In this document: piece after piece, positions 1 to 64,000 of the stretch
Layout of the letters: every line of letters begins with the position of its first letter
How positions within the stretch are numbered: position 1 is the first letter of the stretch
Source of the DNA: an uncultured virus (IMG/VR IMGVR_UViG_3300027751_000014)
Taxonomy: Duplodnaviria; Heunggongvirae; Uroviricota; Caudoviricetes
Strand: one strand, 5' to 3'
IMG/VR virus record: IMGVR_UViG_3300027751_000014
Length of the DNA: 64,000 nucleotides
The notes under the pieces: model-generated
Seen by the model: the letters and a program-made list of their open reading frames with translations, nothing else
Told to the model about the DNA's origin: nothing
The model's database searches: none
Translations under genes and position numbers: made by a program

Positions 1-2
1 AG

Positions 3-655
3 GGCGTTCAAGGAACACAGGGTGTTCAAGGAACACAGGGCGTTCAAGGAACACAGGGCGTTCAAGGAACACAGGGCATACAAGGAGTACAAGGAACACA
101 AGGCACAACTGGTACACAAGGAACGACTGGTACACAAGGCACAACTGGTACACAAGGAACAACTGGTAGCCAAGGTACACAAGGAGTACAAGGCGTACAG
201 GGAATTCAAGGGCTACAAGGTACGCAAGGTGTTCAGGGTTTACAGGGACGACAAGGCACAACTGGTTCACAGGGAACGACTGGTACTCAAGGCACAACTG
301 GTACCCAAGGAACAACTGGCACACAGGGAACAACTGGTTCGCAAGGAACTCAAGGAGTACAGGGAGTTCAGGGACTACAAGGTACGCAAGGAGTACAGGG
401 AGTTCAAGGCATCCAAGGAGTTCAAGGAGTCCAAGGGCTACAAGGAACCCAAGGAACGACTGGTACACAGGGAACAACTGGTACACAGGGAACAACTGGT
501 ACACAGGGCACAACTGGTACACAGGGAACAACTGGTTCGCAAGGTACACAAGGAGTGCAGGGAGTTCAGGGACTACAAGGTACGCAAGGAGTACAGGGAG
601 TTCAAGGCATCCAAGGAGTACAAGGAACACAAGGTATAACTGGTACCGCCGGTCC
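3..655 (+). repeat. 9/18-bp coding repeats of the collagen-like Gly-X-Y region
   Basis: Recurring ggtacacaa/ggagttcaa/ggaacaact units. Confidence 0.9.
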
Positions 656-2306
656 TTCAACTACAATTAATGCAACCAACACCGTTGCTGACGCATCTCT
701 ATTCCCAGTTATGGTTACCGCAGCAGGAAGTGATCAAACAGCAAATGTCACAACAACTAAATTAGGATTTGATTCTACTACTGGTGCACTATCCATAGGT
801 GGTCCTGTTTATATGGGTGGTGACGCAATAGGTCATTTTGAAACCGTAACAGGAAATTTCGGTTCTGTGCAAGTAGACGGTAATGAAGGTTCAAGTGGTA
901 CTTGGAGTGGATACAGCATCGGTGGCCGTGGTACATTTATGGACAATGCGGGCGCCACAACAGCCCTTCGTTTCGGTCTATACGACGATCAAAACACTGG
1001 TTGGGTTTTACAATACAATTCATCAGCAGCAAATCGTGAACTAAGTTTGTATTATGCAAACGGTGTAAAATTAGAAACTACTAACACAGGAATATCTGTT
1101 ACTGGTGATGTAAGTGCAACCTCAATTGGTGGTATTACAGAAGCAAATCTTGTTGATAAGTCTGCGACCGAATCCATAGCTGGAGTTTGGGACTTTACTT
1201 CACAACCAGATATGCAATATGGTATCGGTGGTGACTATTTAAATGCTGGCGGTTCAAATACCTATGGTGCTACGATTTGGTCATTAGATGCGACGTGGCA
1301 AGGTGGCATAGCCGGTGCAAACTCTGTTAATACCTCTGTATATGGGTTACGTTGGATACGGTCCGCCCACACCAACGCCCACGCAAATATTGGTGAAGGG
1401 CTATATGTTTTGCAAAACGCCAGTTTGAAGGGCGGTATAGGATCCGCCGGCGGCTATATTAACGGAACGATGACCGCCACAACATTCTCAGGATCTGGTG
1501 CATCGTTAACAAATTTAGTTGCAGCAAATATAGATTCTGGCGATCTTGCAAGTGGCGTTAAATCATATTTTGGTTCTACTGGTGTATCGGGTTCTTATAG
1601 AGTTCCGTTCACAGATGCTGGGGTTAATACCGCTGGCAACTATAATATGAATATAGATAGTTCTGGGCATCTTTATTACAACCCATCTACTAACGTATTA
1701 TCGGCTGGCACTTTTAGTGGAACTTTTTCAGGGAGCGGTGCGTCAATTACCTCCCTTAACGCTGATAACATCTCAGCTGGTACTTTGAGTGTTTCTAGGA
1801 TGACACCAACTATGATTTTCTCAGCGGCCACTAACGTAACAGTGGGTAATGCAAGTGAATGGTTGTCTTGTGATGCTACTAATACATTAATGCGATTCTA
1901 CGTTAATGGATCTGAACGTATGCGTCTTGAGAATGGAGCCGCGGCAGGTATAGGTCTGGAAGTAGATGGTGATGTTATTGCGTTCTCCACCACAATATCT
2001 GATGAGCGCCTAAAAGATAACATTATGGTGATATCTAATGCACTAGACAAAGTTGATAGATTAAGAGGTGTAGAGTTTAATTGGAAACGAGATGGACAAC
2101 GTGGAGCAGGACTAATTGCGCAAGATGTTGAAAAAGTATTACCACAGGCGGTAAGAAACAACCGTGCTGGTATTGCAGTTGACCAACCATATATGGCTAT
2201 TGAATACTCACAAATCTCGTCTTTGCTTGTTGAATCTATTAAAGAATTACGTAAAGAATTGAAGATAGCTCAAGAAGAAATTAGAAAACTAAAGGAGCTA
2301 AAATAA
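3..2306 (+). CDS. Collagen-like tail fibre with C-terminal intramolecular chaperone (peptidase S74-like); 5' end outside window
   Basis: Frame of ORF 555..2306 is open from base 3 as Gly-X-Y repeats (GVQ/GTQ/GTT); C-terminus SDERLKDNI...GVEFNWK...GLIAQDVEKVLP plus coiled coil. Confidence 0.85.
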   Translation, partial: GVQGTQGVQGTQGVQGTQGVQGTQGIQGVQGTQGTTGTQGTTGTQGTTGTQGTTGSQGTQGVQGVQGIQGLQGTQGVQGLQGRQGTTGSQGTTGTQGTTGTQGTTGTQGTTGSQGTQGVQGVQGLQGTQGVQGVQGIQGVQGVQGLQGTQGTTGTQGTTGTQGTTGTQGTTGTQGTTGSQGTQGVQGVQGLQGTQGVQGVQGIQGVQGTQGITGTAGPSTTINATNTVADASLFPVMVTAAGSDQTANVTTTKLGFDSTTGALSIGGPVYMGGDAIGHFETVTGNFGSVQVDGNEGSSGTWSGYSIGGRGTFMDNAGATTALRFGLYDDQNTGWVLQYNSSAANRELSLYYANGVKLETTNTGISVTGDVSATSIGGITEANLVDKSATESIAGVWDFTSQPDMQYGIGGDYLNAGGSNTYGATIWSLDATWQGGIAGANSVNTSVYGLRWIRSAHTNAHANIGEGLYVLQNASLKGGIGSAGGYINGTMTATTFSGSGASLTNLVAANIDSGDLASGVKSYFGSTGVSGSYRVPFTDAGVNTAGNYNMNIDSSGHLYYNPSTNVLSAGTFSGTFSGSGASITSLNADNISAGTLSVSRMTPTMIFSAATNVTVGNASEWLSCDATNTLMRFYVNGSERMRLENGAAAGIGLEVDGDVIAFSTTISDERLKDNIMVISNALDKVDRLRGVEFNWKRDGQRGAGLIAQDVEKVLPQAVRNNRAGIAVDQPYMAIEYSQISSLLVESIKELRKELKIAQEEIRKLKELK

Positions 2307-3389
2307 ATGACATTACAATCATCAGGACCAATATCAGCAACTAACATTGCAGCTGAATTTGATGACACATCACCAACTCAAATTAGTGAATTTTATGGAC
2401 TAGGAACTCCAACCCTTCCTGCCTCTGACGAAATAAGGTACAGTGATTTTTATGGTGTATCGGCAGTGACTGCCGAATGGACCGGAACGTGGCTTGCTTA
2501 TGCATCCTGGCCCAATTGGGGAGCAGCTGGCTGGGGCACTGGAATAAATCCCACAAGCGGACAATCCCTTTCTGTAGTTTCAGATTTCTGCCGCGTAAGA
2601 CTCAGAGATAACGGATCAGGAACAGTAACCGTAACCCTCGATGAAAATACAGCAAATAGCACCCATACTATATCATATACTGGATACACATCAACCAGAG
2701 TGGTGTTAGCTGAGTCTGGAACGTGGTCCACCGTTGGCACCGGACAAGCCTATCCTACAGCAGGAACTACAACACTAACAACGTCAGATCTTAGTTTGCT
2801 TTGGACCTGCACCGACAGCAATCCAGGGCTAATAGCTTCTCGTTTATATGGTAACAGCATTCTGCTTACACTACAAGGATACGCCGGAGGAGCCTGGGAT
2901 ACTGCTGGAGGTATTGCTTGTAATAGCGGAACATATATTCCTATAAGCAGGTGGGCTAAATATCAGAACACAACTACAAAATCATGTCCTGATCCAAATA
3001 CACTTATCAATATTACTCCAACAACGTATGCTAGAGCTGGTGCTCTTAATGTTGGTGATAGAATCTATACAATGCATGAGCATAGCGGAGAATTTGGTTA
3101 TTACAACATCACACATGCAGAAACGATACCTAATATAGATAAGTTAAATTATATTTTTGACGATGCAACAAATCTCATAGCATCAGATTCACACAAGTTT
3201 TATCTAGGTGGAAATAATTGGAGATATGGTAATGAGTTATCGGTTGGTGATAAAGTAGTTGGCATTAACACCATAAAGACGGTGGTTGATATTGAAAGAG
3301 TGAATTCTGGAGAAATTGTACAAATAGAAGTTGACGGAGCACATACTTACATTGCAGCAAATATTATTTCCCACAACATTAAGATGTAA
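2307..3389 (+). CDS. Tail-fibre-associated protein with C-terminal Hint (intein-like) domain
   Basis: N-term MTLQSSGPIS typical of phage fibre accessory genes; SCPDPNTLI...LNVGDRI...IEVDGAHTYIAANIISHN Hint blocks. Confidence 0.75.
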   Translation: MTLQSSGPISATNIAAEFDDTSPTQISEFYGLGTPTLPASDEIRYSDFYGVSAVTAEWTGTWLAYASWPNWGAAGWGTGINPTSGQSLSVVSDFCRVRLRDNGSGTVTVTLDENTANSTHTISYTGYTSTRVVLAESGTWSTVGTGQAYPTAGTTTLTTSDLSLLWTCTDSNPGLIASRLYGNSILLTLQGYAGGAWDTAGGIACNSGTYIPISRWAKYQNTTTKSCPDPNTLINITPTTYARAGALNVGDRIYTMHEHSGEFGYYNITHAETIPNIDKLNYIFDDATNLIASDSHKFYLGGNNWRYGNELSVGDKVVGINTIKTVVDIERVNSGEIVQIEVDGAHTYIAANIISHNIKM

Positions 3390-3397
3390 AAGGTATT

Positions 3398-4066
3398 ATG
3401 ATAGAATTTAATTTATATACAGTCGCACATACAGGAACAACGTTCGCATTTACCATGTTTTATTTCTTTGGATTTAAGATGGGTGCCCTTGTTGGAAAAA
3501 CGCCAGAATATCCTGACGATGATTTAGTAGGGATAGACAATGTTACGTTTTATCATTTTCATTCAAATGAAACAATACACACAGGATACATTGACAAATA
3601 TCTAGATGGCAAAAATGGTAAAATAAAAACCGTTATTACTTTACAAGATCCTAATAGATGGTTGTGCTCTATAGCAGATAGACCCGTTTATCCAATTACC
3701 CATTATAATAATTGGATGATAATGATGGATCAAACAACTAATACTGACAATGTTTATATCGATATATTGTGTCCACCAGAAAAAAGAGTAACACACATTA
3801 CTAGTGTATTAAAACAACTAGGAATATATAAATCAGAATATGATCCCTTAATAATTAATTGGTGTAGTAATCATTGGAAGAAGTATAATAGTGTGGGCGG
3901 ACATAATCACCAAAACTACGAAGAAACGGGGACACTCCCCCGAGGACTATTGTCTCCGTATAACGATCAAAATCCAGGAAACCAAGAACAAATGATGAAT
4001 ATTTTAAGGGACTGGTATAAAGAAAAAAGAGACCCATTAATAAATGCAAATTATGAGGTAATATAA
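3398..4066 (+). CDS. Sulfotransferase-like protein (putative)
   Basis: N-terminal AHTGTT and later ITLQDP..WLCS resemble PAPS-binding motifs. Confidence 0.4.
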   Translation: MIEFNLYTVAHTGTTFAFTMFYFFGFKMGALVGKTPEYPDDDLVGIDNVTFYHFHSNETIHTGYIDKYLDGKNGKIKTVITLQDPNRWLCSIADRPVYPITHYNNWMIMMDQTTNTDNVYIDILCPPEKRVTHITSVLKQLGIYKSEYDPLIINWCSNHWKKYNSVGGHNHQNYEETGTLPRGLLSPYNDQNPGNQEQMMNILRDWYKEKRDPLINANYEVI

Positions 4067-4716
4067 TGAGTACAGTAGATTGCCTCCAGTGTACTGGACT
4101 GTGTTGTAAACAGGCAGGATTCGGGATGCAATGGACAGGACAAGAATCTTATGATCTGATCTACAAACTATTACATAATACAAAAATTAATATTTTGTTT
4201 AATTATAGCATTGTATTGGACGCTCCTATTGATATGGTGTTTGTGATAAACCACACCGACAGTCCCTGTTCAAAATTGGTTAATAATTTATGCGCTTTAC
4301 ACGGCACTCCCGATAAACCGCAAATGTGTCAAGACTATGCTGTGAACGGAACCTGTATATTTTTCCGTAATAACGTACCGAGAAGTAATATTGAACAACA
4401 AGATGAGTTTATCCATTATAACAAAAAAGCTACCATTCAAGATGTAGATGAACTTAAATCGTTTTTTGAAATGAGGGGCGCAAAGAAGGCATTCGTAGAT
4501 GACTTTGGTGTTATGCTAACCACACCCACCATTGATGCATCCACCCCTACTATGGTTAGTATCTCGAAGAAAATAGAAGATTCTAGACCCGGGTGGGGCG
4601 ATTGGCTTGCTTATCACGATAAAACTTATAATTTGCGTGATACCGGAGCATGGTATGAAATTGAGATAAAAGGAGAAAACACTTTTTCATATCAGCACAT
4701 TAATATAGATAAATAG
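4066..4716 (+). CDS. YkgJ-like Cys-cluster (Zn/Fe-chelating) protein
   Basis: CxxCxGxCC...CSKLVNNLC...KPQMC pattern. Confidence 0.6.
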   Translation: MSTVDCLQCTGLCCKQAGFGMQWTGQESYDLIYKLLHNTKINILFNYSIVLDAPIDMVFVINHTDSPCSKLVNNLCALHGTPDKPQMCQDYAVNGTCIFFRNNVPRSNIEQQDEFIHYNKKATIQDVDELKSFFEMRGAKKAFVDDFGVMLTTPTIDASTPTMVSISKKIEDSRPGWGDWLAYHDKTYNLRDTGAWYEIEIKGENTFSYQHINIDK

Positions 4717-4742
4717 TAAAACATAACAAGGACTTAATTATC

Positions 4743-6050
4743 ATGGCAAAATATTTCTCAATTCACGCAGCACCAACTATATATGCAACAGTTTCAGACG
4801 CTGATAAACGCCTGCTTCCGTTTAGAGGTGATGTAGTGAGCATCATACATTCATCAACTCCACCTACTCCAACAAACAGGCTGGTGTATGCAGAGATTAC
4901 AGACTTTGACAATTTTCATGTAACTGCGGTCGCGGTCCAAGGATCTGGTGATTATGCAGAAAATGATGTTCTTACTCTTGTCGGCGGCACTGGAACAGCA
5001 GCTACACTAGAAGTTACAGCCATTGGAGGTACTCAGGCAACGATTGCAATTGTAGCAGTTGGAGGCACTGGTGCATTGGACACTGTAGAAATTATTAACC
5101 CTGGCTACGGATATTGGACAGACGGTACCGCAGTAGCGCAAGCTGGCGGCGACGGTACTATTGATTACACTGTATCAAACGGCGCAATTGTGTCAGTTAG
5201 TATAAACAACGCCGGAACGGCAAACGTTGATGGTGTCTATGATATTGCACCGGCACCAAACGCAATCACAGCAGTGTCCATACTCGATGGCGGTAATTAC
5301 TCTGTGCTGCCAACTGGCATAATATCAACAACTGGAGGCACTGGTACAGGCGCCACCTTTACAATTTTGACCTCAGCGACATTTTATGATACTCATGATC
5401 CATCCATATATCAAGATTGGCGACGTGGTGTTAGTACAGCATTATCATACTCTGATGCTGCAAACGATGCGTGGGGAATAACAACAACAGTATCAAATGT
5501 CCCCGCAGCAGGTGACCCGTATATAACAGCGAATAGTGTTCAGGCATTTGCAGAAAGTTGGCACGGAACAATAAGTGATATAACTGCAACCACTGTTACG
5601 ATTAGTGGAAGTACATTTGACTTTGTAACTTCCCCAGCCTTCTGGACTAATACTGGCGCTGGATTTGACGATATTAAATGGACACAAGACAGTTACACCC
5701 CAAGCCCTGTTGTTCAAACAATCGTTGCAAATTATGGTGATTTTAGCACCGGAACGAGTCCAAACGAAACTGCTGTGCGGTTTGAACGCATGGCTCAGGA
5801 TCTAACTGGAGATGTTAGCACAAATAGTAATTTACAGCTTAAAGTTTCATTTGCTGGTGAAGATATATTAGATCGTTTTGTTCTACAAACACACAAGTAT
5901 TTTGACGGCACATTAGCAGCATATAGGTATTATATATCTTCTGCTACTGTAGACACAATAATTGCTGCTGGTGGAATAGTGAGCGTAACATACGCAACAT
6001 TCCTGAGTTACTTGTTGGACAAAGCAACAACCGGTCAGATAATTAGTTAA
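4743..6050 (+). CDS. Putative virion structural protein with Gly/Thr-rich beta modules
   Basis: GGTG repeats; upstream GATAAATA at 4708. Confidence 0.55.
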   Translation: MAKYFSIHAAPTIYATVSDADKRLLPFRGDVVSIIHSSTPPTPTNRLVYAEITDFDNFHVTAVAVQGSGDYAENDVLTLVGGTGTAATLEVTAIGGTQATIAIVAVGGTGALDTVEIINPGYGYWTDGTAVAQAGGDGTIDYTVSNGAIVSVSINNAGTANVDGVYDIAPAPNAITAVSILDGGNYSVLPTGIISTTGGTGTGATFTILTSATFYDTHDPSIYQDWRRGVSTALSYSDAANDAWGITTTVSNVPAAGDPYITANSVQAFAESWHGTISDITATTVTISGSTFDFVTSPAFWTNTGAGFDDIKWTQDSYTPSPVVQTIVANYGDFSTGTSPNETAVRFERMAQDLTGDVSTNSNLQLKVSFAGEDILDRFVLQTHKYFDGTLAAYRYYISSATVDTIIAAGGIVSVTYATFLSYLLDKATTGQIIS

Positions 6051-7323
6051 GGAAATAACTAGAACAAAGCTTGGTGCATTCTCGGTCATCGGTCATCTGT
6101 TTCAAAATTATAGGATCAACCAAATCAGGATGCGCCCACCAATCCTCATAACTGTCCTTATCGTTTAGACCAACGTTACTAACGACCAGCACATACCCTT
6201 TCTCTTTGAGGTATGCTCGTGCCTCTTCTCGTGTTGACTCTTTTTCGTACACATCGCGGTACGCATCATGTTCGTATGTAATAACAGCAAACCTATGTGT
6301 ATCAAAAGGAATCTTCTTTAGTGCCTCAAGCGTAAGCGTAGGGGGATCAATGTCCATTTGCAAATAATCTATGTCATGACCTAAAGCCGACATACTGAGG
6401 AGCATACCATAGTCAGCTTGCGTAGCATCTAAGCAAAAGACCATGTTATTACGCTCTTTAAAAAACTTGTTTACCAGTTCCCTGTCATTGTCAACGGAAA
6501 TACCCTTCCATTCAAAATGTTTTTCCAACAATATAGTATTGTTATTAAAAAATGGATCACCTGACCCAACCTCTAAATACGTGCCGTTCTTCTTACCACC
6601 TAACAACGCAAGCACAAACATGTCTTGGTATGACTGAGAATAGTTTTTAGAGATTTCGGCTAGGTCTGGGAACGGGAACTTGAATTTACTAGCAAGGTCA
6701 GCGTAATAGCTCGTGGAACTAATAGGGTGTCCAATAGTTACTAAGTTTTGTCTTACAACCCGTGTGTGAAGCTCATCCATCTCATAGTTATTATTGAGGT
6801 CTTCTAAAATCTCTCTCGCTTGCTGGCACAACCCAACCCACCATGCGGGCACCGCAAGTTGAAATAGCATAGCATATTTTCCAGGATATCCAACGTCAGT
6901 GCGTAGCGGCGCATGTTCATTGTCAACAATACTGGTGCCAATTGACGCCATCATGTACGCTTCTTGCCACTCACCATTACGTTCGTGAAATCTGCTCATC
7001 AAATAACAGGCTTCTGGTCGCCCAGGAATTAGACTAACGGCATGCTGTAGCAAACCGCGTGTTGTATAATTCCGCGAACCTTGTGTGTCAAAACAATTGG
7101 AGCATCTTATTAAAGCCTCATAGCGCAACAATACATCATCACTCTTTTCAGCCGCCCGCAAATAAAATCCCACTGCCGCCGCTGTCTGCCCTATGTTATC
7201 ATAAGCCAAACCGAGGATAAAATTCAACATTGGGTCATGCGGCTCATCCGCATATTGTACGAGTAGCTTGCTAATATCGCTACGTGCTGCTAACGCCATT
7301 AATGTTTCTTCTGAGAAGCTCAT
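6043..7323 (-). CDS. TPR-like domain fused to FkbM-like methyltransferase
   Basis: Helical repeat N-term (RPEACY); C-term YSQSYQD...YLEVGSGDP...SVD...DYLQMDID...ITYEHD. Confidence 0.65.
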   Translation of the reverse strand: MSFSEETLMALAARSDISKLLVQYADEPHDPMLNFILGLAYDNIGQTAAAVGFYLRAAEKSDDVLLRYEALIRCSNCFDTQGSRNYTTRGLLQHAVSLIPGRPEACYLMSRFHERNGEWQEAYMMASIGTSIVDNEHAPLRTDVGYPGKYAMLFQLAVPAWWVGLCQQAREILEDLNNNYEMDELHTRVVRQNLVTIGHPISSTSYYADLASKFKFPFPDLAEISKNYSQSYQDMFVLALLGGKKNGTYLEVGSGDPFFNNNTILLEKHFEWKGISVDNDRELVNKFFKERNNMVFCLDATQADYGMLLSMSALGHDIDYLQMDIDPPTLTLEALKKIPFDTHRFAVITYEHDAYRDVYEKESTREEARAYLKEKGYVLVVSNVGLNDKDSYEDWWAHPDLVDPIILKQMTDDRECTKLCSSYFLN

Positions 7324-7517
7324 TCACTACTTCCTGTTGTGTTGTATTCTTCTATAATTAGTTCAGCAAATTTTTCTAAGTGGTATTCAGTAATCAAAAA
7401 TATTTTATATTTTGCATTTGCCATTTCACCCATCGTTGCACCTTTCGCTAGTTCAGGATGTTCTTCGGATACTAACGTGTTAGCTTGGGCAGCAAGTTCT
7501 CTTATACGTGCGTTCAT
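7320..7517 (-). CDS. Hypothetical protein
   Basis: Overlaps both neighbours by 4 bp; EKFAELII motif common in phage ORFs. Confidence 0.6.
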   Translation of the reverse strand: MNARIRELAAQANTLVSEEHPELAKGATMGEMANAKYKIFLITEYHLEKFAELIIEEYNTTGSSE

Positions 7518-8530
7518 TCTCCCTCCATTTTTATAAATTCGTTGACCAACCTTGTTGAGATCCTCAACAAAAATGCAGCGTTATCCTGAAAGCCAAATGA
7601 GATGACCAGATCCTTCCCTACAATTGCAGCGCCAGCGCAGAATTCAATCTCACCAGTGAGGAAAGAAAACTTAGGTGAAAAATTTACAAGGTTCCAATTT
7701 TTGTCCCACAAAATAAATCTATGTCTATAAGCACCGTCTTTACGACCTAGCTCACTGTTGAATAAATTAACTTCATGCGTAAGCGTGAGGTAATGATCTT
7801 TACCCCAGTTTATTACTTGTGCACCGCCCCGCAAATCCGCCCCAAAATATGTCTTATTGTTTTCATTTAGTACAGCAGTCTCACAAGTACCAGCCTCCAC
7901 ATCTACCTTTACCACTTGTGTTGGATTAGTCCACTTCACAAAATGATACGGCATGTCTATTACTGGCATCCAGTTTTTCTCACAATAGGTCTCATCGGGC
8001 GGCGGCGCAGGCATCCTGAAACGCGACACTTCTTTTATTGTGTTACCAACTTTAATTTCTGAAAGCTCCATTCGACCAACACCGTTGGTTGTAGTATCAC
8101 GTCTTACACCGCACAGATAAAGCTTTTCACCCCAGCGGAACAGTCTCGCATCTTCCAACCCTGTAAATTCCCATTTAGGCTCTACGTCAAGCAAAGATGT
8201 ATCAACACGATGAATTTTATCAATGTCTAAATCTTTAGTTAGTGTACAGACATAGTTTACTGTACGCAGCGCACGATCATCCTCAGGATGTAGGTATTGT
8301 AACGGTCCAAACTGGTGTTGAAAGTTTTTACCTTCACTGTGATATAGTGTGTAATTTACATGGCGTATGTTGACCAATAATTGGTCACCATCCAAATAAA
8401 CTGACGGATTCATCAGTCCAGTTCCGCTTGTAAGATCAGCGGGTAGTATTAGCGGGTGTATGCTTCCACCGTTGTGTAAAGCATGATTAGCTAATCCAGT
8501 TTCTTGTATGTTTCGTAGGATTTTATTCAT
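7514..8530 (-). CDS. Beta-propeller glycoside hydrolase-like protein (GH43/GH130-like)
   Basis: MNPSV, GLEDARL, EKNWMP, LRGG, IEFCAG, SFGFQD motifs. Confidence 0.6.
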   Translation of the reverse strand: MNKILRNIQETGLANHALHNGGSIHPLILPADLTSGTGLMNPSVYLDGDQLLVNIRHVNYTLYHSEGKNFQHQFGPLQYLHPEDDRALRTVNYVCTLTKDLDIDKIHRVDTSLLDVEPKWEFTGLEDARLFRWGEKLYLCGVRRDTTTNGVGRMELSEIKVGNTIKEVSRFRMPAPPPDETYCEKNWMPVIDMPYHFVKWTNPTQVVKVDVEAGTCETAVLNENNKTYFGADLRGGAQVINWGKDHYLTLTHEVNLFNSELGRKDGAYRHRFILWDKNWNLVNFSPKFSFLTGEIEFCAGAAIVGKDLVISFGFQDNAAFLLRISTRLVNEFIKMEGE

Positions 8531-8680
8531 AATTATGTATATACTTTATTTATCCAGCTCTGTGTATTCAATGCTGTATTCTGGTTACTCTATATTATAC
8601 TATAAAAACTCCCCAATGTCAAATCTAGATCATAAAAGTAGATAAATAAATACGTAACATAACAAACAAAGGAGTTTATC

Positions 8681-8824
8681 ATGTTTGAAGAAGTAGTAGG
8701 CCTAGTATTATTCGTAGCCATTGCATATGGTATTTTCAAGTTCGCAAAGAGCCGTAAGAGTCCTCCAGGCACAGGTCCAGGACCGGGTCCAGGTACACCC
8801 CCAGGCGGAACAGAACAGAAATAA
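8681..8824 (+). CDS. 47-aa membrane peptide with Pro/Gly tail
   Basis: GATAAATA 8641, SD AAGGAG, MFEEVVGLVLFVAIAYGIFKF...PGPGPG. Confidence 0.65.
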   Translation: MFEEVVGLVLFVAIAYGIFKFAKSRKSPPGTGPGPGPGTPPGGTEQK

Positions 8825-8837
8825 AGGGTAAAGATCA

Positions 8838-9614
8838 ATGAAGATTACACAGATCATCACAGAGAATTTCGTCTGGGATTCAGGTCACGATGAAGATATG
8901 TCGAGGTCACTGAACTCTCTTATAAAATCGAATGGTGGTCTGTGGAAATCTCCAAAGCAAGCGAGTTTTATATTGAAGAAGCTTGCGACACCCGTGGACG
9001 TAGATAAAGTTGAACTAAAGAAGAAGTACATGGGCGTTGATATACAAAGTGGTTCACACTATATTGAAATTAGTGGTATGTCTATTTGGGCTAATTACGG
9101 CTCACGTAGTCAGATTCCTAAATGGTGGATTTTTACACTAGATGATTTTGGTGTAGTACAAAAGTTTAGCATTGGTGCGAGGGGCAACATGCGCGATGGC
9201 GCAGGTCCGAACACCGAAAAAGTTAAGCTAGAGTGGGAGCGTGACGATTCACTTATTACGCCTGAGATGGAAAAAGAAGTAAACGATCAACATAAGAAAG
9301 AATTTTATGTGAACTTGGGCGGCGTAGTTGGCGGAGCGCACATTGGCGAAGTCGGCAAGCGTATGCACATTGGTAAGGTGAAACTAATTGCTGAGAAAGA
9401 AGTAGGAGCAACCTACGCAGGTTATTATGCTGCTACAAGATATTGGCATTTGCTGGAAGATGAAAACGGCAATAAGTTTTATTACACTGGAGCACACGCC
9501 CCTCTGAAAAAAGGTGAATCCAAAGACTTGACAGCTGGCATAAAGCAACACATGGTCAGCAACAAAGGCGAAAAAGTGACGGTCATTTGGCGACCAAAAT
9601 GGCGGGATATTTAA
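8838..9614 (+). CDS. Hypothetical protein (C-terminal OB-fold-like)
   Basis: 258-aa ORF, HIGEVGKR motif. Confidence 0.65.
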   Translation: MKITQIITENFVWDSGHDEDMSRSLNSLIKSNGGLWKSPKQASFILKKLATPVDVDKVELKKKYMGVDIQSGSHYIEISGMSIWANYGSRSQIPKWWIFTLDDFGVVQKFSIGARGNMRDGAGPNTEKVKLEWERDDSLITPEMEKEVNDQHKKEFYVNLGGVVGGAHIGEVGKRMHIGKVKLIAEKEVGATYAGYYAATRYWHLLEDENGNKFYYTGAHAPLKKGESKDLTAGIKQHMVSNKGEKVTVIWRPKWRDI

Positions 9615-9763
9615 TCCCAACAAAAACAAGCACTTACAAAAAGTGCAATAAGATCAAGAAGTTACAAGGCAAGAAAAGTGTTGACAATAGCGTTTTATGG
9701 TGCTATTATACACATATATTGAGTAACTAGATAAATAAATTTACAGAAATATTGATTTAGGGG

Positions 9764-9792
9764 TTGACAAGTAGGTAAATAGAGTATATAAT
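9764..9792 (+). promoter_or_regulatory. Sigma70 promoter of the tRNA operon (a second one at 9681-9709)
   Basis: TTGACA-17-TATAAT. Confidence 0.8.
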
Positions 9793-9849
9793 ACGTACTT
9801 ACTTAGATAACTAAACAGATTTTTAACTAACAAGGAACAGGCTTAGAAA

Positions 9850-10008
9850 ATGATTACGACATTGACAATTTGTAGTATAGCAATATTATTGCTGGCACTC
9901 AAATCATGGCATAGTCAAGCCTCGATGTTGAATACCGTCCCCGCATCCTTTACACGCGGATATGATATTGAACAGACGACAAAGGCTTCCTTGTTTAAGG
10001 ACTTTTAA
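9850..10008 (+). CDS. Putative attenuator leader peptide (52 aa, all 20 amino acids)
   Basis: MITTLTICSIAILLLALKSWHSQASMLNTVPASFTRGYDIEQTTKASLFKDF*; overlaps antiterminator strand 9984-9994. Confidence 0.65.
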   Translation: MITTLTICSIAILLLALKSWHSQASMLNTVPASFTRGYDIEQTTKASLFKDF

Positions 10009-10039
10009 GCGGAAACGCAAAAAGAATTTTTACACAAGG

Positions 10040-10063
10040 AAGCCGCTAAAAAGCGGCTTTTTT
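10040..10063 (+). terminator. Intrinsic terminator (attenuator) upstream of the tRNA array
   Basis: AAGCCGCT-AAAA-AGCGGCTT then T-run; left arm is alternatively paired by GGCTTCCTTGT 9984-9994. Confidence 0.8.
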
Positions 10064-10313
10064 GTTGATGTAAAGAATAAGGGTTATAGTTAGATTGCAC
10101 GTGGACTTCGGTCCCCCAACTACTATAACGTAACTCGCTAAAGAGGTGGTAATCTTTAGCGCCAGACACAAGGGTAATTGAACCGTAAAGTCGGTCCCCG
10201 TAAAGAAAAACCAAATTTTAGCTTTTATAAGCAAACCGCAGTATGCCGTCGGGATTCAAATAACGGCATACATTTATATGTGCATTGGTAACAGTGTATA
10301 TATAAATGACAAT

Positions 10314-10387
10314 GGGGGTATAATTCAGTGGTAGAATAACTGGCTCTTAACCAGCTTACTGGAGTTCGATTCTCCGTACCCCTACCA
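10314..10387 (+). tRNA. tRNA-Lys(CTT)
   Basis: Cloverleaf, loop CTCTTAA, CCA. Confidence 0.85.
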
Positions 10388-10391
10388 ATTT

Positions 10392-10466
10392 GCCTTTGAA
10401 ACATTTAAGGATGATGCCCGGCCTTGTAAGTCGGAGAACGCGGTTCGATTCCGTGCTGAGGCTCCA
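10392..10466 (+). tRNA. tRNA-Thr(TGT)
   Basis: Loop CTTGTAA, GTTCGATT, CCA. Confidence 0.8.
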
Positions 10467-10555
10467 AATTCATCTACGAGGCTACGCTCGTCTTATCCCC
10501 AACGGATAAGTGTTATGGGACACCCTAACAAGAAAACATGCGTAGAACAAATTAT

Positions 10556-10633
10556 TGTCTCTGAGGCGCCAAGGTGGCAACCGCTTCGCTGTTAACGAAG
10601 AATAGACAGGTTCGATTCCTGTAGAGACAGCCA
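10556..10633 (+). tRNA. tRNA-Asn(GTT)
   Basis: Loop CTGTTAA, GCCA. Confidence 0.8.
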
Positions 10634-10639
10634 AACATT

Positions 10640-10714
10640 GGGGGATGGGCAGGGCACCCAGAGAATCCTTGCAAGATTCTAGCTTGATCGGTTCGAGTCC
10701 GATATTCTCCACCA
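10640..10714 (+). tRNA. tRNA-Ala(TGC)
   Basis: Loop CTTGCAA, G3-U70, ACCA. Confidence 0.8.
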
Positions 10715-10866
10715 AATGACGAGGTGAACTGCATTAGCCAGCAGGTGTACTCGTACAATGTAGGGAAGCGTAAGCGACTATGGCCTTCTAGTCCCTACCA
10801 CAAAAGTACGCAGAGCAGTAAGTGGCACTTACTGTGAGTATGATTGTGAGGGAGGCCACGATTTAT

Positions 10867-10954
10867 GAACTGGTATGCAAACTGGCGAAGCAGACAGACT
10901 TTCAATCTGTTACCCGAAAGGGCCCTGCGGGTTCGAACCCCGTCCAGTTCTCCA
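10867..10954 (+). tRNA. tRNA with TTC (Glu) anticodon and long variable arm
   Basis: ACAGA-CTTTCAA-TCTGT, extra arm CCCGAAAGGG, TCCA. Confidence 0.75.
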
Positions 10955-10961
10955 AATAAAT

Positions 10962-11036
10962 GCTCCCATCGAATAGTGGTTAGTTCGTGAGGTTCTCAAC
11001 CTCAAAACAGGGGTTCGATCCCCCTTGGGAGTACCA
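10962..11036 (+). tRNA. tRNA-Glu(CTC)
   Basis: Loop TTCTCAA, ACCA. Confidence 0.85.
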
Positions 11037-11127
11037 AGCAGTGTGGCGTAGGCCACGTCACATACACCGAGAGGGGTGCCTGCATAGGCCATGTAGGATC
11101 GGTTGAAAAAAGTCTCCACCAAACAAT

Positions 11128-11204
11128 TGCAGAGTGGGGGAGTGGTCGTCCCCGGTTGGCTCATAACCATCAGATCGTAGGTTCGAATCCTACCTCCGCT
11201 ACCA
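11128..11204 (+). tRNA. tRNA-Met(CAT), initiator-like
   Basis: Loop CTCATAA, 1:72 mismatch, ACCA. Confidence 0.75.
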
Positions 11205-11206
11205 AA

Positions 11207-11384
11207 TTTGTAAATAGTTAGACGCAGTTGATGAGTAGACGCAATCGGGCTTCTCCCGGTGTGGGGAAGAATCGCGCAGTAGGGGTCAACGAAGAATGGC
11301 ATTGAGAAAGATGAGACTCACGCTAGGTAATGCTAAGTAGATCGAATCAATCCACGTTAGTCCATGCTAACTATTTACAAACCA
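11207..11384 (+). ncRNA. Unknown stem-bounded RNA ending in CCA
   Basis: 15-bp terminal inverted repeat TTTGTAAATAGTTAG/CTAACTATTTACAAA then CCA. Confidence 0.55.
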
Positions 11385-11390
11385 AACAAT

Positions 11391-11468
11391 GGGCGGCTGA
11401 TGGGAATTGGCATACCTGACGGGCTTAGAACTCGTCGCTTCTCGGTTCGAGTCCGAGGTCGCCTACCA
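11391..11468 (+). tRNA. tRNA-Leu(TAG), short variable loop
   Basis: Loop CTTAGAA, ACCA. Confidence 0.8.
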
Positions 11469-11673
11469 ATCAATGGGGTGGATCTAGATAAGAGCGTTCT
11501 GCAGAACGTGATGCTATTTCCGAGATGCGATGCATACGCGCGGAATGGTCAAGGGTTCAAGTCCCTTGCCGCCCCTGCCACTTTTATCGTTGATTTCACC
11601 CTGAAGGTGAAAATAATCGAAGTAGCCCTACAAAGGTGAAAAGGTACTGGAGCACCAGCAACGACGATTTTAT

Positions 11674-11744
11674 GCTCCGGCTCTTGAAGAGGCGCGGCTT
11701 TTACAAGGCTGCTGAAGACAGTTTGATTCTGTCACGGAGTACCA
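11674..11744 (+). tRNA. tRNA-Val(TAC), degenerate
   Basis: Loop TTTACAA, weak stems, ACCA. Confidence 0.55.
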
Positions 11745-11826
11745 AATATGTCCCGGACTGTTGTAGCAAGTCGGATTTGAGGCCGAATGTGGGCGAGTTA
11801 GATTCTCGTTAGGGGCACCAATCAAT

Positions 11827-11902
11827 GCCACTGTAGGCCTCTGGGTAGGTCAACTCGTTGTCTGCGAGAACAAGGAGGGTTCGATTCCCTTCAGTGGCGC
11901 CA
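11827..11902 (+). tRNA. tRNA-Asp(GTC), atypical loop
   Basis: Loop TTGTCTG, GCCA. Confidence 0.75.
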
Positions 11903-12066
11903 ATTTCTAGAAACGTGAGAGGGTGGCTTACTGGTAGCTAACTCACGCAAATCAACACTCACAAGCATGATCATACACTTGTATACAAATGCAGATTGGA
12001 TGTTAGTATCGCCCCGTGGGGGTATTGAGCGAGCGGGAATCATCCGAAAAAACATTCCTAGCCAAT

Positions 12067-12140
12067 GGGGGTATAATTCAGTGGTAGAATAGCTGGCTTT
12101 TAACCAGTCCACCGGAGTTCGATTCTCCGTGCCCCTACCA
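12067..12140 (+). tRNA. tRNA-Lys(TTT)
   Basis: Loop CTTTTAA; paralog of 10314. Confidence 0.85.
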
Positions 12141-12280
12141 ATTTCAATGGCATCTCCCCCGGGGAGCAAACCTGGATGCAATGATCCGTGGGGAGATGTG
12201 ACCAAATTTCTCATGTTAGGTACCTAGTTGGATTGAACTTCCGGCGGGTTGATAATAGTAAAGCCGAGCTAGATTTTAAT

Positions 12281-12351
12281 GCTCCATGCCCTTGGGGGAA
12301 CGCAAGTCTCCAAAATTTGCAGGCGCGGTTCGAATCCGTGATGGAGTGCCA
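12281..12351 (+). tRNA. tRNA-Trp(CCA)
   Basis: Loop CTCCAAA, short D arm, GCCA. Confidence 0.75.
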
Positions 12352-12534
12352 ATTTTTGACCAAACGGCAATGCGGTCAAAGAAAAGAAGGGGAGTCTCAG
12401 AACAGAGGTGTTGCCGCACCACTAAGTATGAGGCAGATCATTCGTCTAGTCAGGCTCAGGACAACCGCGTTGAGCGGTGAACATAGGTTCAAATCCTATA
12501 TGGTCGTTCCCCAGATTTTCTTTTATAGTTTTAT

Positions 12535-12609
12535 GCGTCTAAGCTCGAGGTGAGTCGCCAGCCTTCCAAGCTGTTGCAGAGTGGATTTCGATTATCCCTA
12601 GACGCTCCA
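12535..12609 (+). tRNA. tRNA-Gly(TCC)
   Basis: Loop CTTCCAA, TCCA. Confidence 0.75.
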
Positions 12610-12613
12610 AATT

Positions 12614-12716
12614 CTTGCTGTTAATGTAATGGTAGCATAGCAACCTCCCCAGGTTGAGTCCTTACTGGGCTCTTTATGGCAAATGCATGAGTGGTTCGAT
12701 TCCACAGGCAAGTCCA
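12614..12716 (+). tRNA. tRNA-Gly-like with 8-nt CCCC anticodon loop and expanded variable region
   Basis: CAAC-CTCCCCAG-GTTG, U73 CCA. Confidence 0.55.
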
Positions 12717-12723
12717 ATTTTAT

Positions 12724-12795
12724 GTCTAGGTGGTCAGGGACTCCGTCGGTCTGCAAAACCGCACGGTACGGGTTCGACTCCCGTCCTAGACTCCA
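12724..12795 (+). tRNA. tRNA-Cys(GCA)
   Basis: Loop CTGCAAA, TCCA. Confidence 0.8.
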
Positions 12796-12804
12796 ATTTT
12801 CAAT

Positions 12805-12882
12805 GGTGTAGGTATCATAACTGGATAATGATACTCCCTGTGAAGGAGTCCTATGCGGGTTCGAATCCCGTTCTACACCCCA
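12805..12882 (+). tRNA. tRNA-His(GTG)
   Basis: G-1, loop CTGTGAA, CCCA. Confidence 0.85.
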
Positions 12883-12888
12883 AACAAT

Positions 12889-12966
12889 GGGCGGCTGATG
12901 GGAATTGGCATACCTAGTGGACTCAAAATTCACTGTCTCTCGGTTCGAGTCCGAGGTCGCCTACCA
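12889..12966 (+). tRNA. tRNA-Leu(CAA), short variable loop
   Basis: Loop CTCAAAA, ACCA. Confidence 0.8.
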
Positions 12967-12972
12967 ATTTAT

Positions 12973-13056
12973 GGTTCATTATACCGTTAAGGACACGGGG
13001 AAGTCTGTAAAACTTTCGCTTCGGCAGTCTAGGATCGTTACCTAGGTGAACCACCA
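12973..13056 (+). tRNA. tRNA-Tyr(GTA)
   Basis: Loop CTGTAAA, variable arm, T-loop ATCGTTA. Confidence 0.8.
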
Positions 13057-13061
13057 AATAA

Positions 13062-13135
13062 GCCTCTTTAGTTCAATGGGAGAACAGTGAGCTGATAACT
13101 CACAAACGGTGGATCGTAACCATCAAGAGGCACCA
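13062..13135 (+). tRNA. tRNA-Ile(GAT)
   Basis: Loop CTGATAA, T-loop ATCGTAA. Confidence 0.8.
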
Positions 13136-13229
13136 TTTTTGTACACAGCCTTTACTAGCTAGAAGGTAGTGGACTATAAGGTGTTCACCTAAAAACGGTT
13201 CAATTCCGTGTGTACAGATTTATTACAAT

Positions 13230-13304
13230 GCTCCTCTCTTCTAACTGGCAAGAAACTTGGCCGATTACCGAGTAATGGCGGTTCAACCCCGTCGGGGAGT
13301 ACCA
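13230..13304 (+). tRNA. tRNA with GAT anticodon, atypical (C33, U37)
   Basis: CTTGG-CCGATTA-CCGAG, ACCA. Confidence 0.6.
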
Positions 13305-13431
13305 AACAATGGCGCAGATGCTGTCCAATCGTAAAAGACAGGTTGAAGATGCATGGATCCGGAACACGCTAGTAACTTCAATGCTTTTATGCTAAGTGGG
13401 TTAAACTCCCATCCTGTGACCACCAATTTTG

Positions 13432-13590
13432 AGAGTCCTTACAGGGACGTACTGTCGGTGAACGATTCCGACTTTGACGGTAGAAACGGAGATAGGGGTG
13501 GTTCCCGTGTATCTGTTCTATAACGTGACATTAATACATCATTGACCAGATGTTGGCGGTGCAAACCCGTTGCGTCCCTGTAAGGACTTT
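13432..13590 (+). ncRNA. Unknown structured RNA with 18-bp closing stem
   Basis: AGAGTCCTTACAGGGACG/CGTCCCTGTAAGGACTTT enclosing several hairpins. Confidence 0.55.
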
Positions 13591-13675
13591 TAGATTTTCG
13601 ATATAGCCAACTGAAAGAATGTGGCTTGCCAGCGACCGCCCCAACACTGGAGTAACAACTAGGGGCCCAAACAAT

Positions 13676-13753
13676 GCTGCTCTGGCAGAGATGGTTCTAT
13701 TGCGCTAGTCTGAAGAACTAGACATCGGGGTTCGATTCCCTGGGGCAGCACCA
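13676..13753 (+). tRNA. tRNA-Phe(GAA)
   Basis: Loop CTGAAGA, ACCA. Confidence 0.85.
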
Positions 13754-13759
13754 ATTTAC

Positions 13760-13838
13760 GGCCTATGGGACTGCTTGGTGTGGTCACTTGCCTGTCACGC
13801 AAGATATCAGAGGGGTTCGATTCCCCTATAGGTCGCCA
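13760..13838 (+). tRNA. tRNA-Asp(GTC)
   Basis: Loop CTGTCAC, GCCA. Confidence 0.85.
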
Positions 13839-13844
13839 AACAAT

Positions 13845-13931
13845 GGTAGGTTGCCAGAGTGGTAATGGAGCAGTTTGCTAAACTGTCGCTGAGAAATCGG
13901 CACATAGGTTCGAATCCTATACCTACCGCCA
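13845..13931 (+). tRNA. tRNA-Ser(GCT)
   Basis: Loop TTGCTAA, long arm, GCCA. Confidence 0.9.
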
Positions 13932-13936
13932 AACAT

Positions 13937-14012
13937 GCCCCTATAACTCAGTGGACAGAGTGTCACGCTTCGAACGTGATGGCCGGAGGTTCGAATCCTT
14001 CTAGGGGCGCCA
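13937..14012 (+). tRNA. tRNA-Arg(TCG)
   Basis: Loop CTTCGAA, GCCA. Confidence 0.9.
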
Positions 14013-14018
14013 AATAAT

Positions 14019-14092
14019 TCTCCCTTCGTCTAGCGGAAGGATAGCAGACTCTGAATCTGTTGACCGAGGTTCGAATCCTTGAGGGAGAGCCA
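14019..14092 (+). tRNA. tRNA-Gln(CTG)
   Basis: Loop CTCTGAA, GCCA. Confidence 0.9.
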
Positions 14093-14099
14093 ATTTTAT

Positions 14100-14175
14100 C
14101 TCTGATTAGCTGAGGCTGGTTTAGCATCGCGTTTGGGGCGCGGGGACGTAGGTTCGAGTCCTACATCGGAGACCA
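14100..14175 (+). tRNA. tRNA-Pro(TGG)
   Basis: Loop TTTGGGG, ACCA. Confidence 0.85.
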
Positions 14176-14182
14176 ATTTTAT

Positions 14183-14255
14183 ACCCAGGCCAATGGATGG
14201 AGGTAACGCTACGAACGTTGTCCGCGTGGAGGTTCGAATCCTCTCCTGGGTGCCA
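14183..14255 (+). tRNA. tRNA-Arg(ACG)
   Basis: Loop CTACGAA, reduced D arm, GCCA. Confidence 0.8.
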
Positions 14256-14381
14256 AACAGTGTTTCGATGCGGCTGGCGTTTGAGTCAGTTGCATAGGAC
14301 ACCTAGTTGTAGAATGACTCAGCATTACTAATTAGTAAGCTTGAAAGGACCCTTTCACATTCTACAACGGATCTAATTAAT

Positions 14382-14474
14382 GCCCTCATAGTGTAAAGGT
14401 AGCACCCGAGTTTTATACACTCGTTTCCGGCAGATTACCGGGTAGTGTAGGTTCGAATCCTGCTGAGGGTACCA
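14382..14474 (+). tRNA. tRNA with TAT (Ile) anticodon and long variable arm
   Basis: CGAGT-TTTATAC-ACTCG, arm CCGG..CCGG, ACCA. Confidence 0.75.
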
Positions 14475-14567
14475 GTTTTGACCAAAGAGAGCGAATGGAA
14501 CGCCTGTGGCTATTAGCCGCGAACGCCGGTTCCCCTTTTCGAAGAGGGTGCGGTCAAATTTAACAAT

Positions 14568-14644
14568 GGTACGTAATGCAAACTGGCAGAGCAGCTTGTC
14601 TCATAAATAAGTGATTCTCGGTTCAAGTCCGAGGCGTACTACCA
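14568..14644 (+). tRNA. tRNA-Met/Ile2(CAT)
   Basis: Loop CTCATAA, ACCA. Confidence 0.8.
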
Positions 14645-14728
14645 AATAATCCCGCAGTGAAACTGTGTATGCGCACACAGTGATACTGAACAATGTAGGT
14701 TCAATTCCTACCTGCGGGGCCAAACAAT

Positions 14729-14803
14729 TCACGGATCTTCTAATGGCAGGAAACCTGGCTTTGAACTAGGATAACGTAGGTTCGACCCCTACTCCGTGAT
14801 CCA
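14729..14803 (+). tRNA. tRNA-Gln(TTG)
   Basis: Loop CTTTGAA, TCCA. Confidence 0.8.
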
Positions 14804-14811
14804 ATTTCTTT

Positions 14812-14888
14812 CTGTGCGTAGCTCAGTCTGGTAGAGCTCCTGGCCTGGAACCAGGAGGCCGCAGGTTCAAATCCTGCCGCGCAGACCA
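14812..14888 (+). tRNA. tRNA-Pro(TGG), C33/A37 variant
   Basis: CCTGG-CCTGGAA-CCAGG, C1-G72, ACCA. Confidence 0.8.
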
Positions 14889-14893
14889 AACAT

Positions 14894-14970
14894 GCCCATG
14901 TAGCAGAGTTGGTTCATGCATCTCCTTGGTAAGGAGAAGCACGTCGGTTCGAATCCGTCCATGGGCTCCA
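14894..14970 (+). tRNA. tRNA-Thr(GGT)
   Basis: Loop TTGGTAA, TCCA. Confidence 0.85.
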
Positions 14971-14974
14971 AAAT

Positions 14975-15063
14975 GGAAGATGTCCGGCTGGTCGAGGACG
15001 CAGTCTTGAAAACTGTTGGGCTATTCATATGCTTCGGGGGTTCGAGTCCCTCATCTTCCGCCA
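14975..15063 (+). tRNA. tRNA-Ser(TGA)
   Basis: Loop CTTGAAA, long arm, GCCA. Confidence 0.85.
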
Positions 15064-15066
15064 AAA

Positions 15067-15186
15067 TCAGGATAACAACAACGCACCTAGTGTGGGGCTT
15101 AGTGGTTCAAATCCACGCGCATCGGAAGGTGCGTGTCAACATTACTCAGTTGTGGGTGTTGAGGTTCGATTCCTCGTCCTGACCCA
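15067..15186 (+). ncRNA. tRNA-like RNA with two T-arms
   Basis: Acceptor TCAGGAT/GTCCTGA+CCCA; GTGGTTCAAATCCAC and GAGGTTCGATTCCTC. Confidence 0.5.
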
Positions 15187-15192
15187 ATTTAT

Positions 15193-15267
15193 GCTCCGTT
15201 CGTCTATCGGTCAGGACACCGGGTTTTCATCCCGGCAAGAGGGGTTCGACTCCCCTACGGAGTACCA
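15193..15267 (+). tRNA. tRNA-Glu(TTC)
   Basis: Loop TTTTCAT, ACCA. Confidence 0.9.
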
Positions 15268-15453
15268 AATCAATTCTCACAGTATGGCCGGTTTTCGCGA
15301 ACCGTGCTGCATAGTGGAGCAATGTAGGTTCGACCCCTACCTGTGAGAGCCCAACGCGGCCCCGTGAGGTCACTAGTCAGGTTGACAATCCTGGCAGGTC
15401 GGGGTTCGAGCTGAGGCAAAAGATCTCAATATGCCAAAGCACCAATTTTCAAT

Positions 15454-15525
15454 GCCCTCGCCGATGGAACGGAACAGCGGTTTCTACCCGCAGTATTGTA
15501 GGTTCGAATCCTACCGAGGGTGCCA
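15454..15525 (+). tRNA. tRNA-Arg(TCT)
   Basis: Loop TTTCTAC, GCCA. Confidence 0.8.
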
Positions 15526-15562
15526 ATTTATTCTTGCATTTTACGTGCAAGGAGCGTATAAT

Positions 15563-15985
15563 ATGACGATGCACATAGGTATGACAGGAACACGTAGCGG
15601 TATGACGCCCGAGCAAGCGCATACCTTCTACAATCTTTTAGAAAAATACAAAGGTGAGTGGTTCCACCACGGTGATTGCCAAGGTGCAGACGCTGAGGGA
15701 CACGACTTTGCGACAGAGCTTGGATACAAAACCCATGTTCACCCACCCATCAAAGATGAGGTACGTGCCTTCAAGCAAGGCACAACGCAAAGCGAGAATA
15801 AAGGCTATTTTGCGAGGAATCGTGACATAGTAGATGAGTCCGAAATCTTATTTGGCACGCCTGTGACCATGTTTGAGACACAAGGCGGTACTTGGTACAC
15901 AATAAATTACGCTAAGAAGAAAAACAAACCAATAATTATTGTGTTCCCCGACGGAACAACAGAAGAATTCAATTTGCCGAAGTAG
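15563..15985 (+). CDS. SLOG-superfamily-like nucleotide-binding protein
   Basis: IGMTGTR...HHGDCQGAD...ARNRDIVD...GGTWYTI; start corrected to lie after the tRNA. Confidence 0.65.
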   Translation: MTMHIGMTGTRSGMTPEQAHTFYNLLEKYKGEWFHHGDCQGADAEGHDFATELGYKTHVHPPIKDEVRAFKQGTTQSENKGYFARNRDIVDESEILFGTPVTMFETQGGTWYTINYAKKKNKPIIIVFPDGTTEEFNLPK

Positions 15986-16051
15986 CTTAGACGGTAGAGC
16001 AGCGCACTCGTAATGCGAAGGTCCGAGGTTCGATTCCTCGCTGCGGCACCA
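15976..16051 (+). tRNA. tRNA-Thr(CGT)
   Basis: Loop CTCGTAA, ACCA. Confidence 0.9.
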
Positions 16052-16104
16052 ATTTCAAGTAATCATAGATAAATATACTGATTACAACTTACGGAGGATT
16101 TGCT

Positions 16105-16251
16105 ATGGACGAGAAGACCATACACCTCTTGCTAAAGACTGCAAAAGGTAGAGAATTTTATTTCCGAGAGCTTGCGAAAGAAAAACGACAAGCTGAAAGC
16201 CTAAAGCAAATCAAGAAAAATTGGAAATGGAGTAACTTCTTTCCGAAATAA
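16105..16251 (+). CDS. 48-aa basic hypothetical protein
   Basis: GATAAATA 16068, SD GGAGG, MDEKTIHLLL. Confidence 0.55.
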   Translation: MDEKTIHLLLKTAKGREFYFRELAKEKRQAESLKQIKKNWKWSNFFPK

Positions 16252-16257
16252 CCCTTT

Positions 16258-16329
16258 GCCCTCACCGATGGAGCGGACACGAGTTTCCTAAACTTGTTTT
16301 TGTAGGTTCGAATCCTACTGAGGGCACCA
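16258..16329 (+). tRNA. tRNA-Arg(CCT)
   Basis: Loop TTCCTAA, ACCA. Confidence 0.8.
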
Positions 16330-16332
16330 CCC

Positions 16333-16384
16333 AATCTGCTTTCAAGCGCAGATTAACCGACTTAATCTGCTTTCAAGCGCAGAT
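16333..16384 (+). repeat. 21-bp direct repeat (two hairpins)
   Basis: AATCTGCTTTCAAGCGCAGAT x2. Confidence 0.85.
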
Positions 16385-16392
16385 AGAACCTT

Positions 16393-16602
16393 TATACATA
16401 CAAGTGATCGCTCTACGGAGAGGAAGCTCAGGACAGGCGCTTAGGCGTGGGAGGTATACGTTATACCGCATAAACCACGTATATACGCTTCAGCGTATAG
16501 CCTGCAACGCAAACAGCCCGAGGGGAACCGAAGCCTCTATGACGGCGGGTCGCGGCCAATAGATGAATGTCACATAAACAGAATCCTGGCTATGGATGTA
16601 TA
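16393..16602 (+). ncRNA. rnpB: RNase P RNA, minimal (~210 nt)
   Basis: GAGGAAGCTCAGGAC (CR-I), AGATGAATGTC (CR-IV), ACAGAATCCTGGCTA (CR-V); P4 CAGGA/TCCTG; P1 TATACAT/ATGTATA. Confidence 0.8.
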
Positions 16603-16607
16603 ATACT

Positions 16608-16695
16608 GCGAATATGATGGAATTGGTAGACTTGCAAGAATGAGAGTCTTGTGCTGTATCACAGCGTGTGGGTTCGAGTCCCACTATTCGCACCA
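16608..16695 (+). tRNA. tRNA-Leu(GAG)
   Basis: Loop ATGAGAG, long arm, ACCA. Confidence 0.85.
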
Positions 16696-16714
16696 AATTT
16701 AGATAAATACGTTT

Positions 16715-17074
16715 ATGCGTATTGATGAAGTAATTGTCCCGTTCCCAACAAAGAAAAGTAATATCACTGCTCGCGGTGATATACGAAAATCTGATGTGGT
16801 TGGTAAAACAGCAACAGGCCAATTAGTGTATAGTGATGAGTTGACTGGTCAACCATATATACGGAATAAGAAGGACGTACCATTTTTTGTAAATGACGCA
16901 TTTGATGTTCCGGATAACTATGACGACAACTACGATTTCCCAAAACAATGGGTAATTGTAGACGATAAGATGCGCGCCTTCGGTAAATTATATTCTGATA
17001 AAAAAGAAGCCGAACTAGATGCGCGTAGATATCGACAATGGCATCACAAAGAAGTCAACGTACAAGCAGTATAA
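16715..17074 (+). CDS. Hypothetical protein
   Basis: GATAAATA at 16702 just upstream; 119-aa ORF. Confidence 0.7.
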   Translation: MRIDEVIVPFPTKKSNITARGDIRKSDVVGKTATGQLVYSDELTGQPYIRNKKDVPFFVNDAFDVPDNYDDNYDFPKQWVIVDDKMRAFGKLYSDKKEAELDARRYRQWHHKEVNVQAV

Positions 17075-17084
17075 ACCAAACAAT

Positions 17085-17162
17085 GGGCGTCTGATGGGAA
17101 TTGGCATACCTGATGGACTTAAAATTCATCGTTTCTCGGTTCGAGTCCGAGGTCGCCTACCA
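17085..17162 (+). tRNA. tRNA-Leu(TAA), short variable loop
   Basis: Loop CTTAAAA, ACCA. Confidence 0.8.
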
Positions 17163-17164
17163 AA

Positions 17165-17827
17165 TTAAAGGTTAGTGAGATCCGCTAACGGGTCAATGAC
17201 AACGAGCTTCTGGTCAGAAGGTCGATACATGATATTACCTGGATGCATATCGTAGCTGCAAACACCAGTAGCACGGTTTTCTGCTGTTCGTAATGTTGCA
17301 ATGAATTTTCTACTACCTTTAGATTTTTTAAGCCATCGAGAAATGGCCACGTCTTCTGCAAGATCATCCTCGTCGACTATACCTTCTTTAACAAGACGGT
17401 GAAAAATACCCTGCCCCTGGAACCAATCTTCGTGTACATATAGATATGCAAGACCTATGAGGTCAGTTGTGTTCATTATTGCGTGGCGATTGAATGGCGC
17501 AAGTTTTTCGACAAGCGCAAGGAAGAATTTTTGTCCCTTACTACCTGTGTATTGTTGCATCCATTTAATATCTGGAAGGTGTGGGTTATTAGTAACACTT
17601 AACGCCCACTCTGCAAATCGCATCCAACAAACATCTTCCTTAGTAGAGAGTTTAATTACACGGTTGTAGCCTGGTCTTATAAAAACAGCACCAAAGCTGC
17701 CTGAACCTTTTTTCTGAAAACCGTTTGCACGTAACCAAGCCATTAACTGTTTTGGCGAAGTCCACTTTGTACGTAAAAGTGTGCGCTCGTCAAATATAGA
17801 GGCTTCAATTAGGTGTCGTATTAGCAT
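17165..17827 (-). CDS. Protein kinase, T7 gp0.7-like kinase domain
   Basis: GSGSFGAVF, RVIKL..ED, DMHPGNIM, VIDP; start MLIRH after GGTAAATA. Confidence 0.75.
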   Translation of the reverse strand: MLIRHLIEASIFDERTLLRTKWTSPKQLMAWLRANGFQKKGSGSFGAVFIRPGYNRVIKLSTKEDVCWMRFAEWALSVTNNPHLPDIKWMQQYTGSKGQKFFLALVEKLAPFNRHAIMNTTDLIGLAYLYVHEDWFQGQGIFHRLVKEGIVDEDDLAEDVAISRWLKKSKGSRKFIATLRTAENRATGVCSYDMHPGNIMYRPSDQKLVVIDPLADLTNL

Positions 17828-17846
17828 ACGTGTATTTACCATATAT

Positions 17847-17934
17847 GGAGAGTAAACTAAGCTGGGCTTAGGGCTGCCTCGAAAACAGTACGTGTCCTGA
17901 CGGGCATGCCGTTCGATTCGACTGCTCTCCGCCA
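17847..17934 (+). tRNA. tRNA-Ser(CGA)
   Basis: Loop CTCGAAA, long arm, GCCA. Confidence 0.75.
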
Positions 17935-17940
17935 AACAAT

Positions 17941-18029
17941 AGAAGATGATCCTTGATGGTGATGGGTCACGCCTGGAAAGCGTTGAGACTAGGTAACTGG
18001 TTGCGGTTCGACTCCGCCGTCTTCTGCCA
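17941..18029 (+). tRNA. tRNA-Ser(GGA)
   Basis: Loop CTGGAAA, long arm, GCCA. Confidence 0.75.
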
Positions 18030-18090
18030 ATTTTAGAGCTTGACTTTTATCCCAAGCCCTGTTATAATATGTTTATATTAGGAGAAGAAC

Positions 18091-18378
18091 ATGCCTTGGA
18101 ATTATCGTCTTTGCAAAGAAAAGGTAAGAGATGATGTTGGTGGTGAGCCAGTGTATTATTACTCTGTGCGCGAAGCATTTTTCAACCAAGATGGCAGTAT
18201 TTGGGCTATAGGTGGCGAAGCTAGCCTCGGATGCGATAAATATGCTACTGACACTGAGGAATGGGTGAAATCCGACCTTCAGCAAGATTTGGAACATCAG
18301 CGCCAAGCGTTTAGCCGCGCTGTCATTGATCTAGACACTATTGTTTATGCCGCCCAAGAGCAAGTTGTTGATTCATAA
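18091..18378 (+). CDS. Hypothetical protein
   Basis: SD AGGAG, MPWNYRL. Confidence 0.7.
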   Translation: MPWNYRLCKEKVRDDVGGEPVYYYSVREAFFNQDGSIWAIGGEASLGCDKYATDTEEWVKSDLQQDLEHQRQAFSRAVIDLDTIVYAAQEQVVDS

Positions 18379-18391
18379 GAGAATTTAGATG

Positions 18392-18470
18392 TTGACATCT
18401 TAGCAGAATGGTAGTATAATACTTGTATTGTTTGAGCAGATACTGAACACTAGGTCTGCAACGCTCTTTT
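18392..18470 (+). promoter_or_regulatory. Sigma70 promoter with boxA-like element
   Basis: TTGACA-17-TATAAT; CGCTCTTTT at 18462. Confidence 0.65.
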
Positions 18471-18561
18471 ATAATTTGGAAACGATTTATTTACATCTTG
18501 CACTACCATTAACAGATCACAGTATATTAATCTGCAATATTAACAACTGGAGGATTTGAAA

Positions 18562-18897
18562 ATGGGAATATTCTTAGAAGATTTTGGGAGTGTGGAAGAT
18601 GTATGCGGCAATTTCCAAATTGACGCAGTGAACGGTGAAATCTTATTCGCTTGGTATGGCGGCGGTGATTACGACGGATCAGCATTCGTGTTGTTTTCGC
18701 GTGATGGCGAGTTATACGAGGTGAACGGAAGTCATTGTTCGTGTTATGGCTTAGAGGGACAGTGGGATCCTGAGAAGACTTCTTTCGAGGAGTTGATGCA
18801 CAGAATTACTAAGGGAACTTTAGGTCAAGATACTTATTACAGCGGTGCTGTCTTCGGAGAGCAACTAGTAGAAGTATTGAACAAGTGGAAGGGGTAA
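18562..18897 (+). CDS. Conserved phage hypothetical protein
   Basis: SD GGAGG; YEVNGSHCSCYGLEGQW motif. Confidence 0.75.
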   Translation: MGIFLEDFGSVEDVCGNFQIDAVNGEILFAWYGGGDYDGSAFVLFSRDGELYEVNGSHCSCYGLEGQWDPEKTSFEELMHRITKGTLGQDTYYSGAVFGEQLVEVLNKWKG

Positions 18898-18978
18898 CAC
18901 CCTTCCCGTTAGCGGCAACCCCGTGTAACGGCGGGGGCGCACTTAGGCGTGCTTGGGAGGGGGCCTATTTGCAAATTT

Positions 18979-19055
18979 CGGAGTGTAGCTCAGCCTGGTA
19001 GAGCATCGCGTTTGGGACGCGAGGGTCCGCGGTTCGAATCCGTGTACTCCGACCA
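18979..19055 (+). tRNA. tRNA-Pro(TGG)
   Basis: Canonical, loop TTTGGGA. Confidence 0.95.
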
Positions 19056-19338
19056 ATTTATTTTGTAGGCACTCGCCTGACCGTTCCGATAGTAAGAGCA
19101 AAGGTCATAAATATTGCCGCCTACACTTTTTTATTTCTTGATGCGGGTTACCTATGGTTAGGCACGGCTGCGCGTTAGCGGTCGGTGACGGTTCGATCCC
19201 GAGGTCCTGTGATACATTTGCGAGTGGATATGGGCAAGGTCAAGAAATACTTTTAACAAGGAATTATACGATGTACCGCCCGAGGGCTAAATGGTTACCT
19301 AGCGCCAAAAAAGCTAGCCAACTGTATAATTTCTTTAT

Positions 19339-19413
19339 TCCCACATAGCTCAGAGGTAGAGCGAGTGACTGTTAATCACTTGGTCGGTGGTTCGATCCCA
19401 TCTGTGGGAGCCA
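19339..19413 (+). tRNA. tRNA-Asn(GTT)
   Basis: Canonical, loop CTGTTAA. Confidence 0.95.
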
Positions 19414-19420
19414 GTTTTAC

Positions 19421-19497
19421 GGGCGTGTAGCTCAATTGGTCAGAGCAGCGGGCTCATAATCCGTTGGTTGAAGGTTCAAGTCCTTCGGCGCCCACCA
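19421..19497 (+). tRNA. tRNA-Ile2/Met(CAT)
   Basis: Canonical, loop CTCATAA. Confidence 0.9.
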
Positions 19498-19516
19498 ATT
19501 TTTAGGAGAATGTCCA

Positions 19517-19690
19517 GTGGACAATAAAGAAAAATTTATTGCAACATTAAAAGGTTTGTGTGATCGCTGCAAAAAGAATCCCGCAAGCGGGCCCGAGCAT
19601 ACGTGTCCTTATGTAGCCGAGCTTTATGATGAACAAGAATATTGTAATTGCTGCGATGATTGCGATCACGAATGTTGTATGGATATATAA
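19517..19690 (+). CDS. 57-aa Cys-rich protein
   Basis: SD AGGAG, GTG start, CDRC..HTCPY..CNCCDDC..CC. Confidence 0.6.
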   Translation: MDNKEKFIATLKGLCDRCKKNPASGPEHTCPYVAELYDEQEYCNCCDDCDHECCMDI

Positions 19691-19692
19691 AT

Positions 19693-19780
19693 GCCTAGGT
19701 GGTGGAATTAGGTATACACAACAGACTTAAAATCTGTCGGTCGAAAGGCCATGCGGGTTCGATTCCCGCCCGAGGCACCA
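19693..19780 (+). tRNA. tRNA-Leu(TAA)
   Basis: Canonical long-arm Leu. Confidence 0.95.
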
Positions 19781-19825
19781 AATAAAGGTTGACAGTCCTG
19801 ATAAATACTGTTATAATGAATTATC

Positions 19826-19902
19826 GCCGATGTAGCTCCAATTGGTAGAGCGTCTGTTTTGTAATCAGAATGTTGGGAGTTCGAGTCTCTCTATCGGCAC
19901 CA
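19826..19902 (+). tRNA. tRNA-Thr(TGT)
   Basis: Loop TTTGTAA; own promoter 19789-19817. Confidence 0.9.
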
Positions 19903-19978
19903 AATTATATGTTGAGCGGTTGGGTGAAAATCCAAAGGAATGCAGACAGTAGGCATGAGCAACCTACCAACATATTAT

Positions 19979-20063
19979 GCCCGGGTGGTGGAATTGGTAG
20001 ACACGCTAGATTTAGGTTCTAGTATCGAAAGATGTGGAGGTTCAAGTCCTCTCTCGGGTACCA
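19979..20063 (+). tRNA. tRNA-Leu(TAG)
   Basis: Canonical long-arm Leu. Confidence 0.95.
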
Positions 20064-20071
20064 AATTATAG

Positions 20072-20148
20072 GGGACCTTAGCTCAGAGGCCTAGAGCATT
20101 GCCTTGACATGGCAAGGGTCACTGGTTCAAATCCAGTAGGTCCCACCA
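20072..20148 (+). tRNA. tRNA-Val(GAC)
   Basis: Loop TTGACAT. Confidence 0.95.
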
Positions 20149-20165
20149 ACACAGGAAACACAAAT

Positions 20166-20360
<195 letters not shown>

Positions 20361-20365
20361 ATTTT

Positions 20366-20440
20366 GCGGGTATAGCTCAGTGGTAGAGCATCTCGTTGCC
20401 AACGAGAATGTCGTCGGTTCAAGCCCGATTACCCGCTCCA
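20366..20440 (+). tRNA. tRNA-Gly(GCC)
   Basis: Canonical. Confidence 0.95.
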
Positions 20441-20458
20441 ATTTTACAAGGAATTGAC

Positions 20459-20713
20459 ATGAGAGATTACACACCAAAAATTGCAAAGAAAGACTTGAAG
20501 CACGGCGTGTATTACGCTGGTGATTGTCGCAATACAGAGATTGCTAGATGGAACGCAGAGGATGAAAACTTTTATCATTGGCGTTACAAGTTTGGTGACT
20601 GTTTTATCGAAACCATCAAACATCCTGAAGATGATGATAGGTATGATGTGTTTATAGTTGAGCGAGAGCTTGACCCAACAGAAGTTGATACGGAAATTCC
20701 TTTGAAGGTTTAG
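20459..20713 (+). CDS. Hypothetical protein
   Basis: SD AAGGA, MRDYTPK. Confidence 0.7.
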   Translation: MRDYTPKIAKKDLKHGVYYAGDCRNTEIARWNAEDENFYHWRYKFGDCFIETIKHPEDDDRYDVFIVERELDPTEVDTEIPLKV

Positions 20714-20812
20714 TTTGTGTTAGTTTAAAAGGTAAAAACAGTCACGGCGGGTTACGATTCGCAGTGGACATTGCAGATTCCAAACTGCACACGAACTATT
20801 TTTGAGGTTTGT

Positions 20813-21052
20813 ATGCGTAAATTGATGAAAAAACGTAGGCGTAAGAAGCTAGGTGCGTATAGAATTAGTTATATGCCTGCCTCAGACGAAACCGTAAAAG
20901 ACGAGTATTTTACGGGCAGGTACGATGAACTCGATAAGTTTTTCTACGATCGGATAATTTGTGGGCATTGTAGAGAAGATGTGCGCAAACATAATGTCTG
21001 CCCGTTAGATACCGGGTGTGCAGCGGAGTGGCACATTGAAAAAATAAAATAA
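20813..21052 (+). CDS. Hypothetical protein
   Basis: SD GAGG, basic N-term, Cys cluster. Confidence 0.55.
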   Translation: MRKLMKKRRRKKLGAYRISYMPASDETVKDEYFTGRYDELDKFFYDRIICGHCREDVRKHNVCPLDTGCAAEWHIEKIK

Positions 21053-21140
21053 GTATCTCCTAGTTTTACATAATTAGAACCGTGTTTTATTGGTGTAAAA
21101 TGATAAATACTAGGACACGATACATTATATGGAGCATATC

Positions 21141-21728
21141 ATGAATAAAACAATGGTGACGATTATATTGTTGCTGTTCAGTTTTTCAGTTATTGCGGGG
21201 GAAATGACCCTGACCTGGACAAACGCAACAAGTATGACTGACGATAGTCTCATTCCTACAGATGTGTCTGATCCTAATTCTTTGGCTAAGACTGAGATTG
21301 AATATGGTACATGTTCTGTAGTAAATGTTCCAGAAGAACCGTACACAACGGTTGTGGTGGATACAACTACCCCTGGTGCTCAAGAAAGTTTTAAAATTGA
21401 TACTATTGAGCCCGGTGTTTGGTGTGTGTGGGCAAAACACCAATTGAAGAATGGTGTATATTCTGCTTACTCTGCCCCAGTATCAAAGACTATATTGGAT
21501 ACGCCTGTTGTACCTGACCCACCCACAGATTTTAATACGATAGAGACAATAGCCTATACGCTAGTGAAGCAAATTGATAGATTCATATTGCTCCCGGTAG
21601 GAACAGTCGCAGTAGGCACTAAATGTGATCCTACACAATATGTAAATGGATATTACGTTGTACCTATTACATCAGTAACATTCAGTGGAACAGTACGACC
21701 AGTTGTTGTGGTTGCTAAATGTGGGTAG
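21141..21728 (+). CDS. Secreted fibronectin-III-like protein
   Basis: Signal peptide, LTWTN..YSAYS; GATAAATA 21102. Confidence 0.6.
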   Translation: MNKTMVTIILLLFSFSVIAGEMTLTWTNATSMTDDSLIPTDVSDPNSLAKTEIEYGTCSVVNVPEEPYTTVVVDTTTPGAQESFKIDTIEPGVWCVWAKHQLKNGVYSAYSAPVSKTILDTPVVPDPPTDFNTIETIAYTLVKQIDRFILLPVGTVAVGTKCDPTQYVNGYYVVPITSVTFSGTVRPVVVVAKCG

Positions 21729-22162
21729 TAATAGTATTAGTATTTTTGGCAATTGTTTATTGGCTGGCAACACAGAAGAAGAAAAACGAACCAACTGAAA
21801 TAGATAAACCAATGAGCGTGGGAAACGTCACGCTGGAGAAAATAAATATGAAAAGTGTTAAAATTGAATGGGACTTACCAACTACTCGTGCTAGTGGATT
21901 CCCGTTAGCAGCCTCAGATATAGCCGAAGTCGAAGTATCAATGTCAGCAGATGCTGGTCAGAATTGGGTAGTGATTGGATCAGTTCTTCCAGACGGAGTC
22001 CAGGAATTCCTACAGACCGAACTTGAAATTGGTGACTGGCATTTCCGTTTAGTAGTTGTTGATACCAACGGATTGCGTAGTGCGAACCACGATGAAGTAG
22101 CTACGGTTCCAGATGAGACAGCGCCTAGCGCACTTGCTAACGTAATCGTTACTATTATATAA
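21719..22162 (+). CDS. Membrane-anchored fibronectin-III-like protein
   Basis: TM segment; IEWDLP...WHFRLVVVDTNGLRS. Confidence 0.6.
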   Translation: MWVVIVLVFLAIVYWLATQKKKNEPTEIDKPMSVGNVTLEKINMKSVKIEWDLPTTRASGFPLAASDIAEVEVSMSADAGQNWVVIGSVLPDGVQEFLQTELEIGDWHFRLVVVDTNGLRSANHDEVATVPDETAPSALANVIVTII

Positions 22163-22169
22163 GAACAAC

Positions 22170-22246
22170 GGGTCCTTAGCTCAGACTGGTAGAGCGTCTG
22201 GTTTACATCCAGAATGTCGGCGGTTCGATCCCGTCAGGACCCACCA
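22170..22246 (+). tRNA. tRNA-Val(TAC)
   Basis: Canonical. Confidence 0.95.
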
Positions 22247-22321
22247 ACACAGGGAGACAAACAGTGAGGACTGAGATACCTTAACCACTTTCTTATCAAT
22301 GACACGATAAGGAGGTGATTT

Positions 22322-22477
22322 ATGAATAGATCACATTATATGACTCAAGACCAAAAGGCTAAATGGGCCTTGGCCGAGAGTCAGGCAGGCCACAAGTTGC
22401 CGCGCACACATGAGAATTGCATTAGGATTCTCGGTGTTGCTCGGCCTGGCAAAACTGCCAAAGACCGGCAACGGTAG
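22322..22477 (+). CDS. 51-aa basic peptide with sequestered SD
   Basis: TAAGGAGGTGAT SD inside a 12-bp hairpin; MNRSHYMTQDQK. Confidence 0.55.
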   Translation: MNRSHYMTQDQKAKWALAESQAGHKLPRTHENCIRILGVARPGKTAKDRQR

Positions 22478-22515
22478 GGTATGGGGCGAAAGCCCCTATC
22501 CTCAAAACAATCAAT

Positions 22516-22592
22516 TGCGGGGTGGAGCAGTCTGGCAGCTCGGGTGGCTCATAACCATCAGGTCGGAGGTTCGAATCCTTCTCCCGCTACCA
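22516..22592 (+). tRNA. tRNA-fMet(CAT)
   Basis: TGCGGGG.., 1:72 mismatch, loop CTCATAA. Confidence 0.9.
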
Positions 22593-22684
22593 TTTTGTGT
22601 TCGTAAAGCGTAAAGTATCCGGGCCCGCCCAGCGCACCCTAAGCGTATTGGTAAATACGTGGACTTTACGGCGAACACTTTTTT

Positions 22685-22882
22685 ATGAGAGATAGCATGA
22701 CCACAATAATTAGCCCGTGTGTAAACGTCTGTGCAATGGATGAATATGAAATGTATTGCATTGGGTGTATGCGCACCTCAAAGGAGATAAGCGGCTGGTA
22801 TGGATACAGTGATGATGAACGGCGCACAAAGATGGAGCAAATCAAAACCCGCTCCTACGATGATGCAGAAGACAATCTGTAA
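22685..22882 (+). CDS. DUF1289-like Cys protein
   Basis: SPCVNVC...CIGCMRT..EI..W. Confidence 0.75.
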   Translation: MRDSMTTIISPCVNVCAMDEYEMYCIGCMRTSKEISGWYGYSDDERRTKMEQIKTRSYDDAEDNL

Positions 22883-23690
22883 GGACGTTGAATATACTGG
22901 CATAGGGCTACATAGCGGCATTAAAAATAAAATTATGCTGTCTCCAGCAGAACCGCATACAGGTATTGTATTCCGCTGTCCTACGCGCAACATTGAAATT
23001 CCAGCAACATGGAATAACGTAACAAACACAACACTGAATACCAAAATTGGTATTGGTGCTGCAGAGTTTATGCTTATTGAACATTTGATGAGCGCATTAC
23101 ACGGCTTAGAGATTGATAATGTAATTATTACGCTATGTGGCAACGAAGTCCCTATAGCAGACGGAAGCAGTTTGGAATGGGTAAAATTAATTGACCGCGC
23201 AGGTGTACAAATTCAATCCACACCGCGAAGGTATATACGAATCCTAAAAACAGTTTCCGTTACCGATGGCGACCGTTACGCCAAATTGCTACCCTCAGAC
23301 GTGAAGCGTTTTAGGATTAGCACAGAATTTGACGGCATTGGTTTACAAAAACTAAATATTATACTTAGTGAATCCTATTACCGAACCAACGTGGCATTTT
23401 GTAGGACGTTTGGTTATGCAGATGAGATTAACGATTTGGACGAAGCTGGTTTTGCGAAAGGCGCAGGCTTAGATAACGTGCTTGTAATGCACAGGAACGG
23501 AGCCCCCATTAACAAGCTACGTGCGACAGATGAGATCATCCAACATAAGTTGTTGGATGCGATTGGCGATTTATATTGCGCAGGCTCACAAATAATTGGC
23601 GAGTATGACGCACATAAACCAGGCCATAAACTAAACTGGTTACTGTTAGAGAAATTATTTTCCGACGATAGCAACTGGACATATATTTGA
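22860..23690 (+). CDS. lpxC: UDP-3-O-acyl-N-acetylglucosamine deacetylase
   Basis: QKTI..GIGLHSG, IEHLMSAL, EVPIADGSS, CRTFG, HKLLDAIGDL, KPGH. Confidence 0.9.
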   Translation: MMQKTICKDVEYTGIGLHSGIKNKIMLSPAEPHTGIVFRCPTRNIEIPATWNNVTNTTLNTKIGIGAAEFMLIEHLMSALHGLEIDNVIITLCGNEVPIADGSSLEWVKLIDRAGVQIQSTPRRYIRILKTVSVTDGDRYAKLLPSDVKRFRISTEFDGIGLQKLNIILSESYYRTNVAFCRTFGYADEINDLDEAGFAKGAGLDNVLVMHRNGAPINKLRATDEIIQHKLLDAIGDLYCAGSQIIGEYDAHKPGHKLNWLLLEKLFSDDSNWTYI

Positions 23691-23761
23691 CCCATCGTCT
23701 AGCGGTAGGACACGGGATTTTGATTCCCGGTACCGAGGTTCGAATCCTTGTGGGTCAGCCA
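23688..23761 (+). tRNA. tRNA-Gln(TTG)
   Basis: Canonical. Confidence 0.95.
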
Positions 23762-23802
23762 AACAAGATGAAAAATTATTTTGAAAAATAATTGATTAGG
23801 GC

Positions 23803-23870
23803 TTGACATTTGTGTAGCATGGTGTTATTATATGATACTTGCTTACACAGTAGGTAAACGCTCTTTAAGA
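23803..23870 (+). promoter_or_regulatory. Sigma70 promoter plus rrn-type boxA
   Basis: TTGACA-17-TATTAT; CGCTCTTTAAGA at 23859. Confidence 0.7.
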
Positions 23871-23879
23871 AAGACAGAA

Positions 23880-24702
23880 TTTACGATAGTGCGGCATGGC
23901 GCCGATAAGCATCCGAAAGGATGTGAAAGCAGGAAGGCTAACACAACCTGCGCCAGCAATGGTCAACCCATGCAAGCCGAGGCTTAAACACCTTCATCCA
24001 AACGATGGAGTTAAACTAAGTAACTTGTGCTGGGAACAGGCATCCGAGGCCAACGGTGTAGGATGCTCTGCAAGGTGACACTTGCTACCAGAGTCAACAC
24101 GGGGAATTAGTAGAGCCAAAGGGTAGTTATATAGTCCGAGTTTTAGCAGACAAGGGCAGTATAGCAGTTTGAGAGTAGAGGGAAGGATCCTGAAACTTGA
24201 AAGACGGTCGAAAGTAGGTTTAGCGACCCAAACGACATTAGGCGTGTTGCATTTTGTAGCTCAAAAAGCTATGAAACAACAGGAGTGGCACGTCTTGGTT
24301 AGTTCTTAGTTTGCTCATGGTGAGCGACAGCTATATGAAGCTGTAGGAGAAGGTTCAAATCCTTCACTATATACCAAAAACGCAAAGACCGCTCCGAGGT
24401 TGTTTGAAAATAGCTTAATCCCTCACTCTTAGGAGAATGGGGGTTAACAGAAGCTCGCAAGGCGGACGTTAATTTGTGGAACGTTGCACGGTGTTCTTAG
24501 CAGAACTTTATAGCTCGCAAGGCTAACGGTAGACTGAACGCAGAAGTAAACAACCTGACGGTGTCACAGCAGACACCTTAAAAAACGCAGCTATGCTACT
24601 GGACATCCTTGAGGATGTGGATACGTTGGTAACGAAGCGGTTCGCCCCGTGACGGTACGCTAACAAAGGCAGTAGTACAAAAGGCTTAATCTCAACCTTT
24701 AT
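23880..24702 (+). ncRNA. GOLLD-like giant structured RNA with embedded tRNA-like element
   Basis: About 820 nt without a credible ORF; many GNRA hairpins (CTCGCAAGG x2), AGGCGTGTTG..CAAAA and terminal AAAGGCTTAATCTCAACCTTT; next to a tRNA array; family call from memory of motifs. Confidence 0.65.
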
Positions 24703-24755
24703 CCCCTCCCCCAATTTACAGTCCTGTAAATTACAATCCCTTGATAAATACTATT

Positions 24756-25274
24756 ATGCGATTATTTCAAATTTTAATAGAAGGCAAGGTGACGGATCAA
24801 ATACCTGTCCCAAAAATAGCCTCCGAATTAAAAAGGATTGATGAAATCCAAGAAGCATTAGATGACCGCGCAATTACAGACGAAGAACATTACGACAAAT
24901 ACGAACGCAAGTATCAAGCGTACGAAGCTATAAAAATGGTTCTATTAAATAATCAAAAAGCACTTAACAACCAACGCCTCGCAGATAAATCCTCATTCAA
25001 ATATGTGATGGAGAGAGGACATGTGGTCGCAGCAGCACATATGGTGTTTGCAGAATCTTCCGCAGAACTAAAATGGTTGGGTTCGGTCTCTCCAGGTCAA
25101 GGCAGAGAGTTGCTTGAGTTAGTAAAACACGAAGCACAACAAAAAGGCATTGCAAATTTAGATATTACGTCTAAGTTTGGTAGCAGCGAATACTATAAAA
25201 AATTAGGTGCAAAACAAATTACGGATCATGGTGAGGATCCTATAACAGGTACGGGCGATAAATTTTCCTATTAA
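24756..25274 (+). CDS. GNAT-like acetyltransferase
   Basis: PGQGRELL...YYKKLG; GATAAATA 24743. Confidence 0.6.
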   Translation: MRLFQILIEGKVTDQIPVPKIASELKRIDEIQEALDDRAITDEEHYDKYERKYQAYEAIKMVLLNNQKALNNQRLADKSSFKYVMERGHVVAAAHMVFAESSAELKWLGSVSPGQGRELLELVKHEAQQKGIANLDITSKFGSSEYYKKLGAKQITDHGEDPITGTGDKFSY

Positions 25275-25283
25275 GGTGCAATT

Positions 25284-25736
25284 ATGAATTTAAGAGAGTT
25301 ACAGAAGTTAGCAGGGATTAAATTAACAGAAGCTTATAAAGGTCCTGGCTATGTTGTAGACATTGAAAAAGAGACCAAAGCTAATACTGACTTCCGCAAA
25401 GTCTTATTTACATCCAACAATACACAGTTGGTGCTAATGAGCATTCCGCAAGACGATGATATTGGTATGGAAACGCACGATGACTTGGATCAATTTATAC
25501 GCATTGATGCTGGCAAAGGTTATGTAACAATGGATGGTGTGAAGACACAGATCAGCAACGGTTTTGCAATGGTAATCCCCGCAGGTGTCGAGCATAACAT
25601 TGTAAACACAGGCAAAGAACCGCTTCAATTGTATGCTGTCTACGCCCCACCTAATCACCAAAAAGACGTAGTTCATCACACCAAAGACGAAGCCGAATCC
25701 GACGACGAGCATTTTGACGGAGAAACGGACGTATAA
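25284..25736 (+). CDS. Cupin domain protein
   Basis: IGMETH..DQF...IPAGVEHNIVN. Confidence 0.85.
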   Translation: MNLRELQKLAGIKLTEAYKGPGYVVDIEKETKANTDFRKVLFTSNNTQLVLMSIPQDDDIGMETHDDLDQFIRIDAGKGYVTMDGVKTQISNGFAMVIPAGVEHNIVNTGKEPLQLYAVYAPPNHQKDVVHHTKDEAESDDEHFDGETDV

Positions 25737-25978
25737 GTCCTTGATTTGCTTACGTGTCCCTCACGTAAGTCTTTGATTTTTAATGCAGATGCGCGCTCTG
25801 TGCATTTCGCAGTATACGTGTACACATTACGAAAAAAGATTCACCGGATCGGTGTAAGTCTTTGATTCCTGGTAAAATCACCCCTTTATAATCAAGAAGT
25901 TAGCGCATTGATTTATTTTTAAGTCGTTGTTTTTGTTGAACATTTAGATTTGACTTTATAAACATCTTTTAGTATAAT
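25734..25978 (+). promoter_or_regulatory. IHF-site cluster and early sigma70 promoter
   Basis: WATCAANNNNTTR matches at 25734, 25766, 25855, 25890; TTGACT-17-TATAAT at 25950. Confidence 0.7.
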
Positions 25979-26012
25979 ATAGATACTGAGACAGCAAATA
26001 CAGGAAAGACAA

Positions 26013-26447
26013 ATGGCTTATATGTCCCAAGAACGAAAGAAAGAACTTGCTCCTGCGATCAAAGCACATTGCAAGAAGTTTGGCGTGAAGGCGAGCATTG
26101 CTGTCCGTCACCACTCGACCTTGGTCGTAAACATCAAGTCCGGTCCCATTGATTTTCTCCGCGATCACGCTGAGACACTTGCTACCCGCCCCGGCGGATT
26201 CCGCACCGCGGGATATACAGGCGTGGATCATGCACTCCAGTCGTGGAATGGCTATATCCAAGTGAACGAATACTGGCTGAAGGATCAGCACACTGGCAAA
26301 GCCCTTGAGTTCCTTGAGGGTTTGAAGGAACTGATGAATAAAGGCAATCACGATAATTCGGACATTATGACTGACTACTTTGATGTTGGTTGGTACAAGG
26401 ATATCAACATTGGCAAGTGGAACAAGCCCTACGAGGTGACGAAATGA
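26013..26447 (+). CDS. Conserved phage early protein
   Basis: DNSDIMTDYFDVGWY motif. Confidence 0.75.
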   Translation: MAYMSQERKKELAPAIKAHCKKFGVKASIAVRHHSTLVVNIKSGPIDFLRDHAETLATRPGGFRTAGYTGVDHALQSWNGYIQVNEYWLKDQHTGKALEFLEGLKELMNKGNHDNSDIMTDYFDVGWYKDINIGKWNKPYEVTK

Positions 26448-26599
26448 AGGCATTGGTTGAACTGGTTTTCGGTATTCTGTGGGTTGTAGGAATCGTTCTC
26501 GCCCACGGCTTTTGGTCAACGTTTTTCGCAATCTTCTTCCCACTGTGGGCATGGTATTTGACTATTGAACACGGGTTGCACATGATAGGTTGGTTGTGA
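26444..26599 (+). CDS. Small membrane protein
   Basis: Hydrophobic; coupled ATGA start. Confidence 0.6.
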   Translation: MKALVELVFGILWVVGIVLAHGFWSTFFAIFFPLWAWYLTIEHGLHMIGWL

Positions 26600-26904
26600 T
26601 GCACGAAACCGAGCGCGACATTGCTGAGTTTATACTAACGCTAGGAATAGGATTCAAACAAGACAAATTGTATTCGATTGCTGGATCTTCTACCAGTTGT
26701 GTTGGCTTCTCACATTCGCGCGTAGTCGCCGCAGAACTGATGTGTAGAGTAGATAATATAGTTTGCACAAGATTAAATTCTGGCAATTGGCAAGTAGTAG
26801 TAAATAACCACTATTCGGCGGAGCATCGGTCACAACCTCACGCTATTATTATGGCGTGTGTTGCACAGGAGCGACACAACCTCTTGAATTCTAATGGAAT
26901 TTAG
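26599..26904 (+). CDS. Hypothetical protein
   Basis: Coupled ORF. Confidence 0.5.
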   Translation: MHETERDIAEFILTLGIGFKQDKLYSIAGSSTSCVGFSHSRVVAAELMCRVDNIVCTRLNSGNWQVVVNNHYSAEHRSQPHAIIMACVAQERHNLLNSNGI

Positions 26905-26964
26905 TGCTTGACATTTGGGTCATCTTATCGTATAATAGTGGTATAAGTAAGCAAAGGTACACAC

Positions 26965-28272
26965 ATGAAAGACGTTGCGAACATCCTACGTGAGTTGAAA
27001 GCTGAATCTGGCGGCAACGCTAAGATCGACATTTTGCGCACCAACAAAGACAACGAACTTTTACAGTCCGTGTTTGTTGCTACCCTCGACCCGTACACCC
27101 AGTATTACCTGCGTAAAATCCCCGCATACAAAAACGTGTCTACAAAGTACACGCTGGAAGATGCACTGAAGGGATTGGAGAAACTGTCCAGCCGCGAAGT
27201 GACTGGTCACGCTGGTATTGCCCACCTCACCGATCTGCTCGAAAACCTCTCTGAGGACGATGCGTTTGTATTGGAGCGGGTCGTGAAGAAGAATTTGGAT
27301 TGTGGCGTACAGACCTCCACCGTAAACAAGGTGTGGAAGAACCTGATCGCTACCTACCCCTGCTTGCTTGCTAAAGGCAGCAACGACAAAAACCTGGCCT
27401 ACATCACCTTCCCCGCATACACGCAGAAGAAGGCTGATGGTATGCGAGTGAACGTATTTTATGAGAAGGGCAAGGTGTCCTTCCGCGGTCGCAGCGGTAA
27501 GACGATTGATTTGCTGGGCTACTTGGAGGATGATTTTGTTGCGCTGGGCAAGACATATGGCAAAGACATGGTGTTTGACGGCGAGCTGGTCTTGGTGAAG
27601 GACGGCAAGGTGCTTGTGCGCAGGATTGGCAACGGCATCCTCAACAAAGCGATCAAGGGCACCATCTCCGCAAAGGAAGCCGCAATGGTTCGCGCTGACC
27701 TTTGGGACGCTATTCCCCTCGCTGAATTCCGCAAAGGCAAGAGCAAGGAGACCTACAAGGATCGTTTTGAAACCTTTGTAGCGAACGTTGCCAAAGCCCC
27801 GCGTGATGGCTACATCGTCATTGAGACACGCACGGTAAATAACCTCGACGAGGCACAGGTCCATTTTGAGGAAATGCTTGCTGAAGGCGAGGAAGGCATT
27901 ATTTTGAAGAACATGACTGGCAAGTGGGAAAACAAACGCAGCAAGGACTTGGTCAAGATGAAGGCTGAGAAAGATGCGGATCTTGTGGTCGTGGATTGGC
28001 AGGAAGGCACTGGCAAGTTTGCCGGCATGATGGGCGCGTTGGTCTGTCAGACAAGCGATGGCAAAGTTGAAGTAAACATTGGCAGCGGCTACAGTGACGA
28101 ACAGCGTAAAGAATTTACAAAGGAAGCGATGATGGGTCGCATTGTTACGGTGCTGTATAACGAACGGATTGCGAGCAAAGCCCGCACAGACGTTGACAGT
28201 TTGTTCCTCCCGCGTTTTATTGAACTCCGCGAGGACAAGGACGAAGCTAATTCTGAGAAAGAGGTGAAGTGA
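26965..28272 (+). CDS. ATP-dependent DNA ligase (T4 gp30-like)
   Basis: KADGMR, FDGEL, EGIILK, LFLPRF; promoter 26908-26936. Confidence 0.95.
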   Translation: MKDVANILRELKAESGGNAKIDILRTNKDNELLQSVFVATLDPYTQYYLRKIPAYKNVSTKYTLEDALKGLEKLSSREVTGHAGIAHLTDLLENLSEDDAFVLERVVKKNLDCGVQTSTVNKVWKNLIATYPCLLAKGSNDKNLAYITFPAYTQKKADGMRVNVFYEKGKVSFRGRSGKTIDLLGYLEDDFVALGKTYGKDMVFDGELVLVKDGKVLVRRIGNGILNKAIKGTISAKEAAMVRADLWDAIPLAEFRKGKSKETYKDRFETFVANVAKAPRDGYIVIETRTVNNLDEAQVHFEEMLAEGEEGIILKNMTGKWENKRSKDLVKMKAEKDADLVVVDWQEGTGKFAGMMGALVCQTSDGKVEVNIGSGYSDEQRKEFTKEAMMGRIVTVLYNERIASKARTDVDSLFLPRFIELREDKDEANSEKEVK

Positions 28273-28520
28273 TGACTTTCAAAAAATGGTGGAAAACCCC
28301 GGCCCGTTTTGTGCGTTTGCGCAGGAACATGAACGATGCTATTGATCGGGCACTTGATGCGAAAAGGGCGTTTGAGCATTGGTCATTGTGTTCAGCTACA
28401 GAAACAGATAAGGATCGGTCCGATGGATATTTTGCAAGGGCCCAGTATTATCTTAAAACATATAGGGTGCAGAGAAGCCGCGCATTCCAGGCAGATAAAT
28501 TTTTGAGGAACCATCGGTGA
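28272..28520 (+). CDS. Hypothetical protein
   Basis: Coupled to ligase. Confidence 0.55.
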   Translation: MTFKKWWKTPARFVRLRRNMNDAIDRALDAKRAFEHWSLCSATETDKDRSDGYFARAQYYLKTYRVQRSRAFQADKFLRNHR

Positions 28521-28708
28521 AGGCACGAGATTTTTGGACAAAGGTAGGACAAGTTGTTGATGTATTACTTTTGATGTTGATACTGTTTGCAATTTTTGGA
28601 ATAGGACATTACACAGGCTATAAGGAAGGATTGCAAGTTGCCACATGCATTGCAATGCCTATTCCACAAACCTGCGAGGAACGATAACGATTTTACTATA
28701 GGACGACA

Positions 28709-28960
28709 ATGAAAATTTGGGAAACAATAAAAAAAGCAGCGCGCACACATCCATATGTAGACATGGCACTAATTATGCTTGGTGTTTTTGCGTCATTGTA
28801 TTTTGTGTATAACATTGCATACAAAGAAGGATACAAAGCTGGTCAAGGTGAGACAATGTTTGTTGTAACGTGCGTACTTGGAATTCCAGAGCCAGAAGAC
28901 GAGGCACGATGTAAAGAATGGTTATTGGAACGAGATGCAAAGGCTAATGAGACAGAATGA
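28709..28960 (+). CDS. Hypothetical membrane protein
   Basis: TM segment. Confidence 0.55.
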   Translation: MKIWETIKKAARTHPYVDMALIMLGVFASLYFVYNIAYKEGYKAGQGETMFVVTCVLGIPEPEDEARCKEWLLERDAKANETE

Positions 28961-29393
28961 TTTAGAGAACGAAGCGGGAGTTGCAAAAGCGGTTGCACGT
29001 ATTGCCCACAAAGGGCAAAAATACGGCAAGCCTGTGCCAACCCTCGATTACTTTGAAGCCCATGTGCAAAAGGTCGCGCAACGTGTCGAAGACGCGGGGC
29101 TATCCATCGAGCATATTGCGGTTGCGTATTTGCACGACACAGTGGAGGACACGCCACTGACACTTGACGACTTACGCAAGATGGGTTTTAGTGATGCTGT
29201 AATTGCAGGCGTGGACGGCATGACCCGCAGAGAAGGCGAAACATACCGCGTGTTTATACAACGCGCCCGCGCCAATCCTCTGTCGAACCAAGTCAAGTTC
29301 CACGACATATCCGCGAACCTTGCCGCATGTGCAGGGCCCGAGACTGACGGATTGAAAAAACGCTACATAAAAGCATTACAGGAATGGGATTGA
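28947..29393 (+). CDS. HD-domain (p)ppGpp hydrolase-like (RelA/SpoT small alarmone hydrolase)
   Basis: AHKGQ..Y..H, AYLHDTVEDT, VKFHDISAN. Confidence 0.8.
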   Translation: MRQNDLENEAGVAKAVARIAHKGQKYGKPVPTLDYFEAHVQKVAQRVEDAGLSIEHIAVAYLHDTVEDTPLTLDDLRKMGFSDAVIAGVDGMTRREGETYRVFIQRARANPLSNQVKFHDISANLAACAGPETDGLKKRYIKALQEWD

Positions 29394-29525
29394 AAAACCA
29401 AAACGACAAATGGGTTTGGTTCGCACTGATTGTGGTTGCGTTTTTAGTAACGAGCAACTGGTATTTGAAACGTGTATTTGGCGATACAGCTGGATGCCCT
29501 ACAACTGAGATAGTGGAGCAAGACA

Positions 29526-29762
29526 ATGAGTAGAGTGGTACACGATGCATTTTGTGATGTAACAAATATCAAAAATGGTACAACAGTTACCGCAGACGTA
29601 ACAGATTTTGAACCAGAGCAGTATGTTGCTGTGTCTATAAAAGGCGCAGTACAGGTACGTATGCAGTGGCAAGCTAATGTGGGAAAATACATTGGTAAAG
29701 CGGTAGGCATGGAGTTTGAAACAGACGGACCAAAATTTCACAATGTCAGATTCAACCGATAA
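29526..29762 (+). CDS. Hypothetical protein
   Basis: SD GGAG. Confidence 0.65.
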   Translation: MSRVVHDAFCDVTNIKNGTTVTADVTDFEPEQYVAVSIKGAVQVRMQWQANVGKYIGKAVGMEFETDGPKFHNVRFNR

Positions 29763-30009
29763 ACCTACTTATATAATGCTAACGGATGCCAATGATATTA
29801 GATTATGCGCCGGCGTAGGTATGCATCCGTTTGGTCGATTGGTGGTATCCGAAGTCGGCAAAGAAAATTATTATATGTTGACAACAAAAATAGAATCGAA
29901 AGATAATCACCACCTTACAATGGGCTATCCGATAGAACTTGGGGTTGGTTATAGAGAAATGACTGACAAAGAAATGTTTATGGTGAAGTTGAAGGGACAA
30001 TTGGCGTGA
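29743..30009 (+). CDS. Hypothetical, YRExTDKE family paralog 1
   Basis: C-term YREMTDKEMFMVKLKGQL. Confidence 0.65.
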   Translation: MSDSTDKPTYIMLTDANDIRLCAGVGMHPFGRLVVSEVGKENYYMLTTKIESKDNHHLTMGYPIELGVGYREMTDKEMFMVKLKGQLA

Positions 30010-30233
30010 CTAGTTATGTAACACTTATGGGTGCAGAGCAAGCCAGTTGTATTAGAAACGGTGCATATCCAGTTGGCAAGCTTGAGAAGACTGATAGACA
30101 TGGGTGTATTATGCTTGCAAAAACTATTGTGCCAAGTCAATACCCTGTTACAATAGTATTATTAGGTAATAACTACCGAGAACTTACGGATAAAGAAGTA
30201 TTTTTGTTGCGATTAGAAGGACAACTGGATTGA
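30006..30233 (+). CDS. Hypothetical, paralog 2
   Basis: C-term YRELTDKEVFLLRLEGQL. Confidence 0.65.
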   Translation: MTSYVTLMGAEQASCIRNGAYPVGKLEKTDRHGCIMLAKTIVPSQYPVTIVLLGNNYRELTDKEVFLLRLEGQLD

Positions 30234-30502
30234 CTGAGAAACAATACATAGCAGTTATAGATTGGCAGCTGGTGGCACAATGTTGCCATAGAGAACTTTC
30301 ATGCTGTGGTGAGCTTGTTCATCGCGAACTTACTTTTTACGATGGACCTGACAAACCACCCATAGATACGTATTGGATGAAAACATGTGGCAGCAAAGAT
30401 AAAACAAAAATAAGTCATATTCAATTACCTTATAAAGATGGATACCGTTTTTTGAGTGACAAGGAAGTGTTTTTGTTGCGATTGGAAGGACAACTAGTAT
30501 AA
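30230..30502 (+). CDS. Hypothetical, paralog 3
   Basis: C-term YRFLSDKEVFLLRLEGQL. Confidence 0.65.
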   Translation: MTEKQYIAVIDWQLVAQCCHRELSCCGELVHRELTFYDGPDKPPIDTYWMKTCGSKDKTKISHIQLPYKDGYRFLSDKEVFLLRLEGQLV

Positions 30503-30694
30503 TGTTGGTAAATACAGTATGGATATAAAATACGGATTACGATTGCTAGGTCCAACAACAAAGAAATGGAACTGGCATAAAAACGCCGACGGAACAATTC
30601 GGGAATATACAAAAGAACGCGCTGAATATTTTGTTACAGAATATTGGGATAAGAAGATAGCCAAGGTACAAAAGATTACAGCAAAGAGTAAATA

Positions 30695-31171
30695 ATGAAA
30701 ACTAAAGACATAGAAAAGATTTACAGCATTGAGGTCATAGACGAAACCTATGAGAGTAATCTCGGTGGCCAAGATTCAGATGACGAATGGTCTCGGGATA
30801 GCTACTCTACATCGCATTCTATCCAAGGATTCAAGGTTGTTCCAGGGACGAAATACAGCGATATTCCTTTGGATTACGAACCAGCGTACGGAGAGTTGTA
30901 TTATCTCTTATACGCGGTATATTCCACGGGTGATAGTTTTGGTCATGATCCTGGCAACAGCATCGAATTTATTTGGTTGTATAATAAAGATCAGGTGCAT
31001 ATAGCTCAAGAAAACTTGCACAGAATAGAAAAATCCCAGAGAGCTGAGAACGGACAGGTTAGCTTGCTCGGTCCAGATGGAAAAACAGAATATAAGATTT
31101 ATGCTCCATGGCATGGATATTTTGAGTCCCTGGACTTCGTAGAGATAGAAGCTATACAAAGAATGCCTTGA
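30695..31171 (+). CDS. Conserved phage hypothetical protein
   Basis: YSTGDSFG...PWHGYFE. Confidence 0.75.
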   Translation: MKTKDIEKIYSIEVIDETYESNLGGQDSDDEWSRDSYSTSHSIQGFKVVPGTKYSDIPLDYEPAYGELYYLLYAVYSTGDSFGHDPGNSIEFIWLYNKDQVHIAQENLHRIEKSQRAENGQVSLLGPDGKTEYKIYAPWHGYFESLDFVEIEAIQRMP

Positions 31172-31210
31172 CATTTGTCTTATAAGGCTGTATAATAAGG
31201 GTATAGAGAA

Positions 31211-31405
31211 CGCTTTGAAGTGGGGCGGCGTGGGAAGTAGCAAATAGATCGAAAGACGCTATGGGCTGCAACGGACGACACGCACACCTCTTGCAGGATG
31301 GTGATAGTTCAGAACCAGCAACCTTTTATGTAGGGAGCAAGCAGTCTGCAAACTGTGGTTTTTAGGATTGCGTTGGATTGGCGACCAACCCCCACTTTCA
31401 AAGCG
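31211..31405 (+). ncRNA. Unknown ~195-nt structured RNA
   Basis: Promoter 31168-31196; closing stem CGCTTTGAAGTGGGG/CCCCACTTTCAAAGCG. Confidence 0.6.
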
Positions 31406-31409
31406 GTTT

Positions 31410-31846
31410 CGTGCTGCTGGATTGCAATAATATCCACGAAGGCCCAAAAGGCCAAAGTCCTCGACCTTTTAGTAGGTGACGGGGCAATGGTTTAATGAGT
31501 GATATGAAGTAGTAAGGTAAGTATTTTGGACGGGGGTTCGATTCCCCCCAGCTCCACCAAAAACGACCTGATAGCTTGTGTTTGTGGTCAGCCTTAGCGG
31601 GCAGAAGTGAGGCACAAGTGACTAGCTGGTGAAATTAGCCCGGTATGCGGTACAGGCCGTTTTTGATGGGGTTGACAGGTTTCGACAGGATATGGATATT
31701 ACTACAGACACTTCGTTTGGCAACGTAATTGCTACATAAAACAATCGACAATGATCGTTTTGTAATTGTAGGCGCTGTTCCGGCAGCTCTAGCAGCCTAA
31801 AAACCTGCCCTACCGAGCTTTAGTCAGGCTTGTTACCAAAGTGATA
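31410..31846 (+). ncRNA. ssrA: tmRNA, circularly permuted (two-piece); outer ends approximate
   Basis: Acceptor piece ends GGGGGTTCGATTCCCCC-CAGCTCC-ACCA (31559) upstream of coding piece starting GGGGTTG..TTCGAC (31668); G3-U70; tag DNDRFVIVGAVPAALAA* 31747-31800. Confidence 0.9.
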
Positions 31847-31847
31847 G

Positions 31848-31870
31848 AGAAAGGGCTTCGGCCCTTTCTT
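31848..31870 (+). terminator. Intrinsic terminator after tmRNA
   Basis: AGAAAGGGC-TTCG-GCCCTTTCT. Confidence 0.8.
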
Positions 31871-31970
31871 GCTATTCAGTAACCCTTTGATATATAAGAT
31901 GATTTTTATCTTGACTTTTGATGCTAAATATTATATAATACTGGTATAGAATAGGTAAAGGAGCAACAAG

Positions 31971-32393
31971 ATGAAAAAGGCATTCTCACGTAATTTTCAT
32001 TATGTATACGAGAATTATGATGGTGGACGGGAAACAACCATCACTGTAAGAGATGGTGTAATTACTGGTATTAGAACTGAAGAACGGCTTGGAGGCGGAT
32101 ATATTTTCTTGCGCTCCTCAGCAGAATCAATGGACAGCGCAATAAATGAATTGCTGGACATTGTGCAAGACAGCAAGACTCCGATCAAGGAATGCGCCTT
32201 CACCCAAGACCTATTGACAGCACTGGATGGGGATGCGTATATCATCCATCGCCTGCCTGTCTACCTCGAAAAGAGGATGGCAAGATTGCGTAAAGAAGCA
32301 GACCTCAGGATCAAGGATTTGCGTGAGGAACTGGAAGAAGCGTTGAAGTACCGCTATGTTGATCTCTCTTACAAATACCATGATATGGCATAA
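31971..32393 (+). CDS. Hypothetical early protein
   Basis: Promoter 31911-31939, SD AAGGAG. Confidence 0.7.
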   Translation: MKKAFSRNFHYVYENYDGGRETTITVRDGVITGIRTEERLGGGYIFLRSSAESMDSAINELLDIVQDSKTPIKECAFTQDLLTALDGDAYIIHRLPVYLEKRMARLRKEADLRIKDLREELEEALKYRYVDLSYKYHDMA

Positions 32394-32571
32394 GCTGAAA
32401 TTTGAGAAAACCGAAATAGGGGCTCTCATCTTGACTGCGGCAGCAGTTGTCGCAAGCATTGTTTTTGGTCTTTGGTTAGATAACGCAGTTAGTGGCTATT
32501 GGGCTGCTGGTGCTACAGTGATACTGATACTAGTTTTTGAGTGGGTATCATCGTCTACAGACAAGGAATGA
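32380..32571 (+). CDS. Small membrane protein
   Basis: Two hydrophobic segments. Confidence 0.5.
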   Translation: MIWHKLKFEKTEIGALILTAAAVVASIVFGLWLDNAVSGYWAAGATVILILVFEWVSSSTDKE

Positions 32572-32847
32572 ATGACATTATTTCAAAAGATTATCCACAT
32601 TTTATTAGGGTTGTGTTTTAGCTATTTGGTAGCCGCCCTCGTTTTATATTCCGAAGGACTTATAGGGTTGGATTATTTGTTGACGGGTCTTGTATTGTTT
32701 TTATTATTATTTTTATGTACGGTTGGTTGAGATGCATATTTGTCCTGTAGAAATTACCGCTATCTTACTTGCGTTTGAGCAGGTAGCCCTTTCGTACCAT
32801 TATCTTTTATCTAAGTATGCAAAATTGAAAGATAGGATAAATAAAAC

Positions 32848-33030
32848 ATGAAGCACTATATATTCAAACACCGTTATATGTCAGCGGTCACCCTCGACAT
32901 TTTCGCAGAAGATAACAACGAAGCTTGGGCAGCGGTCACGGAAATTACCAAAAGCCGTGAGAATTGGGTGCTCCAAACCACGTTTTCTGATGCAGATGCC
33001 CCAAATTTCCTCAGGAAACAAGCATTTTAA
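32848..33030 (+). CDS. Hypothetical protein
   Basis: SD AGGA. Confidence 0.55.
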   Translation: MKHYIFKHRYMSAVTLDIFAEDNNEAWAAVTEITKSRENWVLQTTFSDADAPNFLRKQAF

Positions 33031-33156
33031 GTCCTTGATTCTATAGGACTTTCCAAAATAATTATAAGTCATTGATTTTGTTGAATATTTATATTTGACT
33101 TTTTGTTCATCTTTTAGTATAATGTAGATACTGAGATAACAAATACGGAGCTTGAA

Positions 33157-33459
33157 ATGACTGCACTGATTTACGAAGTTTCTAACGGTAAAGTGGTCAA
33201 AGGTGGTTACAAGAGCGAAGCGATTGCGCAGGGCGTATTGAACCGCGCGATCAAGCGTGGCCGCGGCAAGTTTGGTTTTTACACGTATGGCAAGGATCGC
33301 TTGGCGGACATGGCTGTTTGCACACATGAGCATTTTGCTAAGGAAGTCGATTACGAAGTCACCGTCAAGAACATGATGAGCGGCCGAGACGTGACAATGA
33401 AGCGGTCGGAAGTTGGTGGTCCTTGCGACCCGTCGACCGAACGTTATTGGTCGATGTAG
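33157..33459 (+). CDS. Conserved phage early protein
   Basis: Promoter 33095-33123; C-term CDPSTERYWSM. Confidence 0.75.
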   Translation: MTALIYEVSNGKVVKGGYKSEAIAQGVLNRAIKRGRGKFGFYTYGKDRLADMAVCTHEHFAKEVDYEVTVKNMMSGRDVTMKRSEVGGPCDPSTERYWSM

Positions 33460-33493
33460 TCCTATTTTTCAAACACAGACAAAGGTAACACAG

Positions 33494-33877
33494 ATGTTTA
33501 ATAAGGTAAATTTGAAGACGATCCGCGCTGACCTGAACGCAGCCCTCAAAGCAGTTGAACAGAAGCACGGTCTTACGATCCAGCTTGGCAACATCCGCTA
33601 TTCTGAGGATGACTTCCGTATGCAGGTCAAGGCCTTCGCTACTGGCAAGGGCAACGTCGCTGATCCAAAGGAAGCGGCACGAATCGAATTTGAGAAGTAC
33701 GCCCACCGCTTTGGTCTGATAGAGTCCGATTTTGGTAAGAAGTTTACCGTCGGAACGATCACTTACACCATTTGCGGAATCAAGCCCCGCGCCAAAAGGT
33801 ACCCGGTAATTGCTGAGACAGCTAAGGGCACCCGTTACAAGTTTGCGGCTTCCCGTGTTGTTGGTCGCACTGTATGA
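33494..33877 (+). CDS. Hypothetical early protein
   Basis: MFNKVNLK; SD AAGG. Confidence 0.7.
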   Translation: MFNKVNLKTIRADLNAALKAVEQKHGLTIQLGNIRYSEDDFRMQVKAFATGKGNVADPKEAARIEFEKYAHRFGLIESDFGKKFTVGTITYTICGIKPRAKRYPVIAETAKGTRYKFAASRVVGRTV

Positions 33878-34158
33878 GCATTGCGACTACAATCCGCGAT
33901 CAGATTGGACGCCCTGCATTGTTTATGTTAGGAGCAAAGAATCTCATGGCGCACGAATCGTCCCTTAGCTTCCGCATCCGCGGAAGCAGCAAGGTGAACT
34001 ATGTGAAGGTCACGCTGAATGGCAACGACTTATATGACATGGAGTTCGGCAAGGTGTGGGGACACAATTACACGATCAAAGCGGAAGCTAAGGATGTGTA
34101 TGCGGATCAACTGCATGACTTGATTGAAACAAACACTGGTTTGTATACAAGGCTGTGA
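33874..34158 (+). CDS. Conserved phage hypothetical protein
   Basis: TIRDQIG..DLYDMEF..TGLYTRL. Confidence 0.75.
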   Translation: MSIATTIRDQIGRPALFMLGAKNLMAHESSLSFRIRGSSKVNYVKVTLNGNDLYDMEFGKVWGHNYTIKAEAKDVYADQLHDLIETNTGLYTRL

Positions 34159-34159
34159 G

Positions 34160-34360
34160 ATGAAGGCATTTACAGATTACCCGTTTACTGCACTTGGCGA
34201 TATTTCAGGAAAGAAAGCTCCTGTTAGAGAGTGCAAAGTTCTGTCCTATGACGGAGACAAATACTGCACGGTCAAGGTAGCGGGCTTGGTACAAGAAGTA
34301 AAGGCTTGTTACGTTTATAAGAAGCGCGGCAGGTTCGGCAAAGTGGAGAGTGTAGTATGA
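34160..34360 (+). CDS. Hypothetical protein
   Basis: AFTDYPF..YDGDKYC. Confidence 0.65.
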   Translation: MKAFTDYPFTALGDISGKKAPVRECKVLSYDGDKYCTVKVAGLVQEVKACYVYKKRGRFGKVESVV

Positions 34361-34788
34361 CATTTATTGAGACACCCCTCGCAAAACCTTTGTTTGCTGT
34401 GCCGCAAGTTGGAACAGTGATTACAGTCGTAACACGCTACAGGGACGCTTATATCCACAGCGAGACTGGCTGGAAAGATAACGTGTACAAAAACGTTACG
34501 GTCGTCAAGCCCGATCCGTGGACAAAGCCTGACAGTTTTTGCATTCCTGCTGAGGATCACCCGTACCTAACCAAGCGCACCCTGTCCCTTGACAACGTGG
34601 TCGATCTGACTACACACGGGAAGAAAGGCAAAGCCCACACAGATTCAAAGACAGAATTTGTTGAGATTGCAGGAAGCAAAGGCAACACATATACAGTGAC
34701 AGTGGTCAGCGGTTTTGGCAAGAGCTGCACTTGCCCTGGTTTTACATACAGGAAGCAGTGTAAGCACCTAGCAATGGCATCAAAATGA
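34357..34788 (+). CDS. SWIM zinc-finger protein
   Basis: GSKGNTYTV..CTCPGF..CKHL. Confidence 0.85.
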   Translation: MTFIETPLAKPLFAVPQVGTVITVVTRYRDAYIHSETGWKDNVYKNVTVVKPDPWTKPDSFCIPAEDHPYLTKRTLSLDNVVDLTTHGKKGKAHTDSKTEFVEIAGSKGNTYTVTVVSGFGKSCTCPGFTYRKQCKHLAMASK

Positions 34789-34978
34789 TTCGCTTTTTCT
34801 ATCTCTTATTTTGTTGGGCGTTGTTTTTGTTTGTAGTGCTACCCTTAGCCTGCCTAGCAATTCCGCCCTTCGGTATTTTGGTATGGTTCATTGGCAACTC
34901 CCTCGGAATCCCGTTTTTCCAGGTAGGTTGATTCATCTTATAGTTGACAGAAGGTAATAAAGGTTGTATAATAGAGGC

Positions 34979-35260
34979 ATGTCTAGTAAAGCTTCTTCGG
35001 TAATTGAGACGGGTATCTTTGCGCGAGATGCAAAGGACTTCGCTGTGTTTTTACATGAAGCAGGTTATAAGAAATTTGCGCTATCCATAGCAGGTGAGTT
35101 TTTGCATCTATATTTTATAGATCCTAAGGAAGAACTGTATTACAATTTACAAGACATAGAGAGTGCATATAAGAAAGCACACAGCAACGTCTATTACTAT
35201 GATTTGGATGACAACATTGACAATGATATCCAAGATATTTTTGGTGAGGACGACTTCTAA
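34979..35260 (+). CDS. Hypothetical protein
   Basis: Promoter 34944-34972; near-leaderless. Confidence 0.6.
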   Translation: MSSKASSVIETGIFARDAKDFAVFLHEAGYKKFALSIAGEFLHLYFIDPKEELYYNLQDIESAYKKAHSNVYYYDLDDNIDNDIQDIFGEDDF

Positions 35261-35278
35261 CATAACACAGGGGACAAA

Positions 35279-35758
35279 ATGATAAAACACGAACCGTTAG
35301 AAGCGGGAAACAAACATAATAAACCCAAGATGATTGTAGTTCACTCTATGGGTGAATTCATTACTGATCCATATCCAATACATGCCCAAGATTTTTTAGC
35401 CAAGCTGGGACTTTCGGCCCACGCATTAATCTGCCCAAACGGAGATGTGATAGTTTGTCGTTGTGACGATGAAGGTGCGTACCACGCTCGAGGATACAAC
35501 ACCGATTCCTTGGGTGTTGAATTTTTAGTGCAAGGTAATCACGATTACACATCATTCATTGAGACAATAAAGACAGATTACGTCACAGCAGCACAATGGG
35601 ATGCGGGTGTCGAAGTAGTCAAGAATTGGGCGACCGCATGGAATATTCCAAAGGAAAAGGTTGTCCGACATTGCGATATTTCTCCAGGTAGGAAGGTTGA
35701 TCCAGGAACAGGATTCAAGTGGACCGAGTTCCAAAATAAGATTTTTGAAGGAAAATAA
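35279..35758 (+). CDS. N-acetylmuramoyl-L-alanine amidase (Amidase_2/AmpD-like)
   Basis: IVVHS, SAH, AYHA, SLGVE, HCDISPGRKVDPG. Confidence 0.9.
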   Translation: MIKHEPLEAGNKHNKPKMIVVHSMGEFITDPYPIHAQDFLAKLGLSAHALICPNGDVIVCRCDDEGAYHARGYNTDSLGVEFLVQGNHDYTSFIETIKTDYVTAAQWDAGVEVVKNWATAWNIPKEKVVRHCDISPGRKVDPGTGFKWTEFQNKIFEGK

Positions 35759-35763
35759 TAATA

Positions 35764-36591
35764 ATGACAAAAGAAATCCTAGTAATTTACCATGCCCCAT
35801 GCTTAGATGGATTTTCATCTGCGTGGGTTGCCCATACCGTATTTGGTGAGAACGCCGAATACGTGGCAGCAACATATAACCAAGCAGAAGAGCTGCCCGA
35901 CGTCCTCGGTCGGAGAGTATATATCGTAGATTTTTCATATCCCGCCGACATTATGCGAGATATGGCATCCAAAGCCTATAGCATTACCGTATTGGATCAT
36001 CACAAAACTGCACAAGCGGATCTCCAACCACTGTTAGACGATGGAACAGTAGATGGTGTGTTTGACATGGAACGCAGTGGCGCAGGCATTACATGGGACT
36101 GGTTTTATCCTGGTGAAGAACGGCCTCAGTTTATAAATTATGTGGAAGACCGCGACCTATGGAAATTTACGTTCCTAGATTCAAAAGCCGTGAACATGGC
36201 AATGTTCTCATACGACTATAAGTTTGAAAACTGGAATATGTTTGCTACTGAAGATGGTATGGAAAGACTACGCATGGAAGGCGTTGGTATATTGCGCAAG
36301 CATATGAAGGACGTGCATGAGGTTGCAGAACATGCGCAGACGATAAACATTGGCGGGTACGATGTGCCTACAGTAAATGCGAATTATATGTACGGCAGCG
36401 ACATTGCAAACGTACTTTCGGTTGGTCATCCATTCGCAGCATATTACTGGGTAAGCAAGACTGGTGAGTTTTGTTTTGGTCTGCGGTCACAAGTAGGCTC
36501 GGCAGATGTGTCAGCAATTGCGAAATTATATGGCGGTGGCGGACACGCCAACGCAAGTGGTTTTAGGGTAAACAACCTTGGTGATTTATGA
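35764..36591 (+). CDS. DHH/DHHA1 phosphoesterase
   Basis: YH..CLDG, VDFS, LDHH, GGGH. Confidence 0.9.
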   Translation: MTKEILVIYHAPCLDGFSSAWVAHTVFGENAEYVAATYNQAEELPDVLGRRVYIVDFSYPADIMRDMASKAYSITVLDHHKTAQADLQPLLDDGTVDGVFDMERSGAGITWDWFYPGEERPQFINYVEDRDLWKFTFLDSKAVNMAMFSYDYKFENWNMFATEDGMERLRMEGVGILRKHMKDVHEVAEHAQTINIGGYDVPTVNANYMYGSDIANVLSVGHPFAAYYWVSKTGEFCFGLRSQVGSADVSAIAKLYGGGGHANASGFRVNNLGDL

Positions 36592-36860
36592 GTGAAAAAA
36601 CTTCAAAGAGTATTTTAGATGAGCTTGTGGTGAAAGCGCAAACTATTGGCGGAATTCAAGGTACAATGCACAACCCACGAAATGCTACACAGGTTGGTCA
36701 GATGGTAAAATCCTTGTCACTGGAAGACCGCGAATTACTAGCACAATTGACATCTGACGATTTGGAATGTATGCGCCCATTTGGTGGGTATCACCCAAGA
36801 CCCAACACCGTAGTTACACGTAAGCGGGATAAGGCTGTGACACTGAAAAAGGTGAAATAA
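36588..36860 (+). CDS. Hypothetical protein
   Basis: Coupled ORF. Confidence 0.6.
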   Translation: MSEKTSKSILDELVVKAQTIGGIQGTMHNPRNATQVGQMVKSLSLEDRELLAQLTSDDLECMRPFGGYHPRPNTVVTRKRDKAVTLKKVK

Positions 36861-37174
36861 TGGAACATCTAAAACAACTGAATGAAAGTTATTGGCAACA
36901 CATGCGGGTGGCAACAAGAATTGCCTTCGCAGGATTGCAGGTATTTGTACTTGGTATGATTCATGCTGTCTTTCCATTTTTGTTCAAGGAAACTGTAGGC
37001 TGGATTATTATTGATTGGTTCTACTTTATTCGCGGGCGTAGACATGGGCGGTTTGACACCTTGCGCTGCGACAAATGCGGCACTGCGTTAGACGAACACA
37101 TCAACAAAAATGTCGGTAGGATTGTAGAGTTCGGGGACGATGAACGGCGAGTGAATGCCTCCCTAGAAACCTAA
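36860..37174 (+). CDS. Small membrane protein (DUF6356-like)
   Basis: HL..NESYWQHM..IHAVFPF. Confidence 0.6.
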   Translation: MEHLKQLNESYWQHMRVATRIAFAGLQVFVLGMIHAVFPFLFKETVGWIIIDWFYFIRGRRHGRFDTLRCDKCGTALDEHINKNVGRIVEFGDDERRVNASLET

Positions 37175-37231
37175 TAACCCTCTCATAAAACTTTTTGATA
37201 AATACAGATAACACTGTATTGGAGAAGTTTT

Positions 37232-37588
37232 ATGTCCGAATTCGCAAAACCAAATTACGTATACCGAGCCTGTCTAATTAATATCGTTGATGGCGACACC
37301 ATTGACGTAGATATAGATGTAGGTTTCCACACCACCATGCGCAAACGCTTGCGCTTCCTCGACATTAATACCTTTGAAACAAGGGGCCCTGAAAGAGAGA
37401 AAGGCTTGTTAGCGAAAGCACGGGCAACAGAAATATTAGAAGCAGCAGATCGAATTTATGTGCAGACAAAAATGGACGCTGAAGGCAAATATGGTCGTCT
37501 ATTAGCATGGGTATGGTGCGAGAAAGACGGTGAGCTAATGAACCTAAATAACCAGCTTCTACTTGAAGGTCACGCAGTCAAATATTAA
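37232..37588 (+). CDS. Thermonuclease (SNase-like)
   Basis: IVDGDTID..RFLDINTFE..GKYGRLLA. Confidence 0.85.
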   Translation: MSEFAKPNYVYRACLINIVDGDTIDVDIDVGFHTTMRKRLRFLDINTFETRGPEREKGLLAKARATEILEAADRIYVQTKMDAEGKYGRLLAWVWCEKDGELMNLNNQLLLEGHAVKY

Positions 37589-38313
37589 TGCGCCTATTTG
37601 AGATCACACAACCAGTCCTACGTAGCGACATTCTACAGGCAATGGCTAGCACGAAAGAACGTATTATGAACGTGGAAAAACGTTTGTCTTACGTAATAGT
37701 AGCCCGCCTGCTTGAACAAGCCCTAGCGGACTGGGGTGTATCCTTCGATGTTATAAAAGATGATAGACTACCCGACGGTGAAATATCCATCGGTGGTGCA
37801 TACCGCCCTGAGCTGGATCAAGACGATGCACCAGATCCAATCCAGCTAAAAATAATCCACGCTCCAGGTGATAACTACCTCGGTGACGACCCAGAAGACC
37901 GAGAAGCATTTTACCGCGTTGTGACCGATTACCTATCAGGAACGTTGGTGCATGAATTGATTCACATGAACCAATATCGCGCCAGAGGTTTCAATGTGGG
38001 CGGTAAAACCAAATATAAAAGTAAAGCAGATGACGCTGACCTACGCCAAGCACAAGAATACTTTGGTGACAAGGATGAGCTTGAGGCTTATGCTTATAAT
38101 ATAGCGGACGAGTTACTCCAAAAATACAGCAAAGACAAAGCTATCGAAATCTTAAAGCACGATCATCCCCTTCCTTACTTACATAAAGTAGCACCTGTTT
38201 TATATTCTCATCTTGTTATATTTGGTAACGACCGCACACAACCTGTAACGAGACGATTGCTGAAAAAGACAATACAATACATCAATATAATATCCTCCCA
38301 AAACAAAGTCTAA
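37588..38313 (+). CDS. HExxH metallopeptidase-like protein
   Basis: HELIHMNQ...YF...ELEAYA. Confidence 0.6.
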   Translation: MRLFEITQPVLRSDILQAMASTKERIMNVEKRLSYVIVARLLEQALADWGVSFDVIKDDRLPDGEISIGGAYRPELDQDDAPDPIQLKIIHAPGDNYLGDDPEDREAFYRVVTDYLSGTLVHELIHMNQYRARGFNVGGKTKYKSKADDADLRQAQEYFGDKDELEAYAYNIADELLQKYSKDKAIEILKHDHPLPYLHKVAPVLYSHLVIFGNDRTQPVTRRLLKKTIQYINIISSQNKV

Positions 38314-38374
38314 TCTCACCTCCGAGAGTTTGCAGAAGTGATAAATAACAATAACGACCTTATTGGAGAAAATC

Positions 38375-38773
38375 ATGGCACTCATAGTACCTGACGCAGC
38401 AGAAGCGGTAATGCTGGGATACATACTAAATCAAAATAATCCACAGGATTTGACCGTTAGGCTATATTCTAACAATGTCACACCAAGCGAAGCAAGCGCG
38501 GTGATAGATTTTACAGAAGTAGTAGGCGGCGGATATGCAGCCGTACCGTTAACTGCTGGTAGCTGGGGTATTGTTACTGGCGACCCATCCACTGCATCAT
38601 ATCCACAAATTACATGGACATTTACTGGTGCAGTAGGTAATGTTTATGGCATTTTTGTAACCCGCGATACAGCAGGTGACTTGATGTGGGCTGAACTTTT
38701 CACCAACGGACCATATAATATTACTACTAACGGCGACCAAATTAAAGTCACCCTACGACTTACATTAGAATAA
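38375..38773 (+). CDS. Putative virion protein
   Basis: GATAAATA 38340; LYSNNVTP..FTE. Confidence 0.65.
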   Translation: MALIVPDAAEAVMLGYILNQNNPQDLTVRLYSNNVTPSEASAVIDFTEVVGGGYAAVPLTAGSWGIVTGDPSTASYPQITWTFTGAVGNVYGIFVTRDTAGDLMWAELFTNGPYNITTNGDQIKVTLRLTLE

Positions 38774-38785
38774 TAGGAAAAGATC

Positions 38786-39304
38786 ATGCCAAAATCGTTT
38801 AAAGATTACTACGCAGAAGACAAAGAACCTATCGTAACTGAAGGAGGTTTGCGCGTAAAACATGATTCGCTGACCCGTTTGCCAGAGGTTAACGTAGAGG
38901 TGCCTATGCCTCCAGTGCAACAACCGCAACCAGTGTTAACTGAGAGCGTGATGGAGTCCGTTAAAACACTACTTAATGAACAGCGCGAAGAAAGCAAAAA
39001 GCTACTAGGTGCTGCTAATAAAACCAATAAGAAAATTTTAGAATCTGTAAACACGCTGGTTGAAGCAACCAACGACATTAACGCAAAACTAATTGAAGCT
39101 ATTACGTCCCTCTCAGATACAGTGGCAATGCTGGAAGGCAAAATTGACGAGATCAAAAATATTGAAATCCCAACACCAATTGTAAATCTACAAATGCCCA
39201 GCAAAAAGACTATCAAGAATGTGCACCGCGACAAGCGTGGAATGATAACGCACATTGAAGAATCTGAGGTCTTTGATGAGGAAGACGATAGCGGGGAAGA
39301 ATAA
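38786..39304 (+). CDS. Coiled-coil hypothetical protein
   Basis: Heptad region; C-term RDKRGMI. Confidence 0.65.
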   Translation: MPKSFKDYYAEDKEPIVTEGGLRVKHDSLTRLPEVNVEVPMPPVQQPQPVLTESVMESVKTLLNEQREESKKLLGAANKTNKKILESVNTLVEATNDINAKLIEAITSLSDTVAMLEGKIDEIKNIEIPTPIVNLQMPSKKTIKNVHRDKRGMITHIEESEVFDEEDDSGEE

Positions 39305-39738
39305 TGGAACGTAGTTGCGGTGATTGCACATTATGTTGTACAGTTACGCATGTTCCGGAGTTAGCAAAACCCGTAGGAACAACCTGTTCCAATTGCGCAA
39401 TTGGTTGCACCATATATAATACTAGACCGCAATCTTGCCGCACATTTAATTGTGCTTGGCTGCAAGGTGACATGAGTGAGGATATGAAACCTAATAAGTC
39501 TCATATTGTTATTGAAAAACTCCCTAATGTTCCTGTGGTGATTGTGTTGATCGAACCTGGATACGCAGGAATCTGGTTAACACCTGCTGTTGATAAAGTG
39601 TTAAAAGAATACCAACAAAAAGGTGTTGCGGTTGTTGCCACTGATAGTAGCAACGCTCTTATTCCAGCGGGCATGGATGCTGCACAAGTTATTGCATATG
39701 TGAGAGAGGGAGCAGCAAACATGGGAGCTACTAACTAA
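39304..39738 (+). CDS. YkgJ-like Cys-cluster protein
   Basis: CGDCTLCC..C..GCTIY..RPQSCRTFNC. Confidence 0.75.
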   Translation: MERSCGDCTLCCTVTHVPELAKPVGTTCSNCAIGCTIYNTRPQSCRTFNCAWLQGDMSEDMKPNKSHIVIEKLPNVPVVIVLIEPGYAGIWLTPAVDKVLKEYQQKGVAVVATDSSNALIPAGMDAAQVIAYVREGAANMGATN

Positions 39739-41588
39739 TGGCCGTTCCTGTATATACAACCGACCTTGCAACATTTGACCTGGCGGAAGGCGTTGTGTGG
39801 AATGAGTCAACCGCGAGTGGTTGGACCAGTGTGTCCAACACTGTCGAGGAAAATGAAACCGATTTGTTCATTCAAGGAACTCAGTGCATATCAACCACAG
39901 TTAAAACGGGTGTTGGGATACTATTGGCGAACTTTGGGTCTGGTGTAACTATTCCAACAGATGGTGCTATTTTGCATTGGATGTATTATGCAACACCAAA
40001 CTCATTAGACCTTGAATCCAATGGCGGTATTCGCACAGCGATCGGTAGCAGCCTCGCCGACTTTTATGCTTATACACATGGTGGCAGCGATACCTACGTT
40101 TATGGAGGTTGGCTTAACCTTGCGACTGGTGATCCAGCAGTTCTACCAACAGCCTCTTTCACTGTTGGTACACCAACCACAGTCAAACAATATGCTGGTT
40201 GGGCATTCAACGCTGTAACAGTACCATCGAAAGGAAACCCTTATCTTTCAGACGCAATTCGATATGGCCGATGCGCTATTCGGGCAACTGCTGGCGCTCT
40301 TGCAGATGGATACGCCACGTTTACAGGTATGGGTACAACAAACGATTATAACGATGTAACGAACGGATACAATCGTTGGGGACTGTTCCAGACTATAACA
40401 CCATCCAGTTTCTTGTGGAAGGGATTAATGTCTCTTGGATTAGCAGGTACGGCGGTTGACTTTAAGGATTCAAACAAAGTTATCACTGTTGATAATACCA
40501 AATGGGTAACAGCAAATTTTAATAAGGTTGAAATTAACAACGCAAGTTCAGTTGTCGATTGGTCATCAATTTCGTTTAACTCTCTTGGTACAGCAAGTCC
40601 AGGCCGACTTGAGGTTGTTGATAATGCGACTGTGACAATAGATAGTTGCTCATTTGCAGATATGGATACGTTTATATTCCAGTCAAATAGTACCCTTACT
40701 AGCACGGCTTGGAGACGATGTGGATTAGTTACACAAGGCTCTGCAACATTTACTAGCTGCACATTTGCAGATAGTACCAATTCACCAGCAATGTTATCTA
40801 ATAATCCACAGAACATAACATATACTGACTTTATAAGTGTAGGTACCGGTCATGGTATGGAGATTAATACTGCTGGCACATATAGTTTCACTGGTAATAC
40901 CTGGACAGGGTATTCCTCTGGTACAGATGCCAACGGTGGAACAACGGGCGATGCAAATGCAGCAATACATTTTAATCCAACTGGTGGTACTGGTAACCTG
41001 GTACTTAATATATCAGGCGGGACAACCCCAAGCGTACTTAATAGTTCAACTGGAACAGTTACCCTAAATAACGGTGTAGCATTAACCCTCACTGGCATAC
41101 AAACAGACTCCGAGGTCCGTATTATAAATCTCGACGATACAACTAATTTCAGCAAAGAACTAGCAGGTTCTGAGCAGATTATTGGTAGTGTTACTAAGGC
41201 CACTATTATTAATGGTGGGTCTGGTTATACTAATGGTGCTCAGACACTAACCGTAGTTGGTGGCACAGGCACAGCAGCACAGCTTAATGTTACTGTCTCT
41301 GGCGGCACAGTAGTTTCGGTAGACAGCATCGTCATTGTAGGTTTATACAGCGTTAATCCTACGAATCCTGTGTCTGTAACGGGCGGTGGCGGTACTAACG
41401 CAACTTTTCGATTAACTATCAACGGCTCGTTTACATACTCGTACGATGCATCATTCACACCAAACGTTGCAATTATCGTATTTCATCTTGATTATAAAGA
41501 GGTCCGCATCGAGCAAAATCTTGCAGCGTCAAATCAGTCTATCCCAATCCAACAGACCGCAGACCGTACATACAATAATCCACTATAA
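39738..41588 (+). CDS. Putative virion/tail protein with beta-helix-like region
   Basis: 616 aa, Thr/Gly/Ser-rich. Confidence 0.65.
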   Translation: MAVPVYTTDLATFDLAEGVVWNESTASGWTSVSNTVEENETDLFIQGTQCISTTVKTGVGILLANFGSGVTIPTDGAILHWMYYATPNSLDLESNGGIRTAIGSSLADFYAYTHGGSDTYVYGGWLNLATGDPAVLPTASFTVGTPTTVKQYAGWAFNAVTVPSKGNPYLSDAIRYGRCAIRATAGALADGYATFTGMGTTNDYNDVTNGYNRWGLFQTITPSSFLWKGLMSLGLAGTAVDFKDSNKVITVDNTKWVTANFNKVEINNASSVVDWSSISFNSLGTASPGRLEVVDNATVTIDSCSFADMDTFIFQSNSTLTSTAWRRCGLVTQGSATFTSCTFADSTNSPAMLSNNPQNITYTDFISVGTGHGMEINTAGTYSFTGNTWTGYSSGTDANGGTTGDANAAIHFNPTGGTGNLVLNISGGTTPSVLNSSTGTVTLNNGVALTLTGIQTDSEVRIINLDDTTNFSKELAGSEQIIGSVTKATIINGGSGYTNGAQTLTVVGGTGTAAQLNVTVSGGTVVSVDSIVIVGLYSVNPTNPVSVTGGGGTNATFRLTINGSFTYSYDASFTPNVAIIVFHLDYKEVRIEQNLAASNQSIPIQQTADRTYNNPL

Positions 41589-41678
41589 TAAACACAAGCA
41601 GAATATTTTTCGCAAGTTTAGATAAATATAAATATAAGCAAGGCCCTTACGCATAAATTTGAGGAGAGGAACATTTAA

Positions 41679-44600
41679 ATGGCAATTATTACAGATCCTG
41701 ATCTACTATCGAGATATGATGTTATTTTTAACAGCGCATCGCAGAGAGTTTCGATATACCCGGTTGGTGATACCCAAAGGAATACAGGTGTAACATATAC
41801 TAATGTATATGTTGACACAGCAGGTACACTTACTCCAGGCGGAGCTGAAAACTTTAATACTGATGGTGTTGTCGCTGGAGATGTTGTAGCAATACAAAAT
41901 GACGTTAACGGCGGACACTATTATGTGAGAACAACACCAACTGCAGGCGCAAATAACCCGATTTCGTTAGCAATGATTGATGATGGTGTTGCTGGTGCAG
42001 AAACAACAAGCCTAACGGTTCAGTCAACGTCCTATACAGAAGCAACAAGTATTACTGGTAACGTGATTGCAATCGCAACACACGGTTATGTAACTGGTGA
42101 TTCAGTAGTAGCAGTCGCAGGCGGAACAATCGACAGCAATTTAACAGACCTTAACGTATATTACGTTATTCGAGTAGATGCTGGTAACATTTCACTAGCA
42201 ACAACTTACGCAAATGCGGTTGCTGGTACAGCCATCACACTAGCTGATGATGGTACAGGCACAACTGTACTACATAACAGATTGATCGTTGGTATATTCA
42301 CTAACGGTGCATCAACAAGCGAAGCAATTTTAGGCAACGACACATCTGGTGATGGTCTCGGTGACGTAAAAGACGGAATCTCACAGCAGGCTATTTATTC
42401 TTTCGGTAAGGAAGAATGGCGCGTTGACTCATTAATAACTACATTGACTCCAGAATATAACGATGACTTAATTAGGCACCAATTCCCATACGAAGCTATT
42501 ACGTCGGAACAGTTTGAAATTGGTGGTGGTACATCCCATGATAATTGGGATTGGTTCAACTCTTATACACGTAAGAAAGTACGTACAGCTGGTTGGGCAG
42601 AAAAAACAGACGTTGGTACAGGTGATCTTGCTCGTGAGACGGGTATTATTACGTTGGGTAGCGTGGATGCAGATGCTCAGGTATATTACCAACAGACATC
42701 TGTTGTAACACCAAAAGTTGACTTTACGTTCCTAGGTCCTGTAAACGAGGCGTTACGTGTATACACTGACGCATCAGCAGATAATACCCCAACAGACGAC
42801 TTTACAACATATCTAAAACTGTTCGTACGCAAAAAGGGACGAACATATGCTGGATCACAGATTTCAGATATTGGTGTAACAACAATCCAAACGATTGTAA
42901 ACCGATTCCCATTGGCTCACACGGTTGATACTGCCATTACATTATCTGATGCTGAGTTGCTAGGTACAAACCCATATAGGTTTGCAACAACCCCAGTAGC
43001 AATATCCTCAGGCACAGATGGAAGTAAGACTATCAACTTGAATACATTTACATCGACTGCCGTAGGTGATTTTGCGGCAGCAGGCGTAATCGCAGGTGAC
43101 ATTTTGCGCATAACAGAAGCTGATGTTGACATTGGTTACTATGAAATTACAAATGTTGCAACAACAACGCTAACCGTTACTGAATTTGAGTCGGTCTCAG
43201 GTAACGACTTTACATTTGGTACAGGTTGGGCAGCAACTAACGCAGCCACAGACTTTGAAATTTACTCAAGTCTGCTATTCCCAGCACAAACAACTGGTAC
43301 ACTAGTTGAAGCAACCGCAACGGGCTTGGTTAATACGTCTGGTGTAACAGGCACATTAACTCATACTGCTCAAGACTTTACAGCAGCCGGCGTTGCTGCT
43401 GGTGATATTCTTATTATCACACAGTTTTATGACATTAGCTTCGATGCGTCAACAGCAGTTGCTGGAAACATAATTACCCAAGCAAATCATAACTTACGCA
43501 CAGGTGATCGCATAATATATGACATTAACGGCGGCACAGTAATTTCTGGATTAGTAGACGGAACAGTATATTACGTTTCGGTAGCTTCATCCAGCACATT
43601 TTATCTTTGCGCAACTCTAGCAGATGCATGGGCAAGAACTAACGGTGATTCAACAGAAATCGCAATAACAGCTGGTACCTCAGAACCTCATCTACTACAT
43701 GTGCATGAAGGTGATGGAGCTTACGATATTATTACTGCTGGAACAACGACATTAGTTGTAGATACTACAGATCAACAGTTCCCAACAACAAGTAAGACAA
43801 TTGGAACACAGTATCATGTAGTAGAAGCAGGAATGTACTTACAGTATAAGAATAAGACCGTACAGTCCTCGGCTGCTACACAAACAACAACCCCAATTAC
43901 CGATATAACTGTTACCGGCCTTAACACAATTGCGTTAACCGGCGGCAACACTCTCGGATTTGATTACAAAGATGACGCTTATGTTACTGTGAATGTACAA
44001 TCAGGCGATATGATTGAGATAACAGGTACAGGAACAATTGATGGTCGATACACGGTACTATCGCGTACATCTGCAACAACTGTTGTTATATATGAGACAT
44101 TTGCTTCTAACGTAACCGGTGCTCCAGCAGCTGGCACAATAGTTGCGGTTGAGAAAGGCTTTGAGCGCACAATTGGTCCAGATGATCTATCCTTTAATTG
44201 GAAGGTCACTGGTAACGGTGGTGGACTACAGGACGTATTCCAGTTTATTCAATCTGAACTACGTTCATCGTCAGACATTGACCAAGGTGCAGGAACGTTT
44301 GTTCCAGCAGGTTCATTAGGTCTTGTAGGTTTCATTGGTAACATTAACGATCTATTGATGAGTTTTGCTTCTCCAACAGGTAGCGGCTTGAACTTGTTCA
44401 TAGATGACCTTGATTCAAACGACATCAACAACGCGACATTCTTTGATCACACTAGCACAGCTCAGAACTTCCCGTTCACATCATCTGGTTCGTTGGTATT
44501 CAACCCGAACCTAACAAACGATACCCAAGCCAAATATTGGTTGTTCTTTACGAATGATGATGCAGGTGACAATTTGGGCAGAGACTATGGTACAGCGAAC

Positions 44601-44921
44601 GCGATTATTGTTGAAGATGCAACAACTCCAACAGCTAATCCGATCACTGGATACATTAATGCGGTCGGTGGTTCAACACACGGCGGAGTACGATCAGTAG
44701 CCTCAAGCACAACATCTATTACGTTTACGTATGCATATGATACAAACGTCCAGCGTGGTGCAGGTTCAGTATCGACGGCAGCACCAGTAACACTGGTTGC
44801 TATTGGTCAGCCAACGGCACAGTTCGTTATCGCCTCAGGTAGCATTGTAAACGCTACTGGTATTACAATATCGGCGGTTGCGGCTCTAGAACGTAACTAC
44901 AATGGCTCAAACCCAGTATAA
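41679..44921 (+). CDS. Large putative virion/tail protein
   Basis: 1080 aa; GATAAATA 41621, SD GAGGAG; repeated HGYVTGD/HNLRTGD and GVxAGDIL modules. Confidence 0.7.
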   Translation: MAIITDPDLLSRYDVIFNSASQRVSIYPVGDTQRNTGVTYTNVYVDTAGTLTPGGAENFNTDGVVAGDVVAIQNDVNGGHYYVRTTPTAGANNPISLAMIDDGVAGAETTSLTVQSTSYTEATSITGNVIAIATHGYVTGDSVVAVAGGTIDSNLTDLNVYYVIRVDAGNISLATTYANAVAGTAITLADDGTGTTVLHNRLIVGIFTNGASTSEAILGNDTSGDGLGDVKDGISQQAIYSFGKEEWRVDSLITTLTPEYNDDLIRHQFPYEAITSEQFEIGGGTSHDNWDWFNSYTRKKVRTAGWAEKTDVGTGDLARETGIITLGSVDADAQVYYQQTSVVTPKVDFTFLGPVNEALRVYTDASADNTPTDDFTTYLKLFVRKKGRTYAGSQISDIGVTTIQTIVNRFPLAHTVDTAITLSDAELLGTNPYRFATTPVAISSGTDGSKTINLNTFTSTAVGDFAAAGVIAGDILRITEADVDIGYYEITNVATTTLTVTEFESVSGNDFTFGTGWAATNAATDFEIYSSLLFPAQTTGTLVEATATGLVNTSGVTGTLTHTAQDFTAAGVAAGDILIITQFYDISFDASTAVAGNIITQANHNLRTGDRIIYDINGGTVISGLVDGTVYYVSVASSSTFYLCATLADAWARTNGDSTEIAITAGTSEPHLLHVHEGDGAYDIITAGTTTLVVDTTDQQFPTTSKTIGTQYHVVEAGMYLQYKNKTVQSSAATQTTTPITDITVTGLNTIALTGGNTLGFDYKDDAYVTVNVQSGDMIEITGTGTIDGRYTVLSRTSATTVVIYETFASNVTGAPAAGTIVAVEKGFERTIGPDDLSFNWKVTGNGGGLQDVFQFIQSELRSSSDIDQGAGTFVPAGSLGLVGFIGNINDLLMSFASPTGSGLNLFIDDLDSNDINNATFFDHTSTAQNFPFTSSGSLVFNPNLTNDTQAKYWLFFTNDDAGDNLGRDYGTANAIIVEDATTPTANPITGYINAVGGSTHGGVRSVASSTTSITFTYAYDTNVQRGAGSVSTAAPVTLVAIGQPTAQFVIASGSIVNATGITISAVAALERNYNGSNPV

Positions 44922-44948
44922 GCAATAATTATATTGCAATGGAAAGAT

Positions 44949-44975
44949 AAGGGAGCGCAACGCTCCCTTTTCTTT
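44949..44975 (+). terminator. Intrinsic terminator
   Basis: AAGGGAGCG-CAA-CGCTCCCTT followed by T-rich tail. Confidence 0.75.
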
Positions 44976-45049
44976 AATCACGGAAAATATTAATGATAAA
45001 TACAAGGGAGTAGTATTACTCCCTTATCTCTTTAATTATAGGAATTATT

Positions 45050-45481
45050 ATGAGCGAACAATTTTCAGATGAACAACTACTAAATATGGCAAAGGGTCTT
45101 ACCAACAAAGAGAGTAATCTTGATGAAGCCGAGTTTGTAGAAATGGCAACATTCCGAAATCAGTGGCTAATTGTTCCAAAGCGCAGGGGTGACCAATGGA
45201 CCAAACGCAAGCAAATGCGCGGCAATATGTTCAAAATCATTAAGTATATGAAGCGCGGTGCTGATCTGACGCCAGAATTAGAAGCTATAAAATCAATCAT
45301 TGATCCACAGTTAGATGCTAACATACAACAGAATTGGGCATCATTTACATTTTACTGGGACTTAAATCCACAGGATCATACAAAAATTATCACCAAAGAG
45401 AAATGGTTTATGGAGGGTGGTCGTTACGACGAGCTAGGGGCATTAATGCCAACAGCATTTACACAACAAGAGATTTCGTAA
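45050..45481 (+). CDS. Hypothetical protein
   Basis: GATAAATA 44995; SD AGGA. Confidence 0.7.
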   Translation: MSEQFSDEQLLNMAKGLTNKESNLDEAEFVEMATFRNQWLIVPKRRGDQWTKRKQMRGNMFKIIKYMKRGADLTPELEAIKSIIDPQLDANIQQNWASFTFYWDLNPQDHTKIITKEKWFMEGGRYDELGALMPTAFTQQEIS

Positions 45482-46050
45482 TGAAAATACTATACACAAT
45501 GGGGAATTTTGTATTCTCTGGGCATCAAGTTATATTTTATACCATTAATAACAAAAATGAGAACACAGAAGATTTCCAGAAAGAAGCAGAGGCATGTTTT
45601 TCTTCTTCGTTTGCCCCAAAGAATCAGATGTTCCAACCAATGGACAGTCTCGAGGGAATGGATGCAAATCCACCCGCAGTTGGTGACGTTGTTTGGACAC
45701 AGACCTCAGGCGGTCAACATATTGCCGCAGGTATATGCCAAGAGGAACCAGGTGGTCCAATTGATTTTGATGCATTACAGTTGATTGTGCGTAGCGTAAA
45801 ACGTAAGGCAGAAGATCTCAAACAAAATGTCATTTCGATGCCACTTATCACCCAAGATCACGATCATAACTTATGGAATCTTATTTATCCAATTATTGAA
45901 AAGGAGTTCGTGGGGGTAGATATACAGGTAGTGGTTCATATCCCCACAGAAAATGAGCTATTGCAGGTGATGGACAATATGGGCGGCGAATTTGATACGT
46001 TGACACGCCGTGCCCCAGAAATAAGATTTGTACGAAATGATAAAAACTAA
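45481..46050 (+). CDS. Divergent macro-domain-like protein
   Basis: MKILYTMGN.., ICQ..IDFDAL..ISMPLI..W..I..IIE resembles the Poa1/TARG fold. Confidence 0.45.
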   Translation: MKILYTMGNFVFSGHQVIFYTINNKNENTEDFQKEAEACFSSSFAPKNQMFQPMDSLEGMDANPPAVGDVVWTQTSGGQHIAAGICQEEPGGPIDFDALQLIVRSVKRKAEDLKQNVISMPLITQDHDHNLWNLIYPIIEKEFVGVDIQVVVHIPTENELLQVMDNMGGEFDTLTRRAPEIRFVRNDKN

Positions 46051-46123
46051 CAGTAAGGTAATTCGATTCCGCCGTCATGCGCAGGATAATGATAAATAAT
46101 AGATAACAAGTTAGGAATTTATA

Positions 46124-47728
46124 ATGACAACATCTCAATTCGGAGCACACAATCAAATTAAGATACCGCCAGAGAGTACTGGGCCGGCGGTAACATCACT
46201 GTATGCTGTTTCAGTGGTATTAAATACCATAACAAACGGACCAATACTACTTAGGGAATTAGCAACTGGTAGTGGTAGTGGATATTTGGGTACAGTTGTA
46301 CGTTCAGATGGTGCTGTATCAGGTACAGGTACAGTTGGAATCATCGCAACAGATAATTCTCCAGTCCAATTACCTTCTGTAGGTGAAACCTTAACATTTG
46401 ATGGTATTATAACTGGTGTCGTGGTTTCCGTAGAAGAACTGTATACAAACCAAACGTCAATAGTAAGTGCAGACAATCCTTACCAGGGACAAAATATAGA
46501 CAATACTGGTTCGGCATTTGTCAGATTCCAAGATGGTAACCAACAGCTTGATGTGTTCGGTCTAACTCGTACTTCAAGTCCCAAAGTTGAAGATTCATTT
46601 AAATTCCAATACAGTAAAGACCACAGAGGACTAAGTGACATAATTGTTAGTGGCGGTAGCACAACATGGTTGCCAAATGAGGCGGCTGTTGATTTAGAGG
46701 TTGATGGCAATCCTGGTTCTTCAATAATTCGCAGGACTAATATTTTCTATCCGTATATTCCAGGCATGGGACGCGGTGGGATGATGTCTCTAGCCCAAGG
46801 TGATGCAGGCAAAACAGATAATGTACGCAGATGGGGTTTCTTTTCTGAAGAAAGCGGAGCATTCTTCCAACTAGAAGGTACAACGCTTTCTTGTGTTACT
46901 AGATCTACTACAACAGGATCAACCATTGATACAGTCGTTAATCAAACAGAATGGTCAGAAGATAGAGTGGATGGTTCTTCGGGTGTTTATAATAAGAGTA
47001 CAATGAATATCGATGTAACTAAGGCAAATATCTGGTCAATTGACTATCAGTGGTTAGGGTCAGGTATTGTTAGATTCTCAGTATACGGACCTGATGGTTC
47101 GCGAATAAATGTACACAAAGTTGAAAATGCAAATAACAACGTAAGCCCTTGGTGTGGTTCAGGATCGTTACCGTTATCAATTGAAAACACTAATACATCA
47201 ACCACATCGGGTCCAACATCAACAAAATTAATTTGTGCAATGGTGTATACAGATGGTTCTGATGTTGAAGATTCACACGAAGATACACATACATATGTAT
47301 CACCGCCAGTATCGCTTACATCCGGTAGTGGTGAAACGCTCATTGCTGCGTTTGATTCAGCCCCAACAATGGGTGGTAAAGTTAATAGAATTATATCTGA
47401 CGCTATTTCTGCATACTATGGATCTACAAATGAATTAGTAGTTTTTAGAATATATGCGGGTTCTACATATTCGAGCGGTACATTTAATTTAGCGACACCG
47501 GAGGGAGCTATGAGAGTCTCGCTGGATGCAGTTGTAGATGTGTCAGGACCGCTAACTCTTTCTCGTATTGCATCTGCCGGGCAAGGAGTAGTGTTTGAGA
47601 ACTCCAACGCAGAGGTATATCTAAATGCTGATGGGACTGCATCTCGAACAGTTACAATTACAGCAGAGAACTTAGGAGCCGGAACCACAGACGCTATTAT
47701 GAGTGTTACATGGGTTGACAGAGCATAA
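46124..47728 (+). CDS. Putative virion protein
   Basis: GATAAATA 46091; DYQWLGSGIVRF motif seen in phage structural proteins. Confidence 0.65.
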   Translation: MTTSQFGAHNQIKIPPESTGPAVTSLYAVSVVLNTITNGPILLRELATGSGSGYLGTVVRSDGAVSGTGTVGIIATDNSPVQLPSVGETLTFDGIITGVVVSVEELYTNQTSIVSADNPYQGQNIDNTGSAFVRFQDGNQQLDVFGLTRTSSPKVEDSFKFQYSKDHRGLSDIIVSGGSTTWLPNEAAVDLEVDGNPGSSIIRRTNIFYPYIPGMGRGGMMSLAQGDAGKTDNVRRWGFFSEESGAFFQLEGTTLSCVTRSTTTGSTIDTVVNQTEWSEDRVDGSSGVYNKSTMNIDVTKANIWSIDYQWLGSGIVRFSVYGPDGSRINVHKVENANNNVSPWCGSGSLPLSIENTNTSTTSGPTSTKLICAMVYTDGSDVEDSHEDTHTYVSPPVSLTSGSGETLIAAFDSAPTMGGKVNRIISDAISAYYGSTNELVVFRIYAGSTYSSGTFNLATPEGAMRVSLDAVVDVSGPLTLSRIASAGQGVVFENSNAEVYLNADGTASRTVTITAENLGAGTTDAIMSVTWVDRA

Positions 47729-47734
47729 ACTACC

Positions 47735-48349
47735 ATGCCAAACCTAGTTTATTATAATTATGAGTGGGCATATTGGCAGCTTTATCACAAAGTAACTTTT
47801 GACGGCCCAAATAAACTCATTCTCATAAATAAAGGCGAGACTGCTATTGATGTTAAGAGTGATATCTATAGTGCTTGGAAAGAGTGGATATGTAATCTTG
47901 GTCTGGTAGAACACCAAGACAACCCAGCGTACCTACAAGCAATAACAGCGATTGGTGGTGAGCCAACCCCAACGGGCAACATTGGTAGTACATTCTTCTT
48001 ACAAAACGGCTGGAAAATCAAACCAGCTCCAGGCTCATACCGCCTACTTATATCTGGAAACCTATTTGCTGCCGACGGTAGCAACGCATATGTCGCAGCT
48101 GATGTTATTTTAGGACAGCCAAATAACATTACGATCAATAGTAACACGTCTAACATTGTGGACCTTATCAACGCAGGCTTCGGCACATCACAAAGCACGT
48201 GGCTCGATGAGCTACACCAAATACACGGTTTGCGCTCCGGTGTGCCACTCGTTGTCGATCCAACAAGCAGAACCGCACTACCAGCTATTTCACAGACCAT
48301 CACATCCGCCGGCGGAGCAAACGATCCAGTAACCATAACGCGAGACTAA
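47735..48349 (+). CDS. Putative virion protein
   Basis: IYSAWKEW..FFLQNGWKI. Confidence 0.65.
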   Translation: MPNLVYYNYEWAYWQLYHKVTFDGPNKLILINKGETAIDVKSDIYSAWKEWICNLGLVEHQDNPAYLQAITAIGGEPTPTGNIGSTFFLQNGWKIKPAPGSYRLLISGNLFAADGSNAYVAADVILGQPNNITINSNTSNIVDLINAGFGTSQSTWLDELHQIHGLRSGVPLVVDPTSRTALPAISQTITSAGGANDPVTITRD

Positions 48350-48356
48350 TGCTACT

Positions 48357-49349
48357 ATGACAACATACTATGTAGATGGAGCAGTAGGAAACGACGGTAA
48401 CACTGGATTAGCTGAAGGCGCAGGTAACGCTTGGGCCACCATACAAAAAGCCGCAGACACAATGACCGCTGGAAACGGTTCAGCCCCATTCGATAGAACA
48501 TACGTAAAGGCCAGCACAACATACAGCGAAGACGTTGTATTGAAGGCTAACGCTGGCGTAGGAAACACGGGTCGCGGCATTGCTTTTGTGGGTTATACAA
48601 CAACGCCAAACGACAACGGAAAAGTTACAATAACACCTACTACTAACGGGTTTTATGGACTTACTGCGGGCTCTGGAAATCATATTCATAATTTTATTAT
48701 TGATGGTGCAACAGGCACTAGTATAGAATTTAATAGTTTAAATTATGTAAGAATATATAATTGCGAAATTATAAATGGTGTTGGTACTAATGCCTTACGT
48801 ATGAATGGAATAAGTTGTGCATTGGTTGATACTATTGTCGCATATAACACCACAACAACAACGTTGTCGATTAATAATTCGACTTCGTTAATATACGGTT
48901 GTACAGTGCATAGCAACACAGCCTCTAGTGCAGAAATATCAAGTGCAGGAACTATGCAATATTCTATATTTTATAATTCCTTAGGAACCAATACTGTTTC
49001 TGCATATATAGGGTGCGCCTACCACAATGTTTTTGATGGCTCATTAGATACTGTTGCAACTGCTATATATATGGGCGGCGCTGGTTGTGTTGCTTTTAAC
49101 AATATTATAACAGATTACAATTCTGGCATCTGGACAGCAACTCCAGCTGTAGTCACTATTGATTATAATCTTACACATAACGTGACAGTGCCGATAGATT
49201 GCACATACCATAATGTAGATGCAAATCACGATTATGGTATTGGTGCTCATAACGTTGTTGGTGATCCATTGTTTGTGGACAAGGCAAACCACGACTACCG
49301 CTTAGGCTCAGGAAGTCCAGCACTTAACGCTGGTCTAGGACACGTATAA
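48357..49349 (+). CDS. Right-handed beta-helix (pectin-lyase-like) protein
   Basis: TTYYVD..GND..G..AWATIQKA; DPLFVD..DYRL..SPA. Confidence 0.75.
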   Translation: MTTYYVDGAVGNDGNTGLAEGAGNAWATIQKAADTMTAGNGSAPFDRTYVKASTTYSEDVVLKANAGVGNTGRGIAFVGYTTTPNDNGKVTITPTTNGFYGLTAGSGNHIHNFIIDGATGTSIEFNSLNYVRIYNCEIINGVGTNALRMNGISCALVDTIVAYNTTTTTLSINNSTSLIYGCTVHSNTASSAEISSAGTMQYSIFYNSLGTNTVSAYIGCAYHNVFDGSLDTVATAIYMGGAGCVAFNNIITDYNSGIWTATPAVVTIDYNLTHNVTVPIDCTYHNVDANHDYGIGAHNVVGDPLFVDKANHDYRLGSGSPALNAGLGHV

Positions 49350-50485
49350 TGTCTACGGGCATTGGTTCATTTCCTACTGGCTCCGGCACAAGCATTGGTG
49401 CATCGGGCGCCTTACCACCAAGCACGTATTCGTACACAACATCCGGCGGTCTAACCGCTAGCGGCACATCAACCTATAGCTGGATATCGGTAACCGATCC
49501 TACGATTTACGTTTATCCTGAAGCAACAGGAGCAGGTGGCTTTGCATTAGCAGATTCACTAACCCTAGCCACACAAGGTGCCTTAGATTGGGCAACCCCA
49601 CTAACAGTTGGTGTACAAGGTGTCCTAGAACCGCTCCTAGTCCCAGTACCGCCAGGCACCGATATTACAATGGGTGGCACGGCTACGGTCGAAGCAGATA
49701 TTACGTATGACTCCTCTGGTATCATTATTATTAGCGGCGAGACGCTGGTTGCTATTACCAAGGACTACGTATCCACTGGCCCAATCATTATTGGTGGCGA
49801 TACACTAACTACTGCTACTAGGAACTATGACTCCAGTGGCAATATTATTATTGGTGGTGAGACACTAACCACTGCTACTAGGAACTATGACTCCAGTGGC
49901 AATATTATTATTGGTGGTGAGACACTAACCACTGCTACTAGAACCTATGATTCCAATGGCAACCTTATTACAGGTGGTGACACTACTGTTATCTTTACAG
50001 CAGGTGAAGGCACGGGTCGCGGCGGTAAAGGCACACCAGCTCGCAAACCAGTTCACCGTCGTCCAATACGCCACACCTATGTATACAGTTCTGAGGCGTT
50101 CTTCGAGAATACAATCACCGTCGGAGGTCGTTCACTAGTATCGTTCGTACCTGGCAAGTACCAATTCATCAAGACACTTCCAAAGGTACCAAAGACAGAG
50201 CCTGTTGGAGACAGCGAATTTATCAAGCTGTATAAAGATGTACAGCAAGCAAAACCAGTTACAGTATACTCCTATGAGCCTGACGGAATTATTAAGTTTG
50301 GTGGAAAATCCAAACAAGAGTTCTTTGATTTTGGTAACTTCATTATTACACACGATGACGATGTAATTATTTCGGACATCTTATCCTCAACTGAGAATCC
50401 ATTCCTCACGACCAAGTATGATATAACGTTAGAATCGCGCCGCCGAGATGACGATTCATTATTAGAAATACTGGAATTACTATAA
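49349..50485 (+). CDS. Putative virion protein with 20-aa tandem repeats
   Basis: YDSSGNIIIGGETLTTATRN repeats. Confidence 0.65.
   Translation: MSTGIGSFPTGSGTSIGASGALPPSTYSYTTSGGLTASGTSTYSWISVTDPTIYVYPEATGAGGFALADSLTLATQGALDWATPLTVGVQGVLEPLLVPVPPGTDITMGGTATVEADITYDSSGIIIISGETLVAITKDYVSTGPIIIGGDTLTTATRNYDSSGNIIIGGETLTTATRNYDSSGNIIIGGETLTTATRTYDSNGNLITGGDTTVIFTAGEGTGRGGKGTPARKPVHRRPIRHTYVYSSEAFFENTITVGGRSLVSFVPGKYQFIKTLPKVPKTEPVGDSEFIKLYKDVQQAKPVTVYSYEPDGIIKFGGKSKQEFFDFGNFIITHDDDVIISDILSSTENPFLTTKYDITLESRRRDDDSLLEILELL
49705..49990 (+). repeat. 60-bp tandem coding repeat (about 5 units, 2 near-identical)
   Basis: ACTGCTACTAGGAACTATGACTCCAGTGGCAATATTATTATTGGTGGTGAGACACTAAC repeated at 60-bp period. 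Confidence 0.85.
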
Positions 50486-50488
50486 AAA

Positions 50489-50512
50489 GAAAGCCCCAAT
50501 TAAGGGGCTTTC
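50489..50512. terminator. Bidirectional terminator between convergent genes
   Basis: GAAAGCCCC-AATTAA-GGGGCTTTC. Confidence 0.7.
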
Positions 50513-50535
50513 CATTATCAACTTAGCTAAGTTCT

Positions 50536-51156
50536 TTAGCTACCGATATCAGCTTCTGGATAGTCACCACGAGCGCCACCTAGTGGGGAATTGGTTGGCC
50601 ACACATATGTATTACCTTCAAAGGTTTTAACCTGGTGAGCATTAATAATACGTGCCGATTGGGTTGGTGGATTAGCAGCTGGTGCATCAGCAATATCAAC
50701 TGTAGCATTTGTATTTGCTGTACCAGCAGTATTAATTGAAACTGTTGCTAGTGAACCGTTAGCTACTGTATAGTTTATAGTACCATCTGAGGTACCACCG
50801 ATAGCCACGTTTGTGCCAGCAGTCCAGTAACCATAACCAGCCTCAGCAATCGCTACTGTTGCTAGTGCACCTGTTCCACCAGCGGCCGTAAACGTTACAG
50901 TAGCCTGTAGAGGTGTTACGGCATTTTCTGGTGTTACCAAAACTTGCATTTCACCAGTTGCTGCTGGGGTTGCATCAACTAATTTGCAAATTGCGGTATT
51001 AGCTGGTGTAGCAACTTCTGCAACACGATATTTGCTGTTTGAACGCTGCTCTACAATATACGATGTTACACTGCCAGCACCTACGTCAGCCAAACACACA
51101 ACTTCATATCCGGAGCCAGGAGCACCGAAAAACTTCTTATTTAATGGACGTCCCAT
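50536..51156 (-). CDS. Putative virion protein (MGRPL start)
   Basis: SD TAAGGA; GATAAATA on minus strand at 51264-51271. Confidence 0.7.
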   Translation of the reverse strand: MGRPLNKKFFGAPGSGYEVVCLADVGAGSVTSYIVEQRSNSKYRVAEVATPANTAICKLVDATPAATGEMQVLVTPENAVTPLQATVTFTAAGGTGALATVAIAEAGYGYWTAGTNVAIGGTSDGTINYTVANGSLATVSINTAGTANTNATVDIADAPAANPPTQSARIINAHQVKTFEGNTYVWPTNSPLGGARGDYPEADIGS

Positions 51157-51309
51157 TTTAATTTCCTTATCTTGTATCATAATGCGACATTGCATTATGA
51201 ATTGGTGGTCGTCTGCCTCGCGAAAAACAGGCTTACCAAGCAGAATTATTGCTTCTGCGCAGTTATTTATCAAGGAACGATAAATACATAGATAGATACA
51301 GACATAGGA

Positions 51310-51579
51310 GTGAAAAAGATGAAAGGATTAGCCGCAATCTTAATGTTACTCTTATCTTTCCCAGTTTTTGCGGATTACACGTACGATACAGGTGTAACAC
51401 TGCAAAAAGGACAATTTGTTGTAATTTCGGTTGACGGGAAGGATAAACTAGTGTATAATGTTGTTTTAGACGGTGAAAAATTGTCTTTAACAGTAGTAGA
51501 TAAAATGCAAGGTCATGTTATTACTGCAAGAATTTATGACAGTAATATAGATGTAATAAATACACTTATAATTAAGTAA
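51310..51579 (+). CDS. Secreted hypothetical protein
   Basis: Signal peptide; GATAAATA 51279. Confidence 0.6.
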   Translation: MKKMKGLAAILMLLLSFPVFADYTYDTGVTLQKGQFVVISVDGKDKLVYNVVLDGEKLSLTVVDKMQGHVITARIYDSNIDVINTLIIK

Positions 51580-51655
51580 AGGAGAATGCCACATGCTAAC
51601 TAAGCCCATGTAACGCCGTTAAGAGCGGCGGACAATTTGGGAATATGGAGGCACT

Positions 51656-52093
51656 GTGGAAAAGAGAGAGCAGAGAAGATACCTTACGACCAAGTATCAG
51701 CAAAAACAGATACGATTAGAGATACAATATAATCGTTATACGTTTTATGATCCGCGTAGACATTTGCGCACAAAACGAGCATTAAAATATCGTTTTTATT
51801 ATGATTTAGCTGGAGAGGGTGTAGAGGTTAATCGTTGGGAATACGACACATACGACGAGGTGTTCCCAAAAGAGAAAGTCGGCAGCTTCCGCAAACAATC
51901 GTGGAAATGCCCATGCAGACGATACTGTAGATATTGTTCCAACCCAAGGAAATCAGGCTATATGAAAAAAGCCGATTCTTTAACACGCCCTGAGGTTGTT
52001 GCAGAGCAGCAAATGATTGAAGATTTAAAAGAGTATAACACAGGAGGATACGATGAAGAGGTTTATGAGAGAGACCTTTCAGGGAATGACTAA
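51656..52093 (+). CDS. Basic hypothetical protein with CxC..CxxC.NPR motif
   Basis: SD GGAGG, GTG start. Confidence 0.6.
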   Translation: MEKREQRRYLTTKYQQKQIRLEIQYNRYTFYDPRRHLRTKRALKYRFYYDLAGEGVEVNRWEYDTYDEVFPKEKVGSFRKQSWKCPCRRYCRYCSNPRKSGYMKKADSLTRPEVVAEQQMIEDLKEYNTGGYDEEVYERDLSGND

Positions 52094-52329
52094 AGAAGAG
52101 ATTGCTGGTATAATAGCTGCGGCTGGTATTACACTTGCAAACGTATTTTTGGTGCTTTTCATACTGAAATTTAGCTAAAAAGATACAATTAGTCGGTGAC
52201 GTAAGTTACTGATTACCATACACATATTTTCGGGCCCTTGTAAGTCATTGATTTGCAAGGGCTTTTTGTTCTTGACATTTGATTCATCTTATCGTATAAT
52301 ATAGGTATGGTAAAGCAAAGGACATACAG

Positions 52330-52671
52330 ATGCCCGCACCGTTCAAGATGAAGTTTACCCAGTTTGACCACCACTTCACTGAGATTTCAGTGTGGAAGGG
52401 TAAGGACCCGCGCCCCGTCAAGTTTGGTGGCGATGCGTACTGGCAGTGGGGAATGGGCCAGGATCACAATGACCCAGACACACTTTGGCTTCTCAACCAC
52501 GGTGAGACGATTAACTGGGCGCAGCGCCTGCATGATGGATTGGAGGGATGGCATTCTTGCGTCCTCCATCAGTTCGAGGACGGATTTCTCTTTATCCTTC
52601 CCGAGCATCCTGACTACGCGCATGTTGAAAAGATGTGGAATGAGGCGCAAAAAGTTGATGGCGAGAGCTAA
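52330..52671 (+). CDS. Hypothetical early protein
   Basis: IHF box 52241 and promoter 52272-52300. Confidence 0.7.
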   Translation: MPAPFKMKFTQFDHHFTEISVWKGKDPRPVKFGGDAYWQWGMGQDHNDPDTLWLLNHGETINWAQRLHDGLEGWHSCVLHQFEDGFLFILPEHPDYAHVEKMWNEAQKVDGES

Positions 52672-52755
52672 ATTACTGATATATAAGGTGATTTAGTTCT
52701 TGACTTTTGGTTCATCTTTTAGTATAATATAGACACTGAAACAAAGGATACACAC

Positions 52756-53076
52756 ATGAGCGCACGTAGCGATTTACAGGACCGCCTTGAAGGCTTCCTA
52801 AACGACAATGGACTGAATGAGGTTTATGGCGTGTTAGGTGGAGGCGAGGCGACAAAGCTTGCTAATGGCAAGATGGTCCGCACCCTATCTTTTTGCAAAG
52901 CCCGCACCCTCGACGGCGAGGTGATGATTTGGGGACCTAGATATATTGTGGTCACAAGCAATCGCACTGGCACTGACATTTTTGACAGTGTTGAGGCTGT
53001 GGAAGCCTTTTTGATGGCACGGTTTGTAGACTGGGACGAAGCAGCGGCTAACGCTATTCCGAGGAGAGGAGAATGA
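52756..53076 (+). CDS. Hypothetical early protein
   Basis: Promoter 52700-52728. Confidence 0.7.
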   Translation: MSARSDLQDRLEGFLNDNGLNEVYGVLGGGEATKLANGKMVRTLSFCKARTLDGEVMIWGPRYIVVTSNRTGTDIFDSVEAVEAFLMARFVDWDEAAANAIPRRGE

Positions 53077-53387
53077 AGGAATTTCATTTGCTGATTGACG
53101 ACCTGCGCGAACCAGAGGGCATGGACGACATTGCTCGAACCAGCACCGACGCCTGTTTGGCACTTATGCAGCATGAGGGTGTGTTGACTCACCTCTACCT
53201 AGATCATGATCTTGGTGAACCTGAGGCAACAGGTTACACAATTTTGAATTGGGCAATCAAGCGCAATTTGTTGCCACCAAACGTTTACCTGGTCACGGCT
53301 AATCCCGTTGGTCGAGACAACATGGCACGGGCCCTTGAGAGCGAAGGATACACATTTACCAGAGGCTGGTACAGGAAAGAAGCATGA
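53073..53387 (+). CDS. Cyclic-phosphate-processing receiver-like domain protein
   Basis: IDDLREP..LDHDLG..TGY..W..TANPVG. Confidence 0.75.
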   Translation: MKEFHLLIDDLREPEGMDDIARTSTDACLALMQHEGVLTHLYLDHDLGEPEATGYTILNWAIKRNLLPPNVYLVTANPVGRDNMARALESEGYTFTRGWYRKEA

Positions 53388-53746
53388 GCAACATTACACT
53401 CTACCCAATACACGGCAGGAGAACGACCAATAAGGTTGCTGCGATTAAGGCTCTCCGTCAGTTAACTGGTCTGGGCTTGAAAGAAGCGAAAGACGCAGTT
53501 GAGGATGTAATGGCAGGACACAGGATAGAGTGTTCTGTGTTGAGTGGCTATGATGTGGAATCCCATAATTCAGAAGAATATAGGGTGCTGGAACAAGAAG
53601 GCATTGGGGCTGTTAGCCCCCGTGATGTGTTGGCACGGGAAGCAATCATCATTCCGTTGAAGGAATTAGTCAGTATGGCTACTTGCGAGAGTCAGTACGA
53701 GCTTGCCCGAGATATTTTGACCGTGTTGGAGAAACACGACAAGTGA
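53384..53746 (+). CDS. Ribosomal protein bL12 C-terminal-domain-like protein
   Basis: NKVAAIKALRQLTGLGLKEAKDAVE. Confidence 0.8.
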   Translation: MSNITLYPIHGRRTTNKVAAIKALRQLTGLGLKEAKDAVEDVMAGHRIECSVLSGYDVESHNSEEYRVLEQEGIGAVSPRDVLAREAIIIPLKELVSMATCESQYELARDILTVLEKHDK

Positions 53747-54042
53747 AAACTTTTTACGTCACGAACAAGCACTTACAATTCTTTGTGGAAGCGAACGAGA
53801 AAACAGAAGCAATTGCCACCGTGACTGGATTTGTAGACAAATTATTGTTCCAATCTAATTTGGGGAATCTTGATTACATAGAATTAATACCAAAACACTT
53901 CAATAACAACATACAATTGAATATGCATGATGGTTGGTCTGAACACGTAATTGACAAAAAATCCCTTGCTGCAACCGCGAGATTTGCGGCTTGTGAGGTC
54001 ACAGCAGTTCGAAATCTGCACAGAAAGTCGATAAGTAGTTGA
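53743..54042 (+). CDS. Hypothetical protein
   Basis: Coupled GTG start. Confidence 0.5.
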   Translation: MKTFYVTNKHLQFFVEANEKTEAIATVTGFVDKLLFQSNLGNLDYIELIPKHFNNNIQLNMHDGWSEHVIDKKSLAATARFAACEVTAVRNLHRKSISS

Positions 54043-54123
54043 TATATAAGGTGATTTAGTTCTTGACAAATGGCATATCTTCTTGTATAATGTAATTACA
54101 CACTGAGAACAGAGGAAGAAAAG

Positions 54124-56403
54124 ATGAAGTTAGAAGTCAAATCGACTCCCGTATTGACAAGTGGGCTGCAAACCCAAGGCGAGTTCCGCATCAAGAACTC
54201 CGCAAAGGCGTTTTCGATCCTATCCAGCGGCCTGTACTCCAATAAGTACCAAGCAATCCTGCGAGAGCTGGGCTGTAATGCTTATGACAGTCACGTTGCC
54301 GCAGGCAAAGCAGACGTTCCGTTCACTGTTCACCTTCCTACGAGGTTGAACCCGACCCTCAGCATCCGTGATTACGGTGTTGGTCTGGATAATGACGGCG
54401 TTATCAACATCTACACAACCTATTTTGAAAGCACCAAGCAAGACAGCAACGATTTTGTGGGCTGCATGGGTCTTGGTAGCAAGTCACCTTTCTCTTACAC
54501 GACCAACTTCAGTGTCACAGCCATTAAGGATGGCATGAAGCGGGTTTACAGCGCCTTTATTGGCGACCAAGGCATCCCAAACATTGCGCGGTTGACCGAA
54601 GAAAAGACAACCGAAGGCAACGGCGTAGAGGTGTCCTTCCCCGTAGAGCGCGACGATGTGCGCTATTTTGAACGCGAAGCACGGGGCGTCTTCAAATGGT
54701 TCAAGGTCACCCCAACTTTTGAGGGTGTAGATCTTACAGTAGAGAAGCAAGAATACTCGCAGGAAAACATTGTTCCTGGCGTGCATATTTTGAAGCCGGA
54801 GAGTAGCTGGAGCCGCCCCGACTCTGTGGCGGTTATGGGTAACGTGGCCTATCCGATCAACGCCAAAAACGCAAACCTCAGCAAGGAGTTGGAGAATGTT
54901 TACGACAACCTTGGCGTAGCGATTGAATTTGAAATTGGCGAACTGGACATTGCTGCTTCGAGGGAAGAGTTGAGTTACGTTCCGCTGACAAAGAAGACGC
55001 TGGAACGCAAGGGCGAGGAAATCCTCGCAGGATTGGTCGTCTACCTCGAAGAAAAACTGAAGACAAAGAAGTCCCCGTGGGAACGTGGTGTACTTTTTAA
55101 CGAATTGATGGCAACGAACGCGGACTTCTTTAGGCCAGCCATTATACGCTGGATACAGGACAACCCCAAGAAGGTTGACAGCATGTCTAAGATCGGTTAC
55201 ACGGACTATAAGGCAGGTATTGAGTACCCGACCCTTATCAAGAAGTTTCCTGATCTGAGGTTTGTTAGCAACCAAATCCACCACATCAGTTCACGCAACG
55301 GTGATGGTCTGCGGATGAGCAACAACGGTGCACAGTATTTTGAAAACACATCTGGTTGCCTCGTTTGGTGCCCAGCGGAGACGTATGTTGTTCTGCATGA
55401 TGGCGTTGGCGATGCTAACCGCAGGATTAAGGCGGCATATAACGCAAAAATGTTCCCGAAGATGCGCGGAATGGAATTTGTGGTTATAAAGCCCACTGAT
55501 AAGAAGGCTGATCCTGAAGCGGCGTTCAAGAAGGCATTGAAGATGCTTGGTCGTCCGCATGCAAGCCAAGTTTTTAGAACCAGCGACATGCCTGGAAACG
55601 TAAAAGGCGCAGCCGGCAAGATCGAGAGACAGATCGGTGTTTTGAATTTTGAACAAAGGGACAACGGTCGCTATGGTTCAAGGATGTGGACACTAGTTAA
55701 GGCAGAAGATGATTTTGCCGATCTTGAGCCGTCAGTTGATACGACATTCCTTTATGTGCCGCTGATGAATAAGACTATTGTTGGTGAAAACCACAGCTAT
55801 AGCGCGGAAGGGTTTGTAGAGACATACAAGGACGTAGTCCAGGAACTGTGTGGATTCAATTTGACAGACCACCTTTACGGTGTGTTGAAGACGTCCACAA
55901 AGGCTATCCAGGAAAAGACGGATTGGAAAAACTTCTTCGATTATATTGAAGCTAAGTTTGACAAGCTGGATTGGAACAAGCTTCGCAATGCTGCCCTGCT
56001 CGTAGAGAACAGGTCACAGATTATTGATTTGGTCGATTTTACAAATGTCTCAGTCAAGGCATTAGAGAATTATGTAGCGGTTAGCCCAAATACTTCTTTT
56101 GGACAGTTGGCTACTATGTATTTGGAGTGCCGCGACGCAAAGAAGAATGATGCCGCAATGCGGACCGCAGTATCCCGCTTCAATAACATCCTTGCTTCAA
56201 TGCGCAAGCTCTTCCCCAAGAAGAACTTTGACAAATATAGCCTGGACTCAAACGAAGTGGCCGTGGAGAAGTTGGTAGATAAGATAAAAACCAAATACCC
56301 AATGTTGAGTGTGGTCAAGTTGGGCAACGATTACTACAATCGCATTGGGAAAGACAAATGGCAACTAATGATTGATTATGTGAAGATGATTGACAACAGG
56401 TAG
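54124..56403 (+). CDS. rIIA: RIIA-like protein
   Basis: GHKL ATPase motifs (LYSNK..RELGCNAYD, IRDYGVG, GCMGLGSKS); followed by rIIB. Confidence 0.85.
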   Translation: MKLEVKSTPVLTSGLQTQGEFRIKNSAKAFSILSSGLYSNKYQAILRELGCNAYDSHVAAGKADVPFTVHLPTRLNPTLSIRDYGVGLDNDGVINIYTTYFESTKQDSNDFVGCMGLGSKSPFSYTTNFSVTAIKDGMKRVYSAFIGDQGIPNIARLTEEKTTEGNGVEVSFPVERDDVRYFEREARGVFKWFKVTPTFEGVDLTVEKQEYSQENIVPGVHILKPESSWSRPDSVAVMGNVAYPINAKNANLSKELENVYDNLGVAIEFEIGELDIAASREELSYVPLTKKTLERKGEEILAGLVVYLEEKLKTKKSPWERGVLFNELMATNADFFRPAIIRWIQDNPKKVDSMSKIGYTDYKAGIEYPTLIKKFPDLRFVSNQIHHISSRNGDGLRMSNNGAQYFENTSGCLVWCPAETYVVLHDGVGDANRRIKAAYNAKMFPKMRGMEFVVIKPTDKKADPEAAFKKALKMLGRPHASQVFRTSDMPGNVKGAAGKIERQIGVLNFEQRDNGRYGSRMWTLVKAEDDFADLEPSVDTTFLYVPLMNKTIVGENHSYSAEGFVETYKDVVQELCGFNLTDHLYGVLKTSTKAIQEKTDWKNFFDYIEAKFDKLDWNKLRNAALLVENRSQIIDLVDFTNVSVKALENYVAVSPNTSFGQLATMYLECRDAKKNDAAMRTAVSRFNNILASMRKLFPKKNFDKYSLDSNEVAVEKLVDKIKTKYPMLSVVKLGNDYYNRIGKDKWQLMIDYVKMIDNR

Positions 56404-56469
56404 TAAATACTACTTGACAACGGCACAATATGGTGCTATAATGTACACAATGCACACAGGAGAGTAAAG

Positions 56470-57516
56470 ATGTTTCCGTATATTTTGGTTGATGAAGACA
56501 CACTGACGATTGTGATTGAGAACACTCACCACATTATCAAGCGTGGTCTGCATCCGAAGTTTGAACAGATCGTAAATGCCATAAAGGCACAGGATTGGGA
56601 TGCGATTCCTGACCTTGTCGATCTGACCCGTCAACTCGCTAACTATGCCCAAGGTCTCCTTGAGGTGAAGAATGGCGATGTTTATTGGGATGGTAAGCCC
56701 TTCCACAATGCGCTGACAGATCGGTTGCTGCGTATGCTGGAAGACGACTTCCCTGTTGAGCCGCTAGTCAACTTCCTGCACAATTTGAAGAAGAATCCTT
56801 CGAAGCGCGCAGTGGACGAGCTTTATGGCTTCCTGGAAGTTTGCAACCTGCCCATTACGCCCGACGGTCACTTCCTCGCCTACAAGAAAGTTCGCAGGGA
56901 TTATAAGGACGTTTACAGTGGCACGTTTGACAATAGCGTAGGCCAGGTGTGTTCTATGGCTCGGAACGAGGTGGATGAAGACAAGGATCGCACCTGCTCG
57001 CAGGGCTTGCATTTTTGCTCTATCTCCTACCTCAAGTCTTTTGGCGGTGAGCGTGTAATGATTCTCAAGATTAACCCCGCTGATGTGGTGTCCATCCCTT
57101 CGGATTACAACAACTCAAAGGGTCGCACATGGCGCTATGAGGTTATTGGTGAACACACTAGCGACTACGACGGCGGCGACGAGTACGAAGATGCGTTTGA
57201 AGATGTGGTTGACACGTCTTGGGGCGATTACGAAGACGATTATGAAGATGATTACGAGGATGAAGAGGATGACGTAGATGACGAAACGCTTTCTGTTCGA
57301 GAAGTGTATGTAGACGATTACGGACAGTACCGCTACTCTGACAGTGGTCAGTATGCGAGCAGCGAAGCGTATCGTGCCTACAATGACTCGCAGGCGGCTA
57401 ACGAACCTCGTGCGGTCTACAGAGATAGCCAAGGTCGCTATCGTTACGATGATAATGGTCAGTATGCATCTCAGGATGCTTACGATGAATACTGGGACTG
57501 GAGAGACGACCAGTAA
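56470..57516 (+). CDS. rIIB: RIIB-like protein
   Basis: ITPDGHFLAYKKV, CSQGLHF, INPADVVSIP.DYN..K.R. Confidence 0.9.
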   Translation: MFPYILVDEDTLTIVIENTHHIIKRGLHPKFEQIVNAIKAQDWDAIPDLVDLTRQLANYAQGLLEVKNGDVYWDGKPFHNALTDRLLRMLEDDFPVEPLVNFLHNLKKNPSKRAVDELYGFLEVCNLPITPDGHFLAYKKVRRDYKDVYSGTFDNSVGQVCSMARNEVDEDKDRTCSQGLHFCSISYLKSFGGERVMILKINPADVVSIPSDYNNSKGRTWRYEVIGEHTSDYDGGDEYEDAFEDVVDTSWGDYEDDYEDDYEDEEDDVDDETLSVREVYVDDYGQYRYSDSGQYASSEAYRAYNDSQAANEPRAVYRDSQGRYRYDDNGQYASQDAYDEYWDWRDDQ

Positions 57517-57590
57517 TGAATCGGGGTGTATTGGCGCAACTCAGTGTGTGAGTCCTTTGCTTCTTCTCAGCGCCTTTACACCCCACCTTT

Positions 57591-57819
57591 TTATGTGCAG
57601 AGCGACAGCTCTGGTTGTGAGCTTGGTCGGTTTTATGTCTTCAATGTGTCACCAAAAAGCACACCTGTCGCCCAGGTTGCGAGACATACAATGGCATTGG
57701 ACCGTAAGAGTGTAACTTTGCGGCTGTCGCCGCGTATGCTTACGGTGGGTGCCATCCTAGTTCGGCTAGGTTTGGCGCACTAAGTGGGGGGTCCTGAACG
57801 GGGAAGCAGGAGCACATAA
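57591..57819 (+). ncRNA. Candidate structured RNA
   Basis: TTATGTGC/GCACATAA closing stem with several GC-rich hairpins. Confidence 0.4.
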
Positions 57820-57834
57820 TTTATACGGAGGGAT

Positions 57835-59799
57835 ATGAAGAAAACAAGACTACTGTTACCAAATTTCAAACTTTCTCCAGCGGAACAATTAGAAGAAGCT
57901 GTACGATGCGTATTAGCAGCAGACGAACAGATAGAAACCGCGCTAAACAATGAAACATATACATGGGACAATTTGGTTGTCCCTCTTTTGCTTGCTGATA
58001 ATGAAATCACAAAGGCAAACTCCATCGTGTCATTTTATTACGCTATTGTCAGTGGCGAGGAATCCAGTACCGCGCTAAAACAGTTTACAATATTCAGCGC
58101 GGCACGAACTAGTAAAATTATTGAAGATGGAAGGATGTTCGCTGCATTGTCCTCGCTAAAGAAATCCAAACTAACTAAAAAGCAAAAAGCAATTGTGGAA
58201 CACCAGTTGCTTTACTTTACACAATCCGGCGCCAGCATTTCACAGGAGAAAAAAGCAGAGCTGGAAAAAGTTTCAAAACAGCTTACAGAGCAGACCATAG
58301 CCTTCCAGTTGAATTATAAAATCTGTGAGGAAGCATGGCAGTTGCACGTTACAGACGAGAGTATGTTAGATGGTGTGGATGAAAGCACAAAAAAGATGCT
58401 GCACACCGCCGCAAAAGAACAAGGGCTTGATGGTTGGTTGATACGGTATGCAGAAAACACTATAGATGAACTTATTAGGGATTGCACAAACCGCACAATG
58501 CGACAAAAGCTATTCTTTGCAACGCAGACTATGGCAAGCGATTATAGTACACGCGAAGAAGATAATTTCAACCTAATAACAGACATCCTCCATTCAAGGC
58601 ACAAGAAAGCAAAATTGCTTGGTCATAAAAACTTCGCCTCGTTAGCATTGGAAGGAATGTCGGTCACCGATCCTGTGCAGATCATACGAATACTAGAGCG
58701 CATGATTAGCAAAACGAACAAGAAACTAAAGCGAGAATACAGAGAACTTAGCAAACTGGCGAAGGGTGAAATCTCAAAACTGGAACGCTGGGACCTCGAT
58801 CATTATTCTCAACGCTGGAGGGAGGAATTCCTCGAACAGAAACCTATGTCTGACTACCTAGAAACAATCCCAACGTTTCGGAGGATGTTGGAATACTTTG
58901 GCACATTGCTGGATATAAAATTTGTGGAAGCATCACCGCCGTCAAAGCCGCACAAGTCCGTTATGTTTTTTGAAGCCTATAAGGACGATAAACTGCTTGG
59001 TGGATTTTACGCAGACATACTACGGCGCCCAGGAAAACACGACGGGGCATGGGTGAATAATTATTCCTTCCGTGTGTTTGACGAACCGCAGGTACTTGTG
59101 TATGCGCTAAATTATGAAAAGACTATGGGTCACTCAGACCTCATTGTTATGCTGCACGAGTTTGGTCACCTATTGCATGGCCTATATAATACTAGTCCAT
59201 ATTCCACGTACGGAGGATCGCTATCATTGTCGTGGGATGCGATAGAATTCCCAAGTCAATTTTTTGAAAACTTTGCCTGGCACCCAGCCTCATTGAAGGT
59301 GCTTGCTCGCCACTATGAGACTGGTAGACCACCCACAGCTAAAATGATTGCAACGCAAATAGAATCACGTTACGCTGGTTCGGGCTGCTATATGCAACGC
59401 TATATTAAGAAAGCCCTAGCCGACATTACCCTCCATTATTCCTACAAGGACAAACCTGATTTTGTAGACGACACAACGGTGCCTATATTTCACGTAGACG
59501 GCATACGTTATCACCAATGGGAAAACAGAATCTTATCGCGTATGCATCATTCCTTTAGCTTTGATTCAGGATACGAGTCAATGTACTATGTATACTTTTG
59601 GTCGGAAATGATTGCGCGAGATGCGTTTGAACCTTTTATAGAACTAAAAACAAGTTTTGACATGGGAACAGAACTCAAAAAGTTTATGACAGCGTTTATT
59701 GAACCTGTTGACGAAGACATTAGAAAACTGTTTAAGAAATATATGGGTCGTTCCTTCAATACTAGAGCATGGGCAAAATTCTACGGCTTCGATAAATAG
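57835..59799 (+). CDS. M3 family oligopeptidase (PrlC/OpdA-like)
   Basis: HEFGHLLH, WDAIEFPSQFFEN, HYETG, YYVYFWSE. Confidence 0.9.
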   Translation: MKKTRLLLPNFKLSPAEQLEEAVRCVLAADEQIETALNNETYTWDNLVVPLLLADNEITKANSIVSFYYAIVSGEESSTALKQFTIFSAARTSKIIEDGRMFAALSSLKKSKLTKKQKAIVEHQLLYFTQSGASISQEKKAELEKVSKQLTEQTIAFQLNYKICEEAWQLHVTDESMLDGVDESTKKMLHTAAKEQGLDGWLIRYAENTIDELIRDCTNRTMRQKLFFATQTMASDYSTREEDNFNLITDILHSRHKKAKLLGHKNFASLALEGMSVTDPVQIIRILERMISKTNKKLKREYRELSKLAKGEISKLERWDLDHYSQRWREEFLEQKPMSDYLETIPTFRRMLEYFGTLLDIKFVEASPPSKPHKSVMFFEAYKDDKLLGGFYADILRRPGKHDGAWVNNYSFRVFDEPQVLVYALNYEKTMGHSDLIVMLHEFGHLLHGLYNTSPYSTYGGSLSLSWDAIEFPSQFFENFAWHPASLKVLARHYETGRPPTAKMIATQIESRYAGSGCYMQRYIKKALADITLHYSYKDKPDFVDDTTVPIFHVDGIRYHQWENRILSRMHHSFSFDSGYESMYYVYFWSEMIARDAFEPFIELKTSFDMGTELKKFMTAFIEPVDEDIRKLFKKYMGRSFNTRAWAKFYGFDK

Positions 59800-59828
59800 C
59801 GTATACATTGTTTAAAGGAGCATTACAA

Positions 59829-60572
59829 ATGGATTATGGTTTAAAACTAGACAGCTTTGTCTTGGAAGATTTATACGGCAAAACATTAACAGATCGTCTA
59901 AATCAAAAATACCACATAACATGCCTATACCTAGCCAAGCTTGCTTGGCGTAACGTAGACACCGTGATAAAAGACCTCACGGATATGGGTGCGACAAAAA
60001 TAAAATTTTATGACAGCCTTGGCGTCCAAGGCTACTTTGCAGAATTTGACGACGTGGCGGTTGTTGCGTTCCGTGCAACGGAATGGGGCGAGGCTCACGA
60101 TCTAAAAATTGATTTTACATTTTGGAAGACGGATTTCCGAGGTCTAAAAGCACACAAGGGGTTTGCAACAGCCATACAAAAAGTGTTGCCTGAAATCGAA
60201 GCCGACCTAGCCCTTGTCCCACCAACCAAGCGTGTCCTTTATACGGGTCACAGCCTTGGTGGAGCATTAGCAGCCATGTTAGCAGTTGTGCGCAAACCAA
60301 CTGACCTATGCACATTTGGTCAACCTCGCATCTTTGGTGGCACTATCCCCACTGAGATCTACCAAGGCGTGAACTACCATCGCGTCGTTGTGCAATGGGA
60401 TTGGGTTCGCCTCATTCCCCCAAACATTCCATTCTTATTGAGCTACAAACACGCTGGGATAAGGCGTTTGTTGAAGCGAAGAATATCATTCTCTGTACTA
60501 TGGGCAGGTGACCACAACCTAAGTACATATTTAGAGCTTTTGGTTAAGGAAGATGGCACCCTAGATTCATAG
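59829..60572 (+). CDS. Class 3 lipase
   Basis: VVAFRAT, AHKGF, TGHSLGG, TFGQPR. Confidence 0.85.
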   Translation: MDYGLKLDSFVLEDLYGKTLTDRLNQKYHITCLYLAKLAWRNVDTVIKDLTDMGATKIKFYDSLGVQGYFAEFDDVAVVAFRATEWGEAHDLKIDFTFWKTDFRGLKAHKGFATAIQKVLPEIEADLALVPPTKRVLYTGHSLGGALAAMLAVVRKPTDLCTFGQPRIFGGTIPTEIYQGVNYHRVVVQWDWVRLIPPNIPFLLSYKHAGIRRLLKRRISFSVLWAGDHNLSTYLELLVKEDGTLDS

Positions 60573-60616
60573 ATTCTGGTAAATACGTGTATAACTACTA
60601 ACACAGGGAAACACGT

Positions 60617-61222
60617 ATGAGCCTACAAGATCTAATTAATTCCATTAAGACTACGCCACCAATGAATGATCCTAGCCATTTCAATAAGGCTATCATCACT
60701 ACACTGGAACACGAAGGTGGTTTTAGTAACGATCCCGTTGATCCAGGTGGCGCCACAAACTGGGGCATGTCCATACGCTATTTGAAAGGTCGCGGCGATT
60801 CCGACGGCGACGGCTGGTTAGATGGTGACTTAGATCACGATGGCGACATTGATATTGACGACATTAAAAACATGACTACGGAGCAAGCTATTGCACTGTA
60901 CAAGTCGGGTTTTTGGGACAAATATAATTACGAAACTATACACGACTACACAGTAGCAGCCCGCGTATTTGACATGACTGTAAATATGGGCGCAATACAA
61001 ACTGGTAAAATTGTACAGCGAGCACTAAATGCTTGTGGCAACAACTTAGTCGTAGACGGCAAGGTTGGCCCTAACACTTTTAATGCGATCAATTGCACTA
61101 ACTCCGAAATGTTAATGTCTGAGATTCGCCAGTTCCATGCTCAATTTTACTTAGACCTAATTGCTGCAAAACCAGCAATGGCAAAATACAAGAAAGGGTG
61201 GTTGCGTAGGGCAGCCGCTTAA
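60617..61222 (+). CDS. GH108 lysozyme (endolysin) with PG-binding domain
   Basis: HEGGFSNDPVDPGGATNWG, FDMTVNMG, VDGKVGP.T, GWLRR. Confidence 0.9.
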   Translation: MSLQDLINSIKTTPPMNDPSHFNKAIITTLEHEGGFSNDPVDPGGATNWGMSIRYLKGRGDSDGDGWLDGDLDHDGDIDIDDIKNMTTEQAIALYKSGFWDKYNYETIHDYTVAARVFDMTVNMGAIQTGKIVQRALNACGNNLVVDGKVGPNTFNAINCTNSEMLMSEIRQFHAQFYLDLIAAKPAMAKYKKGWLRRAAA

Positions 61223-61350
61223 TACTAGTGTTTAATGAGATCCATTATAAAAGATAAATAATAGTCTCAGAGCACAGCTCTGAAAATATAAAACTGTGTA
61301 CAAAATTGTGGATTGAAAACGAATAAATAAAATTGGTAATAGGAAAACAT

Positions 61351-61941
61351 ATGATGAATAAGCTACTCCTACTTTTAATAACAATGTTGCTTTTGACAAT
61401 TTCAACTACTATGTTTGGTCAACAGCTAGATACTCCGCCTCAAGAAGAATCGGTTACAGCGTTGGACAAAATGCTAGTGGTATATGAGCAGAAGAAAGCT
61501 GAAAATGCTTCAGGACTATCTCCTGAATCCGAACGGCGCCGGCTGCAAAGTGAAATAATTGACCTCAAAGTAGAAAAAGATCAACTAACATCTAGAGTAG
61601 AATATTTAAAGGCAGAGCTAACGAAGCAACAACGCCCCGTTAGCAATGCTGGGGTTTGTTCTAAAGAGACAACCTGTATCCCGGCTAAAGAAGTAGAACG
61701 CGAAAAGATTACATCACATCTCGTATATAGTCTCAGTCTATACAGATTAGCAGAACTAACTGACACAAACTTACCAATCGGCAAGAAATACGTCGAAGCA
61801 CATACTGCGGCACAGAGAGTAATGCAAAGTGCGATGGGGGATTTAAACCTCTTAGGCTTCGACACATCAGACCCAAATGAATTTCCAAGCCTGGAAGAAC
61901 TAATTAAGGCTATGGAAATCTCACACGAAGCTCATCGTTAA
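61351..61941 (+). CDS. Secreted coiled-coil protein
   Basis: Signal peptide, coiled coil. Confidence 0.6.
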   Translation: MMNKLLLLLITMLLLTISTTMFGQQLDTPPQEESVTALDKMLVVYEQKKAENASGLSPESERRRLQSEIIDLKVEKDQLTSRVEYLKAELTKQQRPVSNAGVCSKETTCIPAKEVEREKITSHLVYSLSLYRLAELTDTNLPIGKKYVEAHTAAQRVMQSAMGDLNLLGFDTSDPNEFPSLEELIKAMEISHEAHR

Positions 61942-61978
61942 AATTATATACATATATTTTAATTGAAAGGGATGTGAA

Positions 61979-62368
61979 ATGGAAGAAACATTGGAAAAAA
62001 TAGACTTAAGGGCACTCATAAAATATGCAGCCACCACCATAGGAATATTATCTGTATTGCTAGGTAGCTTTGTGTGGATAGAAGACAGATACGTTAATGA
62101 AAGTGAATATGTAAGGCACATAGGTTCTCAACGAGATAAATTACTTGGATTAGAAAATAAAGTAGGCACACTTATAAGTTCAATTGAAGAAGACAGAGAT
62201 CGAGAATATAACGAAATAATAAAAGAGATTAAAGACGGAAAAATATTTACGTTAGTTGTGCAACGAGACATTTTACTAAGTAGAGGTAGAGAAAACCTAA
62301 CAGCTACGGAATTAGCTGAACTAGATGTATTGAATATAAAGCTAAAAGAGTTGAACGCAACACCATAA
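61979..62368 (+). CDS. Membrane-anchored coiled-coil protein
   Basis: One TM segment then IEDRYV. Confidence 0.6.
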   Translation: MEETLEKIDLRALIKYAATTIGILSVLLGSFVWIEDRYVNESEYVRHIGSQRDKLLGLENKVGTLISSIEEDRDREYNEIIKEIKDGKIFTLVVQRDILLSRGRENLTATELAELDVLNIKLKELNATP

Positions 62369-62395
62369 AAAAGATAAGACAATAATAAGAACTTA

Positions 62396-62421
62396 GGCGC
62401 GGCTTCGGTCGCGCTTTTTTT
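62396..62421 (+). terminator. Intrinsic terminator
   Basis: GGCGCGGC-TTCG-GTCGCGC plus T-run. Confidence 0.8.
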
Positions 62422-62489
62422 GCCTTGACATTGTGTCCGTTTTATGTTAGAATATGTTATATCACGTAGTTTGAACGATAAATAATACG

Positions 62490-62765
62490 ATGAGACAATT
62501 AGCTAAATCCACATTAGATAGATTGAAGCGCACACAGAATGAAAGAAAGAAGTACGTGCCATATTGCTATGTGGATGAGATGACATGGACGTCAGTTCCT
62601 GTGAAAAAATTTGAAGATCGGATTTCTACCGCCGAGCGGAGTAACTATATCCAAATTTTAGCATGGGCGAAAGAAAACTGCAAAGGTGCTTACAGCAGAG
62701 ATCATGAATTTTTCTGGTTCAAAGACGGAAAAGATGCATTTGTTTTTAGATTAAAATGGGGATGA
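62490..62765 (+). CDS. Hypothetical protein
   Basis: C-term DAFVFRLKWG common in jumbo-phage ORFs. Confidence 0.65.
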   Translation: MRQLAKSTLDRLKRTQNERKKYVPYCYVDEMTWTSVPVKKFEDRISTAERSNYIQILAWAKENCKGAYSRDHEFFWFKDGKDAFVFRLKWG

Positions 62766-62766
62766 G

Positions 62767-62991
62767 ATGAAACGCCAACCGAAAGATCGCAACTATGTCA
62801 AGAAGTATATGGATAAGCAAACCAAACCAGCTACCCATGCAGACAAGACTAAGTATGCAAGGAAAGAGAAGTACAAGAATGTAGTCGAGCCTGAGGATGA
62901 TGCTTGGGACGATTATGAAGATGTTTTAGAACACGGTTCTAAGGCAGAAATGCGCCATTTTATGGAATACATAGATGATGAGCAGGACTAG
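62767..62991 (+). CDS. Hypothetical protein
   Basis: RNYVKK..H.DKTKYARK.K. Confidence 0.65.
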   Translation: MKRQPKDRNYVKKYMDKQTKPATHADKTKYARKEKYKNVVEPEDDAWDDYEDVLEHGSKAEMRHFMEYIDDEQD

Positions 62992-63554
62992 TGTTAGTCT
63001 TTGTCTTACATGAGTTTGCGCAAACAGCGGAAGGCTCCGCAGCGGTACAGCAGATCGTTAAAACGTGCTCTAACGATGACAGCGTCTGGTTCACACCTAC
63101 GTATCCTACAAACAATCCGCACCTAGCCCATATATTCCTAACCGACCTAGTTCGCAAAGAAATCGCAGACCACAACGACTATAACATTTTGTTTATAGGC
63201 GTTCAGCTTGGTGGATTTTGGGCACGCCACTTAGCACGAATTTTCCCACCAGCAAAAATAGCACTACTCAACCCCACCATTTACCCATGGCGTGAGCTAC
63301 AAAACTTTGTAGGCATGAACACAAACAAAGGCAACGGCACAAGGTTTGAACTGGCGATTGGCGATGTACGAACATTTGAAATTTATAGGGTCGATCAGGA
63401 TCGCAGCGATCAACAAGGCGTAGTGATTCAAAATAACACATTGGGCTTTGATGATAAAACACGACTGAAGATGTACATGATGGAAGGGACAACGATTACT
63501 GACGATGAGATAAATATCGTGTACGAAGAATTTTTTGAGAAAGAAGAAATATGA
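62991..63554 (+). CDS. YqiA/YcfP-like alpha/beta hydrolase, probably inactive
   Basis: LHEF, IGVQLGGFWA, LLNP. Confidence 0.6.
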   Translation: MLVFVLHEFAQTAEGSAAVQQIVKTCSNDDSVWFTPTYPTNNPHLAHIFLTDLVRKEIADHNDYNILFIGVQLGGFWARHLARIFPPAKIALLNPTIYPWRELQNFVGMNTNKGNGTRFELAIGDVRTFEIYRVDQDRSDQQGVVIQNNTLGFDDKTRLKMYMMEGTTITDDEINIVYEEFFEKEEI

Positions 63555-63742
63555 AAAGATATATTTTAATCTTAGTAGCAGCATTTTTAATATCGTGTTC
63601 AGCAACGACCAGCCTACCGACGGCAGGCACAATGACTACAGGGGAAGTGACTAGCACACCTCGACAATATCAAGAATTTTGTGAACGAGACACGGACAAT
63701 ATTTGTCCAGAGGAGGAGAGTGAGCCAGACCCTAACGACTGA
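63551..63742 (+). CDS. Small lipoprotein resembling the N-terminus of BTLCP proteases
   Basis: Lipobox LISC; TSTP..YQEFCER....C. Confidence 0.55.
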   Translation: MKRYILILVAAFLISCSATTSLPTAGTMTTGEVTSTPRQYQEFCERDTDNICPEEESEPDPND

Positions 63743-64000
63743 TTTGTGGGAATCCTTGTGTCGAATCCAACAAGCAGTCAATAAAGACATCCGATACGTC
63801 GTAGATTCAAAACTATATGAACAAGAGGACTATTGGACTGTGGTTGAAGGTAAAGGCCGCGGCGACTGCGATGATTACGCCCTAACCAAAATTAAACGGT
63901 TGGTTGCTGAGACAAAGTGGGACAGAGAAAATCTTGCTGTGGCAATTTGCTTTACAGAAGATGAAAAGGGTAGACCAGGCAAAGGTGTTGGCCATGCCGT
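63720..64000 (+). CDS. Transglutaminase-like cysteine protease (BTLCP/C93), runs off window
   Basis: SD AGGAGG, GTG; VNKDIRYVVD..EDYW..GDCDDYALTK..GHA. Confidence 0.8.
   Translation, partial: MSQTLTTDLWESLCRIQQAVNKDIRYVVDSKLYEQEDYWTVVEGKGRGDCDDYALTKIKRLVAETKWDRENLAVAICFTEDEKGRPGKGVGHA

Follow-up and report, generated by a model that had tools for sequence, protein, structure and literature searches.

The leader locus and the tRNA array

The stretch of DNA analysed here, referred to as the window, comprises 64,000 nt of the uncultured Caudoviricetes virus IMGVR_UViG_3300027751_000014, and all the positions given are counted within it. Metagenome sequencing runs indicate that this stretch occurs in marine samples. 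The locus of interest contains, from 5' to 3', two tandem promoters, a short leader open reading frame (ORF), an intrinsic terminator, a conserved structured RNA and an array of tRNA genes (Table 1).

Table 1. Features of the leader locus and of the beginning of the tRNA array, with the basis on which each of them was assigned
Feature	Position	Strand	Basis
Promoter P1, TTGACA-17-TATTAT with TG	9681..9709	+	11/12 match
Promoter P2, TTGACA-17-TATAAT	9764..9792	+	12/12 match
Element 1, SD-like box ACAAGGAA, 13 nt 5' of the ATG	9830..9837	+	Conservation, 1:2 pairing
Leader ORF, 52 codons + stop, all 20 amino acids	9850..10008	+	ORF listing, homologues
Element 2 GGCTTCCTTGT, codons Ala46-Ser-Leu, antiterminator 5' arm	9984..9994	+	Complement of 10034-10044
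Antiterminator hairpin (2:3) with inner stem-loop (predicted)	9984..10044	+	-26.6 kcal/mol, z -7.6
Element 3 ACAAGGAAGCCGCT, common to antiterminator and terminator	10034..10047	+	Inverted repeats, folding
Intrinsic terminator (3:4), 8-bp GC-rich stem, AAAA loop, T-run (predicted)	10040..10065	+	-19.7 kcal/mol
Conserved structured RNA, no Rfam family	10099..10267	+	RNAalifold
First block of the tRNA array, headed by tRNA-Lys(CTT)	10314..18029	+	ARAGORN, promoter scan

The sigma70 consensus of P2 and the intrinsic terminator are both as the original prediction had described them; the terminator stem is formed by 10040-10047 and 10052-10059, it is followed by the T-run and its z-score is -5.7. 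A simple terminator scan missed this terminator at 10040, presumably owing to a stem-extension rule that consumes the T-run. P1 had been overlooked in the prediction, as had a third promoter-like site placed inside the ORF (9862-9889), which is not kept in related phages. When the window is aligned with four diverged relatives, a TTGAC..TATAAT-type site is found at the place of P1 in all five loci, and the GGTTGAC and the -10 TATA.T of P2 are invariant. The transcript would be expected to start near 9800, downstream of P2. Related to this, the stretch has small shares in two RNA-library runs, from which the contigs span only 9630-9825 and 10621-10700 and are uninformative on transcript ends.

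The array itself is somewhat smaller than the 53 or so tRNA genes originally counted. ARAGORN detects 45 tRNA genes and a tmRNA in the window, and two further tRNA-like matches come from Rfam, which gives about 47. The genes detected by ARAGORN span 19 amino-acid types, and the phage anticodon species number 31. The first gene downstream of the leader is tRNA-Lys(CTT) in the five loci; in the window it lies 250 nt beyond the terminator. A promoter scan located no strong sigma70-type promoter between the terminator and 16575; strong internal promoters were located within the array at 18040, 18392, 19789 and 23803. Since these begin at 18040, the terminator could gate at most the first block, and the later tRNAs would escape from the control that had been proposed for the array as a whole.

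The leader ORF encodes 52 amino acids and includes the complete set of 20, ten of them once only. Between residues 18 and 41 there are 19 different residues among 24 positions, a richness reached by 3 of the 47,071 six-frame windows in this stretch. The codon variety noted beforehand is also present: Leu is encoded by TTA, TTG, CTG and CTC, Ser by AGT, TCA, TCG and TCC, Lys and Gln each by their two codons, and ATA appears twice. Leu residues are seven in total. The codons of the leader engage 26 of the 31 phage anticodons, which is matched by only 1.6% of 11,350 52-codon windows taken from long ORFs; five anticodons have no matching leader codon, and six leader codons have no phage tRNA. Nevertheless, all 20 amino acids are found in 3.7% of independent and identically distributed (iid) draws of 52 residues, in 2.1% of 11,350 real 52-aa windows and in 5 of 174 mechanical ORFs of 45-60 aa. 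Because 2-4% of stretches of this length hold the complete set, the leader of the window is only mildly unusual when it is taken alone.

The Shine-Dalgarno (SD) sequence of the leader is weakly spaced, as had been cautioned: AAGGA ends 13 nt 5' of the ATG, against 6-8 nt in 19 of the 33 SD-bearing long ORFs of the window, so that initiation at the leader may be poor. Gene callers report the leader as a protein. No family match was obtained with the peptide in PHROGs, and searches against GenBank phages with the DNA of the locus, the 258-aa protein encoded upstream or the leader peptide gave no match, apart from one at E = 6 attributed to chance. Three other peptides of the family retrieved from GenBank phages either nothing or only matches at E = 0.8 in an Erwinia phage.

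Relatives and conserved layout

The DNA comparison set consists of five loci, i.e. the window and four diverged relatives (L008, L047, L049 and L058 are included in the set). A scan of a metagenome collection with an 18-mer gave 21 loci, five of which match the whole region by blastn (two identical to the window and three diverged), and one further diverged relative was found among viral contigs. The remaining 16 metagenome matches, as well as six matches in genome contigs, share the pattern alone. Using the upstream 258-aa protein and its alignment as queries, only the L008 contig was found among viral contigs. A 16-mer from the structured RNA marked 23 loci, among which blastn showed a relationship for the L008 contig alone, and a 28-mer from the first tRNA gave no matches. 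Another locus (L007) proved to be a chance match to the two-arm pattern. Two peptide alignments compared with viral and genome contigs revealed no locus of the family; three Actinomycetota loci, 48% identical over 31 residues, are regarded as chance. A 77-kb fragment of the same phage (G001) begins at window position 36724, and the leader locus is absent from it.

For the peptide, 23 full-length homologues were gathered, five with DNA context and 18 more, all from uncultured phages. A single-sequence protein search with the leader peptide recovered only the query itself. In a search of representative proteins, 11 of 23 matches were long proteins with several matched stretches and all of these were excluded; the two that were inspected (P0014 and P0019) are repeat proteins. 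Two other sequences were set aside: P0005, with 73 aa and odd ends, which contains all 20 amino acids, and P0007, with 42 aa, which starts at a Met lying inside the family alignment and has every amino acid except Cys.

The layout is kept in 5/5 loci: two tandem sigma70-type promoters, element 1, the ORF (52-55 codons), elements 2, 3 and 4, the structured RNA, tRNA-Lys(CTT) and more tRNAs. The comparative part of the original prediction, i.e. that an ORF, alternative pairings and a place before a tRNA array would recur in relatives, has thus held. The upstream protein of L008 shares only 36% identity with that of the window, yet the 3' part of the leader is nearly identical in the two.

Predicted alternative pairings in the leader RNA

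The complementarity between 9984-9994 and 10034-10044 is exact over 11 nt, as originally observed. Element 3 has two alternative partners, 9984-9994 or 10052-10065, and the terminator overlaps the longer hairpin. The 61-nt 2:3 hairpin encloses the stop codon of the leader (10006-10008), and none of 200 shuffled sequences folds as well. Relatives have the same long hairpin with differing inner stems (GCG/CGC, CGC/GCG and UCUGC/GCAGA). Pairing of the A-tract with the U-tract lengthens the terminator helix to 14 bp, from 10034. A fourth conserved element, absent from the prediction, is the SD-like box in front of the ORF (element 1). Its sequence repeats the beginning of element 3 and complements element 2, giving the classic 1:2, 2:3 and 3:4 topology.

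Conservation of these elements differs in kind. Element 1 is kept as AC(A/G)AGGAA in 5/5 loci within variable flanking sequence, and the 1:2 pairing is formed in 40/40 cells of the five-locus alignment, with a single A-U to G-U change. Element 2 is invariant in all five, though the search pattern had left it free. The terminator is paired in 70/70 cells and shows compensatory changes in two pairs, as would be expected from the proposed covariation; the outer arms of the antiterminator are invariant and without covariation (arm 3 was fixed by the search pattern), so that this part of the expectation is not supported.

Staged folding gives the same succession in 5/5 loci: 1:2 forms at P 0.90-0.95 before element 3 is present, 2:3 follows at P 0.99, and the full RNA then comes close to balance. 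In all five loci 26-28 nt separate the stop codon from element 3, and when a ribosome is placed on the stop in the model, the terminator is the structure adopted by the RNA left free (-20 to -25 kcal/mol). At equilibrium the full leader varies by locus, with P(2:3) ranging from 0.00 to 0.97, so that the direction of the switch rests on kinetic reasoning. Taken as predictions, these folds support the presence of mutually exclusive 1:2, 2:3 and 3:4 pairings.

Downstream of the terminator, 35 pairs are predicted in the structured RNA by RNAalifold, 15 of them with compensatory changes, and 0/500 shuffles reach the observed score. Comparison with Rfam, RNase P and T-box models included, gave no match. 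One of its loops contains UGGU, complementary to the 3' ACCA ends of tRNAs, and the structured RNA might be a second, direct layer of tRNA sensing.

A complete amino-acid set in a drifting sequence

The excess of amino-acid diversity that had been anticipated in relatives is found in all of them. The 23 full-length peptides (48-60 aa) contain the 20 amino acids without exception, and in every one the complete set precedes the Ala codon at the start of element 2 (by at least four codons in 18/23). The iid expectation of all 20 in 41-50 residues is 0.7-3%. Conditional null models on a nearest-neighbour tree give joint log10 P values of -6.6, -7.8 and -7.7 (about 1e-7), with changed positions treated as independent draws and a result that depends on the alignment. 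The observation is therefore mild for one leader and becomes strong in the comparison with relatives.

The set is retained in peptides that are only about 40-60% identical, and some residues have moved. Cys belongs to TIC in most members, to YDCG in L008 and P0002, and to G(A)C in P0009, P0026 and P0032; His has gone from WH in L058 and P0008, yet it is found elsewhere in both peptides. Frame 0 has no stops in 5/5 loci, against 2-5 in the other frames. Differences by codon position are flat (0.39, 0.34 and 0.42), and non-synonymous codon changes (16-28) exceed the synonymous ones (5-10). Judging from these comparisons, the reading frame of the leader is kept open, with its amino acids almost free to drift in identity. 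There are conserved islands, namely TIC, W(H), P, (F)GYD and ASL(Y/F)KD, for which composition alone is no explanation; the best-conserved codons are those forming the RNA arms, identical at synonymous sites.

It could be argued that the leader is a small early gene of the ordinary kind, flanked by a promoter and a terminator of its own and encoding a functional peptide. The hairpin would then serve only to stabilise the message at its 3' end, and the complete amino-acid set would simply follow from the conservation of a high-complexity sequence. Large phages commonly carry small early genes that have promoters of their own, and the listing by gene callers, the islands (TIC, WH, FGYD and ASLYKD) and a hydrophobic N-terminus in the peptide of the window (maximum 19-residue Kyte-Doolittle mean of 1.97) would agree with such a gene. 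The hydrophobic segment, however, is not conserved: the other 22 of the 23 peptides have maxima of 0.34-1.51, under the usual 1.6, and a membrane protein was discarded since only the window's own peptide reaches that value. Near-free drift with flat codon-position differences and more non-synonymous than synonymous change is not what this explanation predicts, nor is a set of 20 held in 23/23 peptides while Cys and His relocate. Besides, conservation is highest, down to synonymous sites, at the codons of the RNA arms, the hairpin overlaps the terminator stem rather than adjoining it, and PHROGs contains no matching family. An ordinary small gene is thus considered unlikely.

The conserved 3' half of the ORF admits another explanation, by analogy with arrest leaders of the TnaC, SecM or Erm type, in which (F)GYD..ASL(Y/F)KD would stall the ribosome, and thereby set the RNA switch, on a signal other than tRNA supply, depending on the nascent peptide or on a ligand. 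The C-terminal half is indeed the conserved part of the peptide, and its motif runs precisely up to the antiterminator arm. Nevertheless, the codons of ASLYKD are themselves the RNA arms, so that a constraint on the RNA can explain their conservation; a stall at this point would cover element 2 and favour termination over induction, and the retention of all 20 amino acids would be left unexplained. Such an arrest seems very improbable.

It is also conceivable that the locus acts constitutively, as a terminator or insulator that leaks in part and follows very strong promoters. The ORF and the hairpin would then set a fixed read-through without any sensing of tRNAs; the tuning could be made, e.g., by holding a ribosome behind the polymerase. 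Without such a device the array would be flooded from the two consensus promoters immediately upstream; at equilibrium, terminator and antiterminator are near balance, and the SD is poorly spaced, all of which would suit a fixed ratio. A fixed ratio, on the other hand, would need neither a frame kept open over 48-60 codons, nor all 20 amino acids upstream of the arm in 23/23 peptides, nor a distance of 26-28 nt kept between the stop codon and element 3, and this explanation is regarded as decidedly unlikely.

The reading preferred here, on grounds of sequence comparison and RNA modelling, is that the tRNA array of this jumbo phage is probably headed by a leader-peptide transcription attenuator, which senses the decoding of every amino acid. 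The original prediction is, as a whole, partly supported.

Comparison with known attenuation systems

In the known cases of leader-peptide attenuation, biosynthetic genes are controlled in response to one amino acid or a few, and the leaders trpL, hisL, leuL, thrL and pheL are the classical examples from the amino-acid operons of enterobacteria. The phage locus resembles the trp/his type in its promoter-proximal short ORF, in the 1:2, 2:3 and 3:4 alternatives among four RNA segments, in a stop codon set so that the terminating ribosome covers segment 2, and in an intrinsic terminator immediately 5' of the regulated genes. The Rfam leader models are all below threshold: Trp_leader reaches 24.4 bits (E 0.015) against a gathering threshold of 41, a weak resemblance, Phe_leader 19.9 against 55 and Thr_leader 19 against 55. 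There are also clear differences. Instead of a tandem run of codons for one amino acid, the phage leader has all 20 types; it is 48-60 codons long versus roughly 14-30 in the classical attenuators; segment 1 is located in the ribosome-binding region and not inside the ORF; and the putatively regulated genes are tRNAs of a phage rather than biosynthetic enzymes.

Multivalent attenuation has been described for the ilvGMEDA and ilvBN leaders, with Ile, Leu and Val codons, and for the thr leader, with Thr and Ile codons. As in these, several amino acids would be sensed by one leader through mixed codons, but the ilv and thr leaders respond to two or three amino acids with clustered codons, whereas here all twenty are represented, mostly in single copies. 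T-box riboswitches bind one uncharged tRNA directly and do not need an ORF. Like them, the phage locus would be a terminator/antiterminator switch linked to tRNA status and placed upstream of translation-related genes; T-box models found no match at E up to 10 in 9650-10330, nor at E up to 5 in L047, L049 and L058. Within the portion of the literature reached by a full-text search there is no published account of such a leader.

Proposed mechanism and implications

From this arrangement we infer translation of the leader, coupling of the ribosome to RNA polymerase, the direction of the switch, a role for element 1 and a physiological purpose, along the following lines. The tandem strong promoters would launch the transcript, and a ribosome would translate the 52-codon leader as RNA polymerase advances. 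Element 2, made of the last codons of the leader, could form the long hairpin with element 3, which doubles as the 5' arm of the terminator. A ribosome keeping pace to the end of the ORF would unwind element 2, the 3:4 stem would form and transcription would stop at about 10063-10067. A delay at any codon upstream of element 2 would let 2:3 form first and block the terminator, and the polymerase would go on to transcribe the structured RNA and the tRNA genes. Since all 20 amino acids precede element 2 and 26 of the 31 anticodons are engaged, tRNA transcription should rise when nearly any of the charged tRNAs runs short, and this induction would act as negative feedback on decoding capacity. 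Element 1, which is predicted to pair with element 2 before element 3 exists, may confine ribosome loading to the earliest transcript; alternatively, it may stabilise the terminated form.

A more specific version is possible, although rather doubtful: an "omnivalent" attenuator in which a single ribosome runs a one-shot race against RNA polymerase. The SD-like box and element 2 would close the ribosome-binding site once the ORF is transcribed, and only the pioneer ribosome would be timed. This ribosome would have to decode every amino acid, through these 26 anticodon species, in the time that the polymerase needs to get to the terminator. A gap anywhere in the tRNA pool, such as that left by decay of host tRNAs after infection or by cleavage of a single tRNA by a host anticodon nuclease, would then induce the array, which would be an induced, self-limiting system of repair and counter-defence. 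An inducible counter-defence as the purpose of the array is, at present, speculation.

If the attenuator is confirmed, the consequences would be of several kinds. A classic attenuator would have been turned into a general gauge of decoding capacity for viral tRNA genes, and the locus would provide a compact natural part of about 270 nt, usable as a biosensor, that reports how fast all the amino acids are translated. The comparative signal, in which composition is conserved and sequence is not, is unusual and can be searched for elsewhere. With regard to phage biology, it would mean that large phages run their tRNA arrays by feedback and not constitutively, and it would offer a concrete link between these arrays and the loss of host tRNAs in infection or defence.

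Conserved layout of the locus

The window belongs to an uncultured marine jumbo phage. Its nearest record, a 77-kb piece with a completeness rating of 21%, comes from the same genome; nothing similar was found among the GenBank phages searched. The two-arm DNA pattern led to one related viral contig (L008), and an 18-mer across element 3 of the leader RNA led to 21 metagenome loci. By blastn, five of these are true relatives, two with the window's own sequence and three (L047, L049 and L058) that have diverged. A profile built from the leader peptides of the window and these four diverged relatives retrieved further small homologues from two protein collections. Full-length peptides number 23, two others with doubtful ends being left out; DNA context is available behind five of the 23, and the layout described here is that of those five loci.

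The order of the parts is identical in all five: a tandem promoter pair, an invariant AC(A/G)AGGAA box, an ORF of 52-55 codons ending with GGCTTCCTTGT, a long hairpin closed by ACAAGGAAGCC, a terminator overlapping this hairpin, a structured RNA of about 170-200 nt, tRNA-Lys(CTT) and further tRNAs. The leader is much better kept than its neighbour, since the window and L008 share only 36% identity in the upstream protein. The perfect promoter and the 52-codon ORF of the original prediction are present in the window (see table), together with the AAGGA motif, whose end lies 13 nt 5' of the ATG. The promoter-like site inside the ORF is absent from the four relatives and is therefore probably due to chance. 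The A/T-rich box between the tandem promoters may serve as an UP element or as a binding site for a protein.

Features of the leader locus, the tRNA region and other parts of the window
Feature	Position	Remarks
Promoter P1	9681-9709	promoter scan; absent from the original prediction
A/T-rich box, (G)AGATAAATAA	9728-9739	between P1 and P2; kept in 5/5 loci
Promoter P2	9764-9792	TTGACA-17-TATAAT
Element 1	9830-9837	SD-like box
Leader ORF	9850-10008	52 codons; product with all 20 amino acids
Third promoter-like site	9862-9889	TTGACA-16-TATTAT, 11/12; inside leader ORF
Element 2	9984-9994	exact complement of 10034-10044
Element 3	10034-10047	
Terminator	10040-10065	GC-rich hairpin and T-run
Structured RNA	10099-10267	between terminator and first tRNA; same place in L008, L047, L049, L058
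First block of tRNA genes	10314-18029	
Sigma70-type consensus promoters	18040-18420, 19789-19817	11/12, 12/12, 12/12; within tRNA region, beside small protein genes
Small gene	18556-18897	near these promoters; matches a PHROG annotated integrase
LpxC homologue (lipid A biosynthesis deacetylase)	22800-23690	full length, among tRNA genes; Pfam E 1.8e-82
GOLLD RNA	24239-24698	164 bits (threshold 150); far end of tRNA region
Rfam tRNA-like match	24304-24373	inside GOLLD RNA
ATP-dependent DNA ligase	26965-28272	
Permuted-type tmRNA gene	31467-31891	Rfam tmRNA_permuted, 104.9 bits; ARAGORN tag peptide DNDRFVIVGAVPAALAA
M3 peptidase	57835-59799	

Predicted alternative pairings of the leader RNA

The exact 11-nt complementarity on which the proposed switch depends was confirmed. 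Pairing of elements 2 and 3 (2:3, the antiterminator) gives a 61-nt hairpin of predicted -26.6 kcal/mol, and pairing of element 3 with element 4, the 3' arm of the terminator, and the U-run (3:4) gives 14 bp of predicted -19.7 kcal/mol; AAGCC is common to both helices. The terminator is unlisted in a simple consensus scan, which is attributed to the stem-extension rule consuming the T-run. Element 1 repeats the beginning of element 3 and pairs with element 2 (inverted repeat I9). Each attenuator motif occurs once in the window, and the hairpin is clearly non-random as modelled (z = -7.6).

Element 1 is kept in the five loci, where its pairing with element 2 (1:2) holds in 40 of 40 cells, with a single change, from A-U to G-U. 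In the long hairpin, the inner stem varies in sequence by lineage and is always a stem. The covariation proposed as a check was found in the terminator (70/70 cells paired, two compensatory pairs) and not in 2:3, which shows none among the five loci because the search pattern fixed arm 3 and arm 2 does not vary. In staged folding, again in every locus, 1:2 is predicted at P 0.90-0.95 until element 3 is made, and 2:3 then replaces it (P 0.99). The complete leader has two predicted states near balance, with P(2:3) varying by locus from 0.00 to 0.97. The stop codon lies 26-28 nt 5' of element 3 in all five loci, and with a ribosome placed on it the remaining RNA is predicted to fold as the terminator; all energetics are predictions.

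The conserved structured RNA that follows has 35 predicted pairs, 15 with compensatory changes, a score reached by none of 500 shuffles. In its hairpin 10136-10143 with 10154-10161, seven of eight pairs covary and the conserved loop includes GUGGUA. Rfam gave no match to this RNA, of which the window contains one copy.

Amino-acid set of the leader peptide

Judged from the window by itself, the presence of all 20 amino acids is mildly unusual and no more: iid 52-mers show it in 3.7% of cases, the 11,350 real 52-residue windows in 2.1%, and the mechanical ORFs of 45-60 aa in this window in 5 of 174. The predicted stretch of 19 different residues in 24 positions (residues 18-41) is indeed there and is rarer (3 of 47,071 six-frame windows), one such stretch per 64 kb being expected. 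The codon variety also matches the list given earlier: 34 different codons occur in the leader, and between them they engage 26 of the 31 phage-encoded anticodon species, a number reached by only 1.6% of 11,350 52-codon windows of long ORFs; six of the leader's codons have no phage tRNA. Without relatives, this would have been a post-hoc, though intriguing, observation.

All 23 full-length peptides (48-60 aa) contain the 20 amino acids, in every case 5' of the Ala codon that starts element 2, and at least four codons 5' of it in 18, the other five lacking only Arg or Glu by that point; the iid chance of all 20 in 41-50 residues is 0.7-3%. Identity to the window's peptide is 38-61%. The single Cys changes position (TIC in most, YDCG in L008 and P0002, G(A)C in P0009, P0026 and P0032), and where the His of WH is missing (L058, P0008) a His is found elsewhere. 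Under a null model in which residues identical to the parent on a nearest-neighbour tree are fixed and the others redrawn, completeness in every member has a joint probability of 10^-6.6 when the phage proteome serves as background, 10^-7.8 when the family does and 10^-7.7 when replacement is BLOSUM-conditioned; these models are approximate, as sites are taken as independent and the result depends on the alignment. It is still about 10^-5 without the few most sensitive edges. What the leader family conserves is its amino-acid set, not its sequence.

In the five DNA loci the leader does not evolve in the manner of a folded protein. The leader frame has no stops, compared with 2-5 in each other frame, and gaps in the peptide-guided alignment are whole codons; differences are even across codon positions (0.39, 0.34, 0.42), and non-synonymous codon changes per pair (16-28) exceed synonymous ones (5-10). 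This fits a frame that would be translated of necessity with most residues free. The best-kept codons, Ala-Ser-Leu-Tyr/Phe-Lys-Asp, are those forming the RNA arms and are identical at synonymous sites. A hydrophobic N-terminus, seen in the window's peptide, is not conserved: only 1 of 23 peptides reaches a Kyte-Doolittle mean of 1.6.

The tRNA array

ARAGORN found 45 tRNAs and the tmRNA, and Rfam two additional tRNA-like matches; the total is therefore about 47 tRNAs instead of the roughly 53 first claimed. Nineteen amino-acid types are covered by the array. No strong sigma70-type promoter was detected from the terminator to 16575. Strong ones lie at 18040, 18392, 19789 and 23803, so gating is possible for the first block only. 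The LpxC homologue points to a Gram-negative host. The array of L049 includes, at 640-709 (minus strand), a tRNA-like gene to which ARAGORN assigns an anticodon of two bases ("ca").

Known attenuators and proposed mechanism

In topology the locus resembles the textbook trp/his-type attenuators and would be closest to the multivalent ilv and thr leaders. However, the phage leader has no codon run, the genes it would regulate are tRNA genes, and the locus falls under every threshold of the Rfam leader models (Trp_leader, 24.4 bits vs 41); it is therefore not a member of those families. A T-box was ruled out by Rfam searches of the leader region in the window and in three relatives. The result overviews of a full-text literature search gave no account of leader-peptide-controlled tRNA genes or of an all-amino-acid leader.

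The comparative test suggested in the original prediction supports its core, a leader-peptide attenuator at the tRNA array, and the locus is quite probably a translation-sensing attenuator. A ribosome pacing the polymerase would unwind element 2 as it finishes the ORF, and element 3 would then form the terminator. Ribosome delay at any codon before that would let 2:3 form, and the polymerase would read into the tRNA genes. Element 1 may shut the ribosome-binding site after the ORF is transcribed, or stabilise the terminated state. The new tRNAs would relieve the delay, which would constitute a negative feedback, and a counter-defence purpose is possible.

Follow-up and report, generated by a model that had tools for sequence, protein, structure and literature searches.

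A stretch of 64,000 nucleotides from an uncultured tailed phage (hereafter the window) contains a real homologue of bacterial RNase P RNA, reduced to 212 nt. It belongs to a family that is widespread in phages, has been missed by standard annotation and is apparently undescribed. The RNA has the parts of a type A catalytic domain (P1-P6, P15-P17 and the GGU of L15), and P8, P10-P14, CR-II/III, P18 and P19 are missing; the specificity domain (S-domain) is reduced, not absent. From its sequence and surroundings we consider it probable that the RNA, together with the RnpA protein of the host, matures the phage's own CCA-encoding tRNAs.

The gene content of the window marks it as part of a large tailed marine phage: predicted proteins match tail-fibre, rIIA/rIIB, ATP-dependent ligase, endolysin and virion proteins (PHROG), and 16 of 35 window ORFs have no PHROG family. 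The sequencing runs that contain window DNA are marine metagenomes, with no RNA dataset among the runs listed. The window also codes for a GOLLD RNA and a permuted tmRNA. The presence of the tmRNA, the endolysin and an LpxC gene indicates that the host is probably a bacterium, likely a Gram-negative one. Two further genes may be mentioned. On the opposite strand within the tRNA array, an ORF (17165-17935, -) resembles a T7-type protein kinase (phrog_15752, E 8.7e-14), an enzyme that regulates RNase III and RNase E; and a protein encoded at 53384-53746 (+) contains a stretch like the C-terminal part of ribosomal L7/L12 (E 5.5e-9).

A preliminary description of this DNA had reported CR-I, CR-IV and CR-V motifs, a P4 pairing and closure by P1 within 210 nt. 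Motifs and P4 were borne out at the places described, the latter with all eight pairs. P1 also closes the RNA; it is, however, one pair longer than described, which makes the gene 212 nt from P1 end to P1 end (Table 1). P18 is taken to be absent because CR-IV directly adjoins P15. Helices were named after the alignment of a homologue (L010) to the Rfam model RF00010, in which the P10-P14 and P18 columns are dropped, and after PMC4919922. An independent contig (run X4) spans 15900-17162 with zero letter differences, so the gene is not an assembly artefact; comparison of reads gave one variant letter in the RNA (16551, in a single low-depth contig), too little for covariation. The 20-nt repeat just upstream matches twice, against 0.02 matches expected, and occurs nowhere else in the window; the segment 16334-16384 has a fold z of -5.0. 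A promoter scan returned 3 sites against 3.7 expected, none of them upstream of the RNase P RNA gene, and no terminator was found 3' of it.

Table 1. The miniature RNase P RNA, its parts and its surroundings. Positions are those of the window unless a locus is named.
Feature	Position	Strand	Basis or remark
Gene for the miniature RNase P RNA (212 nt, both strands of P1 included)	16392-16603	+	Sequence; held-out model R1
CR-I GAGGAAGCUCAGGA	16420-16433	+	Sequence
CR-IV AGAUGAAUG	16561-16569	+	Sequence
CR-V ACAGAAUCCUGGCUA	16578-16592	+	Sequence
P1	16392-16402 with 16593-16603	+	10/11 paired; in MFE fold; family P1 76% of cells paired
P2	16404-16409 with 16569-16573	+	5 bp, one base bulged; family P2 91-94% paired
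P3, minimal: 3 bp and cUACGg tetraloop	16411-16420	+	Sequence, MFE fold; family P3 93.5% paired
P4	16425-16433 with 16584-16591	+	8/8 pairs, U16428 bulged; active-site helix
P5	16434-16438 with 16500-16504	+	MFE fold; family 100% paired, both-side changes at 3/4 pairs
P6 pseudoknot	16439-16445 with 16528-16534	+	6/7 pairs; family 80%, both-side changes at 6/6 pairs
Remnant specificity domain, 34 nt	16446-16479	+	Fold z -2.67 for 16446-16500
P7	16446-16450 with 16475-16479	+	Family P7 93% paired
2x7 internal loop	GA 16451-16452 / GCAUAAA 16468-16474	+	Sequence
Stub hairpin, 6 bp	16453-16467	+	Sequence
Extra 7-bp hairpin between P7 and P5 3' strands	16482-16499	+	Fold z -4.35; insertion relative to R1
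J5/15 CAA	16505-16507	+	Sequence; linker 3 nt across family too
P15, 3 bp	16508-16510 with 16552-16554	+	Family P15 85% paired
P16	16516-16518 with 16544-16546	+	Family P16 90% paired
P17	16521-16524 with 16535-16538	+	Family P17 93% paired
L15 GGU	16548-16550	+	Invariant in alignment A2
CR-IV, P2 3' strand, CR-V with P4 3' strand	16561-16592	+	Sequence, R1 alignment; no P19
20-nt self-complementary repeat, two exact copies	16334-16353, 16365-16384	+	Just upstream of RNA gene
tRNA array, 45 ARAGORN tRNAs	10314-23761	all +	Likely substrates
tRNA-Leu(GAG)	16608-16695	+	ARAGORN; begins 4 nt past P1
LpxC, lipid A pathway deacetylase	22800-23690	+	Pfam E 1.8e-82; end of tRNA array
GOLLD RNA	24239-24698	+	164 bits; past tRNA array
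Permuted tmRNA	31497-31800	+	105 bits; past tRNA array
G031 RnpA	L038:1501-1794 (G031:C1:35853-36140)		About 19 kb from miniature RNA L037

The Rfam RNase P models gave no match to the window copy, neither at gathering nor at E<=10. Among 11 homologue loci, nine match below gathering (E 8e-23 to 4e-5): seven of the 11 match RF00010 (bacterial class A), two RF00373 (archaeal) and two neither. The plain minimum free energy (MFE) fold of the whole RNA is no better than those of shuffled sequences (z -0.63), a nested fold being unable to show P4 or P6. A held-out model was also used. This model, R1, comprises 36 viral sequences, excludes the window and its closest look-alikes (L031, L087 and L168) and was built without P4 and P6 as pairs. 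Applied to the 64 kb, it returned a sole match, 16386-16602, at 115.2 bits (E 2.9e-30). R1 recovers 71 of the 77 loci given to it and none of six P4-failing controls, and it leaves a full-length canonical rnpB (L172) unmatched. RNase P RNAs of the short cellular kind score 34-77 bits, so at low scores the model is not specific for the phage type. The proposal that the RNA be checked against covariance models has a divided outcome: R1 detects the window copy and Rfam detects homologues below gathering, whereas the window copy itself escapes Rfam. A blastn search of 50,697 phage records with the window RNA produced five short chance matches only.

In order to find relatives, IMG/VR was searched with a pattern in which GAGGAA, the bulged U plus one C, CR-IV and ACAGAA were fixed and the rest of P4 was left unspecified; helices other than P4 were not under selection. 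At three spacings the pattern occurs at 37, 54 and 38 viral loci (129 in total). P4 is paired at 6-7 of 7 positions in 36, 42 and 33 of these, respectively (111 of 129), and 92 of the sequences are distinct. Locus L020 and 17 other viral pattern matches, in which P4 fails, were dropped as chance. The 92 sequences and the window together have 48 different P4 5' strands.

Thirty-six of the 92, the shorter forms, were aligned by sequence only (alignment A2), with the window, L031, L087, L168, L110 and L119 left out. A structure of 54 pairs is paired in 89.0% of cells, against 62.1% after shuffling (none of 500 shuffles as high) and 32-42% in slid controls, and both-side changes are seen at 47 of the 54 pairs. 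These controls are lenient, because the sequences had been selected for P4 and the alignment was already visible when the pairs were chosen. In the same 36 rows P7 is paired in 93% and P4 in 99.7%. The helices of the catalytic domain covary in the family. Invariant in A2 are the GGU of L15, the AA of J5/15 and the bulged U of P4; a GGU-type L15 is found in 92 of 93 sequences by a loose pattern. P15 has 3 bp and P2 has 6 bp in the family, P2 being one pair shorter in the window copy. At the place of P18, 26 of 92 measured members have a stretch of 28-47 nt. Several loci depart from the common plan: L110 resembles a type A RNA with other deletions, L144 is a viral RNase P-like RNA of other layout, and so is L011, in which T-loop motifs are retained and L15 is of the hairpin type.

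The family extends to cultured phages. Searches by blastn with three relatives led to DLP6 (Stenotrophomonas), Zooman and Big4 (Microbacterium) and to four phage genomes of 595-735 kb; R1 scores these seven copies at 91-121 bits. In DLP6, Zooman and Big4 the RNA is unannotated and occupies an unannotated gap of the tRNA array. One complete phage of 488 kb (G016) has two divergent copies about 300 nt apart (L015:2489-2677 and 2981-3231).

A search of 185,579 prokaryote genomes with the middle-spacing pattern yielded 40 matches, of which 29 were dropped as chance (P4 fails) and 11 have P4. Three of the 11 belong to the phage type, each lying in the midst of tRNA genes, and eight are short cellular forms (L039, L045, L047, L048, L051, L065, L072 and L077) from bins assigned to Elusimicrobiota, Dojkabacteria, Micrarchaeota, Gammaproteobacteria and Bacteroidia. 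The eight retain S-domain T-loop motifs of the ACAGAA/GUGAAA type and apparently dropped other S-domain helices, which would seem to be a different route to smallness. In Achromobacter anxifer LMG 26857 a miniature RNA (L067:2954-3178) lies on a 487-kb contig with an array of 27 tRNAs. This genome, from a cultured organism, contains a normal rnpB as well (202 bits against 83), and the miniature form can therefore coexist with a full host enzyme. Neither Gp23 nor terminase has a match in the A. anxifer genome, for which reason the RNA may be carried there by a plasmid or some other element; the copy had no match in a plasmid collection.

These data bear on the idea that the RNA is what is left of a host rnpB that was captured and is now decaying, or that the contig is cellular and mislabelled. 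The lack of an Rfam match would fit, as would the existence of short cellular RNase P RNAs (the eight loci above) and of CPR forms without P12 (PMC8172020). Against the idea stand the single architecture with compensatory changes across 92 distinct viral sequences, the ACAGAA/GUGAAA-type motifs kept by the short cellular forms, the tail-fibre, rIIA/rIIB, endolysin and phage ligase genes of the window, and the presence of the RNA in near-complete records of 306-488 kb and in cultured phages. Covariation, near-complete records and cultured carriers largely refute both versions, which we regard as extremely improbable.

According to the preliminary description the RNA has almost no room for an S-domain. 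This is true of P8, P10-P14 and CR-II/III; it overlooks a conserved remnant of 34 nt, which consists of P7, a 2x7 internal loop and a stub hairpin. The motif fits 77 of the 93 sequences, with hairpins of 8-80 nt. The fit required both loop adenosines, and their conservation was taken from A2 instead, where the 5' loop A is present in 35 of 36 sequences and the last 3' loop A in all 36. The conservation of this loop, next to a hairpin that varies freely, points to a genuine contact or a role in the structure; and since the remnant is conserved, the enzyme is not necessarily blind to the tRNA elbow. In the 7-nt strand of the loop, position 3 is U in 50 of 60 cases (A in the window) and position 6 a pyrimidine in 52 of 60; the strand ends in A and fits the T-loop consensus poorly. 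The P5 strands are 63 nt apart in the window, against a median of 48.5 nt among 82 parsed members; the window has an additional hairpin where its closest relatives (L031, L087 and L168) have a plain linker of 7 nt. CR-II- and CR-III-like motifs occur together in just one of the 82 (L011). In L168 and L154 the stub hairpin has inserts of 68 nt with sequences like a tRNA T-arm.

As described at the outset, the RNA lies inside the tRNA array, on the strand of the tRNAs. CCA is encoded by 44 of the 45 window tRNAs, which suits pairing with L15. The T-loop is canonical (TTCNA) in 43 of the 44 CCA-encoding tRNAs, and a loose criterion finds GG in the region of the D-loop of all 44. Leu and Ser tRNAs normally have short D-stems, and a count of 30 out of 44 as canonical throughout was set aside for this reason; outside the Leu/Ser class about five window tRNAs have poor D-arms. 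Odd D-arms are seen at 10392, 10640 and 12724 and in the region 15454-15525. Six tRNA-like elements with T-arm, CCA and odd D-arms were left uncalled by ARAGORN (ends at 12609, 13304, 14255, 14722, 15525 and 16329). GOLLD and the tmRNA also contain T-arm plus CCA elements and could be substrates. Odd substrates thus exist in the window but are a minority. Separately, the array includes three near-identical tRNA-Leu genes of 78 nt without the long variable arm (11391-11468, 12889-12966 and 17085-17162; anticodons TAG, CAA and TAA).

Linkage to tRNA genes holds for much of the family. A tRNA is found within 1.5 kb of 59 of the 93 members, and all 334 such tRNAs are on the strand of the RNA; in 24 of the 93 a tRNA starts within 24 nt of CR-V. 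The other 34 members are tRNA-free within 1.5 kb. At the level of whole records, 23 of 30 carry tRNAs (41-68 in four near-complete ones of 306-488 kb), and the seven without are all incomplete, G027 (185 kb) and G031 (171 kb) among them.

The preliminary description went on to propose that the RNA serves tRNAs and tRNA-like RNAs with aberrant elbows. In a broader form, the RNA would be a specialist for these and for tmRNA or GOLLD-linked RNAs that host RNase P mishandles. The near absence of CR-II together with CR-III points in this direction, as do the handful of poor D-stems outside Leu/Ser and the six elements that ARAGORN passes over; in addition, E. coli RNA deprived of its S-domain selects the right cleavage site when the loop of the substrate is altered (PMC5839562). 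The ordinary T-loops and D-regions of the large majority of window tRNAs speak against specialization, and so does the conserved stub loop; in a published model a comparable type T stub continues to read the T-loop (PMC13462272). Aberrant substrates are available, but they are not what the array mainly consists of, and we judge a specialist improbable.

RnpA, the protein partner, was found in one of 80 records searched (out of 92), in none of 12 near-complete records and in none of 87 window ORFs; use of the host RnpA is assumed on these grounds. The virus record nearest to the window (G001; 77 kb, 21% complete, without this stretch) likewise gave no RnpA match. RnpA proteins are interchangeable among bacteria (PMC4919922). 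The one record with RnpA is G031, which has a T4-type Gp23 capsid match and codes for an RnpA of 97 aa that scores above the Pfam cut-off and has the RNR motif. As far as sequence goes, RNA and RnpA of G031 possibly form an all-phage holoenzyme; among viral contigs this RnpA has only itself as relative. HARP/PIN_5 was found in none of five near-complete carriers, and RnpA, for which the relatives were searched, is the only RNase P protein seen in any carrier.

The scarcity of RnpA (missing from 79 of the 80 records) might also be expected of a decoy: a mimic with little catalytic power that would sequester the RnpA of the host and thereby slow the maturation of host tRNAs. The RnpA-binding core, which in the holoenzyme structure is the P2-P4 region, is fully kept, and such a role has been raised for the camelpox RNA (PMC3001073). 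Protein capture leaves unexplained, however, the conservation of L15 GGU, P6/P16/P17 and J5/15, which serve binding of substrate rather than protein; moreover, the phage's own 45 tRNAs need 5' trimming and one phage brings its own RnpA. We give the decoy a slim chance, smaller than that of the specialist.

Maturation of the phage's own tRNAs is favoured because the catalytic-domain elements are all present and covary, because one phage record (G031) codes for both RNA and RnpA, and because every one of the nearby tRNAs shares the strand of the RNA; it is favoured over a protein sponge because the substrate-binding parts are invariant in A2. The reading is weakened by the missing Rfam match, the unremarkable fold energy and the many members without a nearby tRNA, as well as by the scarcity of RnpA in the records and by the inactivity in vitro of the camelpox RNA (PMC3001073). 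The RNA would be co-transcribed with the array, its 3' end being freed by the 5' cut of tRNA-Leu(GAG), and would bind host RnpA or, rarely, a phage-encoded one. A pre-tRNA would be held by pairing of L15 GGU with the encoded 3' RCCA and by RnpA on the leader, and cleaved at the metal site of P4; the P7 stub would steady the fold and may touch the T-arm. The likely job is extra 5'-maturation capacity for dense phage tRNA, tmRNA and tRNA-like transcripts, a need that would arise should the RNase P RNA of the host become limiting or disappear in the course of infection.

We know of no bacterial protein like those that hold the P7 stem of archaeal type T RNA. By analogy, the activity of the phage RNA could be low, because type T needs these proteins (PMC13462272). 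Published work bears on how much activity a catalytic domain can have: the active site lies within it, and without the S-domain it can still cleave, though more slowly and with weaker affinity (PMC4919922), and E. coli RNA deprived of the S-domain suffers a loss of about 120-fold, with P6 mattering and P18 not (PMC5839562). The latter result matches what the phage family kept (P6) and lost (P18).

The variable hairpins of 8-80 nt on the stub, the T-arm-like inserts of L154 and L168, the two divergent copies in one complete phage and the carriers without nearby tRNAs could be read differently, namely as signs of a nuclease redirected to host mRNA, to wrong sites of host pre-tRNAs or to riboswitch-like structures, or of a scaffold. 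A guide would need some conserved length or sequence, which the variable parts lack, and the tie to tRNA arrays is strong (59 of the 93 members have a tRNA no more than 1.5 kb away); we think this about as unlikely as a decoy, if not slightly more so. A more far-reaching form of the maturation reading is that the miniature RNA replaces the host RNase P RNA in infection, capturing RnpA and shifting 5' processing to phage CCA-encoding tRNAs and tRNA-like RNAs by way of a new recognition module, P7 plus the 2x7 loop, in place of interdigitated T-loops. We hold this to be rather unlikely, though likelier than any of the rivals above. If true, viruses would encode an RNase P that acts in trans and follows substrate rules of its own, and nature would offer a minimal bacterial enzyme that works with just one small protein.

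RNase P RNA is usually viewed as a cellular housekeeping ribozyme and has even served to mark cellular genomes as complete (PMC8172020). Full-text searches of the available papers turned up no phage RNase P RNA, although supplements, tables, databases or subscription papers could list some. Term look-up gave no such RNA in PMC11143913, PMC7191817, PMC12974513 and PMC10941002, nor in the DLP6 paper (PMC5349666) and the theta ribozyme preprint. The main text of the huge-phage paper (PMC7162821), as excerpted, leaves RNase P unmentioned, and the abstract and passages of a preprint on noncoding space (10.64898/2026.10.21.760802) contain no such RNA. The only viral RNase P-like RNA that these searches brought up is that of camelpox (PMC3001073); a second paper matched concerns a pestivirus RNase. 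A conserved phage family of about 200 nt would add a new structural type and would show that large phages carry their own catalyst of tRNA 5' maturation. Many natural, covarying enzymes without elbow-reading T-loops would make the purpose of the S-domain in vivo and the minimum size of the bacterial enzyme testable, and the cultured carriers DLP6, Zooman and Big4, the last two with a laboratory host that is harmless, make expression and deletion tests feasible. There is also a warning: sub-threshold RNase P matches in metagenome bins may stem from phage or mobile DNA (L041, L053 and L067). The present analysis adds the held-out model test, the cultured carriers and a phage with its own RnpA, together with the findings that the stub is conserved and that substrate elbows are mostly ordinary.

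Among known systems the closest is bacterial type A (rnpB, RF00010), with which the phage RNA shares P1-P7, P15-P17, the P6 pseudoknot, CR-I/IV/V, the bulged U in P4, the CAA at J5/15 and the GGU of L15. It differs in length (212 nt against 405 nt for the canonical Achromobacter anxifer gene), in having no P8, P10-P14, CR-II/III, P18 or P19, in its 3-bp P15, in the linker or hairpin between the P7 and P5 3' strands, and in being phage-encoded and below Rfam gathering. Judged by sequence, it is a homologue of RNase P RNA that falls outside type A as defined, since it has no full S-domain and no P18. Type B RNA (RF00011) is characterized by P5.1 and P10.1 and by the lack of P16 and P17. The phage RNA, in contrast, has P6, P16 and P17 and no P5.1 on the 5' side; type B is also without P6 (PMC5839562).

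The resemblance to archaeal type T lies in a type A-like catalytic domain with the S-domain largely gone, a short P15, no P18, and a P7 stem with loop and one further hairpin (PMC13462272). In type T, P10 is stunted or missing, P15 is one pair shorter than in type A, P2 has 3 bp and the P5/P15 linker 2 nt (PMC3579882). The phage RNA agrees in the largely absent S-domain and the P15 of 3 bp, and disagrees in P2 (5-6 bp, not 3) and J5/15 (3 nt, not 2). Type T is, moreover, a gene of Thermoproteaceae that works with the archaeal proteins Pop5, Rpp30, Rpp29 and L7Ae, whereas the phage RNA comes from a phage of bacteria and would work with RnpA. A published model gives the type T remnant one stem, in which a lone T-loop, placed between P7 and P9, still contacts the elbow of the tRNA (PMC13462272); the phage stub seems to have no canonical T-loop. 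The comparison with S-domain-less type T forms, drawn in the preliminary description, is an analogy, with two type T features failing in an RNA from a bacterial phage; the resemblance is most likely convergent.

Reduced cellular RNase P RNAs share with the phage RNA their shortness and sub-gathering Rfam scores. The short forms of Elusimicrobiota and other cellular lineages, however, keep CR-II/III and drop other helices, and many CPR forms are without the UGG motif of L15 (PMC8172020), which the phage family keeps. The RNase P-like RNA of camelpox and other orthopoxviruses shows no activity in vitro (PMC3001073) and has some structural likeness only, in contrast to the full conserved and covarying core of the phage family. 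The theta ribozymes of gut phages (10.1101/2023.06.13.544163) have an unrelated, HDV-like fold and self-cleave in cis at the 3' trailer; like the RNA described here, they are phage ribozymes linked to tRNAs, with a proposed role in processing tRNA ends.
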